A DNA stretch of 64,000 bases from Acidobacteriota bacterium (GCA_018268935.1 JAFDVS010000032.1:17987-81986); one strand, 5' to 3'; shown: positions 1 through 64,000, counted from the first letter of the stretch. The notes: a model not told the origin generated them from the letters alone. A program made the numbers and translations.

Positions 1-1287
1 CAGAACAACGTCAGCAATGCCAATACGCCCGGGTATGCCAAACGCCAGTTGAACCTCGAATCGCGCCACTTCGATGTGCGGCTTGGCCTTCCCGGCGGCG
101 TTGACATCGGCAACATGGTGAACTTCCGCAACGAGTTCAGTGAACGCAACGTATGGCGCCAGAACAACAGCTACGGCCGTTTCGCCGAACAGCGTCCCTT
201 ATTGGAAGAGGTGGAGTCCTCGTTCATCATCAGCAGCAATGCAGGCATTCCGGGCGCACTGAACGAATTCTTCAACGGTGTCTCCAGTTGGGCCGTCAAT
301 CCGAACGATCCGGTGGCCCGGCAGGTCGTCCTCGACCGGGCCGGCGGGGTTGCCCGGTCGTTCAATGAGACGGCGAAGAATATCGCTGCCGCGGCCAACA
401 CGGCCGATCGCCAGATCTCCGCCACCGTGGACAAGATCAACTCCATCGCCGGGCGTATCCGTGCCGTCAATGAGGAGATGCGCACCGACCGCAGCAAGAT
501 GGAGGATCCCGCCCTCGACGCCCAACTGTATGCCTCCTTGGAGGAGTTGTCGGAGGTGGCGGACTTCAATGTCCTGCGGGCCGAAGACGGCAGTATGCAG
601 TTGCTGCTGGGTGGCCAGACACCGCTGGTGATTGGCGACCGCCAATACGAGATCAAAGCCGATTTCTCCTTTGCCTCCCCGCGCATTGTGAACGAAGATG
701 ACGTCGATATCACCTCACAGATTGGCAATGGCGGATTGCGCGGGCTGCTCGACACCCGCAATCAGCAGATCCCTTCTTATCTCGACGACCTCAATCGCAT
801 GGCGGAGACGTTTGCCGATCGCGTGAACCAGGTGCTGGCCGGTGGGCTCGACTCCAATGGATCGTCCCCGCTGGTGGACCTGTTCACCTACGACCCGACT
901 CTTGGCTCGGCGGCCACCATGGCCGTTAACACGCTGGAGCCATACCAATTGGCGGCGGCTGAAACCTCGGCGCCAGGCGGCAACGGCAACGCACTGCTGC
1001 TGGCCAACCTTGCCGAATCGGCGGAAATGGATGGCGGCTCATTCCATACCTTTTACGGAGAATTGGGCGCAAGGCTGGGGCGGGATCTGCAAAATGCCAA
1101 TGACGGTGTGACGATGCAGGAGGAATTGCTTTCGCAGAGCAAGGATCTGCGCGCCGAGCGCTCCGGCGTGTCTCTCGACGAAGAGGCGGCGCGCCTGATC
1201 GAAGCCCAGCGCGCGTATCAGGCCAATGCGCAACTCTTCCAGGTGCTGAACGAACTCACCGACACTCTGATTAACCTGCTGCGTTAG
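1..1287 (+). CDS. flgK: Flagellar hook-associated protein 1 (FlgK), 5' end cut by the window edge
   Basis: Frame 1 is open from nt 1 (QNNVSNANTPGYAKRQ, the flagellar rod/hook N-terminal motif). The C-terminal helix LDEEAARLIEAQRAYQANAQLF is typical of FlgK. flgL follows 11 nt later. Confidence 0.85.
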   Translation, partial: QNNVSNANTPGYAKRQLNLESRHFDVRLGLPGGVDIGNMVNFRNEFSERNVWRQNNSYGRFAEQRPLLEEVESSFIISSNAGIPGALNEFFNGVSSWAVNPNDPVARQVVLDRAGGVARSFNETAKNIAAAANTADRQISATVDKINSIAGRIRAVNEEMRTDRSKMEDPALDAQLYASLEELSEVADFNVLRAEDGSMQLLLGGQTPLVIGDRQYEIKADFSFASPRIVNEDDVDITSQIGNGGLRGLLDTRNQQIPSYLDDLNRMAETFADRVNQVLAGGLDSNGSSPLVDLFTYDPTLGSAATMAVNTLEPYQLAAAETSAPGGNGNALLLANLAESAEMDGGSFHTFYGELGARLGRDLQNANDGVTMQEELLSQSKDLRAERSGVSLDEEAARLIEAQRAYQANAQLFQVLNELTDTLINLLR

Positions 1288-1298
1288 GAGATTTCACC

Positions 1299-2231
1299 AT
1301 GATCACCGGTATTCCCCCCTCGGCGGAGCGCTTCCTGATTGACGTGCAGCGCCACCAGCGGCGGCTCGACAAAGCGCAGCGCGAACTCACTTCCGGGCTC
1401 AAACTGACTCGTGTTTCCGACTCTCCGGAGCAGGTGAGCCGTCTGTTGACGGCGCGCAACGGCCTGGAACGCGTGGAGCAGGTCCAATTGAACCTGGGGC
1501 GGGTAAAAACGGAGGTGGACACCGCCGAAAGCTCACTCGAAAATGCCGTCAGTCTGGTCGAGCGTGCTCGTGTGTTGGGAGCGCAAGGCTCCAGCGGACA
1601 CCAGGATGCGGGCACCAGGGCGCAGGTTGCGGCGGAACTGGAAGGGATCCTCGAACGGCTGGTGGCCACCGCGAACGTCGCGGTCGAAGGCCGGTATCTC
1701 TTCAGCGGCGACACAGACCAGACCGCACCCTACGCGCTCGATCCCTTGCAGCCTTCCGGTGTCACCGCCTATCAGGGCGCCGCTTCCACCCGCAAGGTAG
1801 CCGACTCGAGCGGGCTGACGTTTTCCGTCGGGTTCACCGCCGAACTCATCTTTGACAGCACAAACCCCGATGAGAAAGTGTTTTCCGCGGTGAACGGGAT
1901 GCGGCGCGCGATTCTCGCCGTCGACAATCCGCCGGACCCGCCCGACCCAACCATCCCCAGCCTGGATGAGGCGCTTCACAATCTGGGCTCCGCCTCCACC
2001 TACTTGAATCAACGCCTGGCGACCTACGGCATCATTCAGAACCGCGTCACCGAATCGATTGACGCCGCGGCGAAACTGGAATTAAGTCTCAAGACACAGG
2101 TCGCCAACATCGAGGAAGCGGACCTGGCTGAAGCGGCGACGGAGATGACCCAGGCCAGGCTGCAACTCGATGCGGCCTTCCAAACCCGCGCCAACACGCC
2201 GCGGAAAAGCTTGTTCGACTACCTCGGCTAG
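1299..2231 (+). CDS. flgL: Flagellar hook-associated protein 3 (FlgL, flagellin-like)
   Basis: 310 aa. Has a flagellin-like N-terminal helix (RLDKAQRELTSGLKLTRVSDSPEQ) and C-terminal helix (EADLAEAATEMTQARLQLDAAFQ). Sits directly after flgK. Confidence 0.8.
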   Translation: MITGIPPSAERFLIDVQRHQRRLDKAQRELTSGLKLTRVSDSPEQVSRLLTARNGLERVEQVQLNLGRVKTEVDTAESSLENAVSLVERARVLGAQGSSGHQDAGTRAQVAAELEGILERLVATANVAVEGRYLFSGDTDQTAPYALDPLQPSGVTAYQGAASTRKVADSSGLTFSVGFTAELIFDSTNPDEKVFSAVNGMRRAILAVDNPPDPPDPTIPSLDEALHNLGSASTYLNQRLATYGIIQNRVTESIDAAAKLELSLKTQVANIEEADLAEAATEMTQARLQLDAAFQTRANTPRKSLFDYLG

Positions 2232-2806
2232 GCCGTTGGCTCGAACTTCCAGGTTGGCGGCACAATCCCCTTCACCCGCAAATACACAACGGTCTGGCCC
2301 CGATGGTGCGCTGTGTGCATATAGGCGCGAAACAGCACATCCGTGCCCGAGTGCGGGTTGCGGCCAAAGTTGACGTCTTTCCGGGTGAGGTCCTTCTCGG
2401 TCATCTTGTCCAACACCGTGGCGACGTAATCAAACGACTCGGCGACGTAGCGCCGCACTGCTGTCTTATCCGCCTGATTGATCTGTTTGGCGATGACATT
2501 GCGGTCCATGGGGAGTGAATCCGGCACCGGCAGAATCCCCAGCGCCCGGAAATAGGCGAGGTTGGCGATGGCAAGGTGCACCATCTGCTCACCGAAGGTG
2601 CGCTGCGCCGGATCGGGCTTCGAAGTGAAGCCGTCGGGCGGCATCGCATCGAGCATGGCCAGCGTGTACTCCTTAGTGTCCTTCCAATGCTCAATGAAGG
2701 AATCGCGCAAGGTGCGGGCAAAGGGGTTCGACCACCCGGGTGTCGATTGGGCAGCCTGGACAGGGGCCGCGGCGGCGAGTCCAGCCAGTAAGTGACGTCG
2801 GTTCAT
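2228..2806 (-). CDS. DinB-superfamily protein with twin-arginine-like signal
   Basis: N-terminus MNRRHLLAGLAAAAPVQA. DinB-type four-helix His pattern (HLAIANLAY ... HTAHHRGQ). Convergent 4-nt overlap with flgL. Confidence 0.7.
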   Translation of the reverse strand: MNRRHLLAGLAAAAPVQAAQSTPGWSNPFARTLRDSFIEHWKDTKEYTLAMLDAMPPDGFTSKPDPAQRTFGEQMVHLAIANLAYFRALGILPVPDSLPMDRNVIAKQINQADKTAVRRYVAESFDYVATVLDKMTEKDLTRKDVNFGRNPHSGTDVLFRAYMHTAHHRGQTVVYLRVKGIVPPTWKFEPTA

Positions 2807-2831
2807 GAGGGAGAGGGTATCACGCCGCAGC

Positions 2832-3659
2832 CTACGGATGGAGCAGCCGGTAGGCTTCGCGCTTCGACATACCTCGTTCCCGCGCCGCCTGCTTGATGGC
2901 GTCCATGCGGGGAACGCCTTGCGCTTCCAGTGCCGCCACGGCTTCCGCCAGCGGGACCTGGGGCATTGCCGCTGCGCTGCCAGCCGCGGCCTTGCCGATA
3001 AGCACCGTGAACTCGCCCTTGATGGCTGCTCGCGCGGATAGCGTCTCCCGCAACTCGCCGGGCGCGCCGCGCAGAAACTCCTCGTGGATCTTGGTCAATT
3101 CACGGGCCAGCACCACCTGGCGCGCGCCGAGCGTTGCTTCGATATCCTCCAGCGCCTCCAGGATGCGGTGCGGAGCCTCATAGAAGATCAACGTTGCCGC
3201 CAGTTCGCCCACCACCTCCAGTTGTTTGCGCCGCTGCGCCGTCTTGCTGTGGAAAAAGCCGCCAAAGTAGAAAGCGTCGGTGGGGAGCCCGGAAGCCGAA
3301 AGCGCGGTGATCGCCGCGCAGGGCCCGGGGATCGGCACGACGGGGATGCCCGCTTCGAGCGCCGCCTCGATCAGCCGGTAGCCGGGGTCGGAAATCAGCG
3401 GTGTGCCGGCATCGGAGACCAGTGCCAGCGACTCTCCGCTCTCCATTCGCGCGATTAGTTCCGGCGTGCGCTCCCGCTCGTTGTGTTCATGAAAGGCAAG
3501 CAGGGGACGATGAAGAGAGAGATGATCGAGCAGCTTTCGTGTCTGACGAGTGTCTTCGCAGGCGATGGTGGAAACAGCCCGGAGAATGCTGGCGGCACGC
3601 TCGGACAGGTCGGAGAGGTTCCCAATGGGGGTAGCGACAATGTAAAGCGTGGGCGGCAA
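2832..3659 (-). CDS. rsmI: 16S rRNA (cytidine1402-2'-O)-methyltransferase
   Basis: LYIVATPIGNLSDLSERA N-terminus and tetrapyrrole-methylase fold motifs (VSDAGTPLISDPG, IPGPCA) are characteristic of RsmI. Confidence 0.9.
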   Translation of the reverse strand: MPPTLYIVATPIGNLSDLSERAASILRAVSTIACEDTRQTRKLLDHLSLHRPLLAFHEHNERERTPELIARMESGESLALVSDAGTPLISDPGYRLIEAALEAGIPVVPIPGPCAAITALSASGLPTDAFYFGGFFHSKTAQRRKQLEVVGELAATLIFYEAPHRILEALEDIEATLGARQVVLARELTKIHEEFLRGAPGELRETLSARAAIKGEFTVLIGKAAAGSAAAMPQVPLAEAVAALEAQGVPRMDAIKQAARERGMSKREAYRLLHP

Positions 3660-3756
3660 GTAGTTAGATTACCGGATGACGGAGGCGGGTGGTACTAACG
3701 TTTCCCTTATATCCTCCGATAGATAGGGTTGAGATGGCAGGTCGAGCCAGACTACG

Positions 3757-4953
3757 ATGGCTAATGTAGCTCATAGCGAAGATTCACGAAAGGCTGGCAT
3801 GGATACGGCACAGCTCCAACCGGAACCTGGCACGGTTCCGCCAAAGCATTATGTCTGGGAGGTTCCCGGAAAACGGCTCACGATCCATGTTGATTTCACC
3901 GTCATTGACCGGCTGGTGCAGGAAGTGATGCGCGGCTTCGGCGCCATTCCCCGGCGTGGCGCTGAGGTTGGTGGCGTGCTGTTGGGCAGTGCCGAAGTCG
4001 GTGACCGCATCATTGTCCGGATTGAGGACTTTGAAGTGGTGCACTGTGAGCATCGGCGCGGGCCATCGTACCTGCTGTCCGATTCCGATGTGGCGCGCTT
4101 CGCCGAGACGATCGCCCGCCACCGCTTTACGCCGCAGAAGACCGTTTACGCCGTGGGGTGCTATCGCAGCCACACCCGCGACGGACTTTGCCTGACGCCG
4201 GAAGATCTTTCGCAATTCGACGCCTACTTCCCCGATGTCTCCGATGTCTTCCTGCTGATTAAGCCCTATGCCACGAAGGTGAGCCAGGCCGGCTTTTTCT
4301 TCCGTGAAGAAGACGGAATTCGTGTGGACTCCTCGTATCTTGAGTTTCCGTTCCGCAGGAAGGAACTGGGTGGCGGGGCGACACCTGGTGTGCGGGCGAG
4401 GGAACTGGGGCCGGTAGCGCATACGGTAAGTAACCCCGCTGCGGCGCCTGCATCCTATCCCGTCATTCCGCGCCTGTTTGAAACCGAGGCGCCGGCGGCG
4501 GAAACTGCGGAGGAATCGGCTGACCCGATCGCAGCGCCCAGTTTCGGACAGCCGATGGAGGATCTGCCGCGCCGGCGCAACGTCTGGATTCCGCTTTCGT
4601 TCATCTTCCTTCTGGTTGGGGTACTGGTTGGCTTCCAGGCTTCGCTCACCTATCGACCGGCGAAGGCGGCTGGGATTGTTGGGGACGCATACCAACTTTC
4701 ATTGACCGCGGGCAAATCGGGAGATTACGTCCTGGTCCGGTGGGACCGCAATGCCCCGGCGATCAAAGGCGCGCTGCGCGGCGTGTTACGGATCAATGAC
4801 GGCGGACGCGAAAAAGAAGTGGACCTCGATGCCCTGCAATTGCAGAATCCCCAGGTCTTCTACCGCAATCTGTCGCCCAAGGTCACTTTTAAGCTGGAAG
4901 TGTTCACCAAGGAGCGCATTTCCCTCTCGGAAACTACGGAGTGGGGACAGTAG
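3757..4953 (+). CDS. Membrane protein with degenerate MPN/JAB-like N-terminal domain
   Basis: 398 aa. The N-domain resembles MPN (GAEVGGVLLG ... GCYRSHTRDGLCLTPEDL), but the JAMM HxH reads RSH. One TM segment (WIPLSFIFLLVGVLVGF), then a beta-rich C-domain. The start could instead be Met15 (3799). Confidence 0.55.
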   Translation: MANVAHSEDSRKAGMDTAQLQPEPGTVPPKHYVWEVPGKRLTIHVDFTVIDRLVQEVMRGFGAIPRRGAEVGGVLLGSAEVGDRIIVRIEDFEVVHCEHRRGPSYLLSDSDVARFAETIARHRFTPQKTVYAVGCYRSHTRDGLCLTPEDLSQFDAYFPDVSDVFLLIKPYATKVSQAGFFFREEDGIRVDSSYLEFPFRRKELGGGATPGVRARELGPVAHTVSNPAAAPASYPVIPRLFETEAPAAETAEESADPIAAPSFGQPMEDLPRRRNVWIPLSFIFLLVGVLVGFQASLTYRPAKAAGIVGDAYQLSLTAGKSGDYVLVRWDRNAPAIKGALRGVLRINDGGREKEVDLDALQLQNPQVFYRNLSPKVTFKLEVFTKERISLSETTEWGQ

Positions 4954-4980
4954 CCGCACTCCCCTTGCTATCCTGTATAG

Positions 4981-6333
4981 ATGGGTCTCCAGTTGTTTGT
5001 GTTGCTTGCCCTTAGTGTCTCTGCCCTGTCGGCACAGAGCACGGGGTTCGATGGCCACTGGCTTGGAACCCTGGAAGTGGGCCCTACCAAACTGCGGATC
5101 GCCTTACACATTGAGAAGGCGGCTGACGGATCGCTGTCCGGAAAGATGGACTCCATTGATCAGGGGGCGTCCGGAATTCCTCTGTCGGCTGTCACGCTGG
5201 CGGAAAAAGCGATCAGTTTCACTGTGCCTGCCGTGCGCGGCGCCTACAAGGGCACTCTCAACGCCACCGCCACCGCCATCGAAGGCGAATGGAGTCAGGG
5301 CCCCAACAGTCTGCCCCTCTCCTTCAAACGAACGGCCGGTGTGGTTGACACTTCCAAGCCGCAGGAGCCGAAGAAACCGTATCCTTACGAAGAGCGCGAG
5401 GTGAGCTACGAAAACCCGGCGCAAGGCAATAAGCTTGCCGGGACGTTGACCCTGCCCAAGGGGCGCACCGGGGTTCCCGCTGTGGTTCTAATCAGCGGTT
5501 CCGGGCCGCAAAACCGTGACTCCGCTGTCTTCGGGCACAAAATCTTTCTCGTGCTGGCCGATCACCTCACACGGAAAGGGATTGCCGTGCTGCGCGTCGA
5601 TGACCGCGGTGTAGGAGGGTCCTCGGCCGTTCCCGGATCGACCACGCTCGACTTCGCCAAAGACGTCCTGGCCGGAGTCGAGTTCCTGAAGAGAGTCCCC
5701 GAAGTGAACAAGGCCCAGATCGGCCTTGTCGGGCAAAGCGAGGGCGGATTGATTGCCCCCATCGCCGCGTCCCAATCGAAAGACGTTGCCTTCATCGTGA
5801 TGCTGGCGGGAACCGGTGTTCCCGGCGAGCAGGTCCTGTATGCACAGGCTGAGGCGATCATTAAAGTCAACGGTGGAGGCGACGATCAGGTGGCCGCGAA
5901 CCGCCAGGTGCAGGAGAAAATCTTCGCTCTCCTCAAGACCGATTTGGATGACGCCGCCTTGCGCGAAAAGATCAAGGAAGTTGCCGGAGCCGCACAGGCG
6001 GCCTCTGCCGGCAACCCCTGGTTCCGAACCTTCGTGAAACTCGATCCGCGAGACTACTTGAAGAAAGTGTCCTGCCCGGTACTCGCTTTAAACGGAGAGC
6101 TCGACTTGCAGGTGCTGCCCAAACAAAACCTTCCGGAAATCGAAAAAGCTCTCAAAGAGGGTGGCAACAAGGATTTCCGCACCGCCACGCTGCCCAAGCT
6201 GAATCACTTGATGCAGACCGCCAAAACCGGCTCTATCGCCGAGTACGCGCAAAGCGAGGAGACGATGGCGCCTCTGGCGCTCAATACCGTCTCCGATTGG
6301 ATTCTAGAAAAAACAACCCAAAAAGGGAAATAA
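4981..6333 (+). CDS. Secreted alpha/beta-hydrolase (S9-like serine hydrolase)
   Basis: Signal peptide MGLQLFVLLALSVSALSAQ. Nucleophile elbow GQSEGG. The C-terminal NHLMQ is consistent with the catalytic His region. Confidence 0.75.
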   Translation: MGLQLFVLLALSVSALSAQSTGFDGHWLGTLEVGPTKLRIALHIEKAADGSLSGKMDSIDQGASGIPLSAVTLAEKAISFTVPAVRGAYKGTLNATATAIEGEWSQGPNSLPLSFKRTAGVVDTSKPQEPKKPYPYEEREVSYENPAQGNKLAGTLTLPKGRTGVPAVVLISGSGPQNRDSAVFGHKIFLVLADHLTRKGIAVLRVDDRGVGGSSAVPGSTTLDFAKDVLAGVEFLKRVPEVNKAQIGLVGQSEGGLIAPIAASQSKDVAFIVMLAGTGVPGEQVLYAQAEAIIKVNGGGDDQVAANRQVQEKIFALLKTDLDDAALREKIKEVAGAAQAASAGNPWFRTFVKLDPRDYLKKVSCPVLALNGELDLQVLPKQNLPEIEKALKEGGNKDFRTATLPKLNHLMQTAKTGSIAEYAQSEETMAPLALNTVSDWILEKTTQKGK

Positions 6334-6344
6334 AGACCAAGTTC

Positions 6345-7535
6345 ATGTCACAAACCTACGCCCCACTCAATCCGCCGAGACGGCTTTTGTTCGGTCCCGG
6401 CCCCACCATGGTGGATCCGAGGGTTTATCAGGCGATGACGAAAACCGTCGTCAGCCACCTCGATCCGTACTTCTTCCAGACGGTGGAAGACGCACGCGTG
6501 CTGCTGCGGCAGGCATTCGGCACCACCAACGATTTCACCCTCGCAATGTCCGGCACGGGCAGCGCAGGCATGCAAACCGCAGTGGCAAATTTTGTTGAGC
6601 CGGGTTCGAAGTTTGTGGTTCTGGCAAACGGATTCTTCTGCGATCGCATCAGCGAAATGGGACGCCGTCAGGGCGCAACCGTCGTCCGCCTGGAGAAACC
6701 CTGGGGCGAGACGTTCGATGAAGCCGAAGCGGCGGAATTCATCCGCAAGGAAAAGCCCAACGTGGTCGGCTTCGTTCAGGCGGAAACATCCACAGGCGTC
6801 TTCCAGACATCGAAGCAGATCTGCACCGCGGCTCATGAAGTGGGCGCATTGGTAATTGCCGATTGCGTCACCTCGCTCGGTACCATGCCGGTGGAACTCG
6901 ACGCCAATGGCATCGACATCGCCTACTCCTGCACCCAGAAAGGGCTTTCTTGTCCTCCGGGCCTGGCGCCGGTCACCATTTCGCCGAAGGCCATGGAATG
7001 GCTCCGTGCGCGCAAGACTACGCCGGCCGATTGGTATCTCGATTTGAAGTTGCTCGCCGACTACTACGAAGGCGCGCACCGCTATCACCACACCGCGCCG
7101 ATTTCGTTGTTCTACGCCCTGCGCGAGGGCTTGCTTTGCATTCACGAAGAAGGCATCGAGAACCGCTGGGCGCGGCACAAGCGCAGCCACGAAGCCTTTG
7201 TCGCCGGTGTCGAAGCGATGGGACTGACGATGCACGTGCCGGCCGGCCATCGCCTGCTCAGCCTCAACACGCCGCGAGTGCCGGAAGGCATTGACGATCT
7301 GAAGGTCCGCAAGCGCCTGCTGGCATCGGCCGACATCGAGATCCTCGGCGGCTTCGGACCGCTCGCCGGGAAAGTGTTCCGCGTCGGAATCATGGGCCCG
7401 CTGGCCACCGAAGAGAACGTCATGCTGCTGCTCGGCGAGTTCCAGAAAGCACTCGAAGGCGAAGGGTTCGCGGCAAAGGGCAGCGCCGTCGAAGCAGCCC
7501 AAGCCTACTACGCCTCGCAGTCCGTACCCGCATAA
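6345..7535 (+). CDS. Class V aminotransferase (alanine-glyoxylate / serine-pyruvate aminotransferase family)
   Basis: The track ORF begins at TTG 6297. I prefer ATG 6345 (MSQTYAPLNPP..), which lies after the stop of the upstream gene. LLFGPGPT, SGTGSAG and SCTQKGLSCPPG (PLP-Lys region) motifs are present. Confidence 0.85.
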   Translation: MSQTYAPLNPPRRLLFGPGPTMVDPRVYQAMTKTVVSHLDPYFFQTVEDARVLLRQAFGTTNDFTLAMSGTGSAGMQTAVANFVEPGSKFVVLANGFFCDRISEMGRRQGATVVRLEKPWGETFDEAEAAEFIRKEKPNVVGFVQAETSTGVFQTSKQICTAAHEVGALVIADCVTSLGTMPVELDANGIDIAYSCTQKGLSCPPGLAPVTISPKAMEWLRARKTTPADWYLDLKLLADYYEGAHRYHHTAPISLFYALREGLLCIHEEGIENRWARHKRSHEAFVAGVEAMGLTMHVPAGHRLLSLNTPRVPEGIDDLKVRKRLLASADIEILGGFGPLAGKVFRVGIMGPLATEENVMLLLGEFQKALEGEGFAAKGSAVEAAQAYYASQSVPA

Positions 7536-7579
7536 GTCCACGCACAGGGGAGCGGCATTTTGCGATATGCTGCTCCCCT

Positions 7580-8542
7580 ATGCGCATCCTGCTCATTTCC
7601 CTTTGTGTATTTGCCTTGGCCGCGCAACAGCGGCCCGCCGTGACGGAGGCCACCATCGACCGCTGGATGACCGAACTCTCCAATTGGGGCCGCTGGGGCA
7701 AAGACGATCAACTCGGCGCCATCAACCTCATCACCGCCGCCAAGCGCAAGCAGGCTGCTTCATTGGTGCAGGACGGTGTTTCCGTTTCCCTCGCCCACGA
7801 AACGCTAAAAGAAAAGTCTCTCGACAACGAAAACCCGTTCTCGCAAACCATGACCATGACCGGGGTGAACAATCCCGGGCAGTTCAGCGTCGATCAATAC
7901 ACGGTGCTCTACCATGGCTGGGCGCACACGCATATGGATTCGCTCTGCCACATCTTCTACAAGGGCAAGATGTACAACGGATTCCCCCAGCAGAGCGTCA
8001 CCAAGGACGGGGCAGGGAAGCTGGCCATCGCGAACTTCAAAAACGGCATCTTCACGCGCGGCATTCTCATGGATATTCCGCGCCTCAAGGGAGTGCCTTA
8101 TCTGGAACCCGGCACGGCCATCTATCCCGAAGATCTCGACGCATGGGAGAAAAAGGCCGGTTTGAAAATCGGCCCCGGCGACGTCGTCTTCATTCGCACC
8201 GGACGCTGGGCGCGCCGTGCGCAGAAGGGCGCCTGGGATCTGCCGAACAAAGCTGCCGGTTTGCACGCCTCCTGCGCACGCTGGCTGAAACAGCGTGACA
8301 TCGCCATGCTTGGTTCCGACGCGGGCAGCGATGTGCAGCCCTCGGGCATCCCCAATGTGACGCATCCCATTCATCGCATGGTGCTCATCGCCATGGGTAT
8401 GCCCATCTTCGACAACTGCGATCTCGAAGCGCTGAGCGCGGAGGCTTCCAAGCGCAATCGCTATGAGTTCCTGATTACCGCCGCGCCCATTCCAGTGCCC
8501 GGCGGAACGGGCTCTCCACTCAACCCGATTGCCACTTTCTGA
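7580..8542 (+). CDS. Cyclase-family protein (kynurenine-formamidase-like), secreted
   Basis: Signal peptide MRILLISLCVFALAAQQ. Metal motif HGWAHTHMDSLCH (HxxxHxDxxxH). Confidence 0.8.
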   Translation: MRILLISLCVFALAAQQRPAVTEATIDRWMTELSNWGRWGKDDQLGAINLITAAKRKQAASLVQDGVSVSLAHETLKEKSLDNENPFSQTMTMTGVNNPGQFSVDQYTVLYHGWAHTHMDSLCHIFYKGKMYNGFPQQSVTKDGAGKLAIANFKNGIFTRGILMDIPRLKGVPYLEPGTAIYPEDLDAWEKKAGLKIGPGDVVFIRTGRWARRAQKGAWDLPNKAAGLHASCARWLKQRDIAMLGSDAGSDVQPSGIPNVTHPIHRMVLIAMGMPIFDNCDLEALSAEASKRNRYEFLITAAPIPVPGGTGSPLNPIATF

Positions 8543-8552
8543 CAGCGCGGAT

Positions 8553-9110
8553 TTACAGCAGGATCAAGCCCTGGCGTAAGCCTTCAGTGACAGCCTCAGT
8601 GCGCGAGCCCGCGCCCAGCTTGCTCATCACACTGGCGACATGAAACTTCGCCGTGTGATCGCTGATGGCGAGCCGGGCCGCGATTTCCTTGTTGCTCAAT
8701 CCGCGGCCAAGCAAGCGCAGTACTTCCAACTCGCGCGGCGTTAGCGCTTCGGTTTCGTGGTTCGACTGCCGAGCCGGCGTTGCCGACAACAAGGCAGTAA
8801 CGAATTCCGGCGCAATCACGGTAAGGCCCGAGGCGAGGGCACGAATGGCTGCGGCCAACTCTTCGGCGGTTGTATTTTGCGGCAGCACGCCACGGGCGCC
8901 ATCGCGCAACGCGCCTGCCGCCGAATCCGCATCCTCCACCAGCACCAGATAAGGCGTTCCCTCTGTCTCGCTATCGTCCGCGTCGCGATGAAACACGATC
9001 GCCACATCGGGGCCGTCGGAGACGATTTCCAGGTCGTCAGCCCGCGCCAGCAGTGCTTCCATGCCGGTGCGCGCCAGTCCCGTCGGGCCGATCAGTGCGA
9101 CACGAATCAA
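8553..9110 (-). CDS. LuxR/NarL-type HTH regulator with atypical (phospho-blind) receiver-like domain
   Basis: The track ORF runs to 9665, but that extension overlaps the protease gene in another frame. TTG 9110 overlaps the protease TGA stop. LuxR HTH: LTPRELEVLRLLGRGLSNKEIAARLAISDHTAKFHV. The N-domain aligns to a receiver but lacks the acidic pocket and acceptor Asp. Confidence 0.7.
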   Translation of the reverse strand: MIRVALIGPTGLARTGMEALLARADDLEIVSDGPDVAIVFHRDADDSETEGTPYLVLVEDADSAAGALRDGARGVLPQNTTAEELAAAIRALASGLTVIAPEFVTALLSATPARQSNHETEALTPRELEVLRLLGRGLSNKEIAARLAISDHTAKFHVASVMSKLGAGSRTEAVTEGLRQGLILL

Positions 9111-9673
9111 GCGGCTTTCCTTTGCTGCGAGAGCCGCAGGAAATCCGCGGCCACGTTGCTCGGGATGGCGAGCGCCAGTCCATGGGCGATCATCGTGTTG
9201 ACTCCAATCACTTCGCCGCGGGCGTCGGCCAGTGGCCCGCCCGAGTTGCCCGGAGCAAGCCGCACCTGCGCCTGCACCCAGTTGTTCCCACCGAGCCCCT
9301 TCATCGGACCAACGCCATAAACCACACCCGAACTCACCGCGCCGGTGAATCCCAGTGGATTGCCCACCGCAAGGACAATCTCCCCGGTACGCACCGTGCT
9401 GGAATCGCGCAGCGTAGCCGCCGGCAATCCGAGCGTGTCGATTTTGATCAACGCCAGATCGTGCCGCCGCGCCAGGGCGATCAACCTGCCGGGAAAGCGG
9501 CGTCCGTCCCATGTTTCCACATCCGGATGCCGCCCGCGCACGACGTGAGCATTCGTCACAATGTAGCCGAGGCTGGTGAGAACAATGCCCGAGCCCGAAC
9601 TCCGAGCCCCTGGCACAGTAATGGAAACCGTGCTCTTGCGCAACCGTTCGGCTACATCTCCCCAATTGCCCAT
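9107..9673 (-). CDS. Trypsin-fold (S1C-like) serine protease, no PDZ, no signal peptide
   Basis: Start taken at Met50 of the track ORF (MGNWGDV..), 4 nt after the upstream stop. Catalytic motifs TNAHV, HDLALIKI and GNSGGPL are intact. Confidence 0.8.
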   Translation of the reverse strand: MGNWGDVAERLRKSTVSITVPGARSSGSGIVLTSLGYIVTNAHVVRGRHPDVETWDGRRFPGRLIALARRHDLALIKIDTLGLPAATLRDSSTVRTGEIVLAVGNPLGFTGAVSSGVVYGVGPMKGLGGNNWVQAQVRLAPGNSGGPLADARGEVIGVNTMIAHGLALAIPSNVAADFLRLSQQRKAA

Positions 9674-9677
9674 TCGC

Positions 9678-10562
9678 TCACTCTCCTCTCTGCGAGCCCA
9701 CTGTGACCACGAGGCTCGCCGCCGCGCCGCCGCGTAGAATCGAGGCTTCCATCGTCTTGCCCACCGATTGCGGGCCAAGCGCATCCAGCACGTCCTCCGG
9801 CTGCACCACCATTGCGCCATTCAGCGCGAGCAGTATATCCCCAACCAGCCAGCCCGCCCGATCGGCGGCGCTGCCGGGTTCCACCGAAAGCGTGATCAGC
9901 GCGGGCTCGGCGCGCATGGGAACCTGCACCGGACGCAGGCCGACGCCGAGGTAGCCGCGTCCGATATGCCCTGTGGACTGCAGTTGTTCCACCGCTCGCG
10001 CGATGTTCGCGGCAGGAATGACAATGGCGCCAAGCCGTGAAAAGGCCGAGGTCGCCATGCCGATCACCCGCCCGCTCATATCCAGCACCGCCCCACCGTT
10101 GCTTGCCGGGTAGAGCGACATGTCCAGTTGCACTCTCCGATCGAGATGCCCGCCCGCCCACGTGCGAAACGCGTTGCCGGCGGAACTGATCACGCCCATC
10201 GACGCCGTAACCCCGCTGTGCACGGAACGCCCCGCAACCAGCGTCAATTCGCCGGCGCGCACCGTGTCTTCCGCTGGCACCGGAACAGCAAGCTCCACCA
10301 CCGCTTCCAACCGCAGCAGTGCAATATCGGTGGACGCATCACGGCCGACGCGCTTCGCCTCCACCACCGAGCCGTCGGGCAGGGTGACCGATAGCGGATC
10401 CGGCCGCTTCAACGCATGATCGGTGGTGACAATAAGCCCGTCACCCCAATGAATCCCGCTCGACGGAAAACGCGGATGCCCGCCGACGGAAACCAGAAAC
10501 GCCCCGGCTTCGGCCACTCGATCCGCCAGCCCGGTGGAAAACGCCAGTAAAGGATTTACCAT
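9678..10562 (-). CDS. S1C/HtrA-like protein with C-terminal PDZ; catalytic Ser box altered (probable pseudo-protease)
   Basis: ATG 10562 is preceded by GGAGG. TTDHAL (His) and TDIALLRL (Asp) are present, but the GNSGG box reads PASNGG (AGC AAC at 10103..10098). PDZ-like region: GYLGVGL...SVEPGSAADRAGWLVGDILLALNG. Confidence 0.75.
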   Translation of the reverse strand: MVNPLLAFSTGLADRVAEAGAFLVSVGGHPRFPSSGIHWGDGLIVTTDHALKRPDPLSVTLPDGSVVEAKRVGRDASTDIALLRLEAVVELAVPVPAEDTVRAGELTLVAGRSVHSGVTASMGVISSAGNAFRTWAGGHLDRRVQLDMSLYPASNGGAVLDMSGRVIGMATSAFSRLGAIVIPAANIARAVEQLQSTGHIGRGYLGVGLRPVQVPMRAEPALITLSVEPGSAADRAGWLVGDILLALNGAMVVQPEDVLDALGPQSVGKTMEASILRGGAAASLVVTVGSQRGE

Positions 10563-10640
10563 ATGCCTCCAGCATGCGCTCTTCCGGGTCGTGGGCACAT
10601 CGGAAGAATGGGCAGGTGGCAAACTGGCAATTCGGCCAGG

Positions 10641-11498
10641 CTACCGCAGCCCTTTCTTCTTTAGATGCGCGATGAGCGCCGCCGGATCATCGCTGATGAT
10701 GGCGTCCACTTTGGCGGCGATGAGGCGATCCCAATCGTCGGGCGTATTGGCTGTCCAGGGAACCACTTGCATCCCCGCCCGGTGCGCCGCGGCAACGTTT
10801 TCCGGCGTGATCAAGGTGTAGTGCGGCGATACGATTCCAGCGCCTGTGGCGCGCCCCGCAACCACGTAGTCCTTCTCCTTCTCGCCGAACAACGCCGACA
10901 GACGCACCGCAGGCAGCCGCTTCTTCATTGCATCGAGCGTGCGGAAATCGAACGACTGCACGATTACTCGCGCCGTGAGCTTGTGCTTCTCAATCGCCTC
11001 GGCCAGCAGCCGCGCGAACTCCTCCGGCGATGGAGTCAATTGCGGCCGGTCGCGAAAAATCTTGGTCTCGATATTGAACTCGAACTTCCCGCGCGGGGCC
11101 AGCGCCAGCACTTCATCGAGTGCGGGCACGCGCGTGCCGGCAACTGCCTGCTGCTTCGGATAAGCCGGATTCGCTTTCGCCCCGCAGTCCCACCGCTGCA
11201 GCTCGCGAAACGTCATCTCGCGAATGACGCGAGTCCCTTCCGGGCCGCTGCAGTAGGCCGGGTTCATCAACGGATCGTGCGATACCACCAGCACGTTGTC
11301 CTTGGTTACCGCCAGATCGAGTTCCAGCACATCCACACCGGCTTCGATCGCGTAAAGAAACGCCGGCATCGTGTTTTCCGGCCGCATGGCGCGCGCCCCG
11401 CGATGCCCGTGTACTTGAATTGGTCCCGCCTCCGCCAGCATCGTCATCGATAGTAGTCCTCCCAACAGGATTCCACCCGCGTTCCATCCAAGTATCAT
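10641..11498 (-). CDS. Glycerophosphodiester phosphodiesterase (GDPD family)
   Basis: HGHRGARAMRPENTMPAF plus ELDLAVTKDNVLVVSHD are classic GDPD motifs. N-terminal hydrophobic anchor. Confidence 0.85.
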   Translation of the reverse strand: MILGWNAGGILLGGLLSMTMLAEAGPIQVHGHRGARAMRPENTMPAFLYAIEAGVDVLELDLAVTKDNVLVVSHDPLMNPAYCSGPEGTRVIREMTFRELQRWDCGAKANPAYPKQQAVAGTRVPALDEVLALAPRGKFEFNIETKIFRDRPQLTPSPEEFARLLAEAIEKHKLTARVIVQSFDFRTLDAMKKRLPAVRLSALFGEKEKDYVVAGRATGAGIVSPHYTLITPENVAAAHRAGMQVVPWTANTPDDWDRLIAAKVDAIISDDPAALIAHLKKKGLR

Positions 11499-11537
11499 GA
11501 AGAAAGAATAGCGAACTGTTGGGAGGTCTTATATTTC

Positions 11538-12869
11538 ATGAGTTCATCATCCCGCCGTACATTCATGGGCGCGGCCACTTGGGCCACTGCTCTCAGCTAC
11601 TCCCGCATCCTCGGCGCCAATGACCGACTCCAAATCGGCTACATCGGCGTCGGCAACCGTGGCACTCAGGTGCATGAAGCGTTCCTCGAACATGGCGACC
11701 AGGTTACGGTCGCTCTCTGCGATTTGCGCGATGAATACATGGACCATAACGCGAAAATCTCGCGTGCCACTCCGAAAAAATACAAAGAGTACAAAAAACT
11801 TCTGGAAGACAAAGATGTGCAGGCCGTGGTCATCGCCACTCCCGATCACTGGCATGCGCTGCAGTTCATCGATGCCTGCAACGCGGGCAAGGATGTCTAT
11901 GTCGAGAAGCCGCTTTCGCTCACCGTGCGCGAAGGCCGCCGCATGGTGGAGATCGCCGAGAAAACCAAACGCGTGACGCAGGTGGGGATTCACCGGCGCT
12001 CCGGAAAGTTTCTCAAGGAAGCCGTCGATTACGTGCGCTCCGGCGCGCTGGGCCACATCACCGTGGCTAAAGGCTGGCATCTGCAGAACGAGTGGCCCAT
12101 TGGTGTCGGCAATCCGCCGGACTCGAAGCCGATGAACGAGTGGGAATGGGAACAATGGCTCGGACCCGCGCCGAAGGTCCCTTACAACCAGAACCGCATG
12201 TATTACCGCTTCCGCTGGTTCTACAACTACTCCGGCGGACAGGTGACCAACTTCGGCGTGCACTACATGGACATGCTGCGCTGGGCATTGGGCAAGGAAG
12301 CCCCCAAGGCCGTCACCGTCATGGGCGGCAAGTACGCCATCCAGGACAACCGCGAGATCCCCGATACGCTGGAAGCCCTCTGGGATTTCGACGGCACCAT
12401 GGTTGTCTTCTCCCAGTACAACGCCAACAACGCTCCCGGCAACATGCAGAACTCGGAAATGGAGATTCGCGGCACCAAAGGGACCATGTACCTCCACGGG
12501 AACCGCTGGGAGGTGGTGCCGGAGAAGAATACGCAACTCCCGCTGCCCGCACGCAGTCCCGTCAACCGCGACATGGAAAAGAACTACCGGCCTTCCTTCC
12601 AGACCGCGATGCAGCCCGCCTCCGCCAAAGGCAGCGCCGATACAGCCTTCCACGCCCGTAACTTCCTCGATTGCGTGAAATCGCGGGCCAAGTGCAATTG
12701 CGACATCCTGGAAGGGCACCGCTCCACAGCCGCGACCTTGATCGCCAATATCTCGCTCAAGACGAAGTCGTATCTCGAGTGGGACGCCAAGACGGAGACG
12801 TTCACCAACAATGCTGCTGCCAACAAGTTGCTGCAGTATAATTATAGAGCGCCTTATAAACTGGTTTGA
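11538..12869 (+). CDS. Gfo/Idh/MocA-family oxidoreductase with Tat signal
   Basis: MSSSSRRTFMGAATWA twin-arginine leader. Rossmann motif IGYIGVGNRG. EKPL motif (VYVEKPLS). Confidence 0.85.
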   Translation: MSSSSRRTFMGAATWATALSYSRILGANDRLQIGYIGVGNRGTQVHEAFLEHGDQVTVALCDLRDEYMDHNAKISRATPKKYKEYKKLLEDKDVQAVVIATPDHWHALQFIDACNAGKDVYVEKPLSLTVREGRRMVEIAEKTKRVTQVGIHRRSGKFLKEAVDYVRSGALGHITVAKGWHLQNEWPIGVGNPPDSKPMNEWEWEQWLGPAPKVPYNQNRMYYRFRWFYNYSGGQVTNFGVHYMDMLRWALGKEAPKAVTVMGGKYAIQDNREIPDTLEALWDFDGTMVVFSQYNANNAPGNMQNSEMEIRGTKGTMYLHGNRWEVVPEKNTQLPLPARSPVNRDMEKNYRPSFQTAMQPASAKGSADTAFHARNFLDCVKSRAKCNCDILEGHRSTAATLIANISLKTKSYLEWDAKTETFTNNAAANKLLQYNYRAPYKLV

Positions 12870-12884
12870 TTATTCAAAGTTTCG

Positions 12885-12913
12885 TTGACTATATCTAACT
12901 TCGATGCTAAGAT
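12885..12913 (+). promoter_or_regulatory. Near-consensus sigma70 promoter of the PIN toxin operon
   Basis: TTGACT (12885..12890), 17-nt spacer, TAAGAT (12908..12913). The ATG is at 12932 with a GGTGGAGG SD. Confidence 0.55.
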
Positions 12914-12931
12914 CAAAGGTGGAGGCCTACC

Positions 12932-13453
12932 ATGGCAACACCTGCCTTGGCACTGTTACGGAACGAAACCAGTTGCGGCGATGAAATCTGGATAGCGACA
13001 GCTTTGCTCACGCGGGAGCGTCCGGCTGAGCCAGACTACTCGGTGGAAGACATCCTCGCCCGCGCCGCGCAGGAGAACATCCATGGCTCGGTGCGCAAGG
13101 GGTTGGAAGGCTATGCGCGGGTGCATTGCTGTGCCAACAAGCCGCCCAGTCCGTCGGCGCTGAAGATGCTCTATGCCACTGGGCGGAATCGCCGCCGTCT
13201 CTATCGCCCCGGTGATGATTACCACCCTGGGCGCACCGGGCGCAGCATCCCCGCGCTCACCGACATCCCCGATAGGTACCACGAATTAGTGGAGTGGTGG
13301 CTCAATCAACTGGCTTCTTTGCCGCCAGTTGCAAAGCCTCCTGTGAAGTCTTTCCTGAAGGCGATGGAAGAGCTGCGGGATGCCGGCCAGGGTACCTGGA
13401 AGGGTGTGGACGCCGACGCCTACGTCCGTGAATTGCGTGAGGGCTGGGATTGA
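12932..13453 (+). CDS. Hypothetical protein, putative atypical antitoxin partner of the PIN toxin
   Basis: 173 aa. GGTGGAGG SD 6 nt upstream of the ATG. The stop overlaps the PIN gene start (TTGA). I recognise no AbrB/RHH/Phd motif. Confidence 0.5.
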   Translation: MATPALALLRNETSCGDEIWIATALLTRERPAEPDYSVEDILARAAQENIHGSVRKGLEGYARVHCCANKPPSPSALKMLYATGRNRRRLYRPGDDYHPGRTGRSIPALTDIPDRYHELVEWWLNQLASLPPVAKPPVKSFLKAMEELRDAGQGTWKGVDADAYVRELREGWD

Positions 13454-13875
13454 GCCGCATTTTCCTCGATACGAACATCTTCATCTACTTCTACGAAGAT
13501 GCCGGCCCAATGACCGGCCTCACCCGCAGCCTCTTCGAACGGCTCGACCGCCGCGGCGATCAGATTGTCACCTCGGCGCTCACCATCGGCGAACTGCTGG
13601 TTCATCCTCTGCGCATGGGCAACGACAAGCTGGCGGCTCTGTATGAGAAGGTGCTGCAACCACCGGCCATCGAAATCGTCCCCTTCGACCGCGCCTGCTC
13701 GACAGCCTTTGCCCGCATCCGCCTCGACAAATCCATCAAGCCGCCGGACGCGATTCAGCTTGCCTGCGCGGCCACCGCACGCTGCGATCTCTTCCTCACC
13801 AACGATCAAAGGCTGACGGGGAAGATTGTGCCGGGGCTGCAATTCATTTCGGCGCTGGAACAAGCGCCTGTATAG
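13450..13875 (+). CDS. vapC: PIN-domain ribonuclease toxin (VapC-like)
   Basis: IFLDTNIFIY (Asp1), TIGELL (Glu), PPDAIQLA (Asp) and LFLTNDQRL (Asp) give the full PIN acidic quartet. Confidence 0.85.
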   Translation: MSRIFLDTNIFIYFYEDAGPMTGLTRSLFERLDRRGDQIVTSALTIGELLVHPLRMGNDKLAALYEKVLQPPAIEIVPFDRACSTAFARIRLDKSIKPPDAIQLACAATARCDLFLTNDQRLTGKIVPGLQFISALEQAPV

Positions 13876-13890
13876 GGGTATAAATGTGAG

Positions 13891-13923
13891 AAGGGCCCCG
13901 GAGCTGGGAACTCAGGGGCCCTT
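13891..13923. terminator. Strong GC hairpin between convergent genes
   Basis: AAGGGCCCCGGAG / CTCAGGGGCCCTT: a 13-position stem with 12 pairs and 1 mismatch, 7-nt loop CTGGGAA, 16 nt after the PIN stop. No adjacent U-tract on the plus strand. Confidence 0.4.
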
Positions 13924-14007
13924 AGAGGGGCTATGAACGGCGAGCTGGGCCTCGCCGCCGAGGATGCTGATAAGTCGATGACGACTTATATAAGTGCCCT
14001 TATACAG

Positions 14008-14032
14008 TGCACGGGCCGTGCCAAACTTTTTT
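14008..14032 (+). terminator. Weak terminator-like hairpin plus T6
   Basis: GCACG-GGC-CGTGC (14009..14021), then CAAAC and TTTTTT (14027..14032). Confidence 0.3.
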
Positions 14033-14110
14033 CCTCGTAAGTGATTGAAAAATCATGGGCGGGCCAGGAAAATCTTGGGTCAAATGACCACTTTGAGCGA
14101 TTTCACTCAC

Positions 14111-14392
14111 CTACCCCTCGTAGGGAAACTTCCGCACCATCTCCATACACCCCGATAACGCCTGTAACAGCGTCGTCCCCCACCCGCATGGCGTCACCGG
14201 CGCCGTATTCTGATTCACCTGCTTGTCCGTCCGCGCGAAAAACTTCATCGCCGGATCCTTCGGCGTCAGATACTCCAGCACCGTGATCAGGAACTCCACG
14301 TCCTCCCCGTTCACCTGCTTCACCATCGAAAAGTGATGGACCTGCGCCAATTGCTCGCTACGGTCCCGTTGTGCAAATTCCCACTCAGCCAA
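14111..14392 (-). CDS. Small hypothetical protein
   Basis: The track ORF is 14111..14449. AGGAGG (14403..14398) lies 5 nt before TTG 14392. No recognisable family. Confidence 0.35.
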   Translation of the reverse strand: MAEWEFAQRDRSEQLAQVHHFSMVKQVNGEDVEFLITVLEYLTPKDPAMKFFARTDKQVNQNTAPVTPCGWGTTLLQALSGCMEMVRKFPYEG

Positions 14393-14561
14393 TTTCGCCT
14401 CCTGTTCTTCAAAGGAACACGCGCAAAACGGAGCCCGCCCGCGCCACAATGCAACCGCGTGTTCCTTCCGTAGTCACGGCGCGGAGCGTGCCCTTTGCGC
14501 TTTGCGAACGCAATCCCGGATTATAACTCGTCCGCCCTCCAATGGTAGAATCCAATCGTCG

Positions 14562-17483
14562 ATGCATCGCATGTTGGAATCTGCCGGGCTGCGCAACCGG
14601 GAGCGCGCTCTGGCCAATTTGTCCGGGTTCATGCCTCAGCTTTCCGACGAACTGCAGGCCCGCGTTATCTCCCTCATGGCCAATTGCCCGGACCCCGATT
14701 CGGCGCTCCACTACATGGCCCGCTTCGCCTCCGGCAACCCGCCCGATTTCCACCGCCTGATGGCCAATCCAGGCCTCATTTCGTCCTTTGTCACCGTCTT
14801 CGCCCAAAGCAAATTCCTCTCCGAGGAGATCCTCCTGAACTCCTCCTGGATCGAGCAGATCGTCGCCGACCGTGACTTCCATCGCATGCTGTTTCCCGAA
14901 GAGATGGAACTGCGGCTGGAGGAATTCCTCCTCCAGCACGGCACGGGCGTGCCCGACGCGCTTCACGTGGCCCAGTTTCGCCGCCAGCAGATTCTCCGCA
15001 TCCTGCTGCGCGACGCTACCGGCATCTGCAACCTGGCCGAGACCACCGAAGAGCTCTCCAATCTCGCCGATGCCATCCTCCATGTCACCTTCCGCCACAT
15101 CCGCGACGAACTCACCAAGCGTCACGGCCCACCCTGCTATCTGGACCGCGCCGGCGTCGTCCGCCAGTGCGAGTTCAGTGTGCTGGCGCTGGGGAAGCTG
15201 GGCGGTCAGGAGCTGAACTACAGCTCCGATATCGACCTGATGTTTCTCTATTCCGCCAACGGCGATACCGCCGGTGAGCGGTCCATCTCGAACAAGGAGT
15301 TCTACAAAAAAGCCGCCGTCCAATACACGGAATTGCTTTCCACTTACACCTCGGAGGGCATGTGCTACCGCGTCGATCTGCGTCTGCGCCCGGAAGGCAA
15401 GCTGGGCGAGCTCTGCATCTCCACGGAAGGCGCCAAAACCTACTACCGAAAACGCGCCCGCGACTGGGAACTGCAGATGCTCATCAAAGCGCGTGTGGCC
15501 GCCGGAGACCGCGCCCCGGGCAGGGAACTGCTGGAGTTTGTCGAGCCGCTCATCTACTCCTCCACGCTCGATTTTTCGGCCGTGGAAGCCGTGTCGCAAA
15601 CGCGTGAACGCATCCAGGAAAAGCTGCAGCAGCGCAAGCCGGGGATGCGCGAGATCGACATCAAGCTGGCGCGCGGCGGAATTCGCGACATCGAATTCCT
15701 CGTGCAGTGCCTACAACGCCTCCACGGCGGCCGCGAGCCCTGGGTCCGCCATGGCGGCACGCTCCACGCTCTGTTCCGCCTCCGCGACAAGAATCTGCTT
15801 TCCGATGTGGAATACTCCCGCCTCTGTTCGGCATACGAATTCCTGCGTCACCTGGAACACCGCCTGCAATTTGAAGAAGACCGGCAAACCCATACCCTGC
15901 CGCAAGGCCGCGAAGCCCTCGATGTCCTCGCCCGCCGCATGCCTGTGCAGGAGTTGGGAAGCCAGCCTACAGCGGCCCGCCTGATGAGCCGATTGAACGA
16001 GTACTTCGATGAGGTGCGCGAGATCTACGAGCGCGTCATCCACGCCCAACAGCCGATGTATTACTCCACGCCCAACCCTACGCCGGAGCCCGCGCCCGCC
16101 TCCGAGCCCGATCACGCACACACCCGAGGCGACGGGCTGGACGGGAATCTCATCCGCTTCCTTGACCAGCGCGCGCCAAGCCTTGCCGCCACCCTCGCTC
16201 ATACCAATATCAAGCGTGGAGGCAAAGCCTTCGCACGCTACCTCGAGTGGGTGGTGCCCCATCCGGAGTGGTTGCAATGGCTCGATTCGGACAACGTGCT
16301 CACCGGCTACCTCACCGATCTGTTCGCCCACAGCCTGTATCTCTCCGATCAGCTGATGAGCCACCCCGATCTGATCGAGGAACTACGTAAGATCCGCAAG
16401 CACCCCGGCCGCGACGCTTCCATCGACGAAGCGCTTGCCATTGACGATCCCAACGATCTGCGCCGCTTTTTCCGCCGTGAGATGTTCCGCATCCAGGCCG
16501 AAAGCGTGTGTCTCGGCTCGAACGTATTCCAGACATTGCTGCGTACCTCTACGCTCGCCGATACGGCCATCCAGTGCGCCTACCGGCTCTCATTGGAAGA
16601 GGTGGTGCAAAGCTACGCGCCACTTACTCCCGGCTATCAACCCACTGATCAAATGATGGTTATCGCCCTCGGGCGGCTGGGCATGCGCGAATTTGATCTT
16701 GGCTCCGATGCCGACCTGGTGTTTGTGCTCCCCGATGCGGACGGTGGCGAGCATCAGTTCTGGACCCGGGTCGCCGCCAAGATCATTGACCGCCTTTCCG
16801 CCTATACGCGCGAAGGCTTCATGTTCGCCGTCGACACGCGCCTCAGGCCCAACGGCCGCGAGGGAGAACTGGTGCAACTGGCCAGCGCCTATGACACGTA
16901 CTTTACGTCCCGCGCCGAAGCCTGGGAAGGCATCACCTACATGAAAACGCGCGCTGTCGCCGGAAATTTGGAAAAAGGCACGGAATTCCTCAACGCCATC
17001 CAGGAACTGGATTGGCGGCGCTATGGACAAAGTGGGCGCTCGCAGATGCAACTGCGCCAGATGCGGCTGCGGCTGGAGAAGGAACAGGGCGATGAGAATC
17101 CGCTCAAGGCCGGTGCGGGCGGCTACTACGATATCGACTTCGCCCTGATGTTTCTTCGCCTCAAGGGCGCCGGGATATTCTTCAAAGTGCTGAACACGCC
17201 GGAGCGCATAGACATCATCGAAAAGATGGGCCACCTGGAGCGCTCCGACGCGGCTTTCCTGCGCGATGCCGCCACATTCTACCGCGCCCTCGATCATGGC
17301 TTGCGCCTGCTTACCGGGCAGGCCGAAGGCACGCTTCCCAAAGCGCAGGCGCAACTGGAAATGCTCAGCGATCTGGTCTGCCGTTGGACGCCCGATCACC
17401 TGCATGATCAGCCGCTCGAAGAAGAATTGAGCCAGATTCGCCACCGCACACGCGAATTCTTCGACCGCTTGTTTGCCATATGA
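14562..17483 (+). CDS. glnE: Bifunctional glutamine synthetase adenylyltransferase / adenylyl-removing enzyme
   Basis: About 970 aa with two nucleotidyltransferase modules (GKLGGQELNYSSDIDLMFLY and GRLGMREFDLGSDADLVFVL). Start taken at ATG 14562 (MHRMLESAGL). Confidence 0.9.
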   Translation: MHRMLESAGLRNRERALANLSGFMPQLSDELQARVISLMANCPDPDSALHYMARFASGNPPDFHRLMANPGLISSFVTVFAQSKFLSEEILLNSSWIEQIVADRDFHRMLFPEEMELRLEEFLLQHGTGVPDALHVAQFRRQQILRILLRDATGICNLAETTEELSNLADAILHVTFRHIRDELTKRHGPPCYLDRAGVVRQCEFSVLALGKLGGQELNYSSDIDLMFLYSANGDTAGERSISNKEFYKKAAVQYTELLSTYTSEGMCYRVDLRLRPEGKLGELCISTEGAKTYYRKRARDWELQMLIKARVAAGDRAPGRELLEFVEPLIYSSTLDFSAVEAVSQTRERIQEKLQQRKPGMREIDIKLARGGIRDIEFLVQCLQRLHGGREPWVRHGGTLHALFRLRDKNLLSDVEYSRLCSAYEFLRHLEHRLQFEEDRQTHTLPQGREALDVLARRMPVQELGSQPTAARLMSRLNEYFDEVREIYERVIHAQQPMYYSTPNPTPEPAPASEPDHAHTRGDGLDGNLIRFLDQRAPSLAATLAHTNIKRGGKAFARYLEWVVPHPEWLQWLDSDNVLTGYLTDLFAHSLYLSDQLMSHPDLIEELRKIRKHPGRDASIDEALAIDDPNDLRRFFRREMFRIQAESVCLGSNVFQTLLRTSTLADTAIQCAYRLSLEEVVQSYAPLTPGYQPTDQMMVIALGRLGMREFDLGSDADLVFVLPDADGGEHQFWTRVAAKIIDRLSAYTREGFMFAVDTRLRPNGREGELVQLASAYDTYFTSRAEAWEGITYMKTRAVAGNLEKGTEFLNAIQELDWRRYGQSGRSQMQLRQMRLRLEKEQGDENPLKAGAGGYYDIDFALMFLRLKGAGIFFKVLNTPERIDIIEKMGHLERSDAAFLRDAATFYRALDHGLRLLTGQAEGTLPKAQAQLEMLSDLVCRWTPDHLHDQPLEEELSQIRHRTREFFDRLFAI

Positions 17484-18301
17484 GGCTGCTCCCGCTGCTG
17501 GCTGCACTCGCCGTACTGCCTGCGCCAGCCGCGCCTTCCCTCGATCAGGCCTTCGATCGCATGTACCGGCACCAGTTTCCCGCTGCCCTCCAGATTATTG
17601 CCGCCTACACCGAACAACATCCCACCGACCCGCTCGGTTACACCATGCGTGCCGCAGCCAACCTGTTCGCCGAACTCGACCGTCTGCAGATCCTCGAAAG
17701 CGAATTCTTCAACGACGACAAACGCATTGCCGAAAAACGCCAGTTAAAGGCGGACCCTGCCGTGCGCACTGTCATCTACGACAGTCTGGCCAAAGCGCGC
17801 GAACTAGGACAGGCTTCGCTTGCCGCACACCCGCAGGATCGCAACGCCCTGTTTGCCCTGTGCATCTCCTACGGCATCCAAACCGACTACATGGCCCTGA
17901 TCGAAAAGAAGCAGCTTCGCAGCCTCTCGGCGGCGCGCGAATCGCACGACTGGGCGCTCAAACTGCTCAAGCTCGATCCCAATTACTACGATGCCTACCT
18001 CACCACCGGCATCAGCGAATACCTCCTCGGCAGCGTGCCTTTTTTCATCCGTTGGGTGCTGCGCTTTGAGGAAACGAAAGGATCAAAGAATCAGGCCGTG
18101 GCCAACCTGGAGAAGGTGGCGCAGAACGGCCGCTATTTCCGTCCCTTCGCCAAGGTTCTGCTCGCCATCATTTCTCTGCGTGAGAAAAAACCTCTGGAGG
18201 CGGAGATGCGGCTCGCGGAGCTGCATCGCGAGTTCCCGGAGAACCCGCTGTTCAGGAAAGAGATGGAAAAGCTCGCCCAGCGCCGCGCCCTGCGCCGGTA
18301 G
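17480..18301 (+). CDS. Secreted helical (TPR-like) hypothetical protein
   Basis: ATGA overlap with the glnE stop. Signal peptide MRLLPLLAALAVLPAPAAP. Helical repeat composition. Confidence 0.6.
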   Translation: MRLLPLLAALAVLPAPAAPSLDQAFDRMYRHQFPAALQIIAAYTEQHPTDPLGYTMRAAANLFAELDRLQILESEFFNDDKRIAEKRQLKADPAVRTVIYDSLAKARELGQASLAAHPQDRNALFALCISYGIQTDYMALIEKKQLRSLSAARESHDWALKLLKLDPNYYDAYLTTGISEYLLGSVPFFIRWVLRFEETKGSKNQAVANLEKVAQNGRYFRPFAKVLLAIISLREKKPLEAEMRLAELHREFPENPLFRKEMEKLAQRRALRR

Positions 18302-18403
18302 CACATTGCGCCGGTTGCGACTTTTGGGCTCCGTCGCGCATCCTTGATACTTTGGTAGTAGGAGTCCGTTATCCCCACCCAGGCTGAATTTCGCATCCAA
18401 GGC

Positions 18404-20527
18404 ATGGATTGTGCCGAAGAAGTGGCCTTGCTGCGCCGCGAATTGCACGACATGCCCGGCATCGTCGACCTCAAGTTCGACGTGATGAAAGCCAAGATGG
18501 TGGTGGACTTCGATCCTAAGAAAACCAGCCCGGGCAGCATTACGGCGGCGGTCGCCCGCACCGGGATGAAGTGCCAGCCTTTCCGCGATCAGATCCAGGC
18601 CGAGCCCTGGTGGCAGCATCACGGGCGCACCATCCTCACTGCGCTCAGCGGTCTCGCGGTGGTCGGCGGCGCCGTGGCGCAATCCGGTTCCACGGCGGAC
18701 TTCCTGCGCTCCCTGCTGGTCCACGAGCATCATCACGAGACCTTCTCTCCGCTGTCCATCGGCTTCTTTCTCATCGCCATGCTCTGCGGCATGTACTACG
18801 CCGCGCCGAAAGCCCTGCAATCGTTGCGAAGGCTCACTCCGGAGATGAACGCCCTGGTGGCGGTGTCCATCCTGGGCGCCGTGATTCTCAACGAGTGGAT
18901 GGAAGGCGCTACCCTCGCTTTCCTTTTCTCGCTCGCCGGGTTGCTCGAAAGCTGGAGCATCTCCCGTGCCCGCAACGCCGTCTCCTCCCTTCTGGAAGTG
19001 GCCCCAAGCGAAGCCACCGTTCTGCATCATGACCACGAGCACCGCATGCCCGCCGATCAGGTGAAGGTGGGCGAAATCGTGCGCATCAAGCCCGGCGAAC
19101 GCATCCCCTGCGATGGCGTCGTCAAAGAGGGCGAGTCGCACGTCAATCAGGCGCTGATTACCGGCGAATCGGTTCCCGTGATCAAAACCCGCGATGCCGC
19201 CGTCTACGCCGGCACCATCAATGGCGATGGCCACCTCGAGGTGCGTGTCACCAAGGCCGCATCCGACACACTACTGGCCCGCATGTTGCGCATGCTCGAA
19301 GGCGCGCAGCATCGCCGCGCCCACAGTGAACAATTCGTGGAGAGGTTCTCCCGCATCTATACGCCAGTCATGTTCGTCCTGGCGATCCTGGTTGCCACGT
19401 TTCCACCGCTTTTTCGCGGTGCTTCGTGGAGCGAATCCGCCTATCACGGCATGGTCATCCTGCTCATCTCCTGCCCCTGCGCGCTGGTGATCTCCACTCC
19501 CGTAACTGTTGTTGCCGCGCTCGCCAGTGCCGCTCGCCGCGGTGTGCTGATCAAAGGTGGAGTTTTCCTCGAGGCCGCCGCCAGCCTCAAAGCCATCGCC
19601 TTTGACAAGACAGGCGTCCTCACCACAGGCTCACCCGAAGTGCAGACCATCCGCACCATGGATGGACTGACCGAAAAAGATGCCTTGCGCCGCCTCGTCG
19701 CACTGGAACAACGCAGTGAACATCCCGTGGGTCATGCCATTGTGCGCCACGCGCGCAAACAGGGGATTCAACCGGTGGCGGTCACCGAGTTTCGCGCCGT
19801 GCAGGGCCGTGGCGCGGAAGCCCTGGTGGCGAACGAGAAATTCTGGGCCGGCAGTCATCGCTTCCTGCACGAAAAAGGCCTCGAACACGATTGGGTCTGC
19901 CGCCAGGTGGACGATCTCGAAGATGCAGGCCACACTGCGTTTCTCTGCGGCACGGAAAAAACTGTCTGGGCCGTGGTGGGCCTCGCCGATCCGTTGCGCA
20001 CGGAAGCACGCGAAGCCATCTCCGCGGTGCAGCACGAAGGCGTGGAGCATGTAGCCATGCTCACCGGCGACAATACTCCCACCGCGAAAGCCGTTGGCGA
20101 ACAACTGGGTATTCCCGATGTACAGGCGGAACTTCTGCCTGAAGAGAAAGCCAAAGCCGTCCAGCGCCTGCGCGAGCGCTACGGCTCAGTCGGCATGGTC
20201 GGCGATGGGATCAACGACGCCCAGGCCCTCGCCAGCGCTACCGTGGGCATTGCCATGGGCCGGCGTTCTACAGACGTTGCCCTGGAGACAGCCGACATTG
20301 TGCTGATGAATGACGATCTGCGCAGCCTGCGTTTTCTCCTTCGCCATGCGCGCCGCGCCTCGGCCGTCATTCGTCAAAACGTGCTGGTGGCTCTCGGTCT
20401 GAAGGCAATCTTCCTGGCGCTGGCGTTTGGAGGCGTGGCAACCCTTTGGATGGCGATTGCCGCGGATATGGGGGGGACTCTTCTGGTGACGTTCAACGGG
20501 CTGCGCTTGCTGCGCGCAACCCGCTGA
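18404..20527 (+). CDS. Heavy-metal (Zn/Cd/Pb-type) P1B-type ATPase
   Basis: HMA motif GMDCAEEV, TM CPC motif (SCPCALVISTP), FDKTGVLT phosphorylation site and GDGINDA hinge. The real start is probably upstream of the listed ATG (see finding). Confidence 0.9.
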   Translation: MDCAEEVALLRRELHDMPGIVDLKFDVMKAKMVVDFDPKKTSPGSITAAVARTGMKCQPFRDQIQAEPWWQHHGRTILTALSGLAVVGGAVAQSGSTADFLRSLLVHEHHHETFSPLSIGFFLIAMLCGMYYAAPKALQSLRRLTPEMNALVAVSILGAVILNEWMEGATLAFLFSLAGLLESWSISRARNAVSSLLEVAPSEATVLHHDHEHRMPADQVKVGEIVRIKPGERIPCDGVVKEGESHVNQALITGESVPVIKTRDAAVYAGTINGDGHLEVRVTKAASDTLLARMLRMLEGAQHRRAHSEQFVERFSRIYTPVMFVLAILVATFPPLFRGASWSESAYHGMVILLISCPCALVISTPVTVVAALASAARRGVLIKGGVFLEAAASLKAIAFDKTGVLTTGSPEVQTIRTMDGLTEKDALRRLVALEQRSEHPVGHAIVRHARKQGIQPVAVTEFRAVQGRGAEALVANEKFWAGSHRFLHEKGLEHDWVCRQVDDLEDAGHTAFLCGTEKTVWAVVGLADPLRTEAREAISAVQHEGVEHVAMLTGDNTPTAKAVGEQLGIPDVQAELLPEEKAKAVQRLRERYGSVGMVGDGINDAQALASATVGIAMGRRSTDVALETADIVLMNDDLRSLRFLLRHARRASAVIRQNVLVALGLKAIFLALAFGGVATLWMAIAADMGGTLLVTFNGLRLLRATR

Positions 20528-20530
20528 CAC

Positions 20531-21079
20531 TTACTTTTTCTTCACCGGCGCAGCTTTCTTCGGCGCGGGCGCCGGACCAGGTTCGACAAGCAACCGCTCC
20601 ACTTCGCGTGCCAGCCCCGCCTGCCCCTGATTGAAGATGGCATCGACACCGGTGAACTGCGACCGTATCATGCCCTTCTTGTCTATGAACACCAGCCACG
20701 GCACGTAGGCCGGCCGCACCAGTGTGTGCTGCATGAATTCCCGTGCTTTGCCATCCGGAGCCGTCCCAATCGGGAAAGGCACCTGATACTGCTGCACGAA
20801 CATCGGAACGTTGGCGTTGTCGTTTACCGCTGCGAACAGCGCCTCAAAACCCTTCGCTTTGTACTGCCTGTAGAATGCGCCCATGACCTGGGCGTGCTGT
20901 TGGCAGTGCGGTCATGTGGTCAGGATGCAGGCGAAACCCAGCACCTTGCCCCGGTAGGAACTGAGGTTGATTTTCTTCCCGTCGGGCAGCGTTACCTCGA
21001 AATCAGGGGCGGGCCGAGGAACTTCGGCGCCCAATAGAGGCAATGCGCCAAGCCCGGCGAGCAATTGGCGTCGTTTCAT
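20531..21079 (-). CDS. Secreted thioredoxin-fold redoxin (AhpC/TSA-TlpA-like) with in-frame TGA (Sec56) in a U-P-H-C redox motif
   Basis: The track lists only 20531..20884. The same frame continues upstream to ATG 21079 with a single TGA (20914..20912): MKRRQLLAGLGALPLLGAEVPRPAPDFEVTLPDGKKINLSSYRGKVLGFACILTT-U-PHCQQH.. A SECIS-like hairpin follows. Confidence 0.6.
20863..20914 (-). promoter_or_regulatory. UGA codon plus candidate bacterial SECIS hairpin
   Basis: mRNA positions +5..+49 after UGA. Lower stem ACUGCC/GGCAGU, internal loop, upper stem CGCCCA/UGGGCG, apical loop GGUCA starting 23 nt after the UGA. Confidence 0.45.
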
Positions 21080-21100
21080 ACTCTTCATTATATGCGGACG

Positions 21101-22132
21101 CTAGCGCTGCACTCGGCCTGAGCCGCCGCCTTTGATCAGCGCCAGCACTTCCGCCGTGCTGAAGCGATTGAAATCGCCCGGAATCGAGTGTTTCAGGCAC
21201 GATGCAGCCACCGCGAATTCGAGCGCCGCCTGGTCGCCGCCCTGCGTCAGCATGCCGTAGATCAGCCCGCCGGCGAAGCAATCGCCGCCCCCGACACGAT
21301 CCACAATATGCGTGATGTCGTAATGGCGGCTGAGCAGAAATTCCTTCCCGTTGTTCAGACACGCCGACCAGCCGTTGTGCGAAGCGCTCTTCGATTCGCG
21401 CAGTGTGATCGCCAGCGCCCTCAGATTCGGATAAGCGTTCATCACCTTCTCCGTGAGCGCCTTGTACGCATCGCGCTCCAGCTTGCCGGAGTGCACGTCC
21501 ACGCCCGCTTCAATGCCCAGCGACATCTGGCAATCTTCTTCATTCGCGATGCCGACATCGGTCAACCGGAACAGGTCCGGCATCACTTCACTGGCCTTCT
21601 TCCCCCACTTCCACAGATTCTTGCGGAAGTTCAAATCGCACGACACCGTGAGTCCCATGTCCTTTGCCGTCTGTGCCGCTTCCAGCGCGAGTGCGGCGGA
21701 ACTGCTGCTGATGGCGGGTGTGATGCCGGTGACGTGGAACCAACCCGCGCCTTCGAATGCCTTCTTCCAATCCACCGCGCCCGGCCCGGCCAGCGAAATG
21801 GAACTGTGCGCGCGATCGTAGAGCACCTTCGATCCGCGCTGATTCGCGCCCGGCTCAACGAAGTAGATGCCGAACCGGCCCGGTCCCCGCACAATGTGTT
21901 CCGTATCCACGCCGAAGCGCCGCATTTCCCCAATGAACGCATCGGAGACGGCATTGTCCGGCGGTAACACCGTGACATAGCGGGCCGGATATCCGAAGCC
22001 GGATACCGCCACCGCGACGTTGGCCTCGCCACCGCCGAAGGTTGCCAGAAACTGCGGAGATTGCAGGAGCCGCTCAAAGCCCGGAGGCGCGAGCCGCAGC
22101 ATGATTTCACCAAACGACACAACAGGTTTCAT
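21101..22132 (-). CDS. kdgK: PfkB-family sugar kinase (2-dehydro-3-deoxygluconokinase-like)
   Basis: [29 protein letters not shown]-terminus and C-terminal [10 protein letters not shown] (PfkB signature 2). Confidence 0.75.
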
Positions 22133-22156
22133 AAAACCTGGATTGTAACAAACGCC

Positions 22157-22831
22157 CTACTTCGCCGCCTTCTTCGCCGCCATCTTCACCGGGTTCCCCT
22201 TGTCGTCGGTGGAGAACGTCTGCGATTGGAACGTCAGGAACAATGCGAACCACTTGTTCCCGCTGTATTCAATCATCAGGCAGCCGTCCTGCCATGTGCC
22301 GTTGTCCTTCTTCCACTTGCCGCTGTTGCCCTGGTTCATGTGGATGTCGTGAATCCCGTTACCCGGCTTGAAGTGGAAATACTGATCCTTCTTCTTCTTC
22401 TCCGGCCCCCACTTTTCTCCAAACGCGTAAATGACGGCTTTGTCATCGTCCATGGCGGCCTTCATGCGATCTTCCAGGGTGTCCTTCAGATCGTTCTTCG
22501 CCCCAGGCTTGTCGGGCGGAACAGGAACCATCTTCGTTGGATCGGCGATTCCCCCGCGGACAAAATCCTGCGCAATCCCGCCGGGTTTGCTCTTCAAAGC
22601 CGAATAACCGTTCTTCGCCGCCTTCAACGCTTTCGTCAGCGAAGATGGCAGTTGATCCACCGACTGGAACAGCAAGTCGGATGGCGCATTGGGAGCCGAT
22701 GATTTCACATTCACCGCAATGCGGTGCTGCGTCTTTCCATCCGTCACCAGGATCTGGTAATGATCATCGTCGGCATCGCGCAGCCTTCCGATGGGCCGGC
22801 CTTTTAACACTCCGTATTGCTTCAGTGGCAT
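22157..22831 (-). CDS. DUF2278-family protein (YukJ-like)
   Basis: Start taken at Met13 (MPLKQYGVLKGRPIG...DDDHYQILV), which matches my memory of the DUF2278 N-terminus. Confidence 0.7.
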   Translation of the reverse strand: MPLKQYGVLKGRPIGRLRDADDDHYQILVTDGKTQHRIAVNVKSSAPNAPSDLLFQSVDQLPSSLTKALKAAKNGYSALKSKPGGIAQDFVRGGIADPTKMVPVPPDKPGAKNDLKDTLEDRMKAAMDDDKAVIYAFGEKWGPEKKKKDQYFHFKPGNGIHDIHMNQGNSGKWKKDNGTWQDGCLMIEYSGNKWFALFLTFQSQTFSTDDKGNPVKMAAKKAAK

Positions 22832-22890
22832 GTCAAGATAGTGACCGCCGCGCCCGCATCGTTTCACCGGCGGTGAGATAATGTCCAGTC

Positions 22891-24846
22891 ATGCTCCGCT
22901 TCTCCTGGCTCCTGCTGGCGCTACCCGCCTTGGCGCAAAACGACACCGGCTGGACGCCCGAACACTCCATGCGAGTGCAGAAGGTGGCCGACGTCGTCCC
23001 CTCTCCTGACGGCAGCATGGCCCTATGGACGCAGACACGCGCCATTATCGAGCCCGAGAAAAGCGAGCAACTCACTCACATCTTCCTCTGGCGCAACGGA
23101 AAGGCGATCCAACTGACCCGCGGCGACAAGAGCGCGCAGGACCCGTCGTTCTCGCCCGGCGGAAAGTGGGTCTTCTTCACATCAGACCGCTCCGGCAAGA
23201 AGAACCTCTACCGGCTTCCGCTCGATGGTGGCGAAGGGGAAATGTTGACTGATTGGAAAGGAGCGTTGGGCCCCTACCGTGTCTCGCCTGACGGCAAGAC
23301 GATTGCCTTCACCGCCGCTGAGCCCGACCCGGATGAGGAAAAAGCGCGGAAAGAGAAACGCGACGTGAAGGTGATCGACGACCGCCCGCGCAATCACTCC
23401 CTCTGGCTCGTCACCGCGGAACCCGATGCCGCCGGTAAGCGCGCTCCGCGCAAAGCCGCATCGGGCAGTTTTCACATCGGCGCCTTCCGCTGGTCGCCCG
23501 ATTCGCGCCGCATCGCCTTCGAACAGCGTCCTACCCCTGACTTCAACGATGGCCGCCGCGCCGATCTTTCCGAACTCGATATCGAAAGCGGGGTCATCAA
23601 ATCCATCGCCAACGGCGCAGCCACCGAAACGCAGCCGCGTTACTCCCCTGATGGCCGGTTCCTCGCTTTCGTGAAGAGTACCGATAGCGCCTCCACACTC
23701 GATGGCTCCCGCATCGCTCTGCTCGATCGCACCAGCGCTGCCGTGCGATTGCTTCCCGCCTCATCCGAGGAACGCCCGCAACTCCTCGATTGGTCGCCGG
23801 ATTCCCGCCGCATCTTCTTTACGGAGCCAAATCGCACACGCTCCGCAGTCTATGCGATGCCGCTCGATGGGCCGCCTGTGCTCAAGCACTCGCCGGAGAA
23901 GGGTATGCTCCGCCTGGAGGATGCCTTCAGCCGAGATGGTCTCTGGGCCGGCGCCGTGGCCGAGTCCGCCACCCAGCCCATCGAAGCGTTTCTCTTCCAG
24001 ATGGATACGAAGCAGACTACTCAGATCAGCCAGGCCAACGCCGCCCTGCCGAAACTCCCGCTGGGCGAAACACGTGTGATCCGCTGGAAATCGCGCGATG
24101 GAGCCGAAGTGGAAGGGATACTCACTCTGCCCACCGGATATGAGAAAGGCAGGATGTACCCCCTCGCACTCATCATTCACGGCGGCCCGGCGGGCATCTT
24201 CGCCGAAACGTTCATCGGCGCTCAGGGAGTGCAATCGGTGGCGGCCTTCGCCGCAAAGGGATACGTCGTGCTGAGGGCCAATCCACGTGGCTCCATCGGT
24301 TACGGGCTCAAGTTCACGCGCGCCAATCTCAAGGATTGGGGCGGCGGCGACTACCAGGACATCATGTCCGGCGTCGACCATCTCATCGCCCAAGGCATCG
24401 CCGACCCCAATCGCATGGCCGTCATGGGCTGGAGCTACGGTGGCTACATGACATCCTGGATCATCTCGCAAACCGGGCGCTTCAAGGCCGCCATTGTCGG
24501 CGCCGGAATCACCAACCTCTGGAGTATGTGGGGCACCAACGACATCCCCAGCACCCTGGATGATTACTTCGCCGGCTCCCCTTGGGATCAACCCGAGCTC
24601 TATCGCCAGCGCTCCGGCCTCTTCCACGCCAAACAGGTCAAGACTCCGACGCTCTTCCTGCATGGCGAAGCCGATCTGCGCGTCCCCATCGGCCAAGCCT
24701 ACGAGTATTACCATGCGCTGAAACAACTCGGAGTAACCACCAAGATGGTGGCCTATCCACGCACTCCGCACGGACCGCAGGAACCGAAGTTCCAACTCGA
24801 CGTTATGCAACGCCACATCGATTGGGTGGAGAAATACACGAAATGA
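22891..24846 (+). CDS. S9-family serine peptidase (beta-propeller plus prolyl-oligopeptidase catalytic domain)
   Basis: Signal peptide. TolB-like propeller repeats (SPDG..). GWSYGGYM nucleophile elbow. C-terminal HGEADLRVP and PRTPHG (Asp/His). Confidence 0.85.
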   Translation: MLRFSWLLLALPALAQNDTGWTPEHSMRVQKVADVVPSPDGSMALWTQTRAIIEPEKSEQLTHIFLWRNGKAIQLTRGDKSAQDPSFSPGGKWVFFTSDRSGKKNLYRLPLDGGEGEMLTDWKGALGPYRVSPDGKTIAFTAAEPDPDEEKARKEKRDVKVIDDRPRNHSLWLVTAEPDAAGKRAPRKAASGSFHIGAFRWSPDSRRIAFEQRPTPDFNDGRRADLSELDIESGVIKSIANGAATETQPRYSPDGRFLAFVKSTDSASTLDGSRIALLDRTSAAVRLLPASSEERPQLLDWSPDSRRIFFTEPNRTRSAVYAMPLDGPPVLKHSPEKGMLRLEDAFSRDGLWAGAVAESATQPIEAFLFQMDTKQTTQISQANAALPKLPLGETRVIRWKSRDGAEVEGILTLPTGYEKGRMYPLALIIHGGPAGIFAETFIGAQGVQSVAAFAAKGYVVLRANPRGSIGYGLKFTRANLKDWGGGDYQDIMSGVDHLIAQGIADPNRMAVMGWSYGGYMTSWIISQTGRFKAAIVGAGITNLWSMWGTNDIPSTLDDYFAGSPWDQPELYRQRSGLFHAKQVKTPTLFLHGEADLRVPIGQAYEYYHALKQLGVTTKMVAYPRTPHGPQEPKFQLDVMQRHIDWVEKYTK

Positions 24847-27062
24847 AACCGCTGCTGCTCCTACTTCTTGCCGCAACATGCTGGGCCGAAAATGTTTCCA
24901 TCGCCGGACTGCGTCAACCGGTGGAGATTCTCCGCGATAAATGGGGCGTACCGCACATCTACGCCAAAACCACCGACGATCTTTTCTTCGCCCAGGGCTA
25001 CATTGCCGCCCGTGACCGGCTGTTCCAGATCGATCTGTGGCGCAGAGTGAACACCGGCAAGCTCGCTGAAATCCTTGGACCTCAGGCCGTCGCCCGCGAC
25101 CGCATCGCGCGGCTGGTCCGATTCCGTGGCGATTGGAACAAGGAATGGGCCACCTACGCCCCCGACGCAAAGCAAATCGTCACCGCTTTCGTGCGAGGCA
25201 TTAACGCCTACATCGACAGCCTCCAGGGCAAGTACCCGCTCGAATTCCGTCTCGCCGGCTATGCCCCCGGCAAGTGGGTTCCGGAAGATTGCGTGGCCCG
25301 TGTCGCCGGATTGCTGATGACTCGCAATCTGCCGCGCGAAGTGGAACGCGCCATCGACATCCGCGAGTATGGCCTCGAAACCATCCAGACCATCCGTCCT
25401 CCCGATCCTTTTGTGCGCCTCGAAATCCCCAAAGGCCTCGACCTGAAGTTGATCGACAACGTGATCCTGAAGGATTTTCAAGCCGCCATCGGGAATGCCC
25501 GCGTCGATACCGAACAGGGCAGCAACAACTGGGTGGTGGATGGAACACGCACCAACACGGGCAAGCCGCTGCTCGCCAACGATCCCCATCGCCCCATGAA
25601 CATCCCGTCTCTGCGCAAGACTGTGCACCTGGTAGGACCGGGTTGGAATGCGTTCGGCGCCGGTGAGCCTGCGCTTCCTGGCATCGCTCTCGGCCACAAC
25701 GAAGACATTGCCTTTGGCTTCACTATCGTTGGCATCGACCAGGGCGATCTCTACGTCGAGAAACTGAACCCATCCAACGCCAATGAATACTGGCATAAAG
25801 GCTCCTGGCGCAAGATGACTGTCGAGCATGAAAAGGTCGCCGTGAAAGGCCGCGGCGAACAATCAGTGGATCTGAAGTTCACCGTCCACGGACCCGTGAT
25901 CTACGAAGATGGCAACAGCCACCGCGCCTATGCGCTTCGCTGGGTCGGGGCCGAGCCCGGTGGCGCCGGCTACATCGCCGCCCTCGCCACTGCCCGCGCC
26001 AGGAACTGGAATGAGTTCACCAAAACCGTGGAAAACTACCTGGTGCCATCAGAGAACATTATTTACGCGGACCGCACGGGCAACATCGGCTGGATCGCTT
26101 CCGGCCTCGCGCCCGTTCGCAAGAATTGGAATGGACTGCTGCCGGTCCCCGGTGACGGTGATTACGAATGGAGCGGCTATCTTCCACTGAAGGATCATCC
26201 CATCGAGTACAACCCGCCGCGCCACTACATCGCCACCGCCAATCACAACATCCTTCCCAAGGGCTATGCGCATGCGTTGGGTTATGAGTGGGCCGCACCT
26301 TTCCGCTACCAGCGCGTCGACGAGATGCTGAAGGGTGGTGCGAAGGTCACCATCGACGACTTCATCCGCATGCAACAGGATGTCACCAACCTCCTCGCCC
26401 GGCGCTTCCTTGCCGTGATTCGCAAGCACGCGCCCAAAGCATCAGCTGAGATGAAGCCCGTCTATGAGCGCATGCTGAAGTGGGATGCGCGGATGACCGT
26501 GGAATCCACAGAGGCCGCTCTCTACGCCGTTTGGATCACGCGGATCAATGAGTTCCTGCTCAATTCCCCAGCGGCTTCGCGCCTGGACCCTGTCGCCGCC
26601 ATCGCCATGCTGGAAGCGCAGAAAGACGATCGCGCGCTCCGTCTCAGCTACGCCCGTTCCCTTCAGGAATTGGAGCGTGGACTCGGCCGGAACCAGGCCG
26701 AGTGGACATGGGGCCGCCTCCACACCATCCGCTTCGAGCATCCATTGAAGGTGAACGAGAAGTACGCCGCCAAATTCCATCGTGGCCCCATTCCGCGTCC
26801 CGGCGATGGCAACACGGTCAACGCCGCCAGCGGCGCCAATTTCAAGCAAACCGCCGGAGCCTCTTACCGCCAGATCATCGACCTCGCCGATTGGGATCGC
26901 TCCATGATGACCAACGTGCCGGGAGAATCGGGAGACCCTGACAGCAAACACTACAGTGATCTGCTCGCCGATTGGGCCGCGGGCCGCTACCATCCGATGC
27001 CTTACTCGCGCAAAGCCGTGGAAGCGGCCACCGAAGAACGGATCAATCTCACTCCACGCTAA
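24843..27062 (+). CDS. Penicillin-acylase-family Ntn hydrolase (S45; possible AHL acylase)
   Basis: Start at ATG 24843 (MKPLLLLLLAATCWA), an ATGA overlap with the peptidase stop. DRLFQIDLWRR motif. GSNNWVVDG at the alpha/beta processing site (nucleophile Ser). Confidence 0.85.
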   Translation: MKPLLLLLLAATCWAENVSIAGLRQPVEILRDKWGVPHIYAKTTDDLFFAQGYIAARDRLFQIDLWRRVNTGKLAEILGPQAVARDRIARLVRFRGDWNKEWATYAPDAKQIVTAFVRGINAYIDSLQGKYPLEFRLAGYAPGKWVPEDCVARVAGLLMTRNLPREVERAIDIREYGLETIQTIRPPDPFVRLEIPKGLDLKLIDNVILKDFQAAIGNARVDTEQGSNNWVVDGTRTNTGKPLLANDPHRPMNIPSLRKTVHLVGPGWNAFGAGEPALPGIALGHNEDIAFGFTIVGIDQGDLYVEKLNPSNANEYWHKGSWRKMTVEHEKVAVKGRGEQSVDLKFTVHGPVIYEDGNSHRAYALRWVGAEPGGAGYIAALATARARNWNEFTKTVENYLVPSENIIYADRTGNIGWIASGLAPVRKNWNGLLPVPGDGDYEWSGYLPLKDHPIEYNPPRHYIATANHNILPKGYAHALGYEWAAPFRYQRVDEMLKGGAKVTIDDFIRMQQDVTNLLARRFLAVIRKHAPKASAEMKPVYERMLKWDARMTVESTEAALYAVWITRINEFLLNSPAASRLDPVAAIAMLEAQKDDRALRLSYARSLQELERGLGRNQAEWTWGRLHTIRFEHPLKVNEKYAAKFHRGPIPRPGDGNTVNAASGANFKQTAGASYRQIIDLADWDRSMMTNVPGESGDPDSKHYSDLLADWAAGRYHPMPYSRKAVEAATEERINLTPR

Positions 27063-27757
27063 CCGCGGCGCATCCCTCGACGCAGCAGGAACACCAACCC
27101 CGCGCCGCCAATCATCACAAATGTCGATGGCTCAGGCGTGTTGGAATCCGCGTCCACCCATGTGCGGAAGCCGAAGTCCCATTGGGCAATTCCGGGGATG
27201 GCTGCTGTCCACGAGGTGTAGTTGGTTGTGTTTCCCGCGTTTGCTCCACGGATGAACCCGACTCCGGATGTGTAAGGGTTCGAGTTCAGCAATGCCCCCC
27301 ATCCCCCTTCCAGATACCCGCCCGACCGAACCGCTCGCACAACAATCGCATACTGCGATCCAGCGGTGACTTGAAAGTTCGCGCTCGACACATCTACCGC
27401 TGTCCAACCCGCTGGGGAAATGCCCGGAAATGTCGTCGGCAACGAAGCCGCATTGATCCCGAAGCTGAACAACGGAGTCGTCGGCGGCTCGACGGGCGCA
27501 CCCCAAGTGTTGTTCCACATCTCGACATAGAACGTGCCCGCTTGTGCCGAGTAGTTCCACAACGGGAGGTCAAGCCGCGTCAGCGTTCCCGTGAGACCCG
27601 CGGCAAATACCTGCGATCCTGTCAACCCGGTTGCCCCATTCGGACCAGCGCTAAAATTGGAGATCGCAAAACCGCTCGTCATTCCATTCGGCGCGTTCAC
27701 CTGATCAATGACAGGCGTCGCCATTGCACTGGCTGCCAATGCCAGTCCGCTCATCAT
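27059..27757 (-). CDS. Possible independently translated second PEP-CTERM module (internal ATG-ATG)
   Basis: ATG ATG at 27757..27752 opens a plausible signal peptide with an AMA-TP cleavage site. Same frame as the upstream module. Confidence 0.35.
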   Translation of the reverse strand: MMSGLALAASAMATPVIDQVNAPNGMTSGFAISNFSAGPNGATGLTGSQVFAAGLTGTLTRLDLPLWNYSAQAGTFYVEMWNNTWGAPVEPPTTPLFSFGINAASLPTTFPGISPAGWTAVDVSSANFQVTAGSQYAIVVRAVRSGGYLEGGWGALLNSNPYTSGVGFIRGANAGNTTNYTSWTAAIPGIAQWDFGFRTWVDADSNTPEPSTFVMIGGAGLVFLLRRGMRRG

Positions 27758-28480
27758 GCGCCGCCGCTTCCACAGCACTGCGATTAGCCACGCGCCGCCA
27801 ATCAGCGCCAGCGTCGGTGGTTCTGGCACATCGCCGGTATTCGCAATCGTGAATACCTCCGTGCGGCCCATCAGAAAGTTGGATGTGTAGTCATTTGCCG
27901 ATGGATTCGCTCCCGCAATGCTTACTCCACTGAGGAAACCCGGACCGTAAGTATAGTTCATGGCATACCCAAGTCCTGTTGTCCCACCACTCGTGTGCAG
28001 ATCATGCCCGCCGCCAAATGTTGGTCCATAGGAATTCAAGTTATATGTCTGATAGGGCCCCGCGGGACTCCCCAATATTTGATAGTGGACTCGGGTTTCA
28101 GAAAGGTTGAAAACGAATCCGGTTCGGGCTGCGTCTGGCATCGTGAGGTAATAGCCGCTCATCGCCGCGTTCCAACTGTTGGGATTGTACCCGCCGATGA
28201 TTGCATCTGTCGTGATGCACTGCGTACTGGTTTGGGAAGTGCAGCTCAGTGCTTCGATAACTGTGAATGTCCGCCCCTGATTGTCCGCCGCCGCATGAAA
28301 CGCCGACCAGTTGTCCGGCACCGCATTGCTCGCATAGATTCTCGTCAGGTGCAGATTGCCTTCGCCTAACCAGTCGCCAAGCTGATTCGCATACGCGGAG
28401 GTCAGCAGTGCCGAAGTATCGTATGTGACCGTGGTCGCCGCCAGCGGCAGCGCCGTGAGGAGAAGTGATAGAAAACGCAT
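27059..28480 (-). CDS. PEP-CTERM protein ORF containing two complete signal-peptide/domain/PEP-CTERM modules
   Basis: Start taken at MRFLSLLLTALPLAA (28480). Internal VPEPPTLALIGGAWLIAVLWKRRR is followed directly by MMSGLALAASAMA. Terminal TPEPSTFVMIGGAGLVFLLRRGMRRG. Confidence 0.6.
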   Translation of the reverse strand: MRFLSLLLTALPLAATTVTYDTSALLTSAYANQLGDWLGEGNLHLTRIYASNAVPDNWSAFHAAADNQGRTFTVIEALSCTSQTSTQCITTDAIIGGYNPNSWNAAMSGYYLTMPDAARTGFVFNLSETRVHYQILGSPAGPYQTYNLNSYGPTFGGGHDLHTSGGTTGLGYAMNYTYGPGFLSGVSIAGANPSANDYTSNFLMGRTEVFTIANTGDVPEPPTLALIGGAWLIAVLWKRRRMMSGLALAASAMATPVIDQVNAPNGMTSGFAISNFSAGPNGATGLTGSQVFAAGLTGTLTRLDLPLWNYSAQAGTFYVEMWNNTWGAPVEPPTTPLFSFGINAASLPTTFPGISPAGWTAVDVSSANFQVTAGSQYAIVVRAVRSGGYLEGGWGALLNSNPYTSGVGFIRGANAGNTTNYTSWTAAIPGIAQWDFGFRTWVDADSNTPEPSTFVMIGGAGLVFLLRRGMRRG

Positions 28481-28585
28481 GCGGCGAGCGAAGCATTCTT
28501 CATGCCGCGCTCGCCGCACATCGTTTCAAGTACTTACATCATGCACCCTAACCCGAAGGTTAGAGTGCATCCTAACCGGAGGGCG

Positions 28586-31500
28586 TCAGAACAGGATCTT
28601 CAGCACCAGCACCACGATGCGCGGCTGGTTATCCTGTGCCGGATCCAGTTGTCCGAAGCGCGTGTCCTGCACGTTGTTCGGACGTGCAATGAGCCGCCCG
28701 AAATACGCATAGTCAAACGCGTTCTGGAAGTCGGCGCGAAGCTGAGCCTTCAACCGCTCCTTGATCCGGAAGTCCTTGTAGCCGGAAATCTCCCAGCTCT
28801 GCAGATAGGGGCTGCGCACGTCGGGGAACCGCGTCGGGAAGTCCCGCAACGTGAACGGCGCCTGTGCGCGGTTCGGGAAGATCGAAGTGTCGAACCACTT
28901 GTCGAAGAATGGATTGAACTTGTCACGCCCTGCTTGGCGAGCCAGTTCATCCCTCTGCGACGAAGTCAGCTTCGCACTGCGTGCCGCCGTCGGCGCGGCA
29001 TTCGGGAAGTCAATCGGCTGGCCGGAGCGGTACATGTACTGCACGTTCACGTTCCACCCACCCAGGATCATGTCCGCTGCGCGGTTCAAACCCGAGAGGT
29101 ACTTCTTCCCTTTACCGAACGGAAGTTCGTACGCCACCACACCGGAGAAAGTGTGCGGAATGTCGAACTCCGTCAACCGCTGTTCCAGACCCGTATTGGT
29201 GAGATTGCCAAGCGTGGTGTCCTGCGCGTTCAACTGCGCCGCCCGCTCCAGCATCTTGGACCACGTGTAGGAAACCTGTGCCGCAACGCCGTTGCTGTAG
29301 CGGCGGGTTGCCTTGGTCTGCAAAGAGTGGTAGCTCTGCGACCCAATCGGCAGATTGCTGATGCTCACCTGGCTGAAGTGCGGATAGGCGTACAGCAACT
29401 GCTGCCGTGGCACCGTGGCTCCGTTGAATGCCGACCCCGGCAGTAGTCCACGCATCGGGTTGTTCAGCTGCGTATTGAAATAAGCCTGCCGCTGGTCCAC
29501 CGGGATGCTGTTCAGCAAATCGGCCGCAATGAAATTGAGGTTTGTCCCCACGGGCAGCTTCTTCGTGAGGTTGCCGACGTAGGATGCATCCACCACCCAC
29601 TGCCCGGGAACCGCGCGTTGGATGCCGAAGGAGATCTGGTGGGAATAGGGCAGCGGCCGCTGCAGGATCTGTGCTCCAACACCTTGACCGAGGTTTGTGG
29701 CCAACCCCTGCGTGTTGCCGATCGGCTGCAGCAGCCCGGTCGGGAACAGCGAACGCGGGAATGGATCGGAGAGGTTCGCCGCCGGGGTGAGGTTGTTGTC
29801 CGTCGAAGTGATCATGTCGGTGCGGCGGCTGAAGCCCGTCGCTGCGCCGGCGGCGTTCTGGCCGAGCATGAACAGACCGTAGCCTCCACGCACCACCCAC
29901 TTCGGAGTAACAGACCAAGCCACACCAATGCGAGGCTGGAAGTTGTTGCGGTCCGGCAGGAACGCCAACCGGTCCTGTCCGCTTGATCCCGCAAACAGCA
30001 GCCCGCCTTTGAGTGTCAGACCTTGCACCTGGCTTGCGATCGGCGACGCCTGGTCGAAAGCGAACCCGCGGATCTGGCGGTTGTAACGCTCATAGATCGG
30101 CCCTTCGTAATCCCAACGCAGTCCCGCGTTGATGGTCACATTGCGCCGGATCTTCCAGTCGTCCTGCACGAACAGCGAATAGTAGCGGTTCTGATAGGCC
30201 GGGAACATGTTGCGATCCACGTAGCCCGAGGACGGATAGCCTAGCAGCATCGTCGCGAACACATTGCCCGAAAGAGCGTCCGCGCGTTGTGCATCCGCCT
30301 GTGTCCAGTTGCGGTTGAACGTGTAGTTGCCGGCAGCCGATGCAGGGCTGATGCTGTTGCTGTTATAAAGCCGCAGCTCCGAACCAAACTTGATCGAGTG
30401 CGTCCCGCGGATCATCTGCATGTTCGGCTGCACGCTGTAGGTATCCTGCGTCTCGTACCCGCTGGTCTGCGTCGCGCCGAGAGGGCTGAAATTGTTGCCG
30501 TTCGGCGTGAACCGGGGGAACTGCAGTCCCGTGAATTGCGACACCAGCGAAGAGGGGAAGCCGAGTTCCGCCGGATTGTATCCGGCGCCGAATTCGTTCC
30601 CGCTGAAGCCTTCATAGCGAGCCAGCCCGCCGCGCACGTTCAGCACCATCGTCGGACTCAACGTGTACGTCCAGTCCGCGCCCCAGTTACGCGAGATGCG
30701 TGTGGAGGGATACTCACCGCTCGGCTCAGCCGCGTTCGTACCCCACTGCACGCGAGCGTAGTTGTACCACGGCGTCTCGCCATAGCGCCCGCTGATGCGG
30801 CTCTTGTTCGTCAGGTTCGCATCGAACTTGCCAATCCATTGGTTGTAGCTGTTCTTTGAGCTATTCACGAACAGGTAATTGTTCTGTCCGTCGGGACTCT
30901 CGCTGATGCGGTTCGCCGCCGGATAGAAGCTCGATGCCTTCGCCGCTACAGGATTGATGCGCGAGCCCGGAATCACGTTGCCCGCAAACGGCGTGCGCAC
31001 GAAATTAGCGCCTTCCTGCCGTGTGCTGAGCGGATCGTAGATCCCCACCTGCCGCCGCGAGTTGTCCACCAGTTGCGAGAAATCCCCGCGCAACTCGTTG
31101 GCAGTTGGCACCGTCCAAAGCTGTGTCTGCGGATTGCGTTCCCGTAACGCTTCCAGCGACAGCATGAAGAACAGCTTGTTGCGGCCGTCCAGCAGTTTCG
31201 GAATGTAGATCGGGCCATCCACCGTGAAACCAAACGTGTTGTTCTTAAACTCCGGCTGTTTCAAACCTACGGAATTCCGCGAGTAGCCGTTGGCCTGGAT
31301 GTTGTCGTTCTTGAAGAACTCAAACAGTTGGCCGTGTAAGGTGTTCGTGCCGGTTCGCAGAGTGACGCTGGTAACGCCGCCGCCGAACCGCCCGTATTGC
31401 GCGTCATAGGAGTTCGTGAGGATGCTCACTTCCTGGATCGCATTCAGCGCGGGTGCGAACGTCGCGCTCCGGCTTCCACGCACCGACGACACGCCGTCGA

Positions 31501-32077
31501 TGAGCGTTTCGTTTTCGCCGGAACGGCCGCCGTTGATCGAGATGCTGTTGATATTGCCGAAAGCATAAAGCTCAAAAGAGCCCCAATACCGGCTGGTCTT
31601 GGTAACGCCAGGGAGGGTGAACAGCAACTGATACAGGTTGCGCCCGCTGGCCGGGATGTCTTGCACAAACTTTTGTTCGATCGTCGCCGAGCGCGATGCC
31701 GTTTCCGTCGAAAGTAACGGGACTTCCCCCGTTACCGTGACGCTATCGGCAACCGCGCCGAGTTCCAACCGGATGTCCAGATTCAAGCGGTCCACCGCGG
31801 ACAGCGTGACGCCATCCCGAACCGCCTTCTTGAAACCCTCTTTTTCCACGCTCACTGTGTATGCGCCGGGAAGCAGGAAGCGCGTGACATAGCGTCCGGC
31901 CTCATTCGTGTCGCTATCCACTGTGACCTTGCGTTCTACGCTCGTTACGATCACCTTCGCCCCGGAAATGGGCGCGCCACTCGGATCCGTCACGATACCG
32001 GAAATCTGCGCCCGGAATTCCTGTGCAAAGGAAGCGGGAACCAATAGAAATGGGAGTACCGCAGCAATTAACCTCAT
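28586..32077 (-). CDS. TonB-dependent outer-membrane receptor with N-terminal carboxypeptidase-regulatory-like domain
   Basis: 1163 aa. Signal peptide. ISGIVTDPSGAPISGAKVIV..GRY...LLPGAYTVSVEKEGF (CarboxypepD_reg). Plug plus a long beta-barrel ending in an aromatic residue (..LKILF). Confidence 0.85.
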   Translation of the reverse strand: MRLIAAVLPFLLVPASFAQEFRAQISGIVTDPSGAPISGAKVIVTSVERKVTVDSDTNEAGRYVTRFLLPGAYTVSVEKEGFKKAVRDGVTLSAVDRLNLDIRLELGAVADSVTVTGEVPLLSTETASRSATIEQKFVQDIPASGRNLYQLLFTLPGVTKTSRYWGSFELYAFGNINSISINGGRSGENETLIDGVSSVRGSRSATFAPALNAIQEVSILTNSYDAQYGRFGGGVTSVTLRTGTNTLHGQLFEFFKNDNIQANGYSRNSVGLKQPEFKNNTFGFTVDGPIYIPKLLDGRNKLFFMLSLEALRERNPQTQLWTVPTANELRGDFSQLVDNSRRQVGIYDPLSTRQEGANFVRTPFAGNVIPGSRINPVAAKASSFYPAANRISESPDGQNNYLFVNSSKNSYNQWIGKFDANLTNKSRISGRYGETPWYNYARVQWGTNAAEPSGEYPSTRISRNWGADWTYTLSPTMVLNVRGGLARYEGFSGNEFGAGYNPAELGFPSSLVSQFTGLQFPRFTPNGNNFSPLGATQTSGYETQDTYSVQPNMQMIRGTHSIKFGSELRLYNSNSISPASAAGNYTFNRNWTQADAQRADALSGNVFATMLLGYPSSGYVDRNMFPAYQNRYYSLFVQDDWKIRRNVTINAGLRWDYEGPIYERYNRQIRGFAFDQASPIASQVQGLTLKGGLLFAGSSGQDRLAFLPDRNNFQPRIGVAWSVTPKWVVRGGYGLFMLGQNAAGAATGFSRRTDMITSTDNNLTPAANLSDPFPRSLFPTGLLQPIGNTQGLATNLGQGVGAQILQRPLPYSHQISFGIQRAVPGQWVVDASYVGNLTKKLPVGTNLNFIAADLLNSIPVDQRQAYFNTQLNNPMRGLLPGSAFNGATVPRQQLLYAYPHFSQVSISNLPIGSQSYHSLQTKATRRYSNGVAAQVSYTWSKMLERAAQLNAQDTTLGNLTNTGLEQRLTEFDIPHTFSGVVAYELPFGKGKKYLSGLNRAADMILGGWNVNVQYMYRSGQPIDFPNAAPTAARSAKLTSSQRDELARQAGRDKFNPFFDKWFDTSIFPNRAQAPFTLRDFPTRFPDVRSPYLQSWEISGYKDFRIKERLKAQLRADFQNAFDYAYFGRLIARPNNVQDTRFGQLDPAQDNQPRIVVLVLKILF

Positions 32078-32114
32078 GCCATCCAGTATCTCAAATCAAA
32101 ATCGCGGTAGTGTG

Positions 32115-32966
32115 TCAATGGGTCATCGAATAGATGACGGAATTGATACCGATCCGGAAGCCCAGGGCGGAATACTTCTCCGGATACCGCGGATCGTCGG
32201 CCCACTCCCAGGAATCCCCCACGTCGTGGTTGAATGTCATTACCACCATCGCCCGGCCCTTGTTGTCATAGATGGCCCGAAAGTGCGGTACTGACCCGTC
32301 GTTGCGATACGTCGTGCCCCGCCGCAACCCCCATTGCCCTGGGATCTGATACTGCTCCTTGATGTCGTAGACGGTGTGGAGCACTGCATCCTCCGCATCG
32401 ATCTCCACCGCCGTTTTATCCGGAAACACCAACCGCATCGATTCCATGAAGCGGTCCCATTCCTCAGTGCCCCAAAAATCGTCGATCATGAGAAATCCGC
32501 CGCGCTCCAGAAAATCGCGCAGTTTCGACGCCTGCTGCGGAGTGAGCAGCCAGTCCCCCATCTCTCCAGCGAAGAGAAACGGGTAATTGTAAACATCGTC
32601 GTCCCATTCCAGATTCACAGGCTGCTCCACGGAGCGCACATGGATGCGTGTCAGCCGCCGCAGGATCTGGGCAAAGTGCCGGTCACCCCGCGGATAATCC
32701 TGCGTCCAACTCGTTCCCCCCTCCCGCCAGTCCAGCACTCGTCCGTAACCCCGCGCATATCGCCCGAAGCGCGCCAACGGATGCTGCGGATACATCAGCC
32801 TTCCGAAGATCCATTCCGTCTTTTCCTGGTAATCGGGAGGCAGCGGCACGTTGTCCTGCGGCTCCAGCGAGGGATACACACGAAACGGGCGCGTCTGAAA
32901 CGCATACACCACGCCGAACACAACGATGCCCAATGCAATCGGTCGAGCCAGCGCAACGGTAATCAA
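32115..32966 (-). CDS. DUF4159-domain membrane-anchored protein
   Basis: N-terminal TM. Central block WTQDYPRGDRHF...YPFLFAGEMGDWLLT...LRDFLERGGFLMIDDFWG matches my memory of DUF4159. Confidence 0.7.
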   Translation of the reverse strand: MITVALARPIALGIVVFGVVYAFQTRPFRVYPSLEPQDNVPLPPDYQEKTEWIFGRLMYPQHPLARFGRYARGYGRVLDWREGGTSWTQDYPRGDRHFAQILRRLTRIHVRSVEQPVNLEWDDDVYNYPFLFAGEMGDWLLTPQQASKLRDFLERGGFLMIDDFWGTEEWDRFMESMRLVFPDKTAVEIDAEDAVLHTVYDIKEQYQIPGQWGLRRGTTYRNDGSVPHFRAIYDNKGRAMVVMTFNHDVGDSWEWADDPRYPEKYSALGFRIGINSVIYSMTH

Positions 32967-33040
32967 ACGTGTCCTCGGCGAACTCAGATGGCTCCTAGCC
33001 TACCGCAGCCGGCGTTGGAAGGGTACACTCTCTATTTACC

Positions 33041-34993
33041 GTGCCCCGAACCTTACGCTTCGTCCTGCCCATGTTGTGCCTCGCCGCCTTGCACGCCGAG
33101 GTGACCGGCCTCACTATCCACAAGCGCGAACCCTACTCGAACGGCCGCGTCTACGGCGCCGTGGGGGCCTACGAACTCATCGAAGGCGTGATGCGCTTTG
33201 CTGTTGACCCCGGCGCTGCCGCGAACCAGGGTATCGTCGATATCGCCAACGCACCTCGCAACGGCCGTGGGCTGGTTGAGTTCGAAGCCGATTTCCAACT
33301 GGTGAAGCCCGTCGATCCATCCAAAGGCAATGGTGCGCTGCTATTCGATGTCGTCAATCGCGGCACGTTCCGCTGGCATTCCACTGTTTTTCGTACTCCC
33401 GATAGCGCCCGGACCAGCGCCGATTTCCTCCTCACCCGCGGCTTCACCGTGCTCGCCGTCGGCTGGCAGCACGATGTGCCCGCCAACGATGGAGAAGAAC
33501 GTCTGCTCCGTGCACGCATTCCCACCGCCACGCTGAATGGCAAGCCGATACGCGGCTTGGTGGGCGTTACGTTCACCCTAGCTAAGCCCGCCGCCACGCA
33601 ACTGCTCTCCGACCGTGGCCACATCCCCTATGCGGTAGCCGATCCCAACGCGCCGGGCACACAGTTGACGATGAAACACCTCGACGGGCGCACCGAACGT
33701 GTGCCCCGCGAAAAATGGGGCTTTCGCGGCAAGGATCGCATTTACATGGAAGGAGGCTTCGCCGCCCCGCGCAGCTACGAGGTCATCTATCAATCGGAGA
33801 ATCCGCCCGTAGCAGGGCTTGGATTCGCTGCCGTGCGCGATGGCGTCGCCGCGGTCAAGCAAGGAAAGCTGACTGAATTCGGCATCCGGCCCGGCGCCAT
33901 TCGCCGTTCCCTCGCCGTCGGCCAATCGCAAAGTGGCCGCTTCCTTCGCGGTTTCGTCCACGAAGGCTTCAATGCCGATCTCGAAGGGAAACGCGTGTTC
34001 GATGGCGTGCTCGCCATCATCGCCGGTGGGAGCCGCGTCACCATCAACTACCGCTTTGCGCAACCCTCTGCCAACCCCGGCCTGTTCTTCCCTTACACCG
34101 ATGCGGCGCAAACCGACGCGGAAACGAACGAGTCCGGTGGACTGCTCTCCAACATCCCCGCCGCCATCCGGCCGAAGATGATCTATCTCAACACCGCCAA
34201 TGAATACTGGCGTTCCAGCAATGCCGGGCTCATTCACTTGAGCGCGGATGGCTCGCGCGATTTCGCACTCCCTGAGGATTCGCGGCTCTACGTCGTTGCC
34301 GGCGCGCAGCATGGCCCCAGCCCGTGGCCCGCCAGAAAAGTGGATCGCGAATTGGCCGGCAATCCGCTGAACTATCGCTGGGTCACCCGCGCCGCCTTCG
34401 AAGCGCTCGATCGTTGGGTGGCAGGCACGGGAACACCTCCGGCCAGCCGCTATCCCCGCCTGGACCAGAACCAACTCACGCCCTCTGACCAACTCGGATT
34501 TCCCTCCATCCCCGGTGTCACCGTGCCACCCTCAGCGCAAACCATGGCGCGTGCGTTGCTCCCTGCTCGCTTCTGGACGGAAGGTCCAGTCACCACCTTG
34601 CCCGTTCGTGGCGGCAAGCTCTACCCGCATCTTGTTTCCCGTGTCGACGGCGATGGCAACGAGATCGGCGGAATCGTGCTCCCTGAACTGGCCGTACCCC
34701 TCGGCGCCTACCTCGGGTGGAATCAGCAATTCCCCGGCGCCAGGGATATGAACGCCAGCCTCGGCCTGCCTGGCGGATTCGTGCCCTTCGCTCGCGATGA
34801 AGAGCAACGCAAAGCCAATCGCGACCCGCGTCCTTCACTTGCCGCGCGCTATGCCAACCGTGAGGATTTCCTCGGAAAAATGGCGCTTGCCGCACTGCAG
34901 GCTGTGAAAGACGGCTACCTGCTCGACGAGGATGTTGCCTCTCTTCTCCGCGCCGCGCGGCGCCAATACGACGACATGGCGGGAGGCAAATGA
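33041..34993 (+). CDS. Secreted protein with alpha/beta-hydrolase-type domain (GxSxG = GQSQSG)
   Basis: 650 aa. Signal peptide MPRTLRFVLPMLCLAALHA. VGQSQSGRFLR elbow. The stop overlaps the ABC ATPase start (ATGA). Confidence 0.6.
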   Translation: MPRTLRFVLPMLCLAALHAEVTGLTIHKREPYSNGRVYGAVGAYELIEGVMRFAVDPGAAANQGIVDIANAPRNGRGLVEFEADFQLVKPVDPSKGNGALLFDVVNRGTFRWHSTVFRTPDSARTSADFLLTRGFTVLAVGWQHDVPANDGEERLLRARIPTATLNGKPIRGLVGVTFTLAKPAATQLLSDRGHIPYAVADPNAPGTQLTMKHLDGRTERVPREKWGFRGKDRIYMEGGFAAPRSYEVIYQSENPPVAGLGFAAVRDGVAAVKQGKLTEFGIRPGAIRRSLAVGQSQSGRFLRGFVHEGFNADLEGKRVFDGVLAIIAGGSRVTINYRFAQPSANPGLFFPYTDAAQTDAETNESGGLLSNIPAAIRPKMIYLNTANEYWRSSNAGLIHLSADGSRDFALPEDSRLYVVAGAQHGPSPWPARKVDRELAGNPLNYRWVTRAAFEALDRWVAGTGTPPASRYPRLDQNQLTPSDQLGFPSIPGVTVPPSAQTMARALLPARFWTEGPVTTLPVRGGKLYPHLVSRVDGDGNEIGGIVLPELAVPLGAYLGWNQQFPGARDMNASLGLPGGFVPFARDEEQRKANRDPRPSLAARYANREDFLGKMALAALQAVKDGYLLDEDVASLLRAARRQYDDMAGGK

Positions 34994-35775
34994 GCGTAGC
35001 GCGGGAAGCCATTCGCTTCGACAACGTAGCCAAATCCTTCGCCGAATACACCGCCGTGGAAGGCATCAGCCTTTCCGTCAATGCCGGAGCCTTTCTCTCC
35101 GTCGTCGGCCCCAGCGGATGTGGCAAGTCCACGCTGCTCAACATGGCCGCGGGCCTCATGAACCCCACGCGCGGCTCAGTGTCCATCTTCGGCGAGCCTT
35201 TATCCGGCATCAATCGCAAAGCGGGCTACATGTTCCAGCAGGATGCCCTGCTGCCCTGGAAAACCGTAGAGGAGAACATCTGCCTTGGTCCGGAACTGCG
35301 TGGTGTCCCTTCATCCGAAACCATCGCCCAGGCTCACGAATGGATCGAACGCGTCGGCCTCAAAGGCTTCGCCCACCGATACCCGCATCAACTCAGTGGA
35401 GGTATGCGCAAGCGCGTCGCCATGGCCCAGACCTGGATCAACAACCCGGAGATCATCTTCATGGATGAGCCCTTCGGCGCACTCGACGTGCATACGCGTC
35501 TGCGCATGGAAGGCGAAATTCTCAAACTTTGGGCCGAAACAAACAAGACAGTAATGTTTGTGACCCACGACCTGGAAGAAGCCATCGCACTCTCCGACGA
35601 AGTGGTGGTGCTCTCCGCCGGCCCTGCCAGCCGCATCGTCGGCACTTACTCCGTCAACCTGAAACGCCCCCGCAATCTGATAGACATCAAGACCGAGGCC
35701 GCCTTCAACGACATCTACGGCCTTGTCTGGCGCGACCTGCGCGAAGAGGTGCTGCGAAGTTATGAGCGCTCCTAA
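34990..35775 (+). CDS. ABC transporter ATP-binding protein (NitT/TauT-family-like)
   Basis: Walker A GPSGCGKST, signature LSGGMRKR, Walker B IIFMDEPFGALD, H-loop VTHD. Confidence 0.9.
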   Translation: MSVAREAIRFDNVAKSFAEYTAVEGISLSVNAGAFLSVVGPSGCGKSTLLNMAAGLMNPTRGSVSIFGEPLSGINRKAGYMFQQDALLPWKTVEENICLGPELRGVPSSETIAQAHEWIERVGLKGFAHRYPHQLSGGMRKRVAMAQTWINNPEIIFMDEPFGALDVHTRLRMEGEILKLWAETNKTVMFVTHDLEEAIALSDEVVVLSAGPASRIVGTYSVNLKRPRNLIDIKTEAAFNDIYGLVWRDLREEVLRSYERS

Positions 35776-36553
35776 GCGAACGCCGATCGTCGTTTGGCAA
35801 CTCCTGCTTGGGGCCGCCCTGTTGGCGCTGTGGGAAGCCGGTTCGCGCTCCGGCCTGCTCGACAAGTTCTTCTTCAGCCGCCCCTCGGATATCGTCAGGC
35901 GCGTGGCCGAAATGTTCGCTTCCGGGGCCGTTTGGGGCCACCTCGCAACCACACTGCTGGAAGCCGCACTCTCGTTCGCCATCGGAGTAGCGGGTGGCGT
36001 GCTGTTCGGCTTCCTCCTTGCCCGTAACCGCTTCCTCTCCCAATTGCTCGATCCCTACATCCGCGTCGCCAACGCCCTCCCTCGTGTTGTGCTTGCCCCT
36101 ATCTTCCTTCTCTGGTTCGGGCTCGGCATTTGGTCGAAGGTCGCCCTTGGCGTGACCGTCGTTTTCTTCATCGTCTTCTTCAATACCTTCCAGGGCGTGC
36201 GCGAAGTGGATCCGGTCATCGTGAACAACGCGCGCATGCTGGGAGCATCGGAGCGGCAACTGATCCGCCACGTGCTCATCCCCAGCGCACTGGCGTGGAT
36301 TTTTTCCAGCCTCCACATCTCCATCGGCTTCGCCATCATTGCCGTTGTTGTGGGGGAATACCTGGGCGCGGCCAAAGGCATCGGCTACATGATTTCGCAG
36401 GCCGAAGGCGTATTCGACACCACGGGTGTGTTCGCAGGAATGGCGATTCTGGCCGCCGTAGTTCTCTGCGTAGGCGCCATCGTCGACCGTCTGGAGCGCT
36501 ATCTCCTCCGCTGGAAAACGCGCGACGACGCTGCCCCCGAATCACATCTTTGA
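35762..36553 (+). CDS. ABC transporter permease (NitT/TauT-family-like)
   Basis: Start at MSAPKRTPIVVWQLLL (35762), overlapping the ATPase stop. Six hydrophobic segments. EAA-like loop (NNARMLGASERQLIRHVLIPSAL). Confidence 0.85.
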   Translation: MSAPKRTPIVVWQLLLGAALLALWEAGSRSGLLDKFFFSRPSDIVRRVAEMFASGAVWGHLATTLLEAALSFAIGVAGGVLFGFLLARNRFLSQLLDPYIRVANALPRVVLAPIFLLWFGLGIWSKVALGVTVVFFIVFFNTFQGVREVDPVIVNNARMLGASERQLIRHVLIPSALAWIFSSLHISIGFAIIAVVVGEYLGAAKGIGYMISQAEGVFDTTGVFAGMAILAAVVLCVGAIVDRLERYLLRWKTRDDAAPESHL

Positions 36554-37297
36554 ACCGCACTCCGGGCAGAACTTCACATCGCCCTTCGGCTGATGTCCGC
36601 ACTGCGTGCAGAACTTCGCGGCGGGTGGCTTGTTCGGCTTTCCGCACTGCCCGCAAAATTTCGCCGCCGCATCAATGTCCGCGCCGCAATGCCCGCACAC
36701 CGGTGTTGACCCGCGCCGCTCCGCCAATTCCGGAGCCTTCATCTGTGCGTCAGCCCCCATATCCACACCACCGGCGTAGTTCTGCTGCATCGCCTTTTCG
36801 TAAACCTGCTGCCGTGCTGCCTGCACCCGCATCTCCGCCTGCGCCGCGGGCATGTGTTCCTCCAACTTCGGAGCACACTCCTCGCACAGCGTAGCTTTCT
36901 CGTTCCAGCACACCTCCGGACAAACCCACCGCCCGCACTTTGTGCATTGATGAAAGTACTTCTTCCCCTCTTCCATCGCTTCGCGCAGCGCCGCGTCATG
37001 CTCCGGCCCGCCCACCAGGCGCTGCAGTTCGTAGCTGCCGTATCCGGCGTTGTGCATCCAGCCGCCGAATACATTCCCTGCCGTGCGTAGCACGCTGGTG
37101 GCAAGTCCCGACTTCGACACCACGAATCGCGACATGTATCCGTTGCGGCACTTATCGCAGTAAAACTTGAATTGATAGCCCTTGTCTGTAGACAGGTCGT
37201 CGTAGTTGGCGACGAACTGGATCATTCCCATATGAATGCCATCGTAACACTCAAGCCGTTTCTTACTCGCACTCCCGCTATAATGTTCAGTTCCCAT
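36542..37297 (-). CDS. Cys-rich protein with triple C-terminal zinc-ribbon repeats
   Basis: C-terminus CGHCGADIDAAAKFCGQCGKPNKPPAAKFCTQCGHQPKGDVKFCPECG. N-domain has further CxxC pairs. Start uncertain (ATG 37297, 37231 or 37225). Confidence 0.6.
   Translation of the reverse strand: MGTEHYSGSASKKRLECYDGIHMGMIQFVANYDDLSTDKGYQFKFYCDKCRNGYMSRFVVSKSGLATSVLRTAGNVFGGWMHNAGYGSYELQRLVGGPEHDAALREAMEEGKKYFHQCTKCGRWVCPEVCWNEKATLCEECAPKLEEHMPAAQAEMRVQAARQQVYEKAMQQNYAGGVDMGADAQMKAPELAERRGSTPVCGHCGADIDAAAKFCGQCGKPNKPPAAKFCTQCGHQPKGDVKFCPECGSKM
37279..37284 (+). promoter_or_regulatory. Perfect TATAAT -10 hexamer 11 nt upstream of the modB ATG
   Basis: cgcTATAATgttcagttcccATG. There is no SD between the hexamer and the ATG and no convincing -35. 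Confidence 0.3.
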
Positions 37298-37964
37298 GGC
37301 GATTGATTGGTTTCCCCTGTGGCTCAGCCTGAAAGTGGCGGCGCTGTCCACTGTCATCGCTGTCGCGCTCGGACTTTGGATCGCCTACGCGCTTGCCTAC
37401 CGCGCCTTCCGCGGTAAGGAACTTGCCGACGCGCTGGTCTCGCTGCCGCTCGTTCTTCCTCCCACCGTGCTTGGCTATTACCTGCTCGTGCTGCTTGGCC
37501 GTACCAGCCCGATCGGAAAACTCTACGAAGCCATCACTGGCGGGCCGCTCGTGTTCACCTGGCAAGCCGCGGTCATCGCCGCGCTGTTCCACTCGCTGCC
37601 GCTTCTCATTAAATCCACCCGCGCCGCGCTCGAAAGCGTGGAACCCGGCTACGCCCGCGCTGCACGCAGCCTCGGCGCATCCGAGTGGCGCATCTTCTCC
37701 CGCGTCACGCTTCCGCTCGTCCGCCGCCCCATTCTCGCAGCCGCCGCCATCGCCTTCGCCCGCTCCCTCGGCGATTTCGGAGTCACCATCATGATTGCCG
37801 GGAACATCCCCGGCCGTACGCAAACCATCGCCGTCGCCATCTACGATGCCGTCGAAGCAGGCAATGGCGAAGTCGCCCGCACCATGGTGCTGGTCATCTC
37901 CGCTGTAGCGCTACTCATCCTCTGGGCCGCCAATCGCCTCTCCCCGCACCAGGTGCAGCCATGA
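37296..37964 (+). CDS. modB: Molybdate ABC transporter permease
   Basis: 222 aa, five TM segments, EAA loop ARSLGASEWRIFSRVTLPL, typical ModB length and N-terminus (WFPLWLSLKVA). Confidence 0.85.
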   Translation: MAIDWFPLWLSLKVAALSTVIAVALGLWIAYALAYRAFRGKELADALVSLPLVLPPTVLGYYLLVLLGRTSPIGKLYEAITGGPLVFTWQAAVIAALFHSLPLLIKSTRAALESVEPGYARAARSLGASEWRIFSRVTLPLVRRPILAAAAIAFARSLGDFGVTIMIAGNIPGRTQTIAVAIYDAVEAGNGEVARTMVLVISAVALLILWAANRLSPHQVQP

Positions 37965-39031
37965 TTCTGGCTCGCCTTAAGAAGCGATTTCCTGCAGGCC
38001 TCAACTCCGCGGAGTTCCTGCTCGATGTCGAGATCAAAACCAGTGACATGGTCACCGTTCTGTTCGGACCGAGCGGGGCAGGCAAGACGCTCACCCTCGA
38101 TGCCATCGCCGGCTTCGTCCGCCCCGACGAAGGCCGCATCATGCTTGACGACGATCTGCTCTTCGATGGCGCCACCGGTGTGCATCTGGTTCCGCAAGCC
38201 CGCCGCTGCGGGTACGTTTTTCAGAACTACGCGCTCTTCCCGCACATGACGCTACGCGAGAACCTAGAGTTCGCCGCCGAATTCCGCCCCAAGCTGGAGC
38301 GTCATCGCAAGGTCAACGAAGTCCTCGAAATGTTTCGCCTCACCGACCTCAGCGGACGCAGACCGAAGGAACTGTCCGGGGGCCAGAAACAACGCTGTTC
38401 CATCGCCCGTGCACTACTTGCCGAGCCGCGCGTTCTTCTCCTCGATGAGCCCGCTCAAGGCCTCGACCCTATGCTGCGAGCCGAACTCTACGACGTCCTT
38501 CGCAACGTGCGCGCCTCGTTCGATACGCCGATTCTCATGGTCACCCACGACCTGGAAGAGTGCTTCGCCCTCGGCGACCGAATGTTCATCCTTACCGATG
38601 GCCGTGTCGTGCAGCAAGGCACACCATCGGAAATCTTCGATCGGCCCGCGAGTCTCGATGTTGCCTGCCGCCTCGGCATTTACAACACGCTACAGGCCGA
38701 GGTGCTCACGCTCGACCCCGGCCGCAACACCAGCACGCTACGCCTGGAAGCTTGCGAACTGCAAGGCCCGTACCTCCCCGGCAAATTCAAAGGCGATCGC
38801 GTCTGGCTCTGTGTCCGCCCTGAAGAGATCCGCGCTTTCCCTCGCAACGGCAAGCCCGGCTTCAATCAGCTTCCCGTCACGCTCGAACGCGCCACTCCAC
38901 GCCCCGGCGCCATGCGCCTTCACTTCCAGGGGCAACTATTGGCCGACGTCGCCCGCTTTGAGTACGATGGGAACAAGCATGTGAAGGAGTGGATGCTGGA
39001 ATTTCCTTCCACCACGTTGCGTGTGCTGTAG
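37961..39031 (+). CDS. modC: Molybdate-type ABC ATP-binding protein with C-terminal TOBE-like domain
   Basis: ATG 37961 (MILARLKKRF) has an ATGA overlap with modB. GPSGAGKT, LSGGQKQR and LLLDEP motifs. About 120-aa C-terminal beta domain. Confidence 0.8.
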   Translation: MILARLKKRFPAGLNSAEFLLDVEIKTSDMVTVLFGPSGAGKTLTLDAIAGFVRPDEGRIMLDDDLLFDGATGVHLVPQARRCGYVFQNYALFPHMTLRENLEFAAEFRPKLERHRKVNEVLEMFRLTDLSGRRPKELSGGQKQRCSIARALLAEPRVLLLDEPAQGLDPMLRAELYDVLRNVRASFDTPILMVTHDLEECFALGDRMFILTDGRVVQQGTPSEIFDRPASLDVACRLGIYNTLQAEVLTLDPGRNTSTLRLEACELQGPYLPGKFKGDRVWLCVRPEEIRAFPRNGKPGFNQLPVTLERATPRPGAMRLHFQGQLLADVARFEYDGNKHVKEWMLEFPSTTLRVL

Positions 39032-39034
39032 ATC

Positions 39035-39616
39035 ATGAAGTCTTTCGACGAATACGTAGAACTCGCCAACCAGGCTCACGGCCACATCTGTGCCGGACAG
39101 ATCCTCGGCCTCCGCCTCGCCATCCACGGCTGCTCACTCCTGGGCATCGAAGACCCAACGGGCAAGGATAGAAAACGCCTCGTCACCTTTGTCGAAATCG
39201 ATCGCTGTGCTACCGACGCCATCACGGTCGTCACCGGTTGCCGCATGGGCAAGCGCGCTCTCAAATTCCGCGACTACGGCAAAGTCGCCGCCACCTTCTG
39301 CGATCTCTCCACCGGCCGCTCCGTGCGCGTTGTCGCCAAGGAGTCTTCCAAACAAAAAGCCCGTGAAATGTATCCGGAGATCGACAACAAAAACCAGCAG
39401 CAGATGAAGGCCTACCGCGAACTCCCCGAATCCGAACTGTTCGATCACCAGTGGGTCAAGGTCACCGTCGAACCGCACGATCTGCCCGGATTCAAAGGCC
39501 CGCGCGTCACCTGCACCCAGTGCGGCGAAGGCATCAACTTCCAGCGGGAAGTGCTTCGCAATGGCCAGCCGTTCTGCCGGGCCTGTGCCGGCGATAGCTA
39601 TTATCAGCCGCTGTGA
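39035..39616 (+). CDS. FmdE-family protein with C-terminal zinc ribbon
   Basis: HGHICAGQILGLRLA and EIDRCATDAITVVTGC (FmdE N-domain). C-terminal CTQCGE...CRAC. Confidence 0.8.
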   Translation: MKSFDEYVELANQAHGHICAGQILGLRLAIHGCSLLGIEDPTGKDRKRLVTFVEIDRCATDAITVVTGCRMGKRALKFRDYGKVAATFCDLSTGRSVRVVAKESSKQKAREMYPEIDNKNQQQMKAYRELPESELFDHQWVKVTVEPHDLPGFKGPRVTCTQCGEGINFQREVLRNGQPFCRACAGDSYYQPL

Positions 39617-40170
39617 TCCGCTACTCCATCACGGACCGCAAGCAACTCGGCGGCATCGAGCCCTTGCTTCAATCCATCGCCCGCAACATCGCCGAAGGCG
39701 TGGAGTATATCCAGATCCGCGAAAAGGATCTTCCCGTGCGTGAGCTCACCGCCCTGGTCCGCAAAGCCATTGCCATCCGCGCCAATCAGCCGACGCGCAT
39801 CCTCGTCAACACCAGGGCCGACATCGCCATCGCCTGCGGCGCCGATGGCGTGCATCTTCCTTCCGATTCACCCATCCTCAACTACCGCATCCCCGGCTTC
39901 CTCACTGCCGTCTCCTGTCACACGATCGCGGATCTCATCGAAGCCGAGCAGGCTCACGCTTCCTTTGCTGTCTTTGGACCCGTATTCGCACCGCTCTCGA
40001 AGTCGCACACCGGCCCCACCACCGGACTCGCGCAACTGCGCGAAGCCACGAAAGCAGTCCGCATTCCCGTCTTCGCCCTTGGCGGCATCACGCACCAAAA
40101 CGCACCAAGCTGCATCGAAGCAGGCGCGGCAGGCATCGCCGCCATCACCCTCTTCCAATCAAGCCAATAA
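39613..40170 (+). CDS. Thiamine-phosphate synthase family protein (ThiE-like)
   Basis: 185 aa. YIQIREKDL, GADGVHL and FALGGI motifs of the TMP-synthase TIM barrel. 4-nt overlap with fmdE. Confidence 0.7.
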   Translation: MIRYSITDRKQLGGIEPLLQSIARNIAEGVEYIQIREKDLPVRELTALVRKAIAIRANQPTRILVNTRADIAIACGADGVHLPSDSPILNYRIPGFLTAVSCHTIADLIEAEQAHASFAVFGPVFAPLSKSHTGPTTGLAQLREATKAVRIPVFALGGITHQNAPSCIEAGAAGIAAITLFQSSQ

Positions 40171-41235
40171 CGGATGCTCCCGCTTCGACAGCGGCAGTTT
40201 CACCCGTCCGCCGGTCCGCTGCGACGCATAGATCCCATGCGCCATCTCAATTGCCCATCGCGCAGCCCGCGCCGATGCCTGCGGCTCCCGCTTCTGCTCT
40301 ACCGCGTCCAGCAAATCGTCGATCATCAGGTGATTCGCCTCCGGCTCGCTCTTCGGCCGCAAATCCAGAACCTCCTTCATGCGTGTCCACTGCGGATTCT
40401 GATCCGGCCGCTGCGACGAAATCCAGATCTCCGGCACATGCCCGGCGCGGATGCGCAGCATGCCCGTTGTCCCAATCAGATCAACCCCCCATCGCTGCCC
40501 CGCCGTATCGCTCGATTTCTTCGAAGCAAAGTACCCCAGCACATTCTTCGTAAATCCGAACGTTCCGCTGATGTCATCGCCCGCAATCGATCCCAGTCCC
40601 TCCGGCGCTTTCTGATTCACATCGGCCCGCGTAATCTCGCGGCCGCCCACCGCCACGCGTCCAAACGCCCATAGCGGATCTCCGCCAAACCGCCGCATGA
40701 TGTCGAACAGATGCGTCCCCAGCACCATCATGTCTTCGCCGCCGGCGCGCTTGTCTTCCTTCCCCCTCGCCCGCAGTTCCAGCAAATCCCCAATCAATCC
40801 TTCAGCCACCCGTTTCTCCACATGATCCAGAATCGGGCACATTCGCATGTTGTGCGCCACTACCATCCGCACGTGGGACCGGTCGCAGGCGTCGATCATC
40901 CGATCGCACTCGGCCAGTGTCTGCCCCATCGGTTTCTCCATGAACATCGAAGCCCCGGTCTCCGCCACCGCCTTCACCATCTCCTCGTGGCAATCCACCC
41001 AGCGCATGGCGATCGTCACCATCTCCGGCTTCTCTTTGCGCAGCATCTCCCGCCAATCGGAGTACATCGCGCGCACGCCGAGCCGCTCCCCGGCTTTCTT
41101 CAAACCCTCCGGGTTGTCATCGGCCACGGCTATCAGTTCCACCCGCGGATGCGTCTTCGTCGCCATGTCCAGGTTATGCCCGTAATTGCCCCGCCCCGTG
41201 CGTCCAATCACCGCCGCCCGAAATCGTTTTGCCAT
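40159..41235 (-). CDS. Gfo/Idh/MocA-family oxidoreductase
   Basis: Start taken at MAKRFRAAVIGRTGRGNYGH (Rossmann motif). FMEKPM motif. Confidence 0.8.
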   Translation of the reverse strand: MAKRFRAAVIGRTGRGNYGHNLDMATKTHPRVELIAVADDNPEGLKKAGERLGVRAMYSDWREMLRKEKPEMVTIAMRWVDCHEEMVKAVAETGASMFMEKPMGQTLAECDRMIDACDRSHVRMVVAHNMRMCPILDHVEKRVAEGLIGDLLELRARGKEDKRAGGEDMMVLGTHLFDIMRRFGGDPLWAFGRVAVGGREITRADVNQKAPEGLGSIAGDDISGTFGFTKNVLGYFASKKSSDTAGQRWGVDLIGTTGMLRIRAGHVPEIWISSQRPDQNPQWTRMKEVLDLRPKSEPEANHLMIDDLLDAVEQKREPQASARAARWAIEMAHGIYASQRTGGRVKLPLSKREHPLLA

Positions 41236-41266
41236 AAACCGCCATTGTTTCATAGCATGAAAAGAC

Positions 41267-42475
41267 ATGCCCAATCCTGGTCTGCTCTCCCGCATGCTCT
41301 CCGCCGAAACCGGACTTGGAGAACTGCTCGAACGAATCAAAACGGAAGAACCCCGCCTCCACGCCTGGACAGAGATCCGCCTTGAGGAAGATCACCAAAC
41401 GCCCGGCCCATTGAAAGGGATTCCTTACGGCGCGAAAGACATCGTCGAAACCAAGGGCTACACCACCAGCTACGGTTCTTCCATTTATGCAGGCAACGTC
41501 AGCACCGAAGACGCGGTACTCATCCAACTGCTCCGCGGCAAAGGCGCCCGGCTCATGGGCAAAACGCAAACTACCTCTTTCGCCTACTTCGATCCAGCTC
41601 CCACGCGTAACCCGCACGACCCCGCGTATACTCCCGGCGGCAGTTCCAGCGGTTCCGCCGCCGCCGTCGCCAAAGGCATGGTCCCGTTCGCCATCGGCAC
41701 GCAAACGCAGGGCTCCATCATTCGGCCCGCTTCCTACTGTGGCGTGACCGGCTTCAAACCCACCTTCGGCACGCTGCCTGTCGAGGGCATCATGCCCTTC
41801 GCGCCCACCCTCGATACCCCTGGCTTCTTCACCCAGAACGCCATGGACATGCGCCTCCTCTGGGGAGCGCTCGGCTTTCCCGTCGAGGCCGGGCTGCCGG
41901 AAACCTACGGCATGATTGAGTTCGAAGTAGAGCCCGAAATGCAGGAGATGTTCCGCCACGCCATCCAGATCCTCGGACAGTTGGGATGCGTCATCAAACG
42001 TTTCCCGCCGCCTCCCGCCTGGAACGCCGCCCTCCAGGCAGTGCCGCTCATCCAAACCTATGAAGGCGCCCGCAGCATGCAGTCCCGCTACGAACAGCAC
42101 GGCAACGCCATCGGCGCCAAACTGGCTCAACTCGTCCGTGACGGCCTCGCCATGGCCGAATCCGAGTACCAGGCGGCAATCTCATCCCTCAACGAGGCAA
42201 AACAGCAGATGGCCGAATTGTTTCAAACATTTCCCGTCATGCTCTCCGCTGCCGCCCCCGGCCCTCCACCCAAAGGACTCGCCTCCACCGGCAGCCCTCG
42301 CTGCAACGCTGTCTGGACCGGCCTCCACACTCCAGCCATCTCCATTCCCATCCCTGTCGGAGAGCAACTCCCCATGGGCCTGCAGATGTCCGCCGCTCCC
42401 GGTAACGACGCCCAACTCATTGCCGCCGCCGTGCACTGCTACGCGCTGCTGCACTCGCAAGGAGAAACGAAATGA
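41267..42475 (+). CDS. Amidase-signature enzyme
   Basis: GGSSSGSAAAVA amidase-signature Ser-Ser-Lys region and KD..ETKG motif. Confidence 0.85.
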   Translation: MPNPGLLSRMLSAETGLGELLERIKTEEPRLHAWTEIRLEEDHQTPGPLKGIPYGAKDIVETKGYTTSYGSSIYAGNVSTEDAVLIQLLRGKGARLMGKTQTTSFAYFDPAPTRNPHDPAYTPGGSSSGSAAAVAKGMVPFAIGTQTQGSIIRPASYCGVTGFKPTFGTLPVEGIMPFAPTLDTPGFFTQNAMDMRLLWGALGFPVEAGLPETYGMIEFEVEPEMQEMFRHAIQILGQLGCVIKRFPPPPAWNAALQAVPLIQTYEGARSMQSRYEQHGNAIGAKLAQLVRDGLAMAESEYQAAISSLNEAKQQMAELFQTFPVMLSAAAPGPPPKGLASTGSPRCNAVWTGLHTPAISIPIPVGEQLPMGLQMSAAPGNDAQLIAAAVHCYALLHSQGETK

Positions 42476-42795
42476 TCCTCCACAACCCCGCCGCGCGCGC
42501 CCAATTCTCCGCCGAAAAGATGGGGAAAGTAACCCTCGGCGCAGGCCAACATCTCTATGCCGGACTCAACTGCTTTGAACCCGGCCAGGAACACCACGCC
42601 CACGTTCACGCCGATCAGGACAAACTCTACGTCGTGCTCGATGGCACGGGCGAAGCCACCGTCGGTGAAGAAACGGCCACTGTGCAAAGCGGCGACGTCA
42701 TCCTCGCCCCGGCCGGTGTGCTCCACTCCATGCGCAACCCCGGCCCGGCGCGCCTCACCGTAATGATCGTCTTCGCCCCGCCGCCAAAAAAATGA
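42472..42795 (+). CDS. Cupin-domain protein
   Basis: 107 aa. GQEHHAHVHADQDKLYVVLDG ... GDVILAPAGVLHSMRN, the two cupin motifs. Confidence 0.8.
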   Translation: MILHNPAARAQFSAEKMGKVTLGAGQHLYAGLNCFEPGQEHHAHVHADQDKLYVVLDGTGEATVGEETATVQSGDVILAPAGVLHSMRNPGPARLTVMIVFAPPPKK

Positions 42796-42835
42796 GCCGG
42801 CACTCTGTGAAGAGTCCCGGCTCTGGAGTTTTTGG
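42786..42835. terminator. Bidirectional intrinsic terminator between convergent operons
   Basis: 12-position stem with 11 pairs and 1 mismatch (42795..42806 / 42811..42822) and a GTGA tetraloop. Flanked by A7 (42786..42792, which is T7 on the minus strand, 2 nt after the stem) and by T5 (42829..42833) on the plus strand. Confidence 0.6.
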
Positions 42836-42858
42836 TTTGGTTGGGTGAGAAACTTGTT

Positions 42859-44511
42859 CTAGCGAATCTTCTCGGCCAGGTGCGGCTCAATTTCCACGGC
42901 TTGCCGCCACACCTTGCGCGCTTCCTGTTCTTCGCCGATCGCTCGCAGCGCGTGGCCCAGGTTCACCAGCGCTTCCGGGAACTTCTGCTTCTGGTTCAGC
43001 GCCTGACGGTAGATCTTCGATGCCTGTTCGTGTTCACCGGACTTTTGCCGCAGCAGCGCGATCTGATAGAGCAACTCCGGAATCGACTCCCCAAGTTGCC
43101 CCAGCTTCAACGCGGCCTCTTCGGCGCGCTTTAGATCGTTGGTTTCCAGGCCCAGGTAGGCCAGCGCCCGCAGCGCGTCGCGATTCTTCGCATCGGCGAT
43201 GGTTGCCATTTCGAAGGCCTGCGTCGCCGTATCCCTGTCGCCTTGCTGCCAGTAAGCGACGCCCAGGTTCACCAGCGCGTCCGTCCAATCGCTGCGCACC
43301 CGCGTGCACTGTTCGAAGGCCTCGGCGCTTGCTTTCCAGTTCCCGCGCATCGCGCGCAGATGGCCCAGGCGGAACCAGGCTTCGGCCGAATCCGGCGCCA
43401 CGCGAACCAGCCGCATGTAGACCTTCTCGGCTTCTACCAGGTCCTTGCGCTGCTCCAGGCCCGCTGCCAGCGCCCACAACGGGGCGGGCTGATCCGGCGA
43501 TGCCTGAATTGCCTTTTCATAGGCTTTCCTTGCCGGTTCCCAATCGCCCTTCTGCTCCAGACAGGAAGCCAGTGCCAGATGCACCGCCTTGTTGTCCGGA
43601 CGCATGTCAGCGGCCTTCTGAAATGCCTTCGCCGCCGCGTCATGACGGCCCAGCCGTTGCTGCGCCACGCCCAGGTTGAACCAGGCTTCCATCATCTCGG
43701 GCTCAATCTCCGCCAGTTCGCTGCAATGCCGCGATGCGGCTTCCCAGTCCTGGTTCGCCAGCGCCAGCGTTGCCAGCCCTTCCACCACCGGCCGCGATTT
43801 CGGACGAATCCGCTGCAGCCGCTCGCAATATTCCTTCAGGTTTGCAGGATCCTTCCGCGACACGCCGAGCGCGATGGCGTTCACCAGCACCTCTTCGGCA
43901 TTCGGATTCCGCTGCAGAATGCGCCGGTAGATATCCGCCGCCTGGTCATACTGCCACAAATGCTGCAACGATACGGCCTTGCCAAACAACGCCTGCGGGT
44001 TGTTCGCATCCCGGTTCAGGCATTGATCGAAGGTCTCCTGTGCCTGCTTCGGCTTCTTCAGATACAGCAGGCAGACGCCGAGCGCGAATCGCGGCTCGGG
44101 CCGGTTCGGATCGGCCTGCGCCGCCTTCTCGAACGCCATCGCCGCTTCTTTGTAGCGCTTCAGCTTCTCCCAGCACAGACCCTGGTTGAACGCCGCGGTT
44201 TTGTGCTGCGGATCTGCCGCCGCCGCCTTCCCGTAACTCGCCGCAGCCTCCTCGTACCGCTCCAACTCGTACTGGATGTGTCCCATCGCCGCATAGCACT
44301 CCGCCGCGTGTTTCGGGTTCGAGGCGCCGCGTGAGAGTTCAGCCAGCGCCTGCTCGGTGTTGCCCTGCAAATGCTGGTTGACCGCGTTGACGAATGCCTC
44401 GCAGGAGGACGCGCGCTTCTTGAACTGTGCGTCGTTCGGCTCCAGCTTCAACAAGGCTGGAATCAGTTCATCGTCCACCAGCCAGATCCATTGATCTTTG
44501 ATCTCAGGCAT
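42859..44511 (-). CDS. Tetratricopeptide-repeat protein
   Basis: 550 aa of consecutive 34-residue TPR units (A..Y.KA...P....A...LG..). Confidence 0.85.
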   Translation of the reverse strand: MPEIKDQWIWLVDDELIPALLKLEPNDAQFKKRASSCEAFVNAVNQHLQGNTEQALAELSRGASNPKHAAECYAAMGHIQYELERYEEAAASYGKAAAADPQHKTAAFNQGLCWEKLKRYKEAAMAFEKAAQADPNRPEPRFALGVCLLYLKKPKQAQETFDQCLNRDANNPQALFGKAVSLQHLWQYDQAADIYRRILQRNPNAEEVLVNAIALGVSRKDPANLKEYCERLQRIRPKSRPVVEGLATLALANQDWEAASRHCSELAEIEPEMMEAWFNLGVAQQRLGRHDAAAKAFQKAADMRPDNKAVHLALASCLEQKGDWEPARKAYEKAIQASPDQPAPLWALAAGLEQRKDLVEAEKVYMRLVRVAPDSAEAWFRLGHLRAMRGNWKASAEAFEQCTRVRSDWTDALVNLGVAYWQQGDRDTATQAFEMATIADAKNRDALRALAYLGLETNDLKRAEEAALKLGQLGESIPELLYQIALLRQKSGEHEQASKIYRQALNQKQKFPEALVNLGHALRAIGEEQEARKVWRQAVEIEPHLAEKIR

Positions 44512-44545
44512 ATCTCGGTTCTCTCCCTGTCATGCGTCCTTCGCT

Positions 44546-46756
44546 CTACTTGCTTACCTGCCGTTCGCGCAAATGCCAGAGCTGGATGGATCGGATTTGG
44601 CCGCGTTCCGCGCCTTCATTTGCTACGCCGAATCCGCCTGTCGCAATCTGCGTATCCGTCCATTCATCTACTTTCTGGTCATTCACCGTGACCACGAACT
44701 TCTTGCCCACCACGTCCGTGCGGACCTTGAAGATCATTCCGGCATTGGTCGGGAAGGGAAGCGCCAGATCGGTCGGTGCGCCATCCTTGCCGTCCGTTAC
44801 GCTAAACCGGCGAAGTTTCACCCGAACCCCATCCTGGAACAGTTTCAACGCCCAGTATGTTTTCGGATTGGCCGCGCGCACCGCCCAACCTGCCGCCTTG
44901 TATTCAATCTCTGCCTGGAATTCGATGCGGTAATCGGTGATCTGCATGGACGGCCGGTAGAAGGCCATCTGCCGCACTCGCTTGCCGGAAGCCTCGGTGG
45001 TGTAGTCCGTACTCCATCCGGCTTCGCCCATCACCATGCCCGCGGTTTCCATCACCGAAACCAACGCGGCAGGTTTGGCCGGCTCCTTCGAACTCGATCC
45101 GCCCATCGTAAACATGGCAACCGCTCCGCCAACGGCCAGCACGGCGACGGCGATTCCAGCCTTCACTCCCGTGCTCATCCCCGCCGGCGCCGGCGGCTCG
45201 GATGTGTCTGAACTCAGCCCAAGTCCGATGCTTCCCGTCTTCGGCGCTTCTATTGGAGCGTCCGCCATCCCTCCGAAACTGAAATGCACATCGGAGGCTT
45301 GCTCTTCCTTTGCCGCGGCGGGCGCGGGCGGTTCCGGCTTCCGCGCCGGTGGAGGCGCAGGTGGCGGCTCTTCTATCACTTTCCGGTTGGCCGCAATCTC
45401 CGCCTCGATCTCGTCGCCCAGATCGTCCGGCTCTTCGATGACCTCTTCCACCGGGCCGCGATTGCCGCCCTTTTGATGCCGCTTCTTCTTCCTTCCGGGG
45501 GCTGGCGCTTCCGCCTTTACTGGCGCCGGGGCCGCCTTCACTTCCACCTTGGCTTCCGGTTTCACTTCCGGCTTGGGCTCAGGTTTCGGCTCCGGTTTCA
45601 CTTCCGGAACCACCTCCACCCTCGCTTCCACCTTCACTTCCTGTACGGCCTCCACCACCGGTTTAGGCGGTGCGGGCGGTTCCGGAGATGGCCCTGCTAC
45701 CATCGCCTGCCGCATCGGCAGTACGGTCACCGATGGCATGTGCAACCGTGATCCGGTTGCCGCAATAGGATCGGCATAGGGCACATTGGGAGCGGCCGGG
45801 GGCTTTCTTAGCTCCGGCTTTGAGTAGGGCAGCGCAGCCGCCATTGGAGGCGGTATATACGGTGGTTCTTCCGCCACTGCCTCCAGAACGATGTCCGCAG
45901 CCTTAGGCGGAGCAGGCACGGCAGCAGGCGGTTCCGCCTTCTTCTCTTTCGCTTCCTTCGCTGCCTGCTTCGGCTTCTCCGGCGGCTCGTACAACTCCAG
46001 TACCGTGTGCAGCGCGGCCACATCATCCTGAGGAGGCGCCGTCACTACTTCCACTTCATCCCATCGAATCGGCTCCAGCGCCGCCGGACGCTTCGCCGCC
46101 GGGGCTTCCGCCTCGGCCAGCAGAGCTGCGACGTCCACGACTTTTCCGTCGGAAACGTCTTTCCCCGGCTTCCCCTTCGCCGGCTCTCCCGTGAAGTCGA
46201 ATCCCGATACTTCAAAGTGCAACCGGCAGATGTTCGCCCACTCCACGGCCGGAGCAAACTCCGTCGCCACCGTCTCTTCCCGCGGTTGCTCCAGTCCCTT
46301 CCATCGTTTCTCGGCAAGCTGCAATGCGCTTTGCCGCACGGTCGACAAGTACATGTTCGGCCGTCCTGTCTCCGTCGTTACCGGACGTGGCTTCTTCGTG
46401 CTGAGAGTGCCAGCCATTGAGTGGTCTCCAGTCTGCGATCTTAAACTAGGCTGTACATTTGTCATCGGCACTTCCGAGGGAAAACCTTTAGGGGTTGTAG
46501 GGGGAAATGCTTTAGATTCTTCTCGCACCTCCTTTCTCCGCTGTTTCCCGTCCAGTGTGTAGCCAAACTCCGGCAGCTTCGGCTCTGGCGGCCTCTTCAA
46601 TTGGTATTCCCCATAGCCTCGCCCTGCCCGGCCCGGCCCTGCCTGCCGCACCGCCGCCCCTATATATAGGAAGCCTTCTAACTTGTTCCCAACACAGCAC
46701 TCCATCCCCGCCGGGGTTCCCCCCAAGTGACTGGTCCCACAATAACTGCAGCGCAT
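44546..46756 (-). CDS. Large bitopic protein: Pro/Lys/Glu-rich cytoplasmic region, one TM, C-terminal ConA/DUF1080-like beta-sandwich
   Basis: TM at aa 531-551 (VKAGIAVAVLAVGGAVAMFTM). C-domain ends GGFGVANEGAERGQIRSIQLW. The N-terminal start is doubtful (see the palindrome finding). Confidence 0.6.
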   Translation of the reverse strand: MRCSYCGTSHLGGTPAGMECCVGNKLEGFLYIGAAVRQAGPGRAGRGYGEYQLKRPPEPKLPEFGYTLDGKQRRKEVREESKAFPPTTPKGFPSEVPMTNVQPSLRSQTGDHSMAGTLSTKKPRPVTTETGRPNMYLSTVRQSALQLAEKRWKGLEQPREETVATEFAPAVEWANICRLHFEVSGFDFTGEPAKGKPGKDVSDGKVVDVAALLAEAEAPAAKRPAALEPIRWDEVEVVTAPPQDDVAALHTVLELYEPPEKPKQAAKEAKEKKAEPPAAVPAPPKAADIVLEAVAEEPPYIPPPMAAALPYSKPELRKPPAAPNVPYADPIAATGSRLHMPSVTVLPMRQAMVAGPSPEPPAPPKPVVEAVQEVKVEARVEVVPEVKPEPKPEPKPEVKPEAKVEVKAAPAPVKAEAPAPGRKKKRHQKGGNRGPVEEVIEEPDDLGDEIEAEIAANRKVIEEPPPAPPPARKPEPPAPAAAKEEQASDVHFSFGGMADAPIEAPKTGSIGLGLSSDTSEPPAPAGMSTGVKAGIAVAVLAVGGAVAMFTMGGSSSKEPAKPAALVSVMETAGMVMGEAGWSTDYTTEASGKRVRQMAFYRPSMQITDYRIEFQAEIEYKAAGWAVRAANPKTYWALKLFQDGVRVKLRRFSVTDGKDGAPTDLALPFPTNAGMIFKVRTDVVGKKFVVTVNDQKVDEWTDTQIATGGFGVANEGAERGQIRSIQLWHLRERQVSK
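45506..45637 (-). repeat. Coding low-complexity tandem repeat (K/E-V/P-E/K-P units)
   Basis: Encodes VKVEARVEVVPEVKPEPKPEPKPEVKPEAKVEVKAAPAPVKAEA. Visible as reiterated ggcttcgg/ggtttcac units. Confidence 0.7.
46659..46670. promoter_or_regulatory. Perfect 12-nt palindrome CCTATATATAGG (AT-only core in a very GC-rich context)
   Basis: Lies in codons 29-33 of the maximal 736-aa ORF, next to the GC-rich run GCCCTGCCCGGCCCGGCCCTGCC. Candidate -10 element or operator. Confidence 0.3.
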
Positions 46757-46968
46757 GGTTCTCCGAGTTTGCTGGCATCCATATTAGTCGTGATGCCTGC
46801 AACTTACTAGTACTCAAATGCACCTAGTCCCGGTCACCCTCCGCTTCCCTATTCTTCCCGCTTGCCGCCACTTAGGACCCAATCCGGCAAATCCCTCGCC
46901 TCACGGTAAAGTTTTTCGCCCCGTGCGTCGATCAATTGCTACGCATACGTAATTTTCCGCGAGGCCTT

Positions 46969-47331
46969 ATGTCGCTAGAGCAAATTCAGAAAGATATCGA
47001 TAACCTCAAGGCTGCCGTCCCCGAACTGAAAGGGGTTCTACTGGCCTCTTACGACGGTAAACCCATTGCTCATTCTCTTGAGCAGGACAGCGACCCCACC
47101 CGGATTGCCGCGCTTGCCGCTGCCGCTTCCAGTCTGGGACGCCGTGTGAGCGACAGCCTGGCCACGGGGGTCCTCAATGAGATCAGTCTCAGCGCGAGTG
47201 AAGGTCAAGTGTTCCTTTACAACGCAGGGAACAAGGCCGTGCTTGCGGTGATTGGCCCCACGGGAGCCAACACCGGTCTCATCCACCTGGAAGCCCGCTG
47301 GGCCGCCCGCGAAATCGGCGACCGCGTTTAA
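46969..47331 (+). CDS. Roadblock/LC7 (MglB-like) domain protein
   Basis: Start at MSLEQIQKDIDNL. LKGVLLASYDGKPIA ... VLAVIGP pattern typical of the Roadblock/LC7 fold. Confidence 0.7.
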   Translation: MSLEQIQKDIDNLKAAVPELKGVLLASYDGKPIAHSLEQDSDPTRIAALAAAASSLGRRVSDSLATGVLNEISLSASEGQVFLYNAGNKAVLAVIGPTGANTGLIHLEARWAAREIGDRV

Positions 47332-47351
47332 AACACACTTCTCAACAGGCT

Positions 47352-48011
47352 CTACTTCGCGGTCCGCGCCTTCGCAATCCGGTCCGTCAGCGTCCGCACG
47401 TGCGAATCTTCCATCGCCGTCCCCAATAATTCCAACTCCAGTTTCGACCCGCTGAAAGGTTCAATTTCCACCTTATACGGATTCGGCCGCTTAAATTTCT
47501 TAATATCCTTGTATTCCCACCGCCGCGATGCAGCCGCATCGTCCACTGCTTCGTAAATCAACTGGGTTTGCGTTGCCATCAGCTTCCCCTTCGATCCACC
47601 AATCAGCTTGTTCTGCTTCGCGTCGAAGTTCATATCCGCCCCCGACACATCCATCGCACCCTTTGGCTTCTCCCTCAGCCACCGCGTCACCGCGGCCGCG
47701 TCCGTATCCGGCGTCATGCGAAATGCCACCCGGGTGATTTCTCCCGACCGGTCCCGCACCGCCTTGGCGAGCTGAAACACCAGCGTCCCTTTGTCTTCGC
47801 TCAGATCCTTCACCGTTTCCCGGGCGAAGGTAAACGAAGAGGCAGGCCGTTCATCGTCCACGAACGTCAGCATCTGGGGATGCAGCACCAGTTTCCCGGC
47901 CACTGCACCGAACGGCGCCGAAAGCTCCGCCCGGTACACCTCAACGCCCGTTTGTCCCGCGGCCGTCATTACCAGCGCCAGTGGCAACACGAATCCCTTG
48001 CTGTTCCTCAT
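47352..48011 (-). CDS. Secreted hypothetical protein (two similar ~90-aa halves)
   Basis: AAGGAGG SD 8 nt upstream of ATG 48011. Signal peptide MRNSKGFVLPLALVMTAAGQ. Confidence 0.6.
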   Translation of the reverse strand: MRNSKGFVLPLALVMTAAGQTGVEVYRAELSAPFGAVAGKLVLHPQMLTFVDDERPASSFTFARETVKDLSEDKGTLVFQLAKAVRDRSGEITRVAFRMTPDTDAAAVTRWLREKPKGAMDVSGADMNFDAKQNKLIGGSKGKLMATQTQLIYEAVDDAAASRRWEYKDIKKFKRPNPYKVEIEPFSGSKLELELLGTAMEDSHVRTLTDRIAKARTAK

Positions 48012-48055
48012 TGTCCATTCCTCCTTGAGGGCTTATTCCTGCATGATAGCGAAAC

Positions 48056-49552
48056 TCAGCGCCCCAACTCTGCCAACCGCTGCCGGGCCTCGGCGAAATC
48101 GGGCTGAAGCCGGATCGCCTCTCGAAACGCGCGCTCTGCCTCATCCCTCTTCCCCATCGCGGCGTGCGTTACTCCAAGATTGAGCCATATCAGCGCGTGG
48201 TCCGGATTTGCGCGCCTCGCCCGCTCAAATGCCGCCAGAGCCTGTGCATGGTCCCCGGCCATCGCTCGCGCTACCCCCAACGTCAACAACGCCCCAACAT
48301 GCTCCCGCTCCAGCCGTAACACCCGCTCCGCCTCCGCTACCGCCGCGTCGCGCCGCCCCAGCCGGAGCAGTGTATTTGCCAGTGCCGCCCGAGCCCCGAT
48401 ATCCTTCCCATCCTTTGCCAGCCGCTTCTCGTAAATCGCCACTGCCTCCGCATTCGGCGTCCGGATATTCGCCATCGCCAGCGTATCCACATCCGCCTTC
48501 GTGTAGAACGAAATCACCGGGCCCGGGTACGCCGTGTGATCCGCCTTCGGCTCCACCGGCTTCACGCGGATCCAATGGTCCGTCATCGTGACATGCGGAG
48601 CATCGTTCGTCGCCCGCTTCGCCATGTGGCACTCCGCGCAATTCGTATCCACCTGCCGCGTATGCTTCACCAGAGCATGGCAGTCCGCGCATGCGTTCCT
48701 GGCCCGTGCCGTATGTGGATCATGACACGTGGTGCACGTCATCTTTCCACTCGACTTCCGGTAGCAGGCGGATTGCAGCATCCGGTACCCCGCGTGATTC
48801 ACCTCAAAGCGCGGCTCGGCCGCATCGGCCCGGTCAAAGTACACCTTGTACGACTCCAACGATTCCCCCGGCCGGAAAGTAAACACCTCCCGCCCCGGCT
48901 GCCGGAACGAATCGGCTATCCCCTGCGACACCGTTTCCAGATGACACTGCAAACACACCTCCAACTGCCGGGCCGCCGGCAACCGCGAGGGATTTAGGAT
49001 CGTGCCTTTCTCCGGCCTCTTCAAATGCGCCTGCGCGCCACCATGGCAGCGTGCACAGTCGATACTCTTCGGCCGTGCCCGTGCCTCCCGTGACACCGGA
49101 TACGCCGCATGGCAGAACAAGCATGCATCCGAGATTTCCCGCCGCATGTCCTGGTGCACGGGCGAATCATACCCCGGCGACATGCCCCACCCGTTCAATG
49201 TCCGATACCACGACAACGGCAGTTCCAGCAGCCGGCCCTGCTCCGTGCGGTGCACATACGTCACCGCATGGTTTCCTGAACCAATCGCGAAATCCACCCG
49301 CTTCTCAATCTCATTGATCCTCTGCTTTTGTCCATCCAGTTGATACCGGAGCATCACACCATCCGCCACGCGGTAATGCCGGTTCGACAACCGGTGAAAA
49401 TACTCCCCACCAAAAGAAACGGGCCGCTCACCGATCGAGCGGCCCATCCCTGTCTTTCCAAACGCTTCAACGATCGTTGCATGGCACGGCCGGCATTCCT
49501 CGTTGGAGCCCCAAAGCGGAGCCGTCAATAGAACCAGCGCCGCGCCAGCCAC
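48056..49552 (-). CDS. Heptahaem c-type cytochrome fused to C-terminal TPR repeats
   Basis: Seven CxxCH motifs (CRPCH, CLFCH, CARCH, CLQCH, CTTCH, CADCH, CAECH), then TPR units. I place the start at GTG 49552, 2 nt after the TonB-receptor stop. The track ORF extension (to 49825) overlaps that gene. Confidence 0.75.
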   Translation of the reverse strand: MAGAALVLLTAPLWGSNEECRPCHATIVEAFGKTGMGRSIGERPVSFGGEYFHRLSNRHYRVADGVMLRYQLDGQKQRINEIEKRVDFAIGSGNHAVTYVHRTEQGRLLELPLSWYRTLNGWGMSPGYDSPVHQDMRREISDACLFCHAAYPVSREARARPKSIDCARCHGGAQAHLKRPEKGTILNPSRLPAARQLEVCLQCHLETVSQGIADSFRQPGREVFTFRPGESLESYKVYFDRADAAEPRFEVNHAGYRMLQSACYRKSSGKMTCTTCHDPHTARARNACADCHALVKHTRQVDTNCAECHMAKRATNDAPHVTMTDHWIRVKPVEPKADHTAYPGPVISFYTKADVDTLAMANIRTPNAEAVAIYEKRLAKDGKDIGARAALANTLLRLGRRDAAVAEAERVLRLEREHVGALLTLGVARAMAGDHAQALAAFERARRANPDHALIWLNLGVTHAAMGKRDEAERAFREAIRLQPDFAEARQRLAELGR

Positions 49553-49554
49553 GC

Positions 49555-52500
49555 TTAGAACTGAATACGTCCACCGATCATGAACGACCGCGGATTGCGG
49601 GCCGACGTCACCTGCCCGAACGTTGTCGGAGTCGTGAATGTTGTTCCAATTCCATCCCATTGGGTGTGATTGAACAGATTGTACGCCTCTGCGCGAAGTT
49701 CGAACCGGACCCCTTCCTTGATCGCGAAGTACTTCATGAACGTCGTGTCCCACTGGTTCCAGCCCGGCCCGGACAGAACGTTGCGCGCCACCGAGGAGAA
49801 CGTCCCCAGTGCCGGTGCGCTCCATACCGACGGGTTGAACCAGCGAGTGATCGTCCGCTCGCCTTTACCCAAATACGGGCTGGCCGATGCTTCCGGCCGC
49901 TGCCGGCTGCTTGATCCGACGCCCGCGTTGTCGCGGCCCAACTGCGGATTGATCGGCAACCCGGTGCGCAGCGTATAAATCCCTGACACCTGCCAGCCAC
50001 CGAACGCCTTCCCCAGAATATCCTTCCGATCCCTCAGGAACGGAATGTCATAAACCAGTGATCCGATGAAGTTGTGCGTCGCATCGAAGTTCGCCCGTCC
50101 GCGCTCCCCGCGCGCATCCTGCGTGTTCGGATAGAACCCGTAGATGCCGCCCGTGAAGTCCGCGTTGTCAATCGCCTTCGACCAGGTGTACGAGGTTTGG
50201 AACAGCAGCCCCTTCGAGAAACTGCGGTTCAGGCTCGTCTGCAGGCCGTGGTAGTTCGAAGCGTAGCTCTGTTCCCGATGGTTGATCACTGCCCAACCCT
50301 TGTAGGGACGGGCCTGATTGGGATTCTGCAGCCCCTGTGCGATGCGCGGGTCGGGACGCGGCTGGTTCAGATCCTGGGTCCGCATGAAGTGCAATCCATG
50401 TGTCCCCGAGTAGCCGATTTCCAGAACCATGTTGTTCGTCAGCCCGTGCTGGATGTTGATGTTCCACTGCTGCGTGTAAGGATTGAGCTGGTTCATGTCG
50501 ATTGAGCCCAATTCGATCGGGAGATCGAAGTTGCGTGTCGTGCCGCCGCCGGGATTGGAGAGGGTGGTGTTATCCACGGTCAGCAGTTCCGAGAATGGCG
50601 GATTGCCCGACATCAGAATAAACGCTCCCAGAATCTCGCGGCTGTAGAACAATCCAAAGCCGCCGCGCACCGCCGTCCGGCCGTTGCCGAACACGTCATA
50701 GGCGAAACTGAAGCGAGGTGCGAAATTCTTCTTGTGCTTGATCCAGAAATTCGTCGGATCCACCAGCCCGTTGAACCGGTTGCCCGATCCCCGTTGCACC
50801 TGCCCCGACGCGTTCACCGTCACGGCCTGTGAGGCATTGTATTGCTCCGGGATGAACACCCGGAAACGATTGTCCGGCTCCGTCGCCGGCGGGAAGTAGG
50901 AGTAGCGTACGCCAAGGTTGAGCGTCAGGCGCCGGTTTACCTTCCAGCTGTCGTCCACAAACATTTCCACCGAGTTGCGGCGGTTGTCGTTGAACGCCAC
51001 GGTATTGGTTTCGTTGTAAGATGCCGCGCTGCCCAACAACATGTCGGCAAACGCGTCACCACCCGATGCCGCGCCAGGCTGCCGCGTGAAGCGGCCGTCG
51101 AAGCTGAATGCTCCAAATACGTTCGTGTTCGTCGGCTCAAACTTGATCTCGTTCGAGTAGTTGAAGCCGGTCTTGATCGTGTGCGCGCCCTTGATCCACG
51201 TGAACGTGTCCCGCAGTTCATAGATCGTCTGGTAATTGCTCCACGGCGCGCCCGGATTCAGCGATGCGTAGTTCGTCAGGGCCACCGTCGGCACACGATC
51301 GGGAACCTTCGACAGGTTCAGGCTCTGCAGCGGATAGGTGTTCTCGTTATCGGCGAACAACTGCGGGATGTTGATCCCCCATGTGGATCCGTTCAGATCC
51401 GGCGGGAATTGCTTGATGCGATTGTGGCTGCGCACGAACGTTGCGTCCATGATCAGATTCGGCCGGAACGTCGCATTGTAGTTCGCCGTCATGTTCCGTG
51501 CTGGCGTCTCGTTCTGCTGCCGGAAGAAATCAAAGCCCGAGGATGTCAGGAAGTTGTTCAACCGGAACTCCGGTGTGTAGCGCCACATCACGCGATGCTT
51601 ATCGTTGAAAATGTGGTCCACACGGAAATTCTTCTCGTTGGTGTCGTCCCGCCGAGATCCCTGCGAAAACCAGTTGCGCCCCGCCGCGTCGCGGAAGTTC
51701 GGGTTCGGGAACATCTTCGTGTACCCGAGCGCATTGCGGTCCAGCCGCGCCGTCGGAATTACGTTTCCAGGGAAGGGCGTCCCCGTCGCCGGATCGTAAA
51801 TCGTCCGGCCCAGGTCTGAGAAATTCCCCGTCCGGTACGCCAGTTCCGGCACGATGTTTAGAAAGCTCTGTTGCTGCCGCTCTTTGATGAACCCGACCAG
51901 CACGAAGAAGAACGTCTTGTTCCGCCCGTTGTAAACCTTCGGAATGTAGACTGGTCCACCCACTGTGAATCCGTAATCGTTGCCCCGGAACGTCGACCGC
52001 GTCGGCGTGAAGAAATTCCGCGCATTGAATTTGTCATTGCGGTGGAAATAATACGCCGAACCGTGCAGATCGTTCGTTCCGCCCTTGGTGATTACATTGA
52101 ATTGGGATCCGCCGCCCACTCCAAACTCCGCCGAGTAGTTCCCGCGGATGGCCCGGAATTCCGCCACCGATTCGATATTCGGCGCCAGCGGCGTTCCCCA
52201 GTTCCCGCCCGTGTCGATGTTGTAGCCGCCATCGAGCAGCCATGCATTGTGCGTCGGCCGCACACCGTTCACCGAAGAGTTATTGTTGCGACGGTCATAG
52301 GGAGTTGTCGAAACCACGCCCGGCATCAGCAGCGCAAACGGCAGCACGTTGCGTCCGCGCGATGGCAGTTGCACCATGTCCTTGCCGTCCAGCAATTGCG
52401 ACGTCGTGCCCGTTGCCGTATTCACCGTCACCGCGCTTGCTTCCACCGTCACCTGCTCGGCCAACTGGCCCACTTCCATCGTGAACACGATGCGGCGGTT

Positions 52501-52785
52501 GTCATTCACACGCAACACCACATCTTCCACAACCGATTTCTTGAAGCCCGCGGCTTCCACGGTCACTTCGTATGTGCCGATCGGAATCAGAACAAACGAG
52601 TAGTTGCCCGACTCATCCGATGTTGTTTGGCGAGAGAGACCAGTGCCGACGTTGCGTGCCCGCACCGTGGCTCCTGGAACGACTGCGGTCGATGCATCCT
52701 GCACCACCCCGTAGATCCCCGCCGTTACTTCTTGCGAATACCCTAGCGCGGTCAACGCCAAAGCGAGACATACGTAACGGAACAT
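49555..52785 (-). CDS. TonB-dependent outer-membrane receptor with carboxypeptidase-regulatory-like domain
   Basis: 1076 aa. Signal peptide. GIYGVVQDASTAVVPGATVRA...IGTYEVTVEAAGF. Barrel ends ..GGRIQF. Paralogous to 28586..32077. Confidence 0.85.
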   Translation of the reverse strand: MFRYVCLALALTALGYSQEVTAGIYGVVQDASTAVVPGATVRARNVGTGLSRQTTSDESGNYSFVLIPIGTYEVTVEAAGFKKSVVEDVVLRVNDNRRIVFTMEVGQLAEQVTVEASAVTVNTATGTTSQLLDGKDMVQLPSRGRNVLPFALLMPGVVSTTPYDRRNNNSSVNGVRPTHNAWLLDGGYNIDTGGNWGTPLAPNIESVAEFRAIRGNYSAEFGVGGGSQFNVITKGGTNDLHGSAYYFHRNDKFNARNFFTPTRSTFRGNDYGFTVGGPVYIPKVYNGRNKTFFFVLVGFIKERQQQSFLNIVPELAYRTGNFSDLGRTIYDPATGTPFPGNVIPTARLDRNALGYTKMFPNPNFRDAAGRNWFSQGSRRDDTNEKNFRVDHIFNDKHRVMWRYTPEFRLNNFLTSSGFDFFRQQNETPARNMTANYNATFRPNLIMDATFVRSHNRIKQFPPDLNGSTWGINIPQLFADNENTYPLQSLNLSKVPDRVPTVALTNYASLNPGAPWSNYQTIYELRDTFTWIKGAHTIKTGFNYSNEIKFEPTNTNVFGAFSFDGRFTRQPGAASGGDAFADMLLGSAASYNETNTVAFNDNRRNSVEMFVDDSWKVNRRLTLNLGVRYSYFPPATEPDNRFRVFIPEQYNASQAVTVNASGQVQRGSGNRFNGLVDPTNFWIKHKKNFAPRFSFAYDVFGNGRTAVRGGFGLFYSREILGAFILMSGNPPFSELLTVDNTTLSNPGGGTTRNFDLPIELGSIDMNQLNPYTQQWNINIQHGLTNNMVLEIGYSGTHGLHFMRTQDLNQPRPDPRIAQGLQNPNQARPYKGWAVINHREQSYASNYHGLQTSLNRSFSKGLLFQTSYTWSKAIDNADFTGGIYGFYPNTQDARGERGRANFDATHNFIGSLVYDIPFLRDRKDILGKAFGGWQVSGIYTLRTGLPINPQLGRDNAGVGSSSRQRPEASASPYLGKGERTITRWFNPSVWSAPALGTFSSVARNVLSGPGWNQWDTTFMKYFAIKEGVRFELRAEAYNLFNHTQWDGIGTTFTTPTTFGQVTSARNPRSFMIGGRIQF

Positions 52786-52836
52786 TCGTTAACTCCAGTT
52801 TGCAGTGTTTACCCAGCTGACGAAGCTATTCCGTTG

Positions 52837-52865
52837 ATGATAGAGCAACCGGACGCTGGTGACAA
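52837..52865 (-). promoter_or_regulatory. Sigma70-like promoter for the TonB-receptor/cytochrome operon
   Basis: Minus strand: TTGTCA-17 nt-TATCAT (5/6 and 5/6 matches to consensus). GGAG SD lies 9 nt before ATG 52785. Confidence 0.45.
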
Positions 52866-52909
52866 GTCGAACTTTCGTTAACTGCAAAAAGAGGGCGGCC
52901 GATCAAGCA

Positions 52910-53596
52910 CTACTGTAAACGTCGCATGCGCCATGACAATCCGCACAGCCCAATCAACACGATCCCCAGTGTTGCCGGCTCAGGCACATCGTTCGAATAA
53001 AATAAGGAATCCACCTCCCACGTCCCATCTCCTCCCGCCGTAAAATCGCCAAAACCAATCCCATTCGGTACTACGCCCAGCCTCCGGGTGCCTTGAAACA
53101 CCGTCACTCCATCCACCTTAACCTCCATCGTTTGCGTTCCCCCCGGCAGCAGCAGCGTAAACGTGTGGAATCCTCCCATGGTCGCCGCCCCAACCGTGGT
53201 CGAACCAGGCGGCATAGGTTCCGATACAATTTGCAGTTGTCCTGCCTGCACGCCAATCTCCACGTAAGATGACGGCCCGTACACACCAAAGGCAGATCCT
53301 AGCCCCCCGCTCCCATCGATGTAGCGCGCTCGCAGTTCGAATACCGTATCCTTTGATGCGTCGTAGACCCCAGGGAGCTTATAGTAGCCGCCGCCCTCGC
53401 CCGGAAGGGAGAAGGTATCGCCCCGCAATACTCCCCCAGCAATGCTGTAGAGGAGTCCTTCATCTGTTCCTTCGAAACTCCAACCGTGCGCAGTAGGCAG
53501 CAGGCCGTCTTCAAAGTCCAGAAACACCGTGACCGCGGCTGCCTCACTAGCACAAAACATACCGAGCAGCGCCAGCTTCCTTGCGATGGAAATCAT
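52910..53596 (-). CDS. PEP-CTERM sorting-domain protein (ConA/LamG-like body)
   Basis: Start at MISIARKLALLGMFCASEAAA. C-terminus VPEPATLGIVLIGLCGLSWRMRRLQ. Confidence 0.75.
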   Translation of the reverse strand: MISIARKLALLGMFCASEAAAVTVFLDFEDGLLPTAHGWSFEGTDEGLLYSIAGGVLRGDTFSLPGEGGGYYKLPGVYDASKDTVFELRARYIDGSGGLGSAFGVYGPSSYVEIGVQAGQLQIVSEPMPPGSTTVGAATMGGFHTFTLLLPGGTQTMEVKVDGVTVFQGTRRLGVVPNGIGFGDFTAGGDGTWEVDSLFYSNDVPEPATLGIVLIGLCGLSWRMRRLQ

Positions 53597-53670
53597 AGAT
53601 TGCGAGGTCCTTTCCCCTCTAGATTTGAAATGAAAGCATAAGCATTGCATCCCGCTTCCGCCCGCGCCAG

Positions 53671-53720
53671 CGGCAAAACACGGCAAAACGCGGCATTACG
53701 TGAAAACACACGGTTTACCT
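53671..53720. repeat. 10-bp phased A-tract repeat in a divergent intergenic region
   Basis: CGGCAAAACA / CGGCAAAACG / CGGCATTACG / TGAAAACACA / CGGTTTACCT, exactly one unit per helical turn. Confidence 0.55.
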
Positions 53721-53748
53721 ACGCACCAACCTGATACCCTGTTCTGTA

Positions 53749-55746
53749 ATGTCGGAGACCATGTCGCAGCGGGAGCCTCAGGATCCGGGCCGCAGGAGGC
53801 TCGATTCCTGGAAAGAAATCGCCCTCTACTTGGGAAAGGACATTCGCACGGTGCAGCGTTGGGAGAGCCGGGAGTCGCTTCCCATCCACAGGCACATGCA
53901 TGAATCCAAGGGGTCGGTGTTTGCATTCCCCGAAGAGTTAGATGAGTGGAAGCAACGACGATCCGTAACGGAGCACGACACGGACGACAAACCAACCACC
54001 TCCGAACCGTCAATCCCATTTCCACAACTCAGCCTTGACCGCTCATCTGCCCGCCGACGCCTCCTGCTCCTGCCTGGCATCGCTATCCTCTCCGTCTTCG
54101 CCGCACTCGCAGTCCGTCATTCCGCCCCGCCCCAGAAGCCCAAACCCATCCCGCTTCGCCTCTTGGCGCAGTGGCACGATTCGAAACTACGTCGCTTGCC
54201 CCTGTCCTCCAGATTCGGGCCTTTGGTTGCTTCGACTGACGAACGCACCACTTATGCAGCGTTGCCGGATGAAGGGGTCATCGCCGAGATCGGCGTCATC
54301 GATGGACGCCTCCGAAGGCGAATCCAAACAGGCGGCCGGCCCTATCAACTGGCGCTCAAACGTGATGGCCGGGAACTCATTGTGAGTGATGAAGCGCAAG
54401 GACTGTATCTGGTCGACCTCTCCTCCGGCGCTTCCCGGCTCATTCGCACAGATGGCGCCGTAAGCTCGATCCTGCTCAGCCCCAATGAAGACCGTCTGTT
54501 TCTCGCCATGGCCTACAAAGGTCTCAAGGTGCTGGATCTGGCAAATGAACAACTGCGAACACTCCCCGGCGTCGTTTGTCCCATGAGCCTGGCCGCTGAC
54601 CCCAAGAACAATCTCCTTTGGGTCAGTTGCCGTTGCGGTGGACCCGGTGGTCGCCTCGGCCACGACAACATCGATGTGCTCGACTTCGCCACGGAGCGTA
54701 GCGTGCGAACGGTGGGTGGGCCCCCGCTGGTCGGCGGCCACATCGCTGTCTCCTCGGATGGTGCACTGGTCGCCATCGATGGCAGCGACGCCTGCATCTC
54801 TCCTCGCTATGACAGAATCGGCTGCCCTCCGGGCGCTTATGGCATCGTTCAAGTATTCCGCGCCTCCGACAGCAAGCATCTCACCACCCTGTTGACATCC
54901 TCACCGGGATTCCTCTACTTCACCCCCGACAACTCCAGACTCCTTCATACCAACGGAAAACACCTTTCCGTTTTCGAAACCAGCTCCTTCCGGCAGGTCG
55001 AATCCTTGGAACAGCACATTATGTATGCCATCCTTTCCCCTTCGCGGCAGGAACTTTACACCATCCTCCGTGAGCCCAACGAATGGGTAGCCGCACCGCT
55101 CAACGACCTTCGCTGCGATTTTCGTCCGGAGGGATTGTACTCGTTCCATTGGTCCGCGGACGGTATCTTTACCGACCTCGGCGGCTCCAGTCACGGCGCC
55201 CCGCACCACGTCGAGTTCCAGCCTGGCCTGCTCGGGCAGGCCTTCCAGTTCAACGGCTCATCCTCTTTCCTGGATAGCGCCCCTGGAGATTCTGCATTCT
55301 TTCTCGGTCACAACATGACCTACATGCTTTGGCTGAAGCCCAGCCGTTCCTCCATCGAAGAAACGCTCCTGCAACGCATTCATCTCAATCAGCCCGATTG
55401 GAGGATGCTACGGCGGCCGGACGGCAGAATCGAACTTGAGTTTCCCCGAGACAACCGCAAGCCTCTCCTCCTCACCTCCGTCGATACAACGGCGACAGAC
55501 CACTGGAGCCACATCGCTCTCGTGACCGGGCAGGAAAACGTGCAACTCTACCTCAACGGCAAGCCTCAGGGCTTCCTCTCCGCCAATATCAGCGATCAGA
55601 AAGGCGGTCATTTCCGCTTTGGCGCTGGCTTTCGCGGCGGGAATTTTGCAGGGCATATGGATGAGGTTACTGTCCATGCGCGCCCGTTCTCCCGACAGGA
55701 GATTCAACGCGTTGAGGCAGACCTCCGCCGCTGTCATATCAACTAA
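53749..55746 (+). CDS. Membrane-anchored HTH protein with periplasmic beta-propeller and C-terminal LamG-like domain
   Basis: LDSWKEIALYLGKDIRTVQRWESRESLPIHRH (HTH). TM LLLLPGIAILSVFAALAV. Repeated propeller blades. C-terminus WSHIALVTGQENVQLYLNGKPQG...GHMDEVTVHARPFSRQEI (LamG/Laminin_G_3-like). Confidence 0.7.
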   Translation: MSETMSQREPQDPGRRRLDSWKEIALYLGKDIRTVQRWESRESLPIHRHMHESKGSVFAFPEELDEWKQRRSVTEHDTDDKPTTSEPSIPFPQLSLDRSSARRRLLLLPGIAILSVFAALAVRHSAPPQKPKPIPLRLLAQWHDSKLRRLPLSSRFGPLVASTDERTTYAALPDEGVIAEIGVIDGRLRRRIQTGGRPYQLALKRDGRELIVSDEAQGLYLVDLSSGASRLIRTDGAVSSILLSPNEDRLFLAMAYKGLKVLDLANEQLRTLPGVVCPMSLAADPKNNLLWVSCRCGGPGGRLGHDNIDVLDFATERSVRTVGGPPLVGGHIAVSSDGALVAIDGSDACISPRYDRIGCPPGAYGIVQVFRASDSKHLTTLLTSSPGFLYFTPDNSRLLHTNGKHLSVFETSSFRQVESLEQHIMYAILSPSRQELYTILREPNEWVAAPLNDLRCDFRPEGLYSFHWSADGIFTDLGGSSHGAPHHVEFQPGLLGQAFQFNGSSSFLDSAPGDSAFFLGHNMTYMLWLKPSRSSIEETLLQRIHLNQPDWRMLRRPDGRIELEFPRDNRKPLLLTSVDTTATDHWSHIALVTGQENVQLYLNGKPQGFLSANISDQKGGHFRFGAGFRGGNFAGHMDEVTVHARPFSRQEIQRVEADLRRCHIN

Positions 55747-55772
55747 GCGGCCGTAGTTCTCAACCAGCACAC

Positions 55773-55807
55773 AAAAAAAGAGGGCGGCCCTTCTGCAGAG
55801 CCGCCCT
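55773..55807 (-). terminator. Rho-independent terminator of the DUF1800-DUF1501 operon
   Basis: Perfect 8-bp stem AGGGCGGC/GCCGCCCT (55781..55788 / 55800..55807) with an 11-nt loop. On the minus strand a T7 run follows 1 nt after the stem. Confidence 0.7.
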
Positions 55808-55833
55808 AAAGTGTGTTGGGTGGAGAAACCTAC

Positions 55834-57180
55834 TTACAGGAAGCCAAGATTCTGTGTCGTGAAATTCGCCAGGTTCGGAAACACGCTCAGCAGGTCGCTC
55901 TGCGGCACTCCAAACCATTGCGCCAACGTCGCACCATACACATCTAGCGGTGTCGTCGGGATCCAGTTGCCCCGATTCCCCGAATCGTCCGGACCCTGCA
56001 GCGCCAAGGTCGGAAATGTCCCATACATCTCTCCGCCCTTCAGCGCCGCTCCCATCAATAAATGATGCCCGCCCCATGCATGATCCGTGCCCGCTCCTTG
56101 CGATGGCTGGAAGGTCCGGCTGAATTCCGATTCCGTAAACGTCGTCACCTGGTTCGCTACTCCCATCTCCACCGTCGCGTTCTGGAATGCAGCCAGCGCA
56201 TCACTCAACTGCGTCAGCAAATTGGCATGATCCGGCAACTGGTTGCTGTGCGTATCAAACCCGCCCATTGACGCAAAGAAGATCTGCCGCCGCATCCCCA
56301 ACTGCCCGCGCACCTGAATCAGCCGCGCAATCTGCGCCATCTGATTCCCCAACCCCGTAGTCGGAAATGCAGTCGCCAGCGGATTCGACGTCGTCGCCTG
56401 ATTAATCAATTGCGCAATGCGGATTCCTTCCTTTGTATTCGCGCTCGCCGCCTGCACCAAAGCCATTCCCGAATCCATCTCCAGCAGTTCCTGCACCGAC
56501 ACATCGCGCGCCACCATCGCCGCATTGGCCGGGTTCGTTCCTTCCAATCCCGTGCTGGTCTGCCCGGGATTCACCGTGGCCGGTTTTGTCGTCACGCCGT
56601 TCAACAACAGCGCGCCGCCGCTGACCGACACACCGAGCGGAAATGAAGAAGGCTGATTGATCCCGTACTGCGTCAGCTTGTCCGCAATCCGTCCGCCCCA
56701 TCCCGTTGTGCCACCCAGCGGCATTCCCGTCTGCCACTGCGAGGTTTGATCGGAGTGCGAAAAAAGATTGCTCGGCACCTGTCCCCCACTCAGATATTGC
56801 TGCCGCGTTGTCGGCCGCACCAGCATTCCGACGTTCGCTACTGCCGCCAGCCGTTTCTGCGCCCACAACGGATGCAGCGAAGCAAATGACGGATGCAGTC
56901 CATACACAACCCCCGAACTCGTCGGGCATTGCAAAATCGTGCCCTGTGGGATCGCCAGTGTTCCCCGCACTCCCGCATACTGCGAGTACTGCGTGCTATA
57001 CGGCAGCACCATGTTGTTCGCGTCGTTCCCGCCAAACAGGAACACGCATACCAGGGCTTTGTAATCCCCCGTCGATTGCGCCAGGGCGTTTATCATTCCC
57101 ATCCGGCTGAACTGGCTGGCCACGGTCAGCGTACTCACCGAACAGCAGCCGAAACGCAGAAAGTTTCTTCTTGATGTCAT
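55834..57180 (-). CDS. DUF1501-domain protein (sulfatase-like, Tat signal)
   Basis: MTSRRNFLRFG twin-arginine leader. LVCVFLFGGNDANNM, MGGFDTHSNQ and GTDHAWGGH blocks are typical of DUF1501. Confidence 0.85.
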   Translation of the reverse strand: MTSRRNFLRFGCCSVSTLTVASQFSRMGMINALAQSTGDYKALVCVFLFGGNDANNMVLPYSTQYSQYAGVRGTLAIPQGTILQCPTSSGVVYGLHPSFASLHPLWAQKRLAAVANVGMLVRPTTRQQYLSGGQVPSNLFSHSDQTSQWQTGMPLGGTTGWGGRIADKLTQYGINQPSSFPLGVSVSGGALLLNGVTTKPATVNPGQTSTGLEGTNPANAAMVARDVSVQELLEMDSGMALVQAASANTKEGIRIAQLINQATTSNPLATAFPTTGLGNQMAQIARLIQVRGQLGMRRQIFFASMGGFDTHSNQLPDHANLLTQLSDALAAFQNATVEMGVANQVTTFTESEFSRTFQPSQGAGTDHAWGGHHLLMGAALKGGEMYGTFPTLALQGPDDSGNRGNWIPTTPLDVYGATLAQWFGVPQSDLLSVFPNLANFTTQNLGFL

Positions 57181-57212
57181 GGTTGATTCCTCCTTTTGTT
57201 ACCGGCTATCCC

Positions 57213-59795
57213 CTACGGCTCCACCTGATACTGGCTCGAGGAGCCCACCAGGTATGCCGCGTTCCGTGCCCTCGTCCGCACATCCGTGGTCGCGTTCAGC
57301 GCCGTGAGGATGCTTGTCTTCATCGCTGCTGACATAGCGCCATGCATCAGCGCCTGATTCAGCGCTTCCACCAACGCCGGCGGATCAGAGGCCAGCCGCT
57401 CCAACTCCGCCAGATCCACTACCACCGTTGACCCCAACCCGTTGCGGCTCGCCCGGTAGATGAAGTTCACCCGGTTCAGCGCCACCGATGGCGTATTGAT
57501 CTGGTATTCCGGAGCCACTACTCCGTTGGCGCGGTAGAAAGGAGAGAAGTAGTTGAACACACTCGGGGCATTCCACAGGTTCTGCCCCATGTTGTTCGCA
57601 TAGCTGTTCAATCCATGTTCCGCCAGTACATCCGCATCCAACCCGCGCAGGTAGCTCAGGATGAACAGCACCGGCTCACGCAGTTTGCCCGAACTCGCCG
57701 TGATTGCATCCGCTTCCGGATCCGTCACAATCGCCTTCGCCGTTTCCCACAAATCACCGCCGGTCTGCTGGAAGCGCGTGGCCACCCGCTGCACATACGC
57801 AGGAGATGGCTGCCCCATCACCAACCGTTGAATCAGGCGCAGCGCCACGAACGGCGGCACGTTCGGATGCTGCCTGATGTTCTCGATCACCATCTCCAGT
57901 TCTTCCGGAGCCGTTCGTCCCGCCGGAATCACCATGCCGTTGAGCAGTGTCTTCTGCGTCTTATCGTGATTCTCATCCGCGGCGATCATCTGTCCTACGT
58001 AGTAAGAGGGATTGATCGACTTCGGCGCCGCGCCCGGCTTCGTCGGATACGTCCACCCGGTGAGCGCGCGTGCGAAGTGCTTCACGTTGTCTTCGGTGTA
58101 AGTGGGTATCGGCTTGCCGAACGAATCCAATTTGTTCGTCCCATCCATGTTCAGCAGGTTCAATCCCACCGTGAACAACTGCAGCAACTCACGGCCGTAA
58201 TTCTCATTCGGCTCCAGTCCCCGCGCCGGATTCGCTTTCACGTTGTTCACCATGTCCAGGAACCGGCCCATCGTCGGACTCAGCGTCACTTCCTTCAGCA
58301 ACGTGAAGTAATTCCCGAACGCATGCTGGTTCATCAGCCGCATGTACGGCACCAGTTGCTGCGAAGAACCTGTCTTCACGCCCGATACCACCAGGATCTG
58401 GCTCAATGCGAACCCCATCCGTTGCCGCAATTGATCTCGCCCCGTCATCGCGTTCAGGTAGAACGCCCGTTGCGCCGGAGTGATTGACGAAGAATCCACC
58501 AACGGCTCTGGCAAGTCCGAAACCGGCGCCGTGCGCTGTTCGTTCAGCCATGCCGCAATCCCCTTGGTCTGCAATTCGGCGATGCTTTCCGGCGATCCAC
58601 CCCAGCTTGCCCGCTGCAGGAATCGAGCCGCAACCGCCGGAGTCATCTGCGCATTCGTCACCTGCACCGGCACAATCAACGCATTCGACGAGACCGCGCC
58701 CGGATCCGGATTGCGCACGCTCACCGTCACCACGCCGCCCAGTCCGTAAGGGATCTTCGCCGTGGCCATCACGTAGGTTGGCGCGACCTGCAAAATCGTT
58801 GCCTGCGTCGAGCCCACCCACAGTGTCGCCCCGCTGGCCAAGCCGCTCAACTCCACGCGGAAGGCAGGCTGTGTCCCCGGCACCAGCACGCCGGGCAGCA
58901 CGCGAGTAACAGCCGGCACTGGATTCTGTAGCGAAATCGTCGATGTGTCACTGATCGCCGTATTTGTCTTGCTCGTGGCCTTGACACTGACCTGTGGTGT
59001 GGCAGGCAGTGTTGCCGGTGGCGTATACAATCCCGTATCGGAGATGGTTCCGAATGTCGCATTCCCGCCCACTACACCGTTCACCGTCCATGTCACCGAC
59101 TTATCCACCGCATTGCCCACACTCACGCTCATCTGCTTCGTCGTGCCGATGCGCATCGTGTAAGTGTCGGGATACACATTGACGGTCACCGTCGGCATGA
59201 TCTTGAAGTATTTCCCACTCGTCTGCACGGCCCCGGGTTCCGGATTGCTCACGCAAATCGTCGTGTCCCGTGGCGTGTTGTCGGTTGCTGTTACGCGTAG
59301 CTCCGTCGCGGATACGAACGTGGTCGGCACAGCCGCATCGCCGATCTTCGCCACTGATCCGCGCACGAACCCGCGCCCCGTCACTACCACCGTGAACGTG
59401 CCGATGTTCACCGAATTCGGCGCCAGGCTGGTGATCCCAGGCTCCGGATTCTGTAGTGTGACCGTGCTCTCGGCAAACGCCGTCGCATCGGCCGCGCTGG
59501 TCGCCCGCACTTTGATGACGTTCGCCGCCGGCACGATCGCAGGCGTCGTGTAGAACCCACTGGTGGAAATCGTTCCCACCGTCGCATTCCCGCCCACTAC
59601 GCCGTTCACGGCCCAAGTGACTGTCCGGTTGGCAGCGCCGGATACCGACGCAGAAAAGGTCTTAGTGGCCCCGACCCTCATCGTATAACTCGATGGGCTG
59701 ATGCTCACCGTGACTGCCGCGCCCAACGGCGCGATGTTCATCATGAGGACGGCTGCCGCATACACGTAGCCGCATCGCTGGACTGTAAATGACAT
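57213..59795 (-). CDS. DUF1800-domain protein with N-terminal duplicated Ig-like (Big_2 / IPT) modules
   Basis: 860 aa. Two Big_2-like units (VTWAVNGVVGGNATVGTIS.. and VTWTVNGVVGGNATFGTIS..), each followed by a PEPG..IPT-like unit. The C-terminal ~500 aa matches my memory of DUF1800. Canonical partner of DUF1501. Confidence 0.8.
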   Translation of the reverse strand: MSFTVQRCGYVYAAAVLMMNIAPLGAAVTVSISPSSYTMRVGATKTFSASVSGAANRTVTWAVNGVVGGNATVGTISTSGFYTTPAIVPAANVIKVRATSAADATAFAESTVTLQNPEPGITSLAPNSVNIGTFTVVVTGRGFVRGSVAKIGDAAVPTTFVSATELRVTATDNTPRDTTICVSNPEPGAVQTSGKYFKIMPTVTVNVYPDTYTMRIGTTKQMSVSVGNAVDKSVTWTVNGVVGGNATFGTISDTGLYTPPATLPATPQVSVKATSKTNTAISDTSTISLQNPVPAVTRVLPGVLVPGTQPAFRVELSGLASGATLWVGSTQATILQVAPTYVMATAKIPYGLGGVVTVSVRNPDPGAVSSNALIVPVQVTNAQMTPAVAARFLQRASWGGSPESIAELQTKGIAAWLNEQRTAPVSDLPEPLVDSSSITPAQRAFYLNAMTGRDQLRQRMGFALSQILVVSGVKTGSSQQLVPYMRLMNQHAFGNYFTLLKEVTLSPTMGRFLDMVNNVKANPARGLEPNENYGRELLQLFTVGLNLLNMDGTNKLDSFGKPIPTYTEDNVKHFARALTGWTYPTKPGAAPKSINPSYYVGQMIAADENHDKTQKTLLNGMVIPAGRTAPEELEMVIENIRQHPNVPPFVALRLIQRLVMGQPSPAYVQRVATRFQQTGGDLWETAKAIVTDPEADAITASSGKLREPVLFILSYLRGLDADVLAEHGLNSYANNMGQNLWNAPSVFNYFSPFYRANGVVAPEYQINTPSVALNRVNFIYRASRNGLGSTVVVDLAELERLASDPPALVEALNQALMHGAMSAAMKTSILTALNATTDVRTRARNAAYLVGSSSQYQVEP
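59056..59609 (-). repeat. Intragenic duplication (two copies 525 bp apart)
   Basis: GTCGCATTCCCGCCCACTAC(A/G)CCGTTCAC occurs at 59056..59084 and 59581..59609 (1 mismatch in 29 nt), with weaker similarity in the flanks. Confidence 0.7.
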
Positions 59796-60020
59796 TCGAA
59801 GTGTTTCCCTCCGGGATTCCTGTTACTATCGGGCGCGTAGTCCTAGAAGTGTGCAGCGCAAGAGGGAGAAATCTTGCCCTACTGCCAGGCTCAAACTAAC
59901 GCCTTACGAGTACTATTGGGGAGTGCGGAGAGAGACTTCATGTACCCCGTTGTAGGGGTAATAATGGAGAAACGATACCACAAGTCAAACACGCAACGTT
60001 TGCATTCCTACATTGGTGCG

Positions 60021-60038
60021 GATTCGTGTCGATTCGTG
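60021..60038 (+). promoter_or_regulatory. Direct repeat GATTCGTG-N2-GATTCGTG (10-bp period) upstream of the cytochrome gene
   Basis: Perfect 8-mers at 60021..60028 and 60031..60038, 38 nt before ATG 60076, in an AT-richer intergenic region. Confidence 0.35.
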
Positions 60039-60075
60039 GCCCCAAAACCTCGCTCTTAATACAATAGAAGTACGG

Positions 60076-60858
60076 ATGCTGATTCTCCTGGCCCTACTTG
60101 CCACCCAGGGCCCCGCGCAATTCACCGGCAATGCCATCTGCGGCGATTGCCACCGCAACATCGTCAAACGCTACGCCGCCACCACTATGTCTCGCGAAGG
60201 CGTGCTCTGCGAAAATTGCCACGGACCTGCCAATCTGCACGCCCAAGGCGCCGCCCGACTCGAAATTCCCACCGCCCTTGATCCCGCCCCCCGCGACGCC
60301 GTCTGTGCCCAATGCCACTTCACCGGCGCCGCCCGCATTCTGAAACCCAATCGCGACCTCGCCCGCTTCCGCGCCGGCGATCTCCTCACCAGCTACGCGT
60401 CTTCCTTTATATATGTCGCCGCCCCCGAGATCGGAGGGGGCAAAACAGAGCAGTTCGCCCTCAGCCGCTGCCGGCAGAAATCCCCCGATCTCTGGTGCGG
60501 CTCCTGTCACGACACCCACAGCGGCAAGACCGATCGAACCCTTTGCCAGTCCTGCCACACTCCGCAACAGTGCAACCGCGGCAAAGATTGCATCTCCTGC
60601 CACATGCCGCAGAACGATCATCGAATCGCGCGGCGCAAGACCCCGCCTCGCTCCCCAACCTGGCAGATCCGCCCCTTCACCGCCTCCGACAACGCTCCCC
60701 GTGAACTCGGGCTGGCCTACTACGAACTTTGGACGAAATCCCGCAATGCCCAACAACAGGGCGAGGCATTGCGGCTGCTGGCGAACCTCCCCAAAAAGGA
60801 CGCCAAAGTCACCTCCGCCCTCAATTCCCTACGGAAAGCTGGATCGAACCAACCATGA
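60076..60858 (+). CDS. Hexahaem c-type cytochrome (secreted)
   Basis: Start at MLILLALLATQGPAQ. Six CxxCH motifs (CGDCH, CENCH, CAQCH, CGSCH, CQSCH, CISCH). The N-terminal half is paralogous to 48056..49552. Confidence 0.8.
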   Translation: MLILLALLATQGPAQFTGNAICGDCHRNIVKRYAATTMSREGVLCENCHGPANLHAQGAARLEIPTALDPAPRDAVCAQCHFTGAARILKPNRDLARFRAGDLLTSYASSFIYVAAPEIGGGKTEQFALSRCRQKSPDLWCGSCHDTHSGKTDRTLCQSCHTPQQCNRGKDCISCHMPQNDHRIARRKTPPRSPTWQIRPFTASDNAPRELGLAYYELWTKSRNAQQQGEALRLLANLPKKDAKVTSALNSLRKAGSNQP

Positions 60859-61496
60859 AAGCTAAGGCCTTAGTCCTAGATATGGACGGCGTTTTGATTG
60901 ATTCCAACCCATTACATGCCCAAGCGTGGCTCCAGTATCTATCGCAGTACGAAAAGGCCGCCGATTCTATGTTGGAACGAATGCATGGCAAGAGGAACGA
61001 CCAGATCGTCCGCGAACTCTTCGGCCAGGATCTCTCCGAAGACGAGGTCTTCGCCCATGGCGCGGCCAAGGAGGCGCTCTACCGTACACTGATGCGTCCC
61101 CATCTGATGGCCAGTCTCATCCCCGGCGTCGCCGCGTTCCTGGAGCGTCATCGCTCTCTGCCTCTTGGTGTGGCCAGCAACGCCGAGCCGGATAACGTCG
61201 CCTTCGTCCTGGATGAAGGCGGGCTCCGCCACTACTTTTCCGCCGTCATCGACGGCCACCAGGTCGATCGGCCTAAGCCCGATCCGCAAATCTACATCCG
61301 CGTCGCCGCGCAACTCGGTGTCGCGCCCCACGATTGCGTCATCTTTGAAGATTCCGCCACAGGCATTCACGCGGCCCAGGCAGCAGGAGCGCGCGTCGTC
61401 GCGGTCCGCTCCACGGAGGTGGCTCTCCCTCCCACTGATTTTTCCATTCGCGATTTTACAGACCCTGAACTGGAGACATGGTTGGCTCAATCCTAA
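60855..61496 (+). CDS. HAD-superfamily hydrolase (beta-phosphoglucomutase-like subfamily IA)
   Basis: ATGA overlap with the cytochrome stop. LVLDMDGVLIDS (motif I), VASNA (II), KPDPQIY and FEDSATGIHAAQAAG (III/IV). Confidence 0.85.
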   Translation: MKAKALVLDMDGVLIDSNPLHAQAWLQYLSQYEKAADSMLERMHGKRNDQIVRELFGQDLSEDEVFAHGAAKEALYRTLMRPHLMASLIPGVAAFLERHRSLPLGVASNAEPDNVAFVLDEGGLRHYFSAVIDGHQVDRPKPDPQIYIRVAAQLGVAPHDCVIFEDSATGIHAAQAAGARVVAVRSTEVALPPTDFSIRDFTDPELETWLAQS

Positions 61497-63838
61497 CCCG
61501 AGGCTGCCTCATTGGCGCTTGGCTGCTGGCAACAGCGGCGTACGCCCAGGTTCCGCTTCCTCTCGAGCAGATTGCCCAACGCCGCTCTCCGGATCTGGCC
61601 CCCGCCCTCGAAGGCAAACAGGTCCTGGTCCAGGGCACCGTGGCCTCCCGCCCGATTCTCTACGGTGAATACGCCCACCTTCCGATCCGCGATGGTTCCG
61701 CGCACGGTCTCATCCTGGAAGCTCCCGACTTCATGTTTGAGCGCGTTACACCTGGCGACGTGCTCGAAGTTCGCGGCGTCGTCGCCAACCGCGGTGGCAT
61801 GCCGGTCCTCCGTCCTGTTCAATTAACTACCACCAGCCAGAGCGCACCCCCGCCGCCGCTCTCCCGCCGTATCCAGCAGTTGCAGAATGTCGATGCCATC
61901 GGACTCACTGCCCTTATCCAAGGCCGTGTGGTCACACTTGCAGAGGATTCCGGCGGCGAATACATCCTGCTCAGTGACGACCAGCCGGTCCCTTACCCCG
62001 TCTATCTCCCCAAAACCGCCAATCAAATCGGCAGCGGCCTCAATCGGTATCGCGTGGGAGATCGTGTCCGGGTTCTCGGCACCGCCTCGCAGGCTGCGCT
62101 CGAACCGCCGTACAACGACAAGTTCCGCATGGTGATTGCCGACGCCACCGCCGTCTCCCTGATGGAGCGCGATTGGCTGGTTTCTCCGCAGGTATTATTG
62201 GTCCTGATGGCTGTGCTTCTCGGCGCCGGAGGCCTCGTCCTCGCCTGGCACCAGAAGCGCATGCGCATCCGCCGCTCCATCCGGCGCATCCACAGCTTCT
62301 GCGAAGAACTGCTCACGGCTGCCACCCTTGAGGATGTCTATCGCAAGCTGCGCACTCTCGCCCCGCGCACCATGGAGATCAGTAGCGTCGAGATTTTCCG
62401 CTTCGACCGCACCAATCAGGTCCTGCGCCGCACAGTGGCCCCCGGCATGGAAACCATGCCCGCCCGCGCCGATCGCAACAATGAGCGCACCGATCATGCC
62501 GTGTCCCTTTGCTTCCGCAATCGCACGCCGCTCCACATCCCCGATACCCGCCGCAGTTCCCTCTACTGGGGCGCCAATCGCGAAGCCATCCCCAGAGGCG
62601 TCGTCCTGCTTCCCATGTTCGCCCGGGAGGAATTGATCGGCGTCCTCGAAGTCGCCCAGTATGAGCGGCCCCGCCGGTTTTATCTGGAAGAGCTGACCGC
62701 GCTCCAGCATATGGCCAATCAGGTCGCCATGGTGCTCAAGCTCATTGAGCAGCTCCAGCGCAAAGAACAGTTGATGCGTAGTGAACGCCTTGCCGCTACG
62801 GGGCAGATCATTTCCGGCGTCGCCGGCGAACTGCGCGGCCCGCTCGAATCCATCCTCTCGCTGGCCCACAAACTCCTCGAGCAGGGCGATCCTGAAGCCA
62901 AGGCGATCCTCAATGAATCGCTCCGCGCCAACGCCATCCTTTCCCGCTACAGCCAAGTCGCCGCCAAGGACGAGGAAGTCACCAACATCGAGATGAACGC
63001 TCTTGTCCAGGCCGCCGTCGAAGGTTGCAAGAAGGAAATGCAGGCCAGTGATCTTCAACTGCAGTGCGTTCTCTCCTCCGACCCGCTCTGGGTCGCGGGC
63101 TCCAGCAAACAGTTGGAAACCGTGGTCCGCAATCTCATCCTCCTTGCAGCCCGCTCCGCCAAGTCTTCGCTCGACCGCACGGTGCGCATCGAAAGCCTCT
63201 CCAGCATGCGCCGCGTCATCGTCGCGGTCCAATACGGCGTCCTTTATTTCGATGAAACTCTCGCTGCTTCCACAGCCGGCACTCGCGACGCCGATGGCCT
63301 GGGCTTGAGCGTCTGCAAAGGCATCCTTCACGGCCAGGGCGGCGACATCCGCGTCGTCCGCGCAGGCGAACAATCCTGCCGCCTTGAAATCGATCTCCCC
63401 GCCGCGTTCCCCGCCGAGCAGGTTCCGGTTAATGGACAGAACGGCCGCCGCGGCTCGCGCGCCCTCACTGCGCTCATCATTGAGCCCGACGTCCTCAACC
63501 AGCGCCGCCTCATATCCTATTGGGCCGGCCGTAAGCATCGCGCCGTTCCCGTAGCCAACGAAGAGGAGGCCCTGGAACTTCTTCGCCGCGTCAAGATCGA
63601 CGTCGTGTTCTGCGCCGTCCGCATCGGCGGCGGCAACTGGGTCGAGTTCTTTGACCAGGTCCGCAACCAGGTGGCCGTCTTCGTCCTCCTCGCCGACGGC
63701 ATGGATTCCGACGACAAGACCCTCTTCCCCGAAGACGAAGGGCTTCTCCTCCGCAAGCCCATGGAATCCGGTGAAATGGACCGCCTCCTCGACCGCATCG
63801 AGAAGCGCGTCGACACCGTGTCGCAACCCTCCGCCTAG
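61478..63838 (+). CDS. Membrane sensor with GAF, degenerate HisKA/HATPase_c and degenerate receiver domains (pseudo hybrid kinase)
   Basis: Signal/TM, about 220-aa periplasmic region, TM (LVLMAVLLGAGGLVLAW) and GAF-like region. The H-box reads VAGELRGPL (Gly450 where His is expected). The N-box reads RNLILLAARS. There is no DxGxG. G2 GLGLSVCKGILHGQGG is kept. The receiver-like tail has Ala713 at the acceptor position but keeps LRKP. Confidence 0.75.
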   Translation: MVGSILTRGCLIGAWLLATAAYAQVPLPLEQIAQRRSPDLAPALEGKQVLVQGTVASRPILYGEYAHLPIRDGSAHGLILEAPDFMFERVTPGDVLEVRGVVANRGGMPVLRPVQLTTTSQSAPPPPLSRRIQQLQNVDAIGLTALIQGRVVTLAEDSGGEYILLSDDQPVPYPVYLPKTANQIGSGLNRYRVGDRVRVLGTASQAALEPPYNDKFRMVIADATAVSLMERDWLVSPQVLLVLMAVLLGAGGLVLAWHQKRMRIRRSIRRIHSFCEELLTAATLEDVYRKLRTLAPRTMEISSVEIFRFDRTNQVLRRTVAPGMETMPARADRNNERTDHAVSLCFRNRTPLHIPDTRRSSLYWGANREAIPRGVVLLPMFAREELIGVLEVAQYERPRRFYLEELTALQHMANQVAMVLKLIEQLQRKEQLMRSERLAATGQIISGVAGELRGPLESILSLAHKLLEQGDPEAKAILNESLRANAILSRYSQVAAKDEEVTNIEMNALVQAAVEGCKKEMQASDLQLQCVLSSDPLWVAGSSKQLETVVRNLILLAARSAKSSLDRTVRIESLSSMRRVIVAVQYGVLYFDETLAASTAGTRDADGLGLSVCKGILHGQGGDIRVVRAGEQSCRLEIDLPAAFPAEQVPVNGQNGRRGSRALTALIIEPDVLNQRRLISYWAGRKHRAVPVANEEEALELLRRVKIDVVFCAVRIGGGNWVEFFDQVRNQVAVFVLLADGMDSDDKTLFPEDEGLLLRKPMESGEMDRLLDRIEKRVDTVSQPSA

Positions 63839-63909
63839 CTCCCCACTCCTTCAGAGCCGCGCGCGTCAGCAAGCGGTCAGACTAAAATGAAATTGAGGTG
63901 GCATTCCCG

Positions 63910-64000
63910 ATGCGTTCCCTAGCCCTGTTCTTCTGCCTGGCGTCGCTCGCCCTGGCCCAAAAGAAATACGACGGCCCCAAGCCTTCCAAGCAGGATGTTG
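63910..64000 (+). CDS. Start of a secreted protein (3' end outside the window)
   Basis: ATG 63910 opens MRSLALFFCLASLALAQKKYDGPKPSKQDV.., a signal peptide with an ALA-Q site. Open to the window end. Confidence 0.35.
   Translation, partial: MRSLALFFCLASLALAQKKYDGPKPSKQDV

Follow-up and report, generated by a model that had tools for sequence, protein, structure and literature searches.

Among the bacterial selenoproteins identified computationally, thioredoxin-fold proteins with a UxxC motif are the most frequent kind, and their catalogued families include a Prx-like thiol:disulfide oxidoreductase (PF00578) and a thiol:disulfide interchange protein (PF13098). The Prx-like selenoproteins, which fall into PF00578 and carry the motif W-U-P-Y-C, are known from Geobacter and Desulfotalea (Zhang et al. 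2006, PMC1794560), and an exchange of cysteine (Cys) and selenocysteine (Sec) at redox-active cysteines has been described for bacterial thiol oxidoreductases (PMC1794560). Another group, the TlpA-like UxxC selenoproteins, combines a TlpA-like domain with Sec in place of the first Cys of CxxC, a hairpin right after the UGA, and widespread Cys homologues. ResA from B. subtilis and TlpA from Bradyrhizobium are Cys-containing extracytoplasmic thiol-disulfide reductases with an N-terminal membrane or export segment.

The locus considered here lies on the minus strand of the window, the whole stretch of 64,000 nucleotides of acidobacterial DNA that was analysed. We estimate a probability of roughly 0.88 that a single, intact gene at this locus encodes an exported thiol-disulfide oxidoreductase of the TlpA/ResA-like type in which, as judged from sequence, the N-terminal, nucleophilic residue of the CxxC motif is selenocysteine (U56-P-H-C59). 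The original prediction had also interpreted the gene as a selenoprotein gene. Direct support for this interpretation comes from a single TGA on the catalytic Cys column, which is shared uniformly by the TGA-containing relatives, from purifying selection on the coding sequence on both sides of the stop, from a covarying hairpin of the bacterial SECIS (bSECIS) type, and from the TlpA/ResA-like domain.

The predicted redoxin resembles the TlpA-like UxxC selenoproteins in all four features mentioned above. It differs from them in its motif, which is TT-U-PHCQ rather than W-U-xx-C or UGC, and in its distribution, since the redoxin clade belongs to soil and freshwater Bryobacterales, whereas the TlpA-like UxxC group comes from marine plankton; the clade is probably a lineage separate from that group, whose reference proteins are MGB1650493.1 and MDE0950781.1. 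The Prx-like family shares with the redoxin the AhpC/TSA superfamily, a UxxC motif with Sec as its first residue, and an inferred Cys-to-Sec pattern (PMC1794560). However, the Prx-like proteins are longer (~215-230 aa), carry a long extension at the N-terminus, lack a signal peptide, and occur in anaerobic deltaproteobacteria. A BLASTP comparison of the redoxin with the W-U-P-Y-C family gives 33% identity over 57 residues (E 3e-4), a relationship at the superfamily level only, and membership in that family was rejected on this E value and on the differences in motif and architecture. The interchange family has a different motif, G-U-I-G-C. The TlpA-like UxxC group is therefore the nearest catalogued kind, and the redoxins would form a distinct Bryobacterales clade within the known UxxC thioredoxin-fold selenoproteins, all members found so far being predicted Sec forms. 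Compared to ResA and TlpA, to which the redoxin is similar in size and in its aligned CxxC, and whose membrane or export segment would have its counterpart in the predicted leader of the redoxin, Cys would be replaced by Sec. Another TlpA-like UxxC candidate, with the motif W-U-Q-T-C, was observed in a Rokuibacteriota MAG (L023).

Reading Frame and Predicted Product

Translation of the minus-strand frame from the ATG at 21079 to the TAA at 20531 gives 183 codons with only one internal stop. The predicted selenoprotein coding sequence (20531..21079, minus strand, with the TAA at 20533..20531) would specify a TlpA/ResA-like thioredoxin-fold redoxin of 182 amino acids, in which the in-frame TGA (20912..20914, minus strand) is decoded as U56, a selenocysteine at the N-terminal position of a U-P-H-C redox motif. 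The putative resolving residue of UxxC, Cys59, is encoded by a TGC codon (20903..20905, minus strand) and is invariant in every Sec and Cys form. The TGA is preceded by the residues GFACILTT and followed by PHCQQHAQVMG, so that the motif reads T-T-U-P-H-C, and the active-site peptide obtained by translation with U at the TGA is ...ILTT-U-PHCQQHAQVMGAFYR.

A mechanical listing of open reading frames cuts the redoxin gene into two pieces, of 58 aa (20912..21088) and 117 aa (20531..20884). The former has its ATG three codons before that of the conserved Met (21079). The latter, a stop-to-stop ORF fragment on the minus strand, starts at an ATG that corresponds to Met66 of the full protein and lies inside the loop of the putative SECIS. 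The translation of 21079..20531 given in the original prediction was reproduced identically, and the single stop at 20914..20912 and the 117-aa fragment from an internal Met, both of which it had pointed out, are seen in the frame and in the ORF list. Its choice of the ATG at 21079 and its product length of 182 aa are also supported, because the start at this Met is conserved throughout the relatives. Database records for the relatives show the same shortening, being either 109-128-aa 'TlpA family' fragments or hypothetical proteins; MBL8174860.1, for example, is a 117-aa 'TlpA family protein disulfide reductase'.

Protein Family and Fold

With U entered as C, the redoxin matches the Pfam families AhpC-TSA (57.4 bits, E 1.9e-15, cut-off 26) and Redoxin (48.2 bits, E 1.3e-12, cut-off 26.6). 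Both scores are above the gathering thresholds, in accordance with the AhpC/TSA-TlpA assignment proposed originally. In a search of the family profile against solved structures, the best match is B. subtilis ResA (2.2e-17), and TlpA (2.2e-10) and other TlpA/DsbE-like thioredoxin-family proteins are also found, with the CxxC motifs aligned. Matches to Sco (4.5e-6) and peroxiredoxins (~1e-4) are far weaker. The U/C-P-H-C of the redoxin falls on the active-site motif of the ResA chains, of which the top match, 3c71, carries CPHC and the others in that search do not. These profile-to-PDB matches fix the fold of the redoxin. The NCBIfam models for ResA and TlpA (NF002854 and NF047696) gave scores of 55.7 bits against a cut-off of 170 and 19.5 against 230, respectively; because these scores are far below the cut-offs, the redoxin is TlpA/ResA-like but an orthologue of neither. 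None of the NCBIfam selenoprotein models matched the redoxin.

The peroxidatic motif of peroxiredoxins is PxxxTxxC/U (PMC13188914). This motif is absent from the redoxin, where the residues before U are G-F-A-C-I-L-T-T, which include neither Pro at -7 nor Thr at -3, and a reading as a typical peroxiredoxin was rejected for this reason. The P-H pair between the two redox residues is the xx dipeptide of the oxidase DsbA. Therefore, both the reductase and the oxidase or isomerase direction are possible for the redoxin.

N-Terminal Leader and Export

A predicted N-terminal export signal, MKRRQLLAGLGALPLLGA, comprises residues 1-18 (21026..21079, minus strand) and was assigned by inspection. It shows a charged n-region with an invariant RR, a h-region of Gly, Ala and Leu, and an A-x-A-like end, and it precedes an invariant PRP(A/S)PD block. 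A signal-peptide-like N-terminus is, again by inspection, kept in all forms. The mature redoxin would begin near EVPRPAPDF, and the leader together with the PRPAPD block suggests that the redoxin, like ResA and TlpA, may be located outside the cytoplasm.

A more specific view of export could be taken from the invariant twin-arginine leader. In that case, the Bryobacterales clade would comprise obligately Sec-containing, envelope-located U-P-H-C enzymes with a DsbA-type dipeptide, of which only the full-length, folded, Sec-containing protein would be exported through the Tat pathway. A Tat-signal HMM gave no match on five leaders, and this view is considered improbable. If it were true, the export step would serve as a quality control against UGA-terminated products, and the redoxin would be an unusual extracytoplasmic, cofactor-free selenoprotein of aerobic soil bacteria, possibly with the role of an oxidase or isomerase instead of a reductase.

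Relatives, the TGA Column and Selection

Among the 120 matches listed in a database search, approximately 107 are full-length proteins (~170-220 aa) with at most 49% identity to the redoxin, and TTCPHCQ is present in all of those inspected. The other 13 among the matches listed are the closest ones (54-94% identical), and each of them has 109-128 aa and is confined to the part that follows the TGA. The column of the TGA corresponds to the invariant first Cys of TTCPHCQ in 14/14 and 43/43 Cys homologues in two alignments, which is the result expected from the proposal that homologues should carry Cys at this position. The DNA of relatives was fetched for the shortened database matches and was complemented by a scan of species-representative genomes. 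A TGA at the identical codon was found in the DNA of nine relatives (L001, L004, L005, L007, L009, L011, L012, L013, and L057), in all of which a conserved N-terminal part of 55 aa precedes the TGA and 27 nt separate the end of the short ORF from the called fragment. The architecture shared by them consists of Met, an x-R-R leader, PRP(S/A)PD and, further on, FAC(I/V)(L/M)TT-TGA-PHCQQHAQVM. Together with the window, the clade comprises ten distinct sequences from unrelated samples, with 61-95% amino acid identity over the full length.

Metagenomes were scanned with peptide patterns in which the U column was back-translated as TGY, so that TGA forms were left unmatched by the patterns. The scan yielded eight loci, including the L011 locus and a new form, L059, which is the eleventh TGA form. 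The latter resides on a metagenome contig, is 46% identical, reads TT-TGA-PHCQKTTQV, and represents a separate lineage. All 11 distinct TGA forms contain exactly one stop, at this codon, with no frameshifts and no other stops. A locus from Logan SRR23459708 (L068, a 5.2-kb contig) is 100% identical to positions 19497..22884 of the window, TGA included.

Nei-Gojobori comparisons among the ten clade sequences showed that the 55 codons upstream of the TGA (pS 0.63, pN 0.17, median dN/dS 0.14) and codons +18..+90 downstream of it (pS 0.63, pN 0.19, median dN/dS 0.15) are equally constrained, and the codons +1..+17 immediately after the TGA gave a pS of 0.30, a pN of 0.05, and a median dN/dS of 0.12. 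The TGA is invariant in all ten sequences although the synonymous sites are essentially saturated. It could be deduced from the equal constraint on the flanks and the invariant TGA that the part upstream of the stop is translated within the same protein. The varied disruptions that the original prediction had named as a sign of decay are absent, as the same single TGA recurs in 11/11 forms and the coding sequence before and after it is under purifying selection.

A neighbour-joining tree was built from 11 Sec and 105 Cys forms. In this tree, ten of the Sec forms make up one long-stemmed clade that includes no Cys member, and L059 stands alone within a Cys clade. Thus, at least two Sec lineages would exist in the redoxin family.

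The part of the window from 10480 to 30471 is syntenic, at 86-88% nucleotide identity, with a 1.02-Mb contig of the Bryobacteraceae MAG STL-ACI3, the closest genome. The redoxin is carried by this MAG (JAXLQM01), by GCA_902826685.1, by GCA_016789755.1, and by GCA_009612895.1, and the named relatives belong to Bryobacterales.

The Hairpin Downstream of the UGA

The core of the putative SECIS (20878..20894, minus strand) consists of an upper stem, CGCCCA (20894..20889) paired with UGGGCG (20883..20878), and the apical loop GGUCA (20888..20884), as obtained with both RNAfold and RNAalifold. The whole two-tier hairpin (20863..20907, minus strand), which also includes the lower stem ACUGCC (20907..20902) paired with GGCAGU (20868..20863), appears in the minimum free energy (MFE) and consensus folds. 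RNAfold thus returned the same stems as those drawn in the original prediction, with the GGUCA loop starting 23 nt after the UGA. The folding energy is -20.9 kcal/mol for 66 nt, with a z of -2.1, and the z of a 43-nt core is -0.6. Since such an energy is unremarkable in a sequence with 60.6% G+C, the hairpin needs comparative support.

The published criteria for a bSECIS are a loop of 3-9 nt, a stem of 4-16 bp, at least one G in the first two loop positions, a UGA-to-loop distance of 16-37 nt, and an MFE of -7.5 kcal/mol or lower (PMC13188914). The redoxin hairpin lies within all of these limits, with a loop of 5 nt, a stem of 6 bp, GG at the start of the loop, a spacing of 23 nt, and an energy of -12.1 kcal/mol.

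Codons +1..+10 after the TGA are nearly frozen in the ten-sequence clade, where variants occur in only three codons and each in one or two sequences, and the synonymous divergence at codons +1..+17 is about half of that in the flanks (pS 0.30 vs 0.63). In L005, the changes GCC to GCU and GGC to AGC turn a C-G pair of the upper stem into U-A at the cost of a Gly-to-Ser substitution. This is the only compensatory event in the main clade, and it is statistically weak, being equalled in 62 of 500 shuffles. The L059 hairpin, CCACUCAG-GUC-CUGAGUGG, is in the identical register; compared with the window, two of its pairs have undergone compensatory changes, with CAGGUC kept at the loop. Over the 11 sequences, 98.5% of the cells of the upper stem are paired and double changes are found at two of the six pairs (three cells); this level of pairing and covariation was attained in just 2 of the 500 shuffles, and the paired fraction in slid controls is 24-46%. 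Five of the six lower-stem pairs show no variation within the clade, and L005 and L011 have lost the top pair. The lower stem is probably accessory, because it is absent from the lineage of L059.

The SECIS of E. coli fdhF is likewise a hairpin in the coding region right after the UGA. Its SelB-binding apical loop begins with GGUC and is closed by an A-U pair, and it has a bulged U. The GGUC loop closed by A-U in the redoxin hairpin resembles this SelB-binding loop and may by analogy have the same role. The redoxin hairpin differs from that of fdhF in its shorter upper stem of 6 bp above an internal loop and in having no bulged U, the absence of which had already been remarked on. Rfam returned nothing relevant, either at gathering thresholds over the whole window or in a permissive scan of 20700..21100; to our knowledge, Rfam holds no general model of the bacterial SECIS.

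Gene Neighbourhood and Selenocysteine Machinery

A PfkB-family sugar kinase gene, which is KDG-kinase-like according to Pfam and NCBIfam, lies 21 nt upstream of the redoxin start (21101..22132, minus strand). The gap between the two contains no promoter-like site, and they are probably co-transcribed. Downstream, a gene for a Zn/Cd-type P1B ATPase is convergent with the redoxin gene, their stop codons being 3 nt apart, and a DUF2278 protein is also among the neighbours. Synteny with the kinase is found only in the closer relatives (L004, L007, L008, L012, L013, and L068) and not in L001, L009, and L011. Genes for cytochrome c maturation, Sco, and cytochrome oxidase are absent next to the redoxin. 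Because the neighbours are not conserved beyond the closest relatives, no functional partner was drawn from them. A GC3-based screen for other genes split by TGA gave no discrimination, and a stricter screen, for a TGA before a gene with an open frame in intergenic space, returned the target and one unconvincing case at 13914.

ARAGORN detected no tRNA in the 64-kb window, and no tRNA-Sec was detected in 16 loci. Similarly, SelA, SelB, and SelD are absent among the ~45 larger ORFs of the window and from the relatives' flanks examined. The Sec trait is, on the other hand, present in the redoxin's order and family, Bryobacterales and Bryobacteraceae. Candidatus Solibacter usitatus Ellin6076 is positive for SelD, SelA, and SelB and has eight selenoproteins (Tables S1 and S2, PMC5029168), and it is placed in Bryobacterales by the NCBI taxonomy. 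A search with the Solibacter SelA sequence (from the supplement of PMC1794560) found thousands of close homologues, two of which, HYW45287.1 and HUB83434.1, are named L-seryl-tRNA(Sec) selenium transferase [Bryobacteraceae bacterium]; one of the two is encoded on a contig of 144 kb from GCA_035509055.1. No assembly with both SelA and the redoxin was found by accession look-ups and two look-ups of gene context.

Alternative Explanations

The in-frame TGA could also be an error of sequencing or assembly, the true codon being TGC or TGT; a difference of one base would suffice. The TGA is, however, present in the 100% identical L068 and in ten other distinct sequences, which stem from samples and assemblers unrelated to one another, and its recurrence in 11 independent assemblies excludes such an error for practical purposes, leaving it a negligible chance. 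A genuine TGA might still terminate translation, so that the locus would be a pseudogene or a truly truncated gene from which at most the 55-aa leader peptide or the 117-aa C-terminal fragment is made. Gene callers and the NCBI annotation do report the 117-aa fragment only, and some termination at the UGA is to be expected under selenium limitation. Nevertheless, a protein divided at its active site would lose the thioredoxin fold, and the 117-aa fragment is devoid of the N-terminal residue of CxxC, the beta1-beta2 strands, and the export signal. Pseudogene decay is contradicted by a dN/dS of ~0.14 on both sides of the stop, because the flanks are equally constrained and the TGA is invariant at saturated synonymous sites, and also by the identical single TGA in 11 lineages with no frameshift or other stop. 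Termination as the normal fate of this gene is thus given very little probability, although somewhat more than an erroneous base.

The alternative that deserves somewhat more weight, while still being very unlikely, is that the UGA is read through without Sec, either as Cys by a tRNASec-like tRNACys or as another residue by a near-cognate or a suppressor (allo-)tRNA; the hairpin would then stimulate read-through. The base after the redoxin UGA is C, which is in favour of such read-through, since in E. coli translation terminates only weakly at a UGA followed by C. The fact that no Sec machinery was tied to a redoxin-carrying genome in the 64-kb window and the assembly look-ups has the same tendency. 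Furthermore, tRNASec-like tRNACys species (selC*) are opal suppressors in deltaproteobacteria, and acidobacterial allo-tRNAs may act as nonsense suppressors (PMC5389517). The selC* genes, however, have been reported from anaerobic Firmicutes, Thermodesulfobacteria, Nitrospirae, and Proteobacteria, and not from Acidobacteria (PMC5389517). The position and loop of the hairpin fit the SelB-type bSECIS model, and the Sec trait is found in the redoxin's order and family. In addition, the TGA has been retained and no clade member with a Cys codon was found, though TGC and TGT are one step away. These last points disfavour read-through without Sec.

Proposed Mechanism

If the UGA is decoded as selenocysteine, the redoxin would probably be translated from the AUG at 21079 on an mRNA shared with the upstream pfkB-type kinase. 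When the UGA (20914..20912) enters the ribosomal A site, the downstream hairpin would bind SelB-GTP-Sec-tRNASec, Sec would be inserted at the UGA in competition with RF2, and translation would run on to the TAA at 20531. The N-terminal signal peptide would then direct export, giving a mature redoxin of ~164 aa, which could cycle between the selenolate/thiol and selenenylsulfide states and thereby reduce or exchange the disulfides of envelope proteins. We infer the actual insertion of selenium, its dependence on SelB, the export, and the physiological substrate from features of the gene, its product, and its relatives.

Conclusions

The general picture of how and where Sec is used is unchanged by the redoxin, which belongs to a familiar kind of selenoprotein and would be no surprise to a specialist. 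Its recognition corrects a systematic mis-annotation, as the NCBI pipeline still shortens these predicted selenoprotein genes. Moreover, the conserved putative SECIS with its natural compensatory variants is usable for work on SelB recognition outside model organisms. The presence of two probable Sec lineages in one Cys family adds a further case of Cys/Sec exchange at the first position of CxxC, and the bacterial selenoproteome gains a well-supported Sec clade from the abundant soil Acidobacteriota of the order Bryobacterales.

Genomic context of the redoxin gene

In the window, the TlpA/ResA-like redoxin gene (20531..21079, minus strand) lies next to a gene for a heavy-metal P1B-type ATPase (18404..20527, plus strand), whose best scores are to Zn/Cd/Pb-type models. 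The two genes are convergent, with only 3 nt between their stop codons. This order is retained in the closer relatives (loci L007, L008, and L013), and the convergent ATPase gene is also present, cut by the contig end, on L068, the window-identical contig from an independent public assembly. Because the arrangement is absent from the distant relatives, a functional link between the ATPase and the redoxin is not claimed.

Only one other ORF in the window, at 13914 (minus strand), is preceded by an in-frame TGA and an upstream frame that is open in intergenic space. It was judged to be a chance occurrence rather than a second TGA-split gene, on the basis of its flat codon-position G+C and a peptide that is not protein-like.

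Elsewhere in the window, the ORFs for a peptidase S9 (22891..24846, plus strand) and a penicillin amidase (24582..27062, plus strand) overlap, as listed, by 265 nt. The true start of the amidase is probably well downstream of the listed TTG at 24582, since the Pfam match begins only at residue 113. A gene whose product combines an FmdE domain with a DksA/TraR-type zinc finger at the C-terminus (39035..39616, plus strand) adjoins ABC-transporter component genes (34990..39031); no NCBIfam model was found to match the product. Flagellar genes (FlgK-like and flagellin/FlgL-like) and genes for two multihaem cytochrome c7/c3-like proteins, one with fused TPR repeats, are present at 49..2231 (plus), 48056..49825 (minus), and 60013..60858 (plus). 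Also encoded are two PEP-CTERM proteins (27059..28519 and 52910..53686), as well as two large outer-membrane barrel proteins of the TonB type.

Leader of the Sec forms

An Arg-Arg pair is invariant in the leader of all 11 Sec forms (M-x-R-R-x-L/W; L001-L013, L057, L059, and the window, where the Arg3-Arg4 codons lie at 21070..21075). Most aligned Cys homologues carry an ordinary leader lacking this pair. The pair might point to Tat-dependent export of the Sec forms; against this, a Tat-signal HMM gave no match to the five leaders scanned, and at 18 aa the leader is short.

Probable separate Sec lineages and database annotation

A metagenome contig (Ga0335082_10351735; L059:789) encodes a member of the redoxin family, 46% identical, with TT-TGA-PHCQKTTQV. 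In the tree it falls within the Cys forms, and its hairpin, CCACUCAG-GUC-CUGAGUGG, has the same register as the window SECIS. It is a second Sec lineage within the family, separate from the first. A TlpA-like gene in a Candidatus Rokuibacteriota MAG (JBOHQB010000340.1; L023:7882) carries TGA where the WCxxC motif has its first Cys (FFWATW-TGA-QTCREE). Downstream lies a hairpin with a 7-bp stem (GGGAGGA-GUUAC-UCCUUCC), its loop beginning 16 nt past the UGA. The gene product is likely an independent TlpA-like selenoprotein in a phylum other than that of the window.

Relatives of the redoxin have been deposited as fragments of 109-128 aa, including MBL8174860.1 and MBL8222633.1 (clusters P0006 and P0241) and 11 more shortened clusters, which are either unnamed or called 'TlpA family protein disulfide reductase'. 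The whole redoxin clade is systematically mis-annotated in public protein records.
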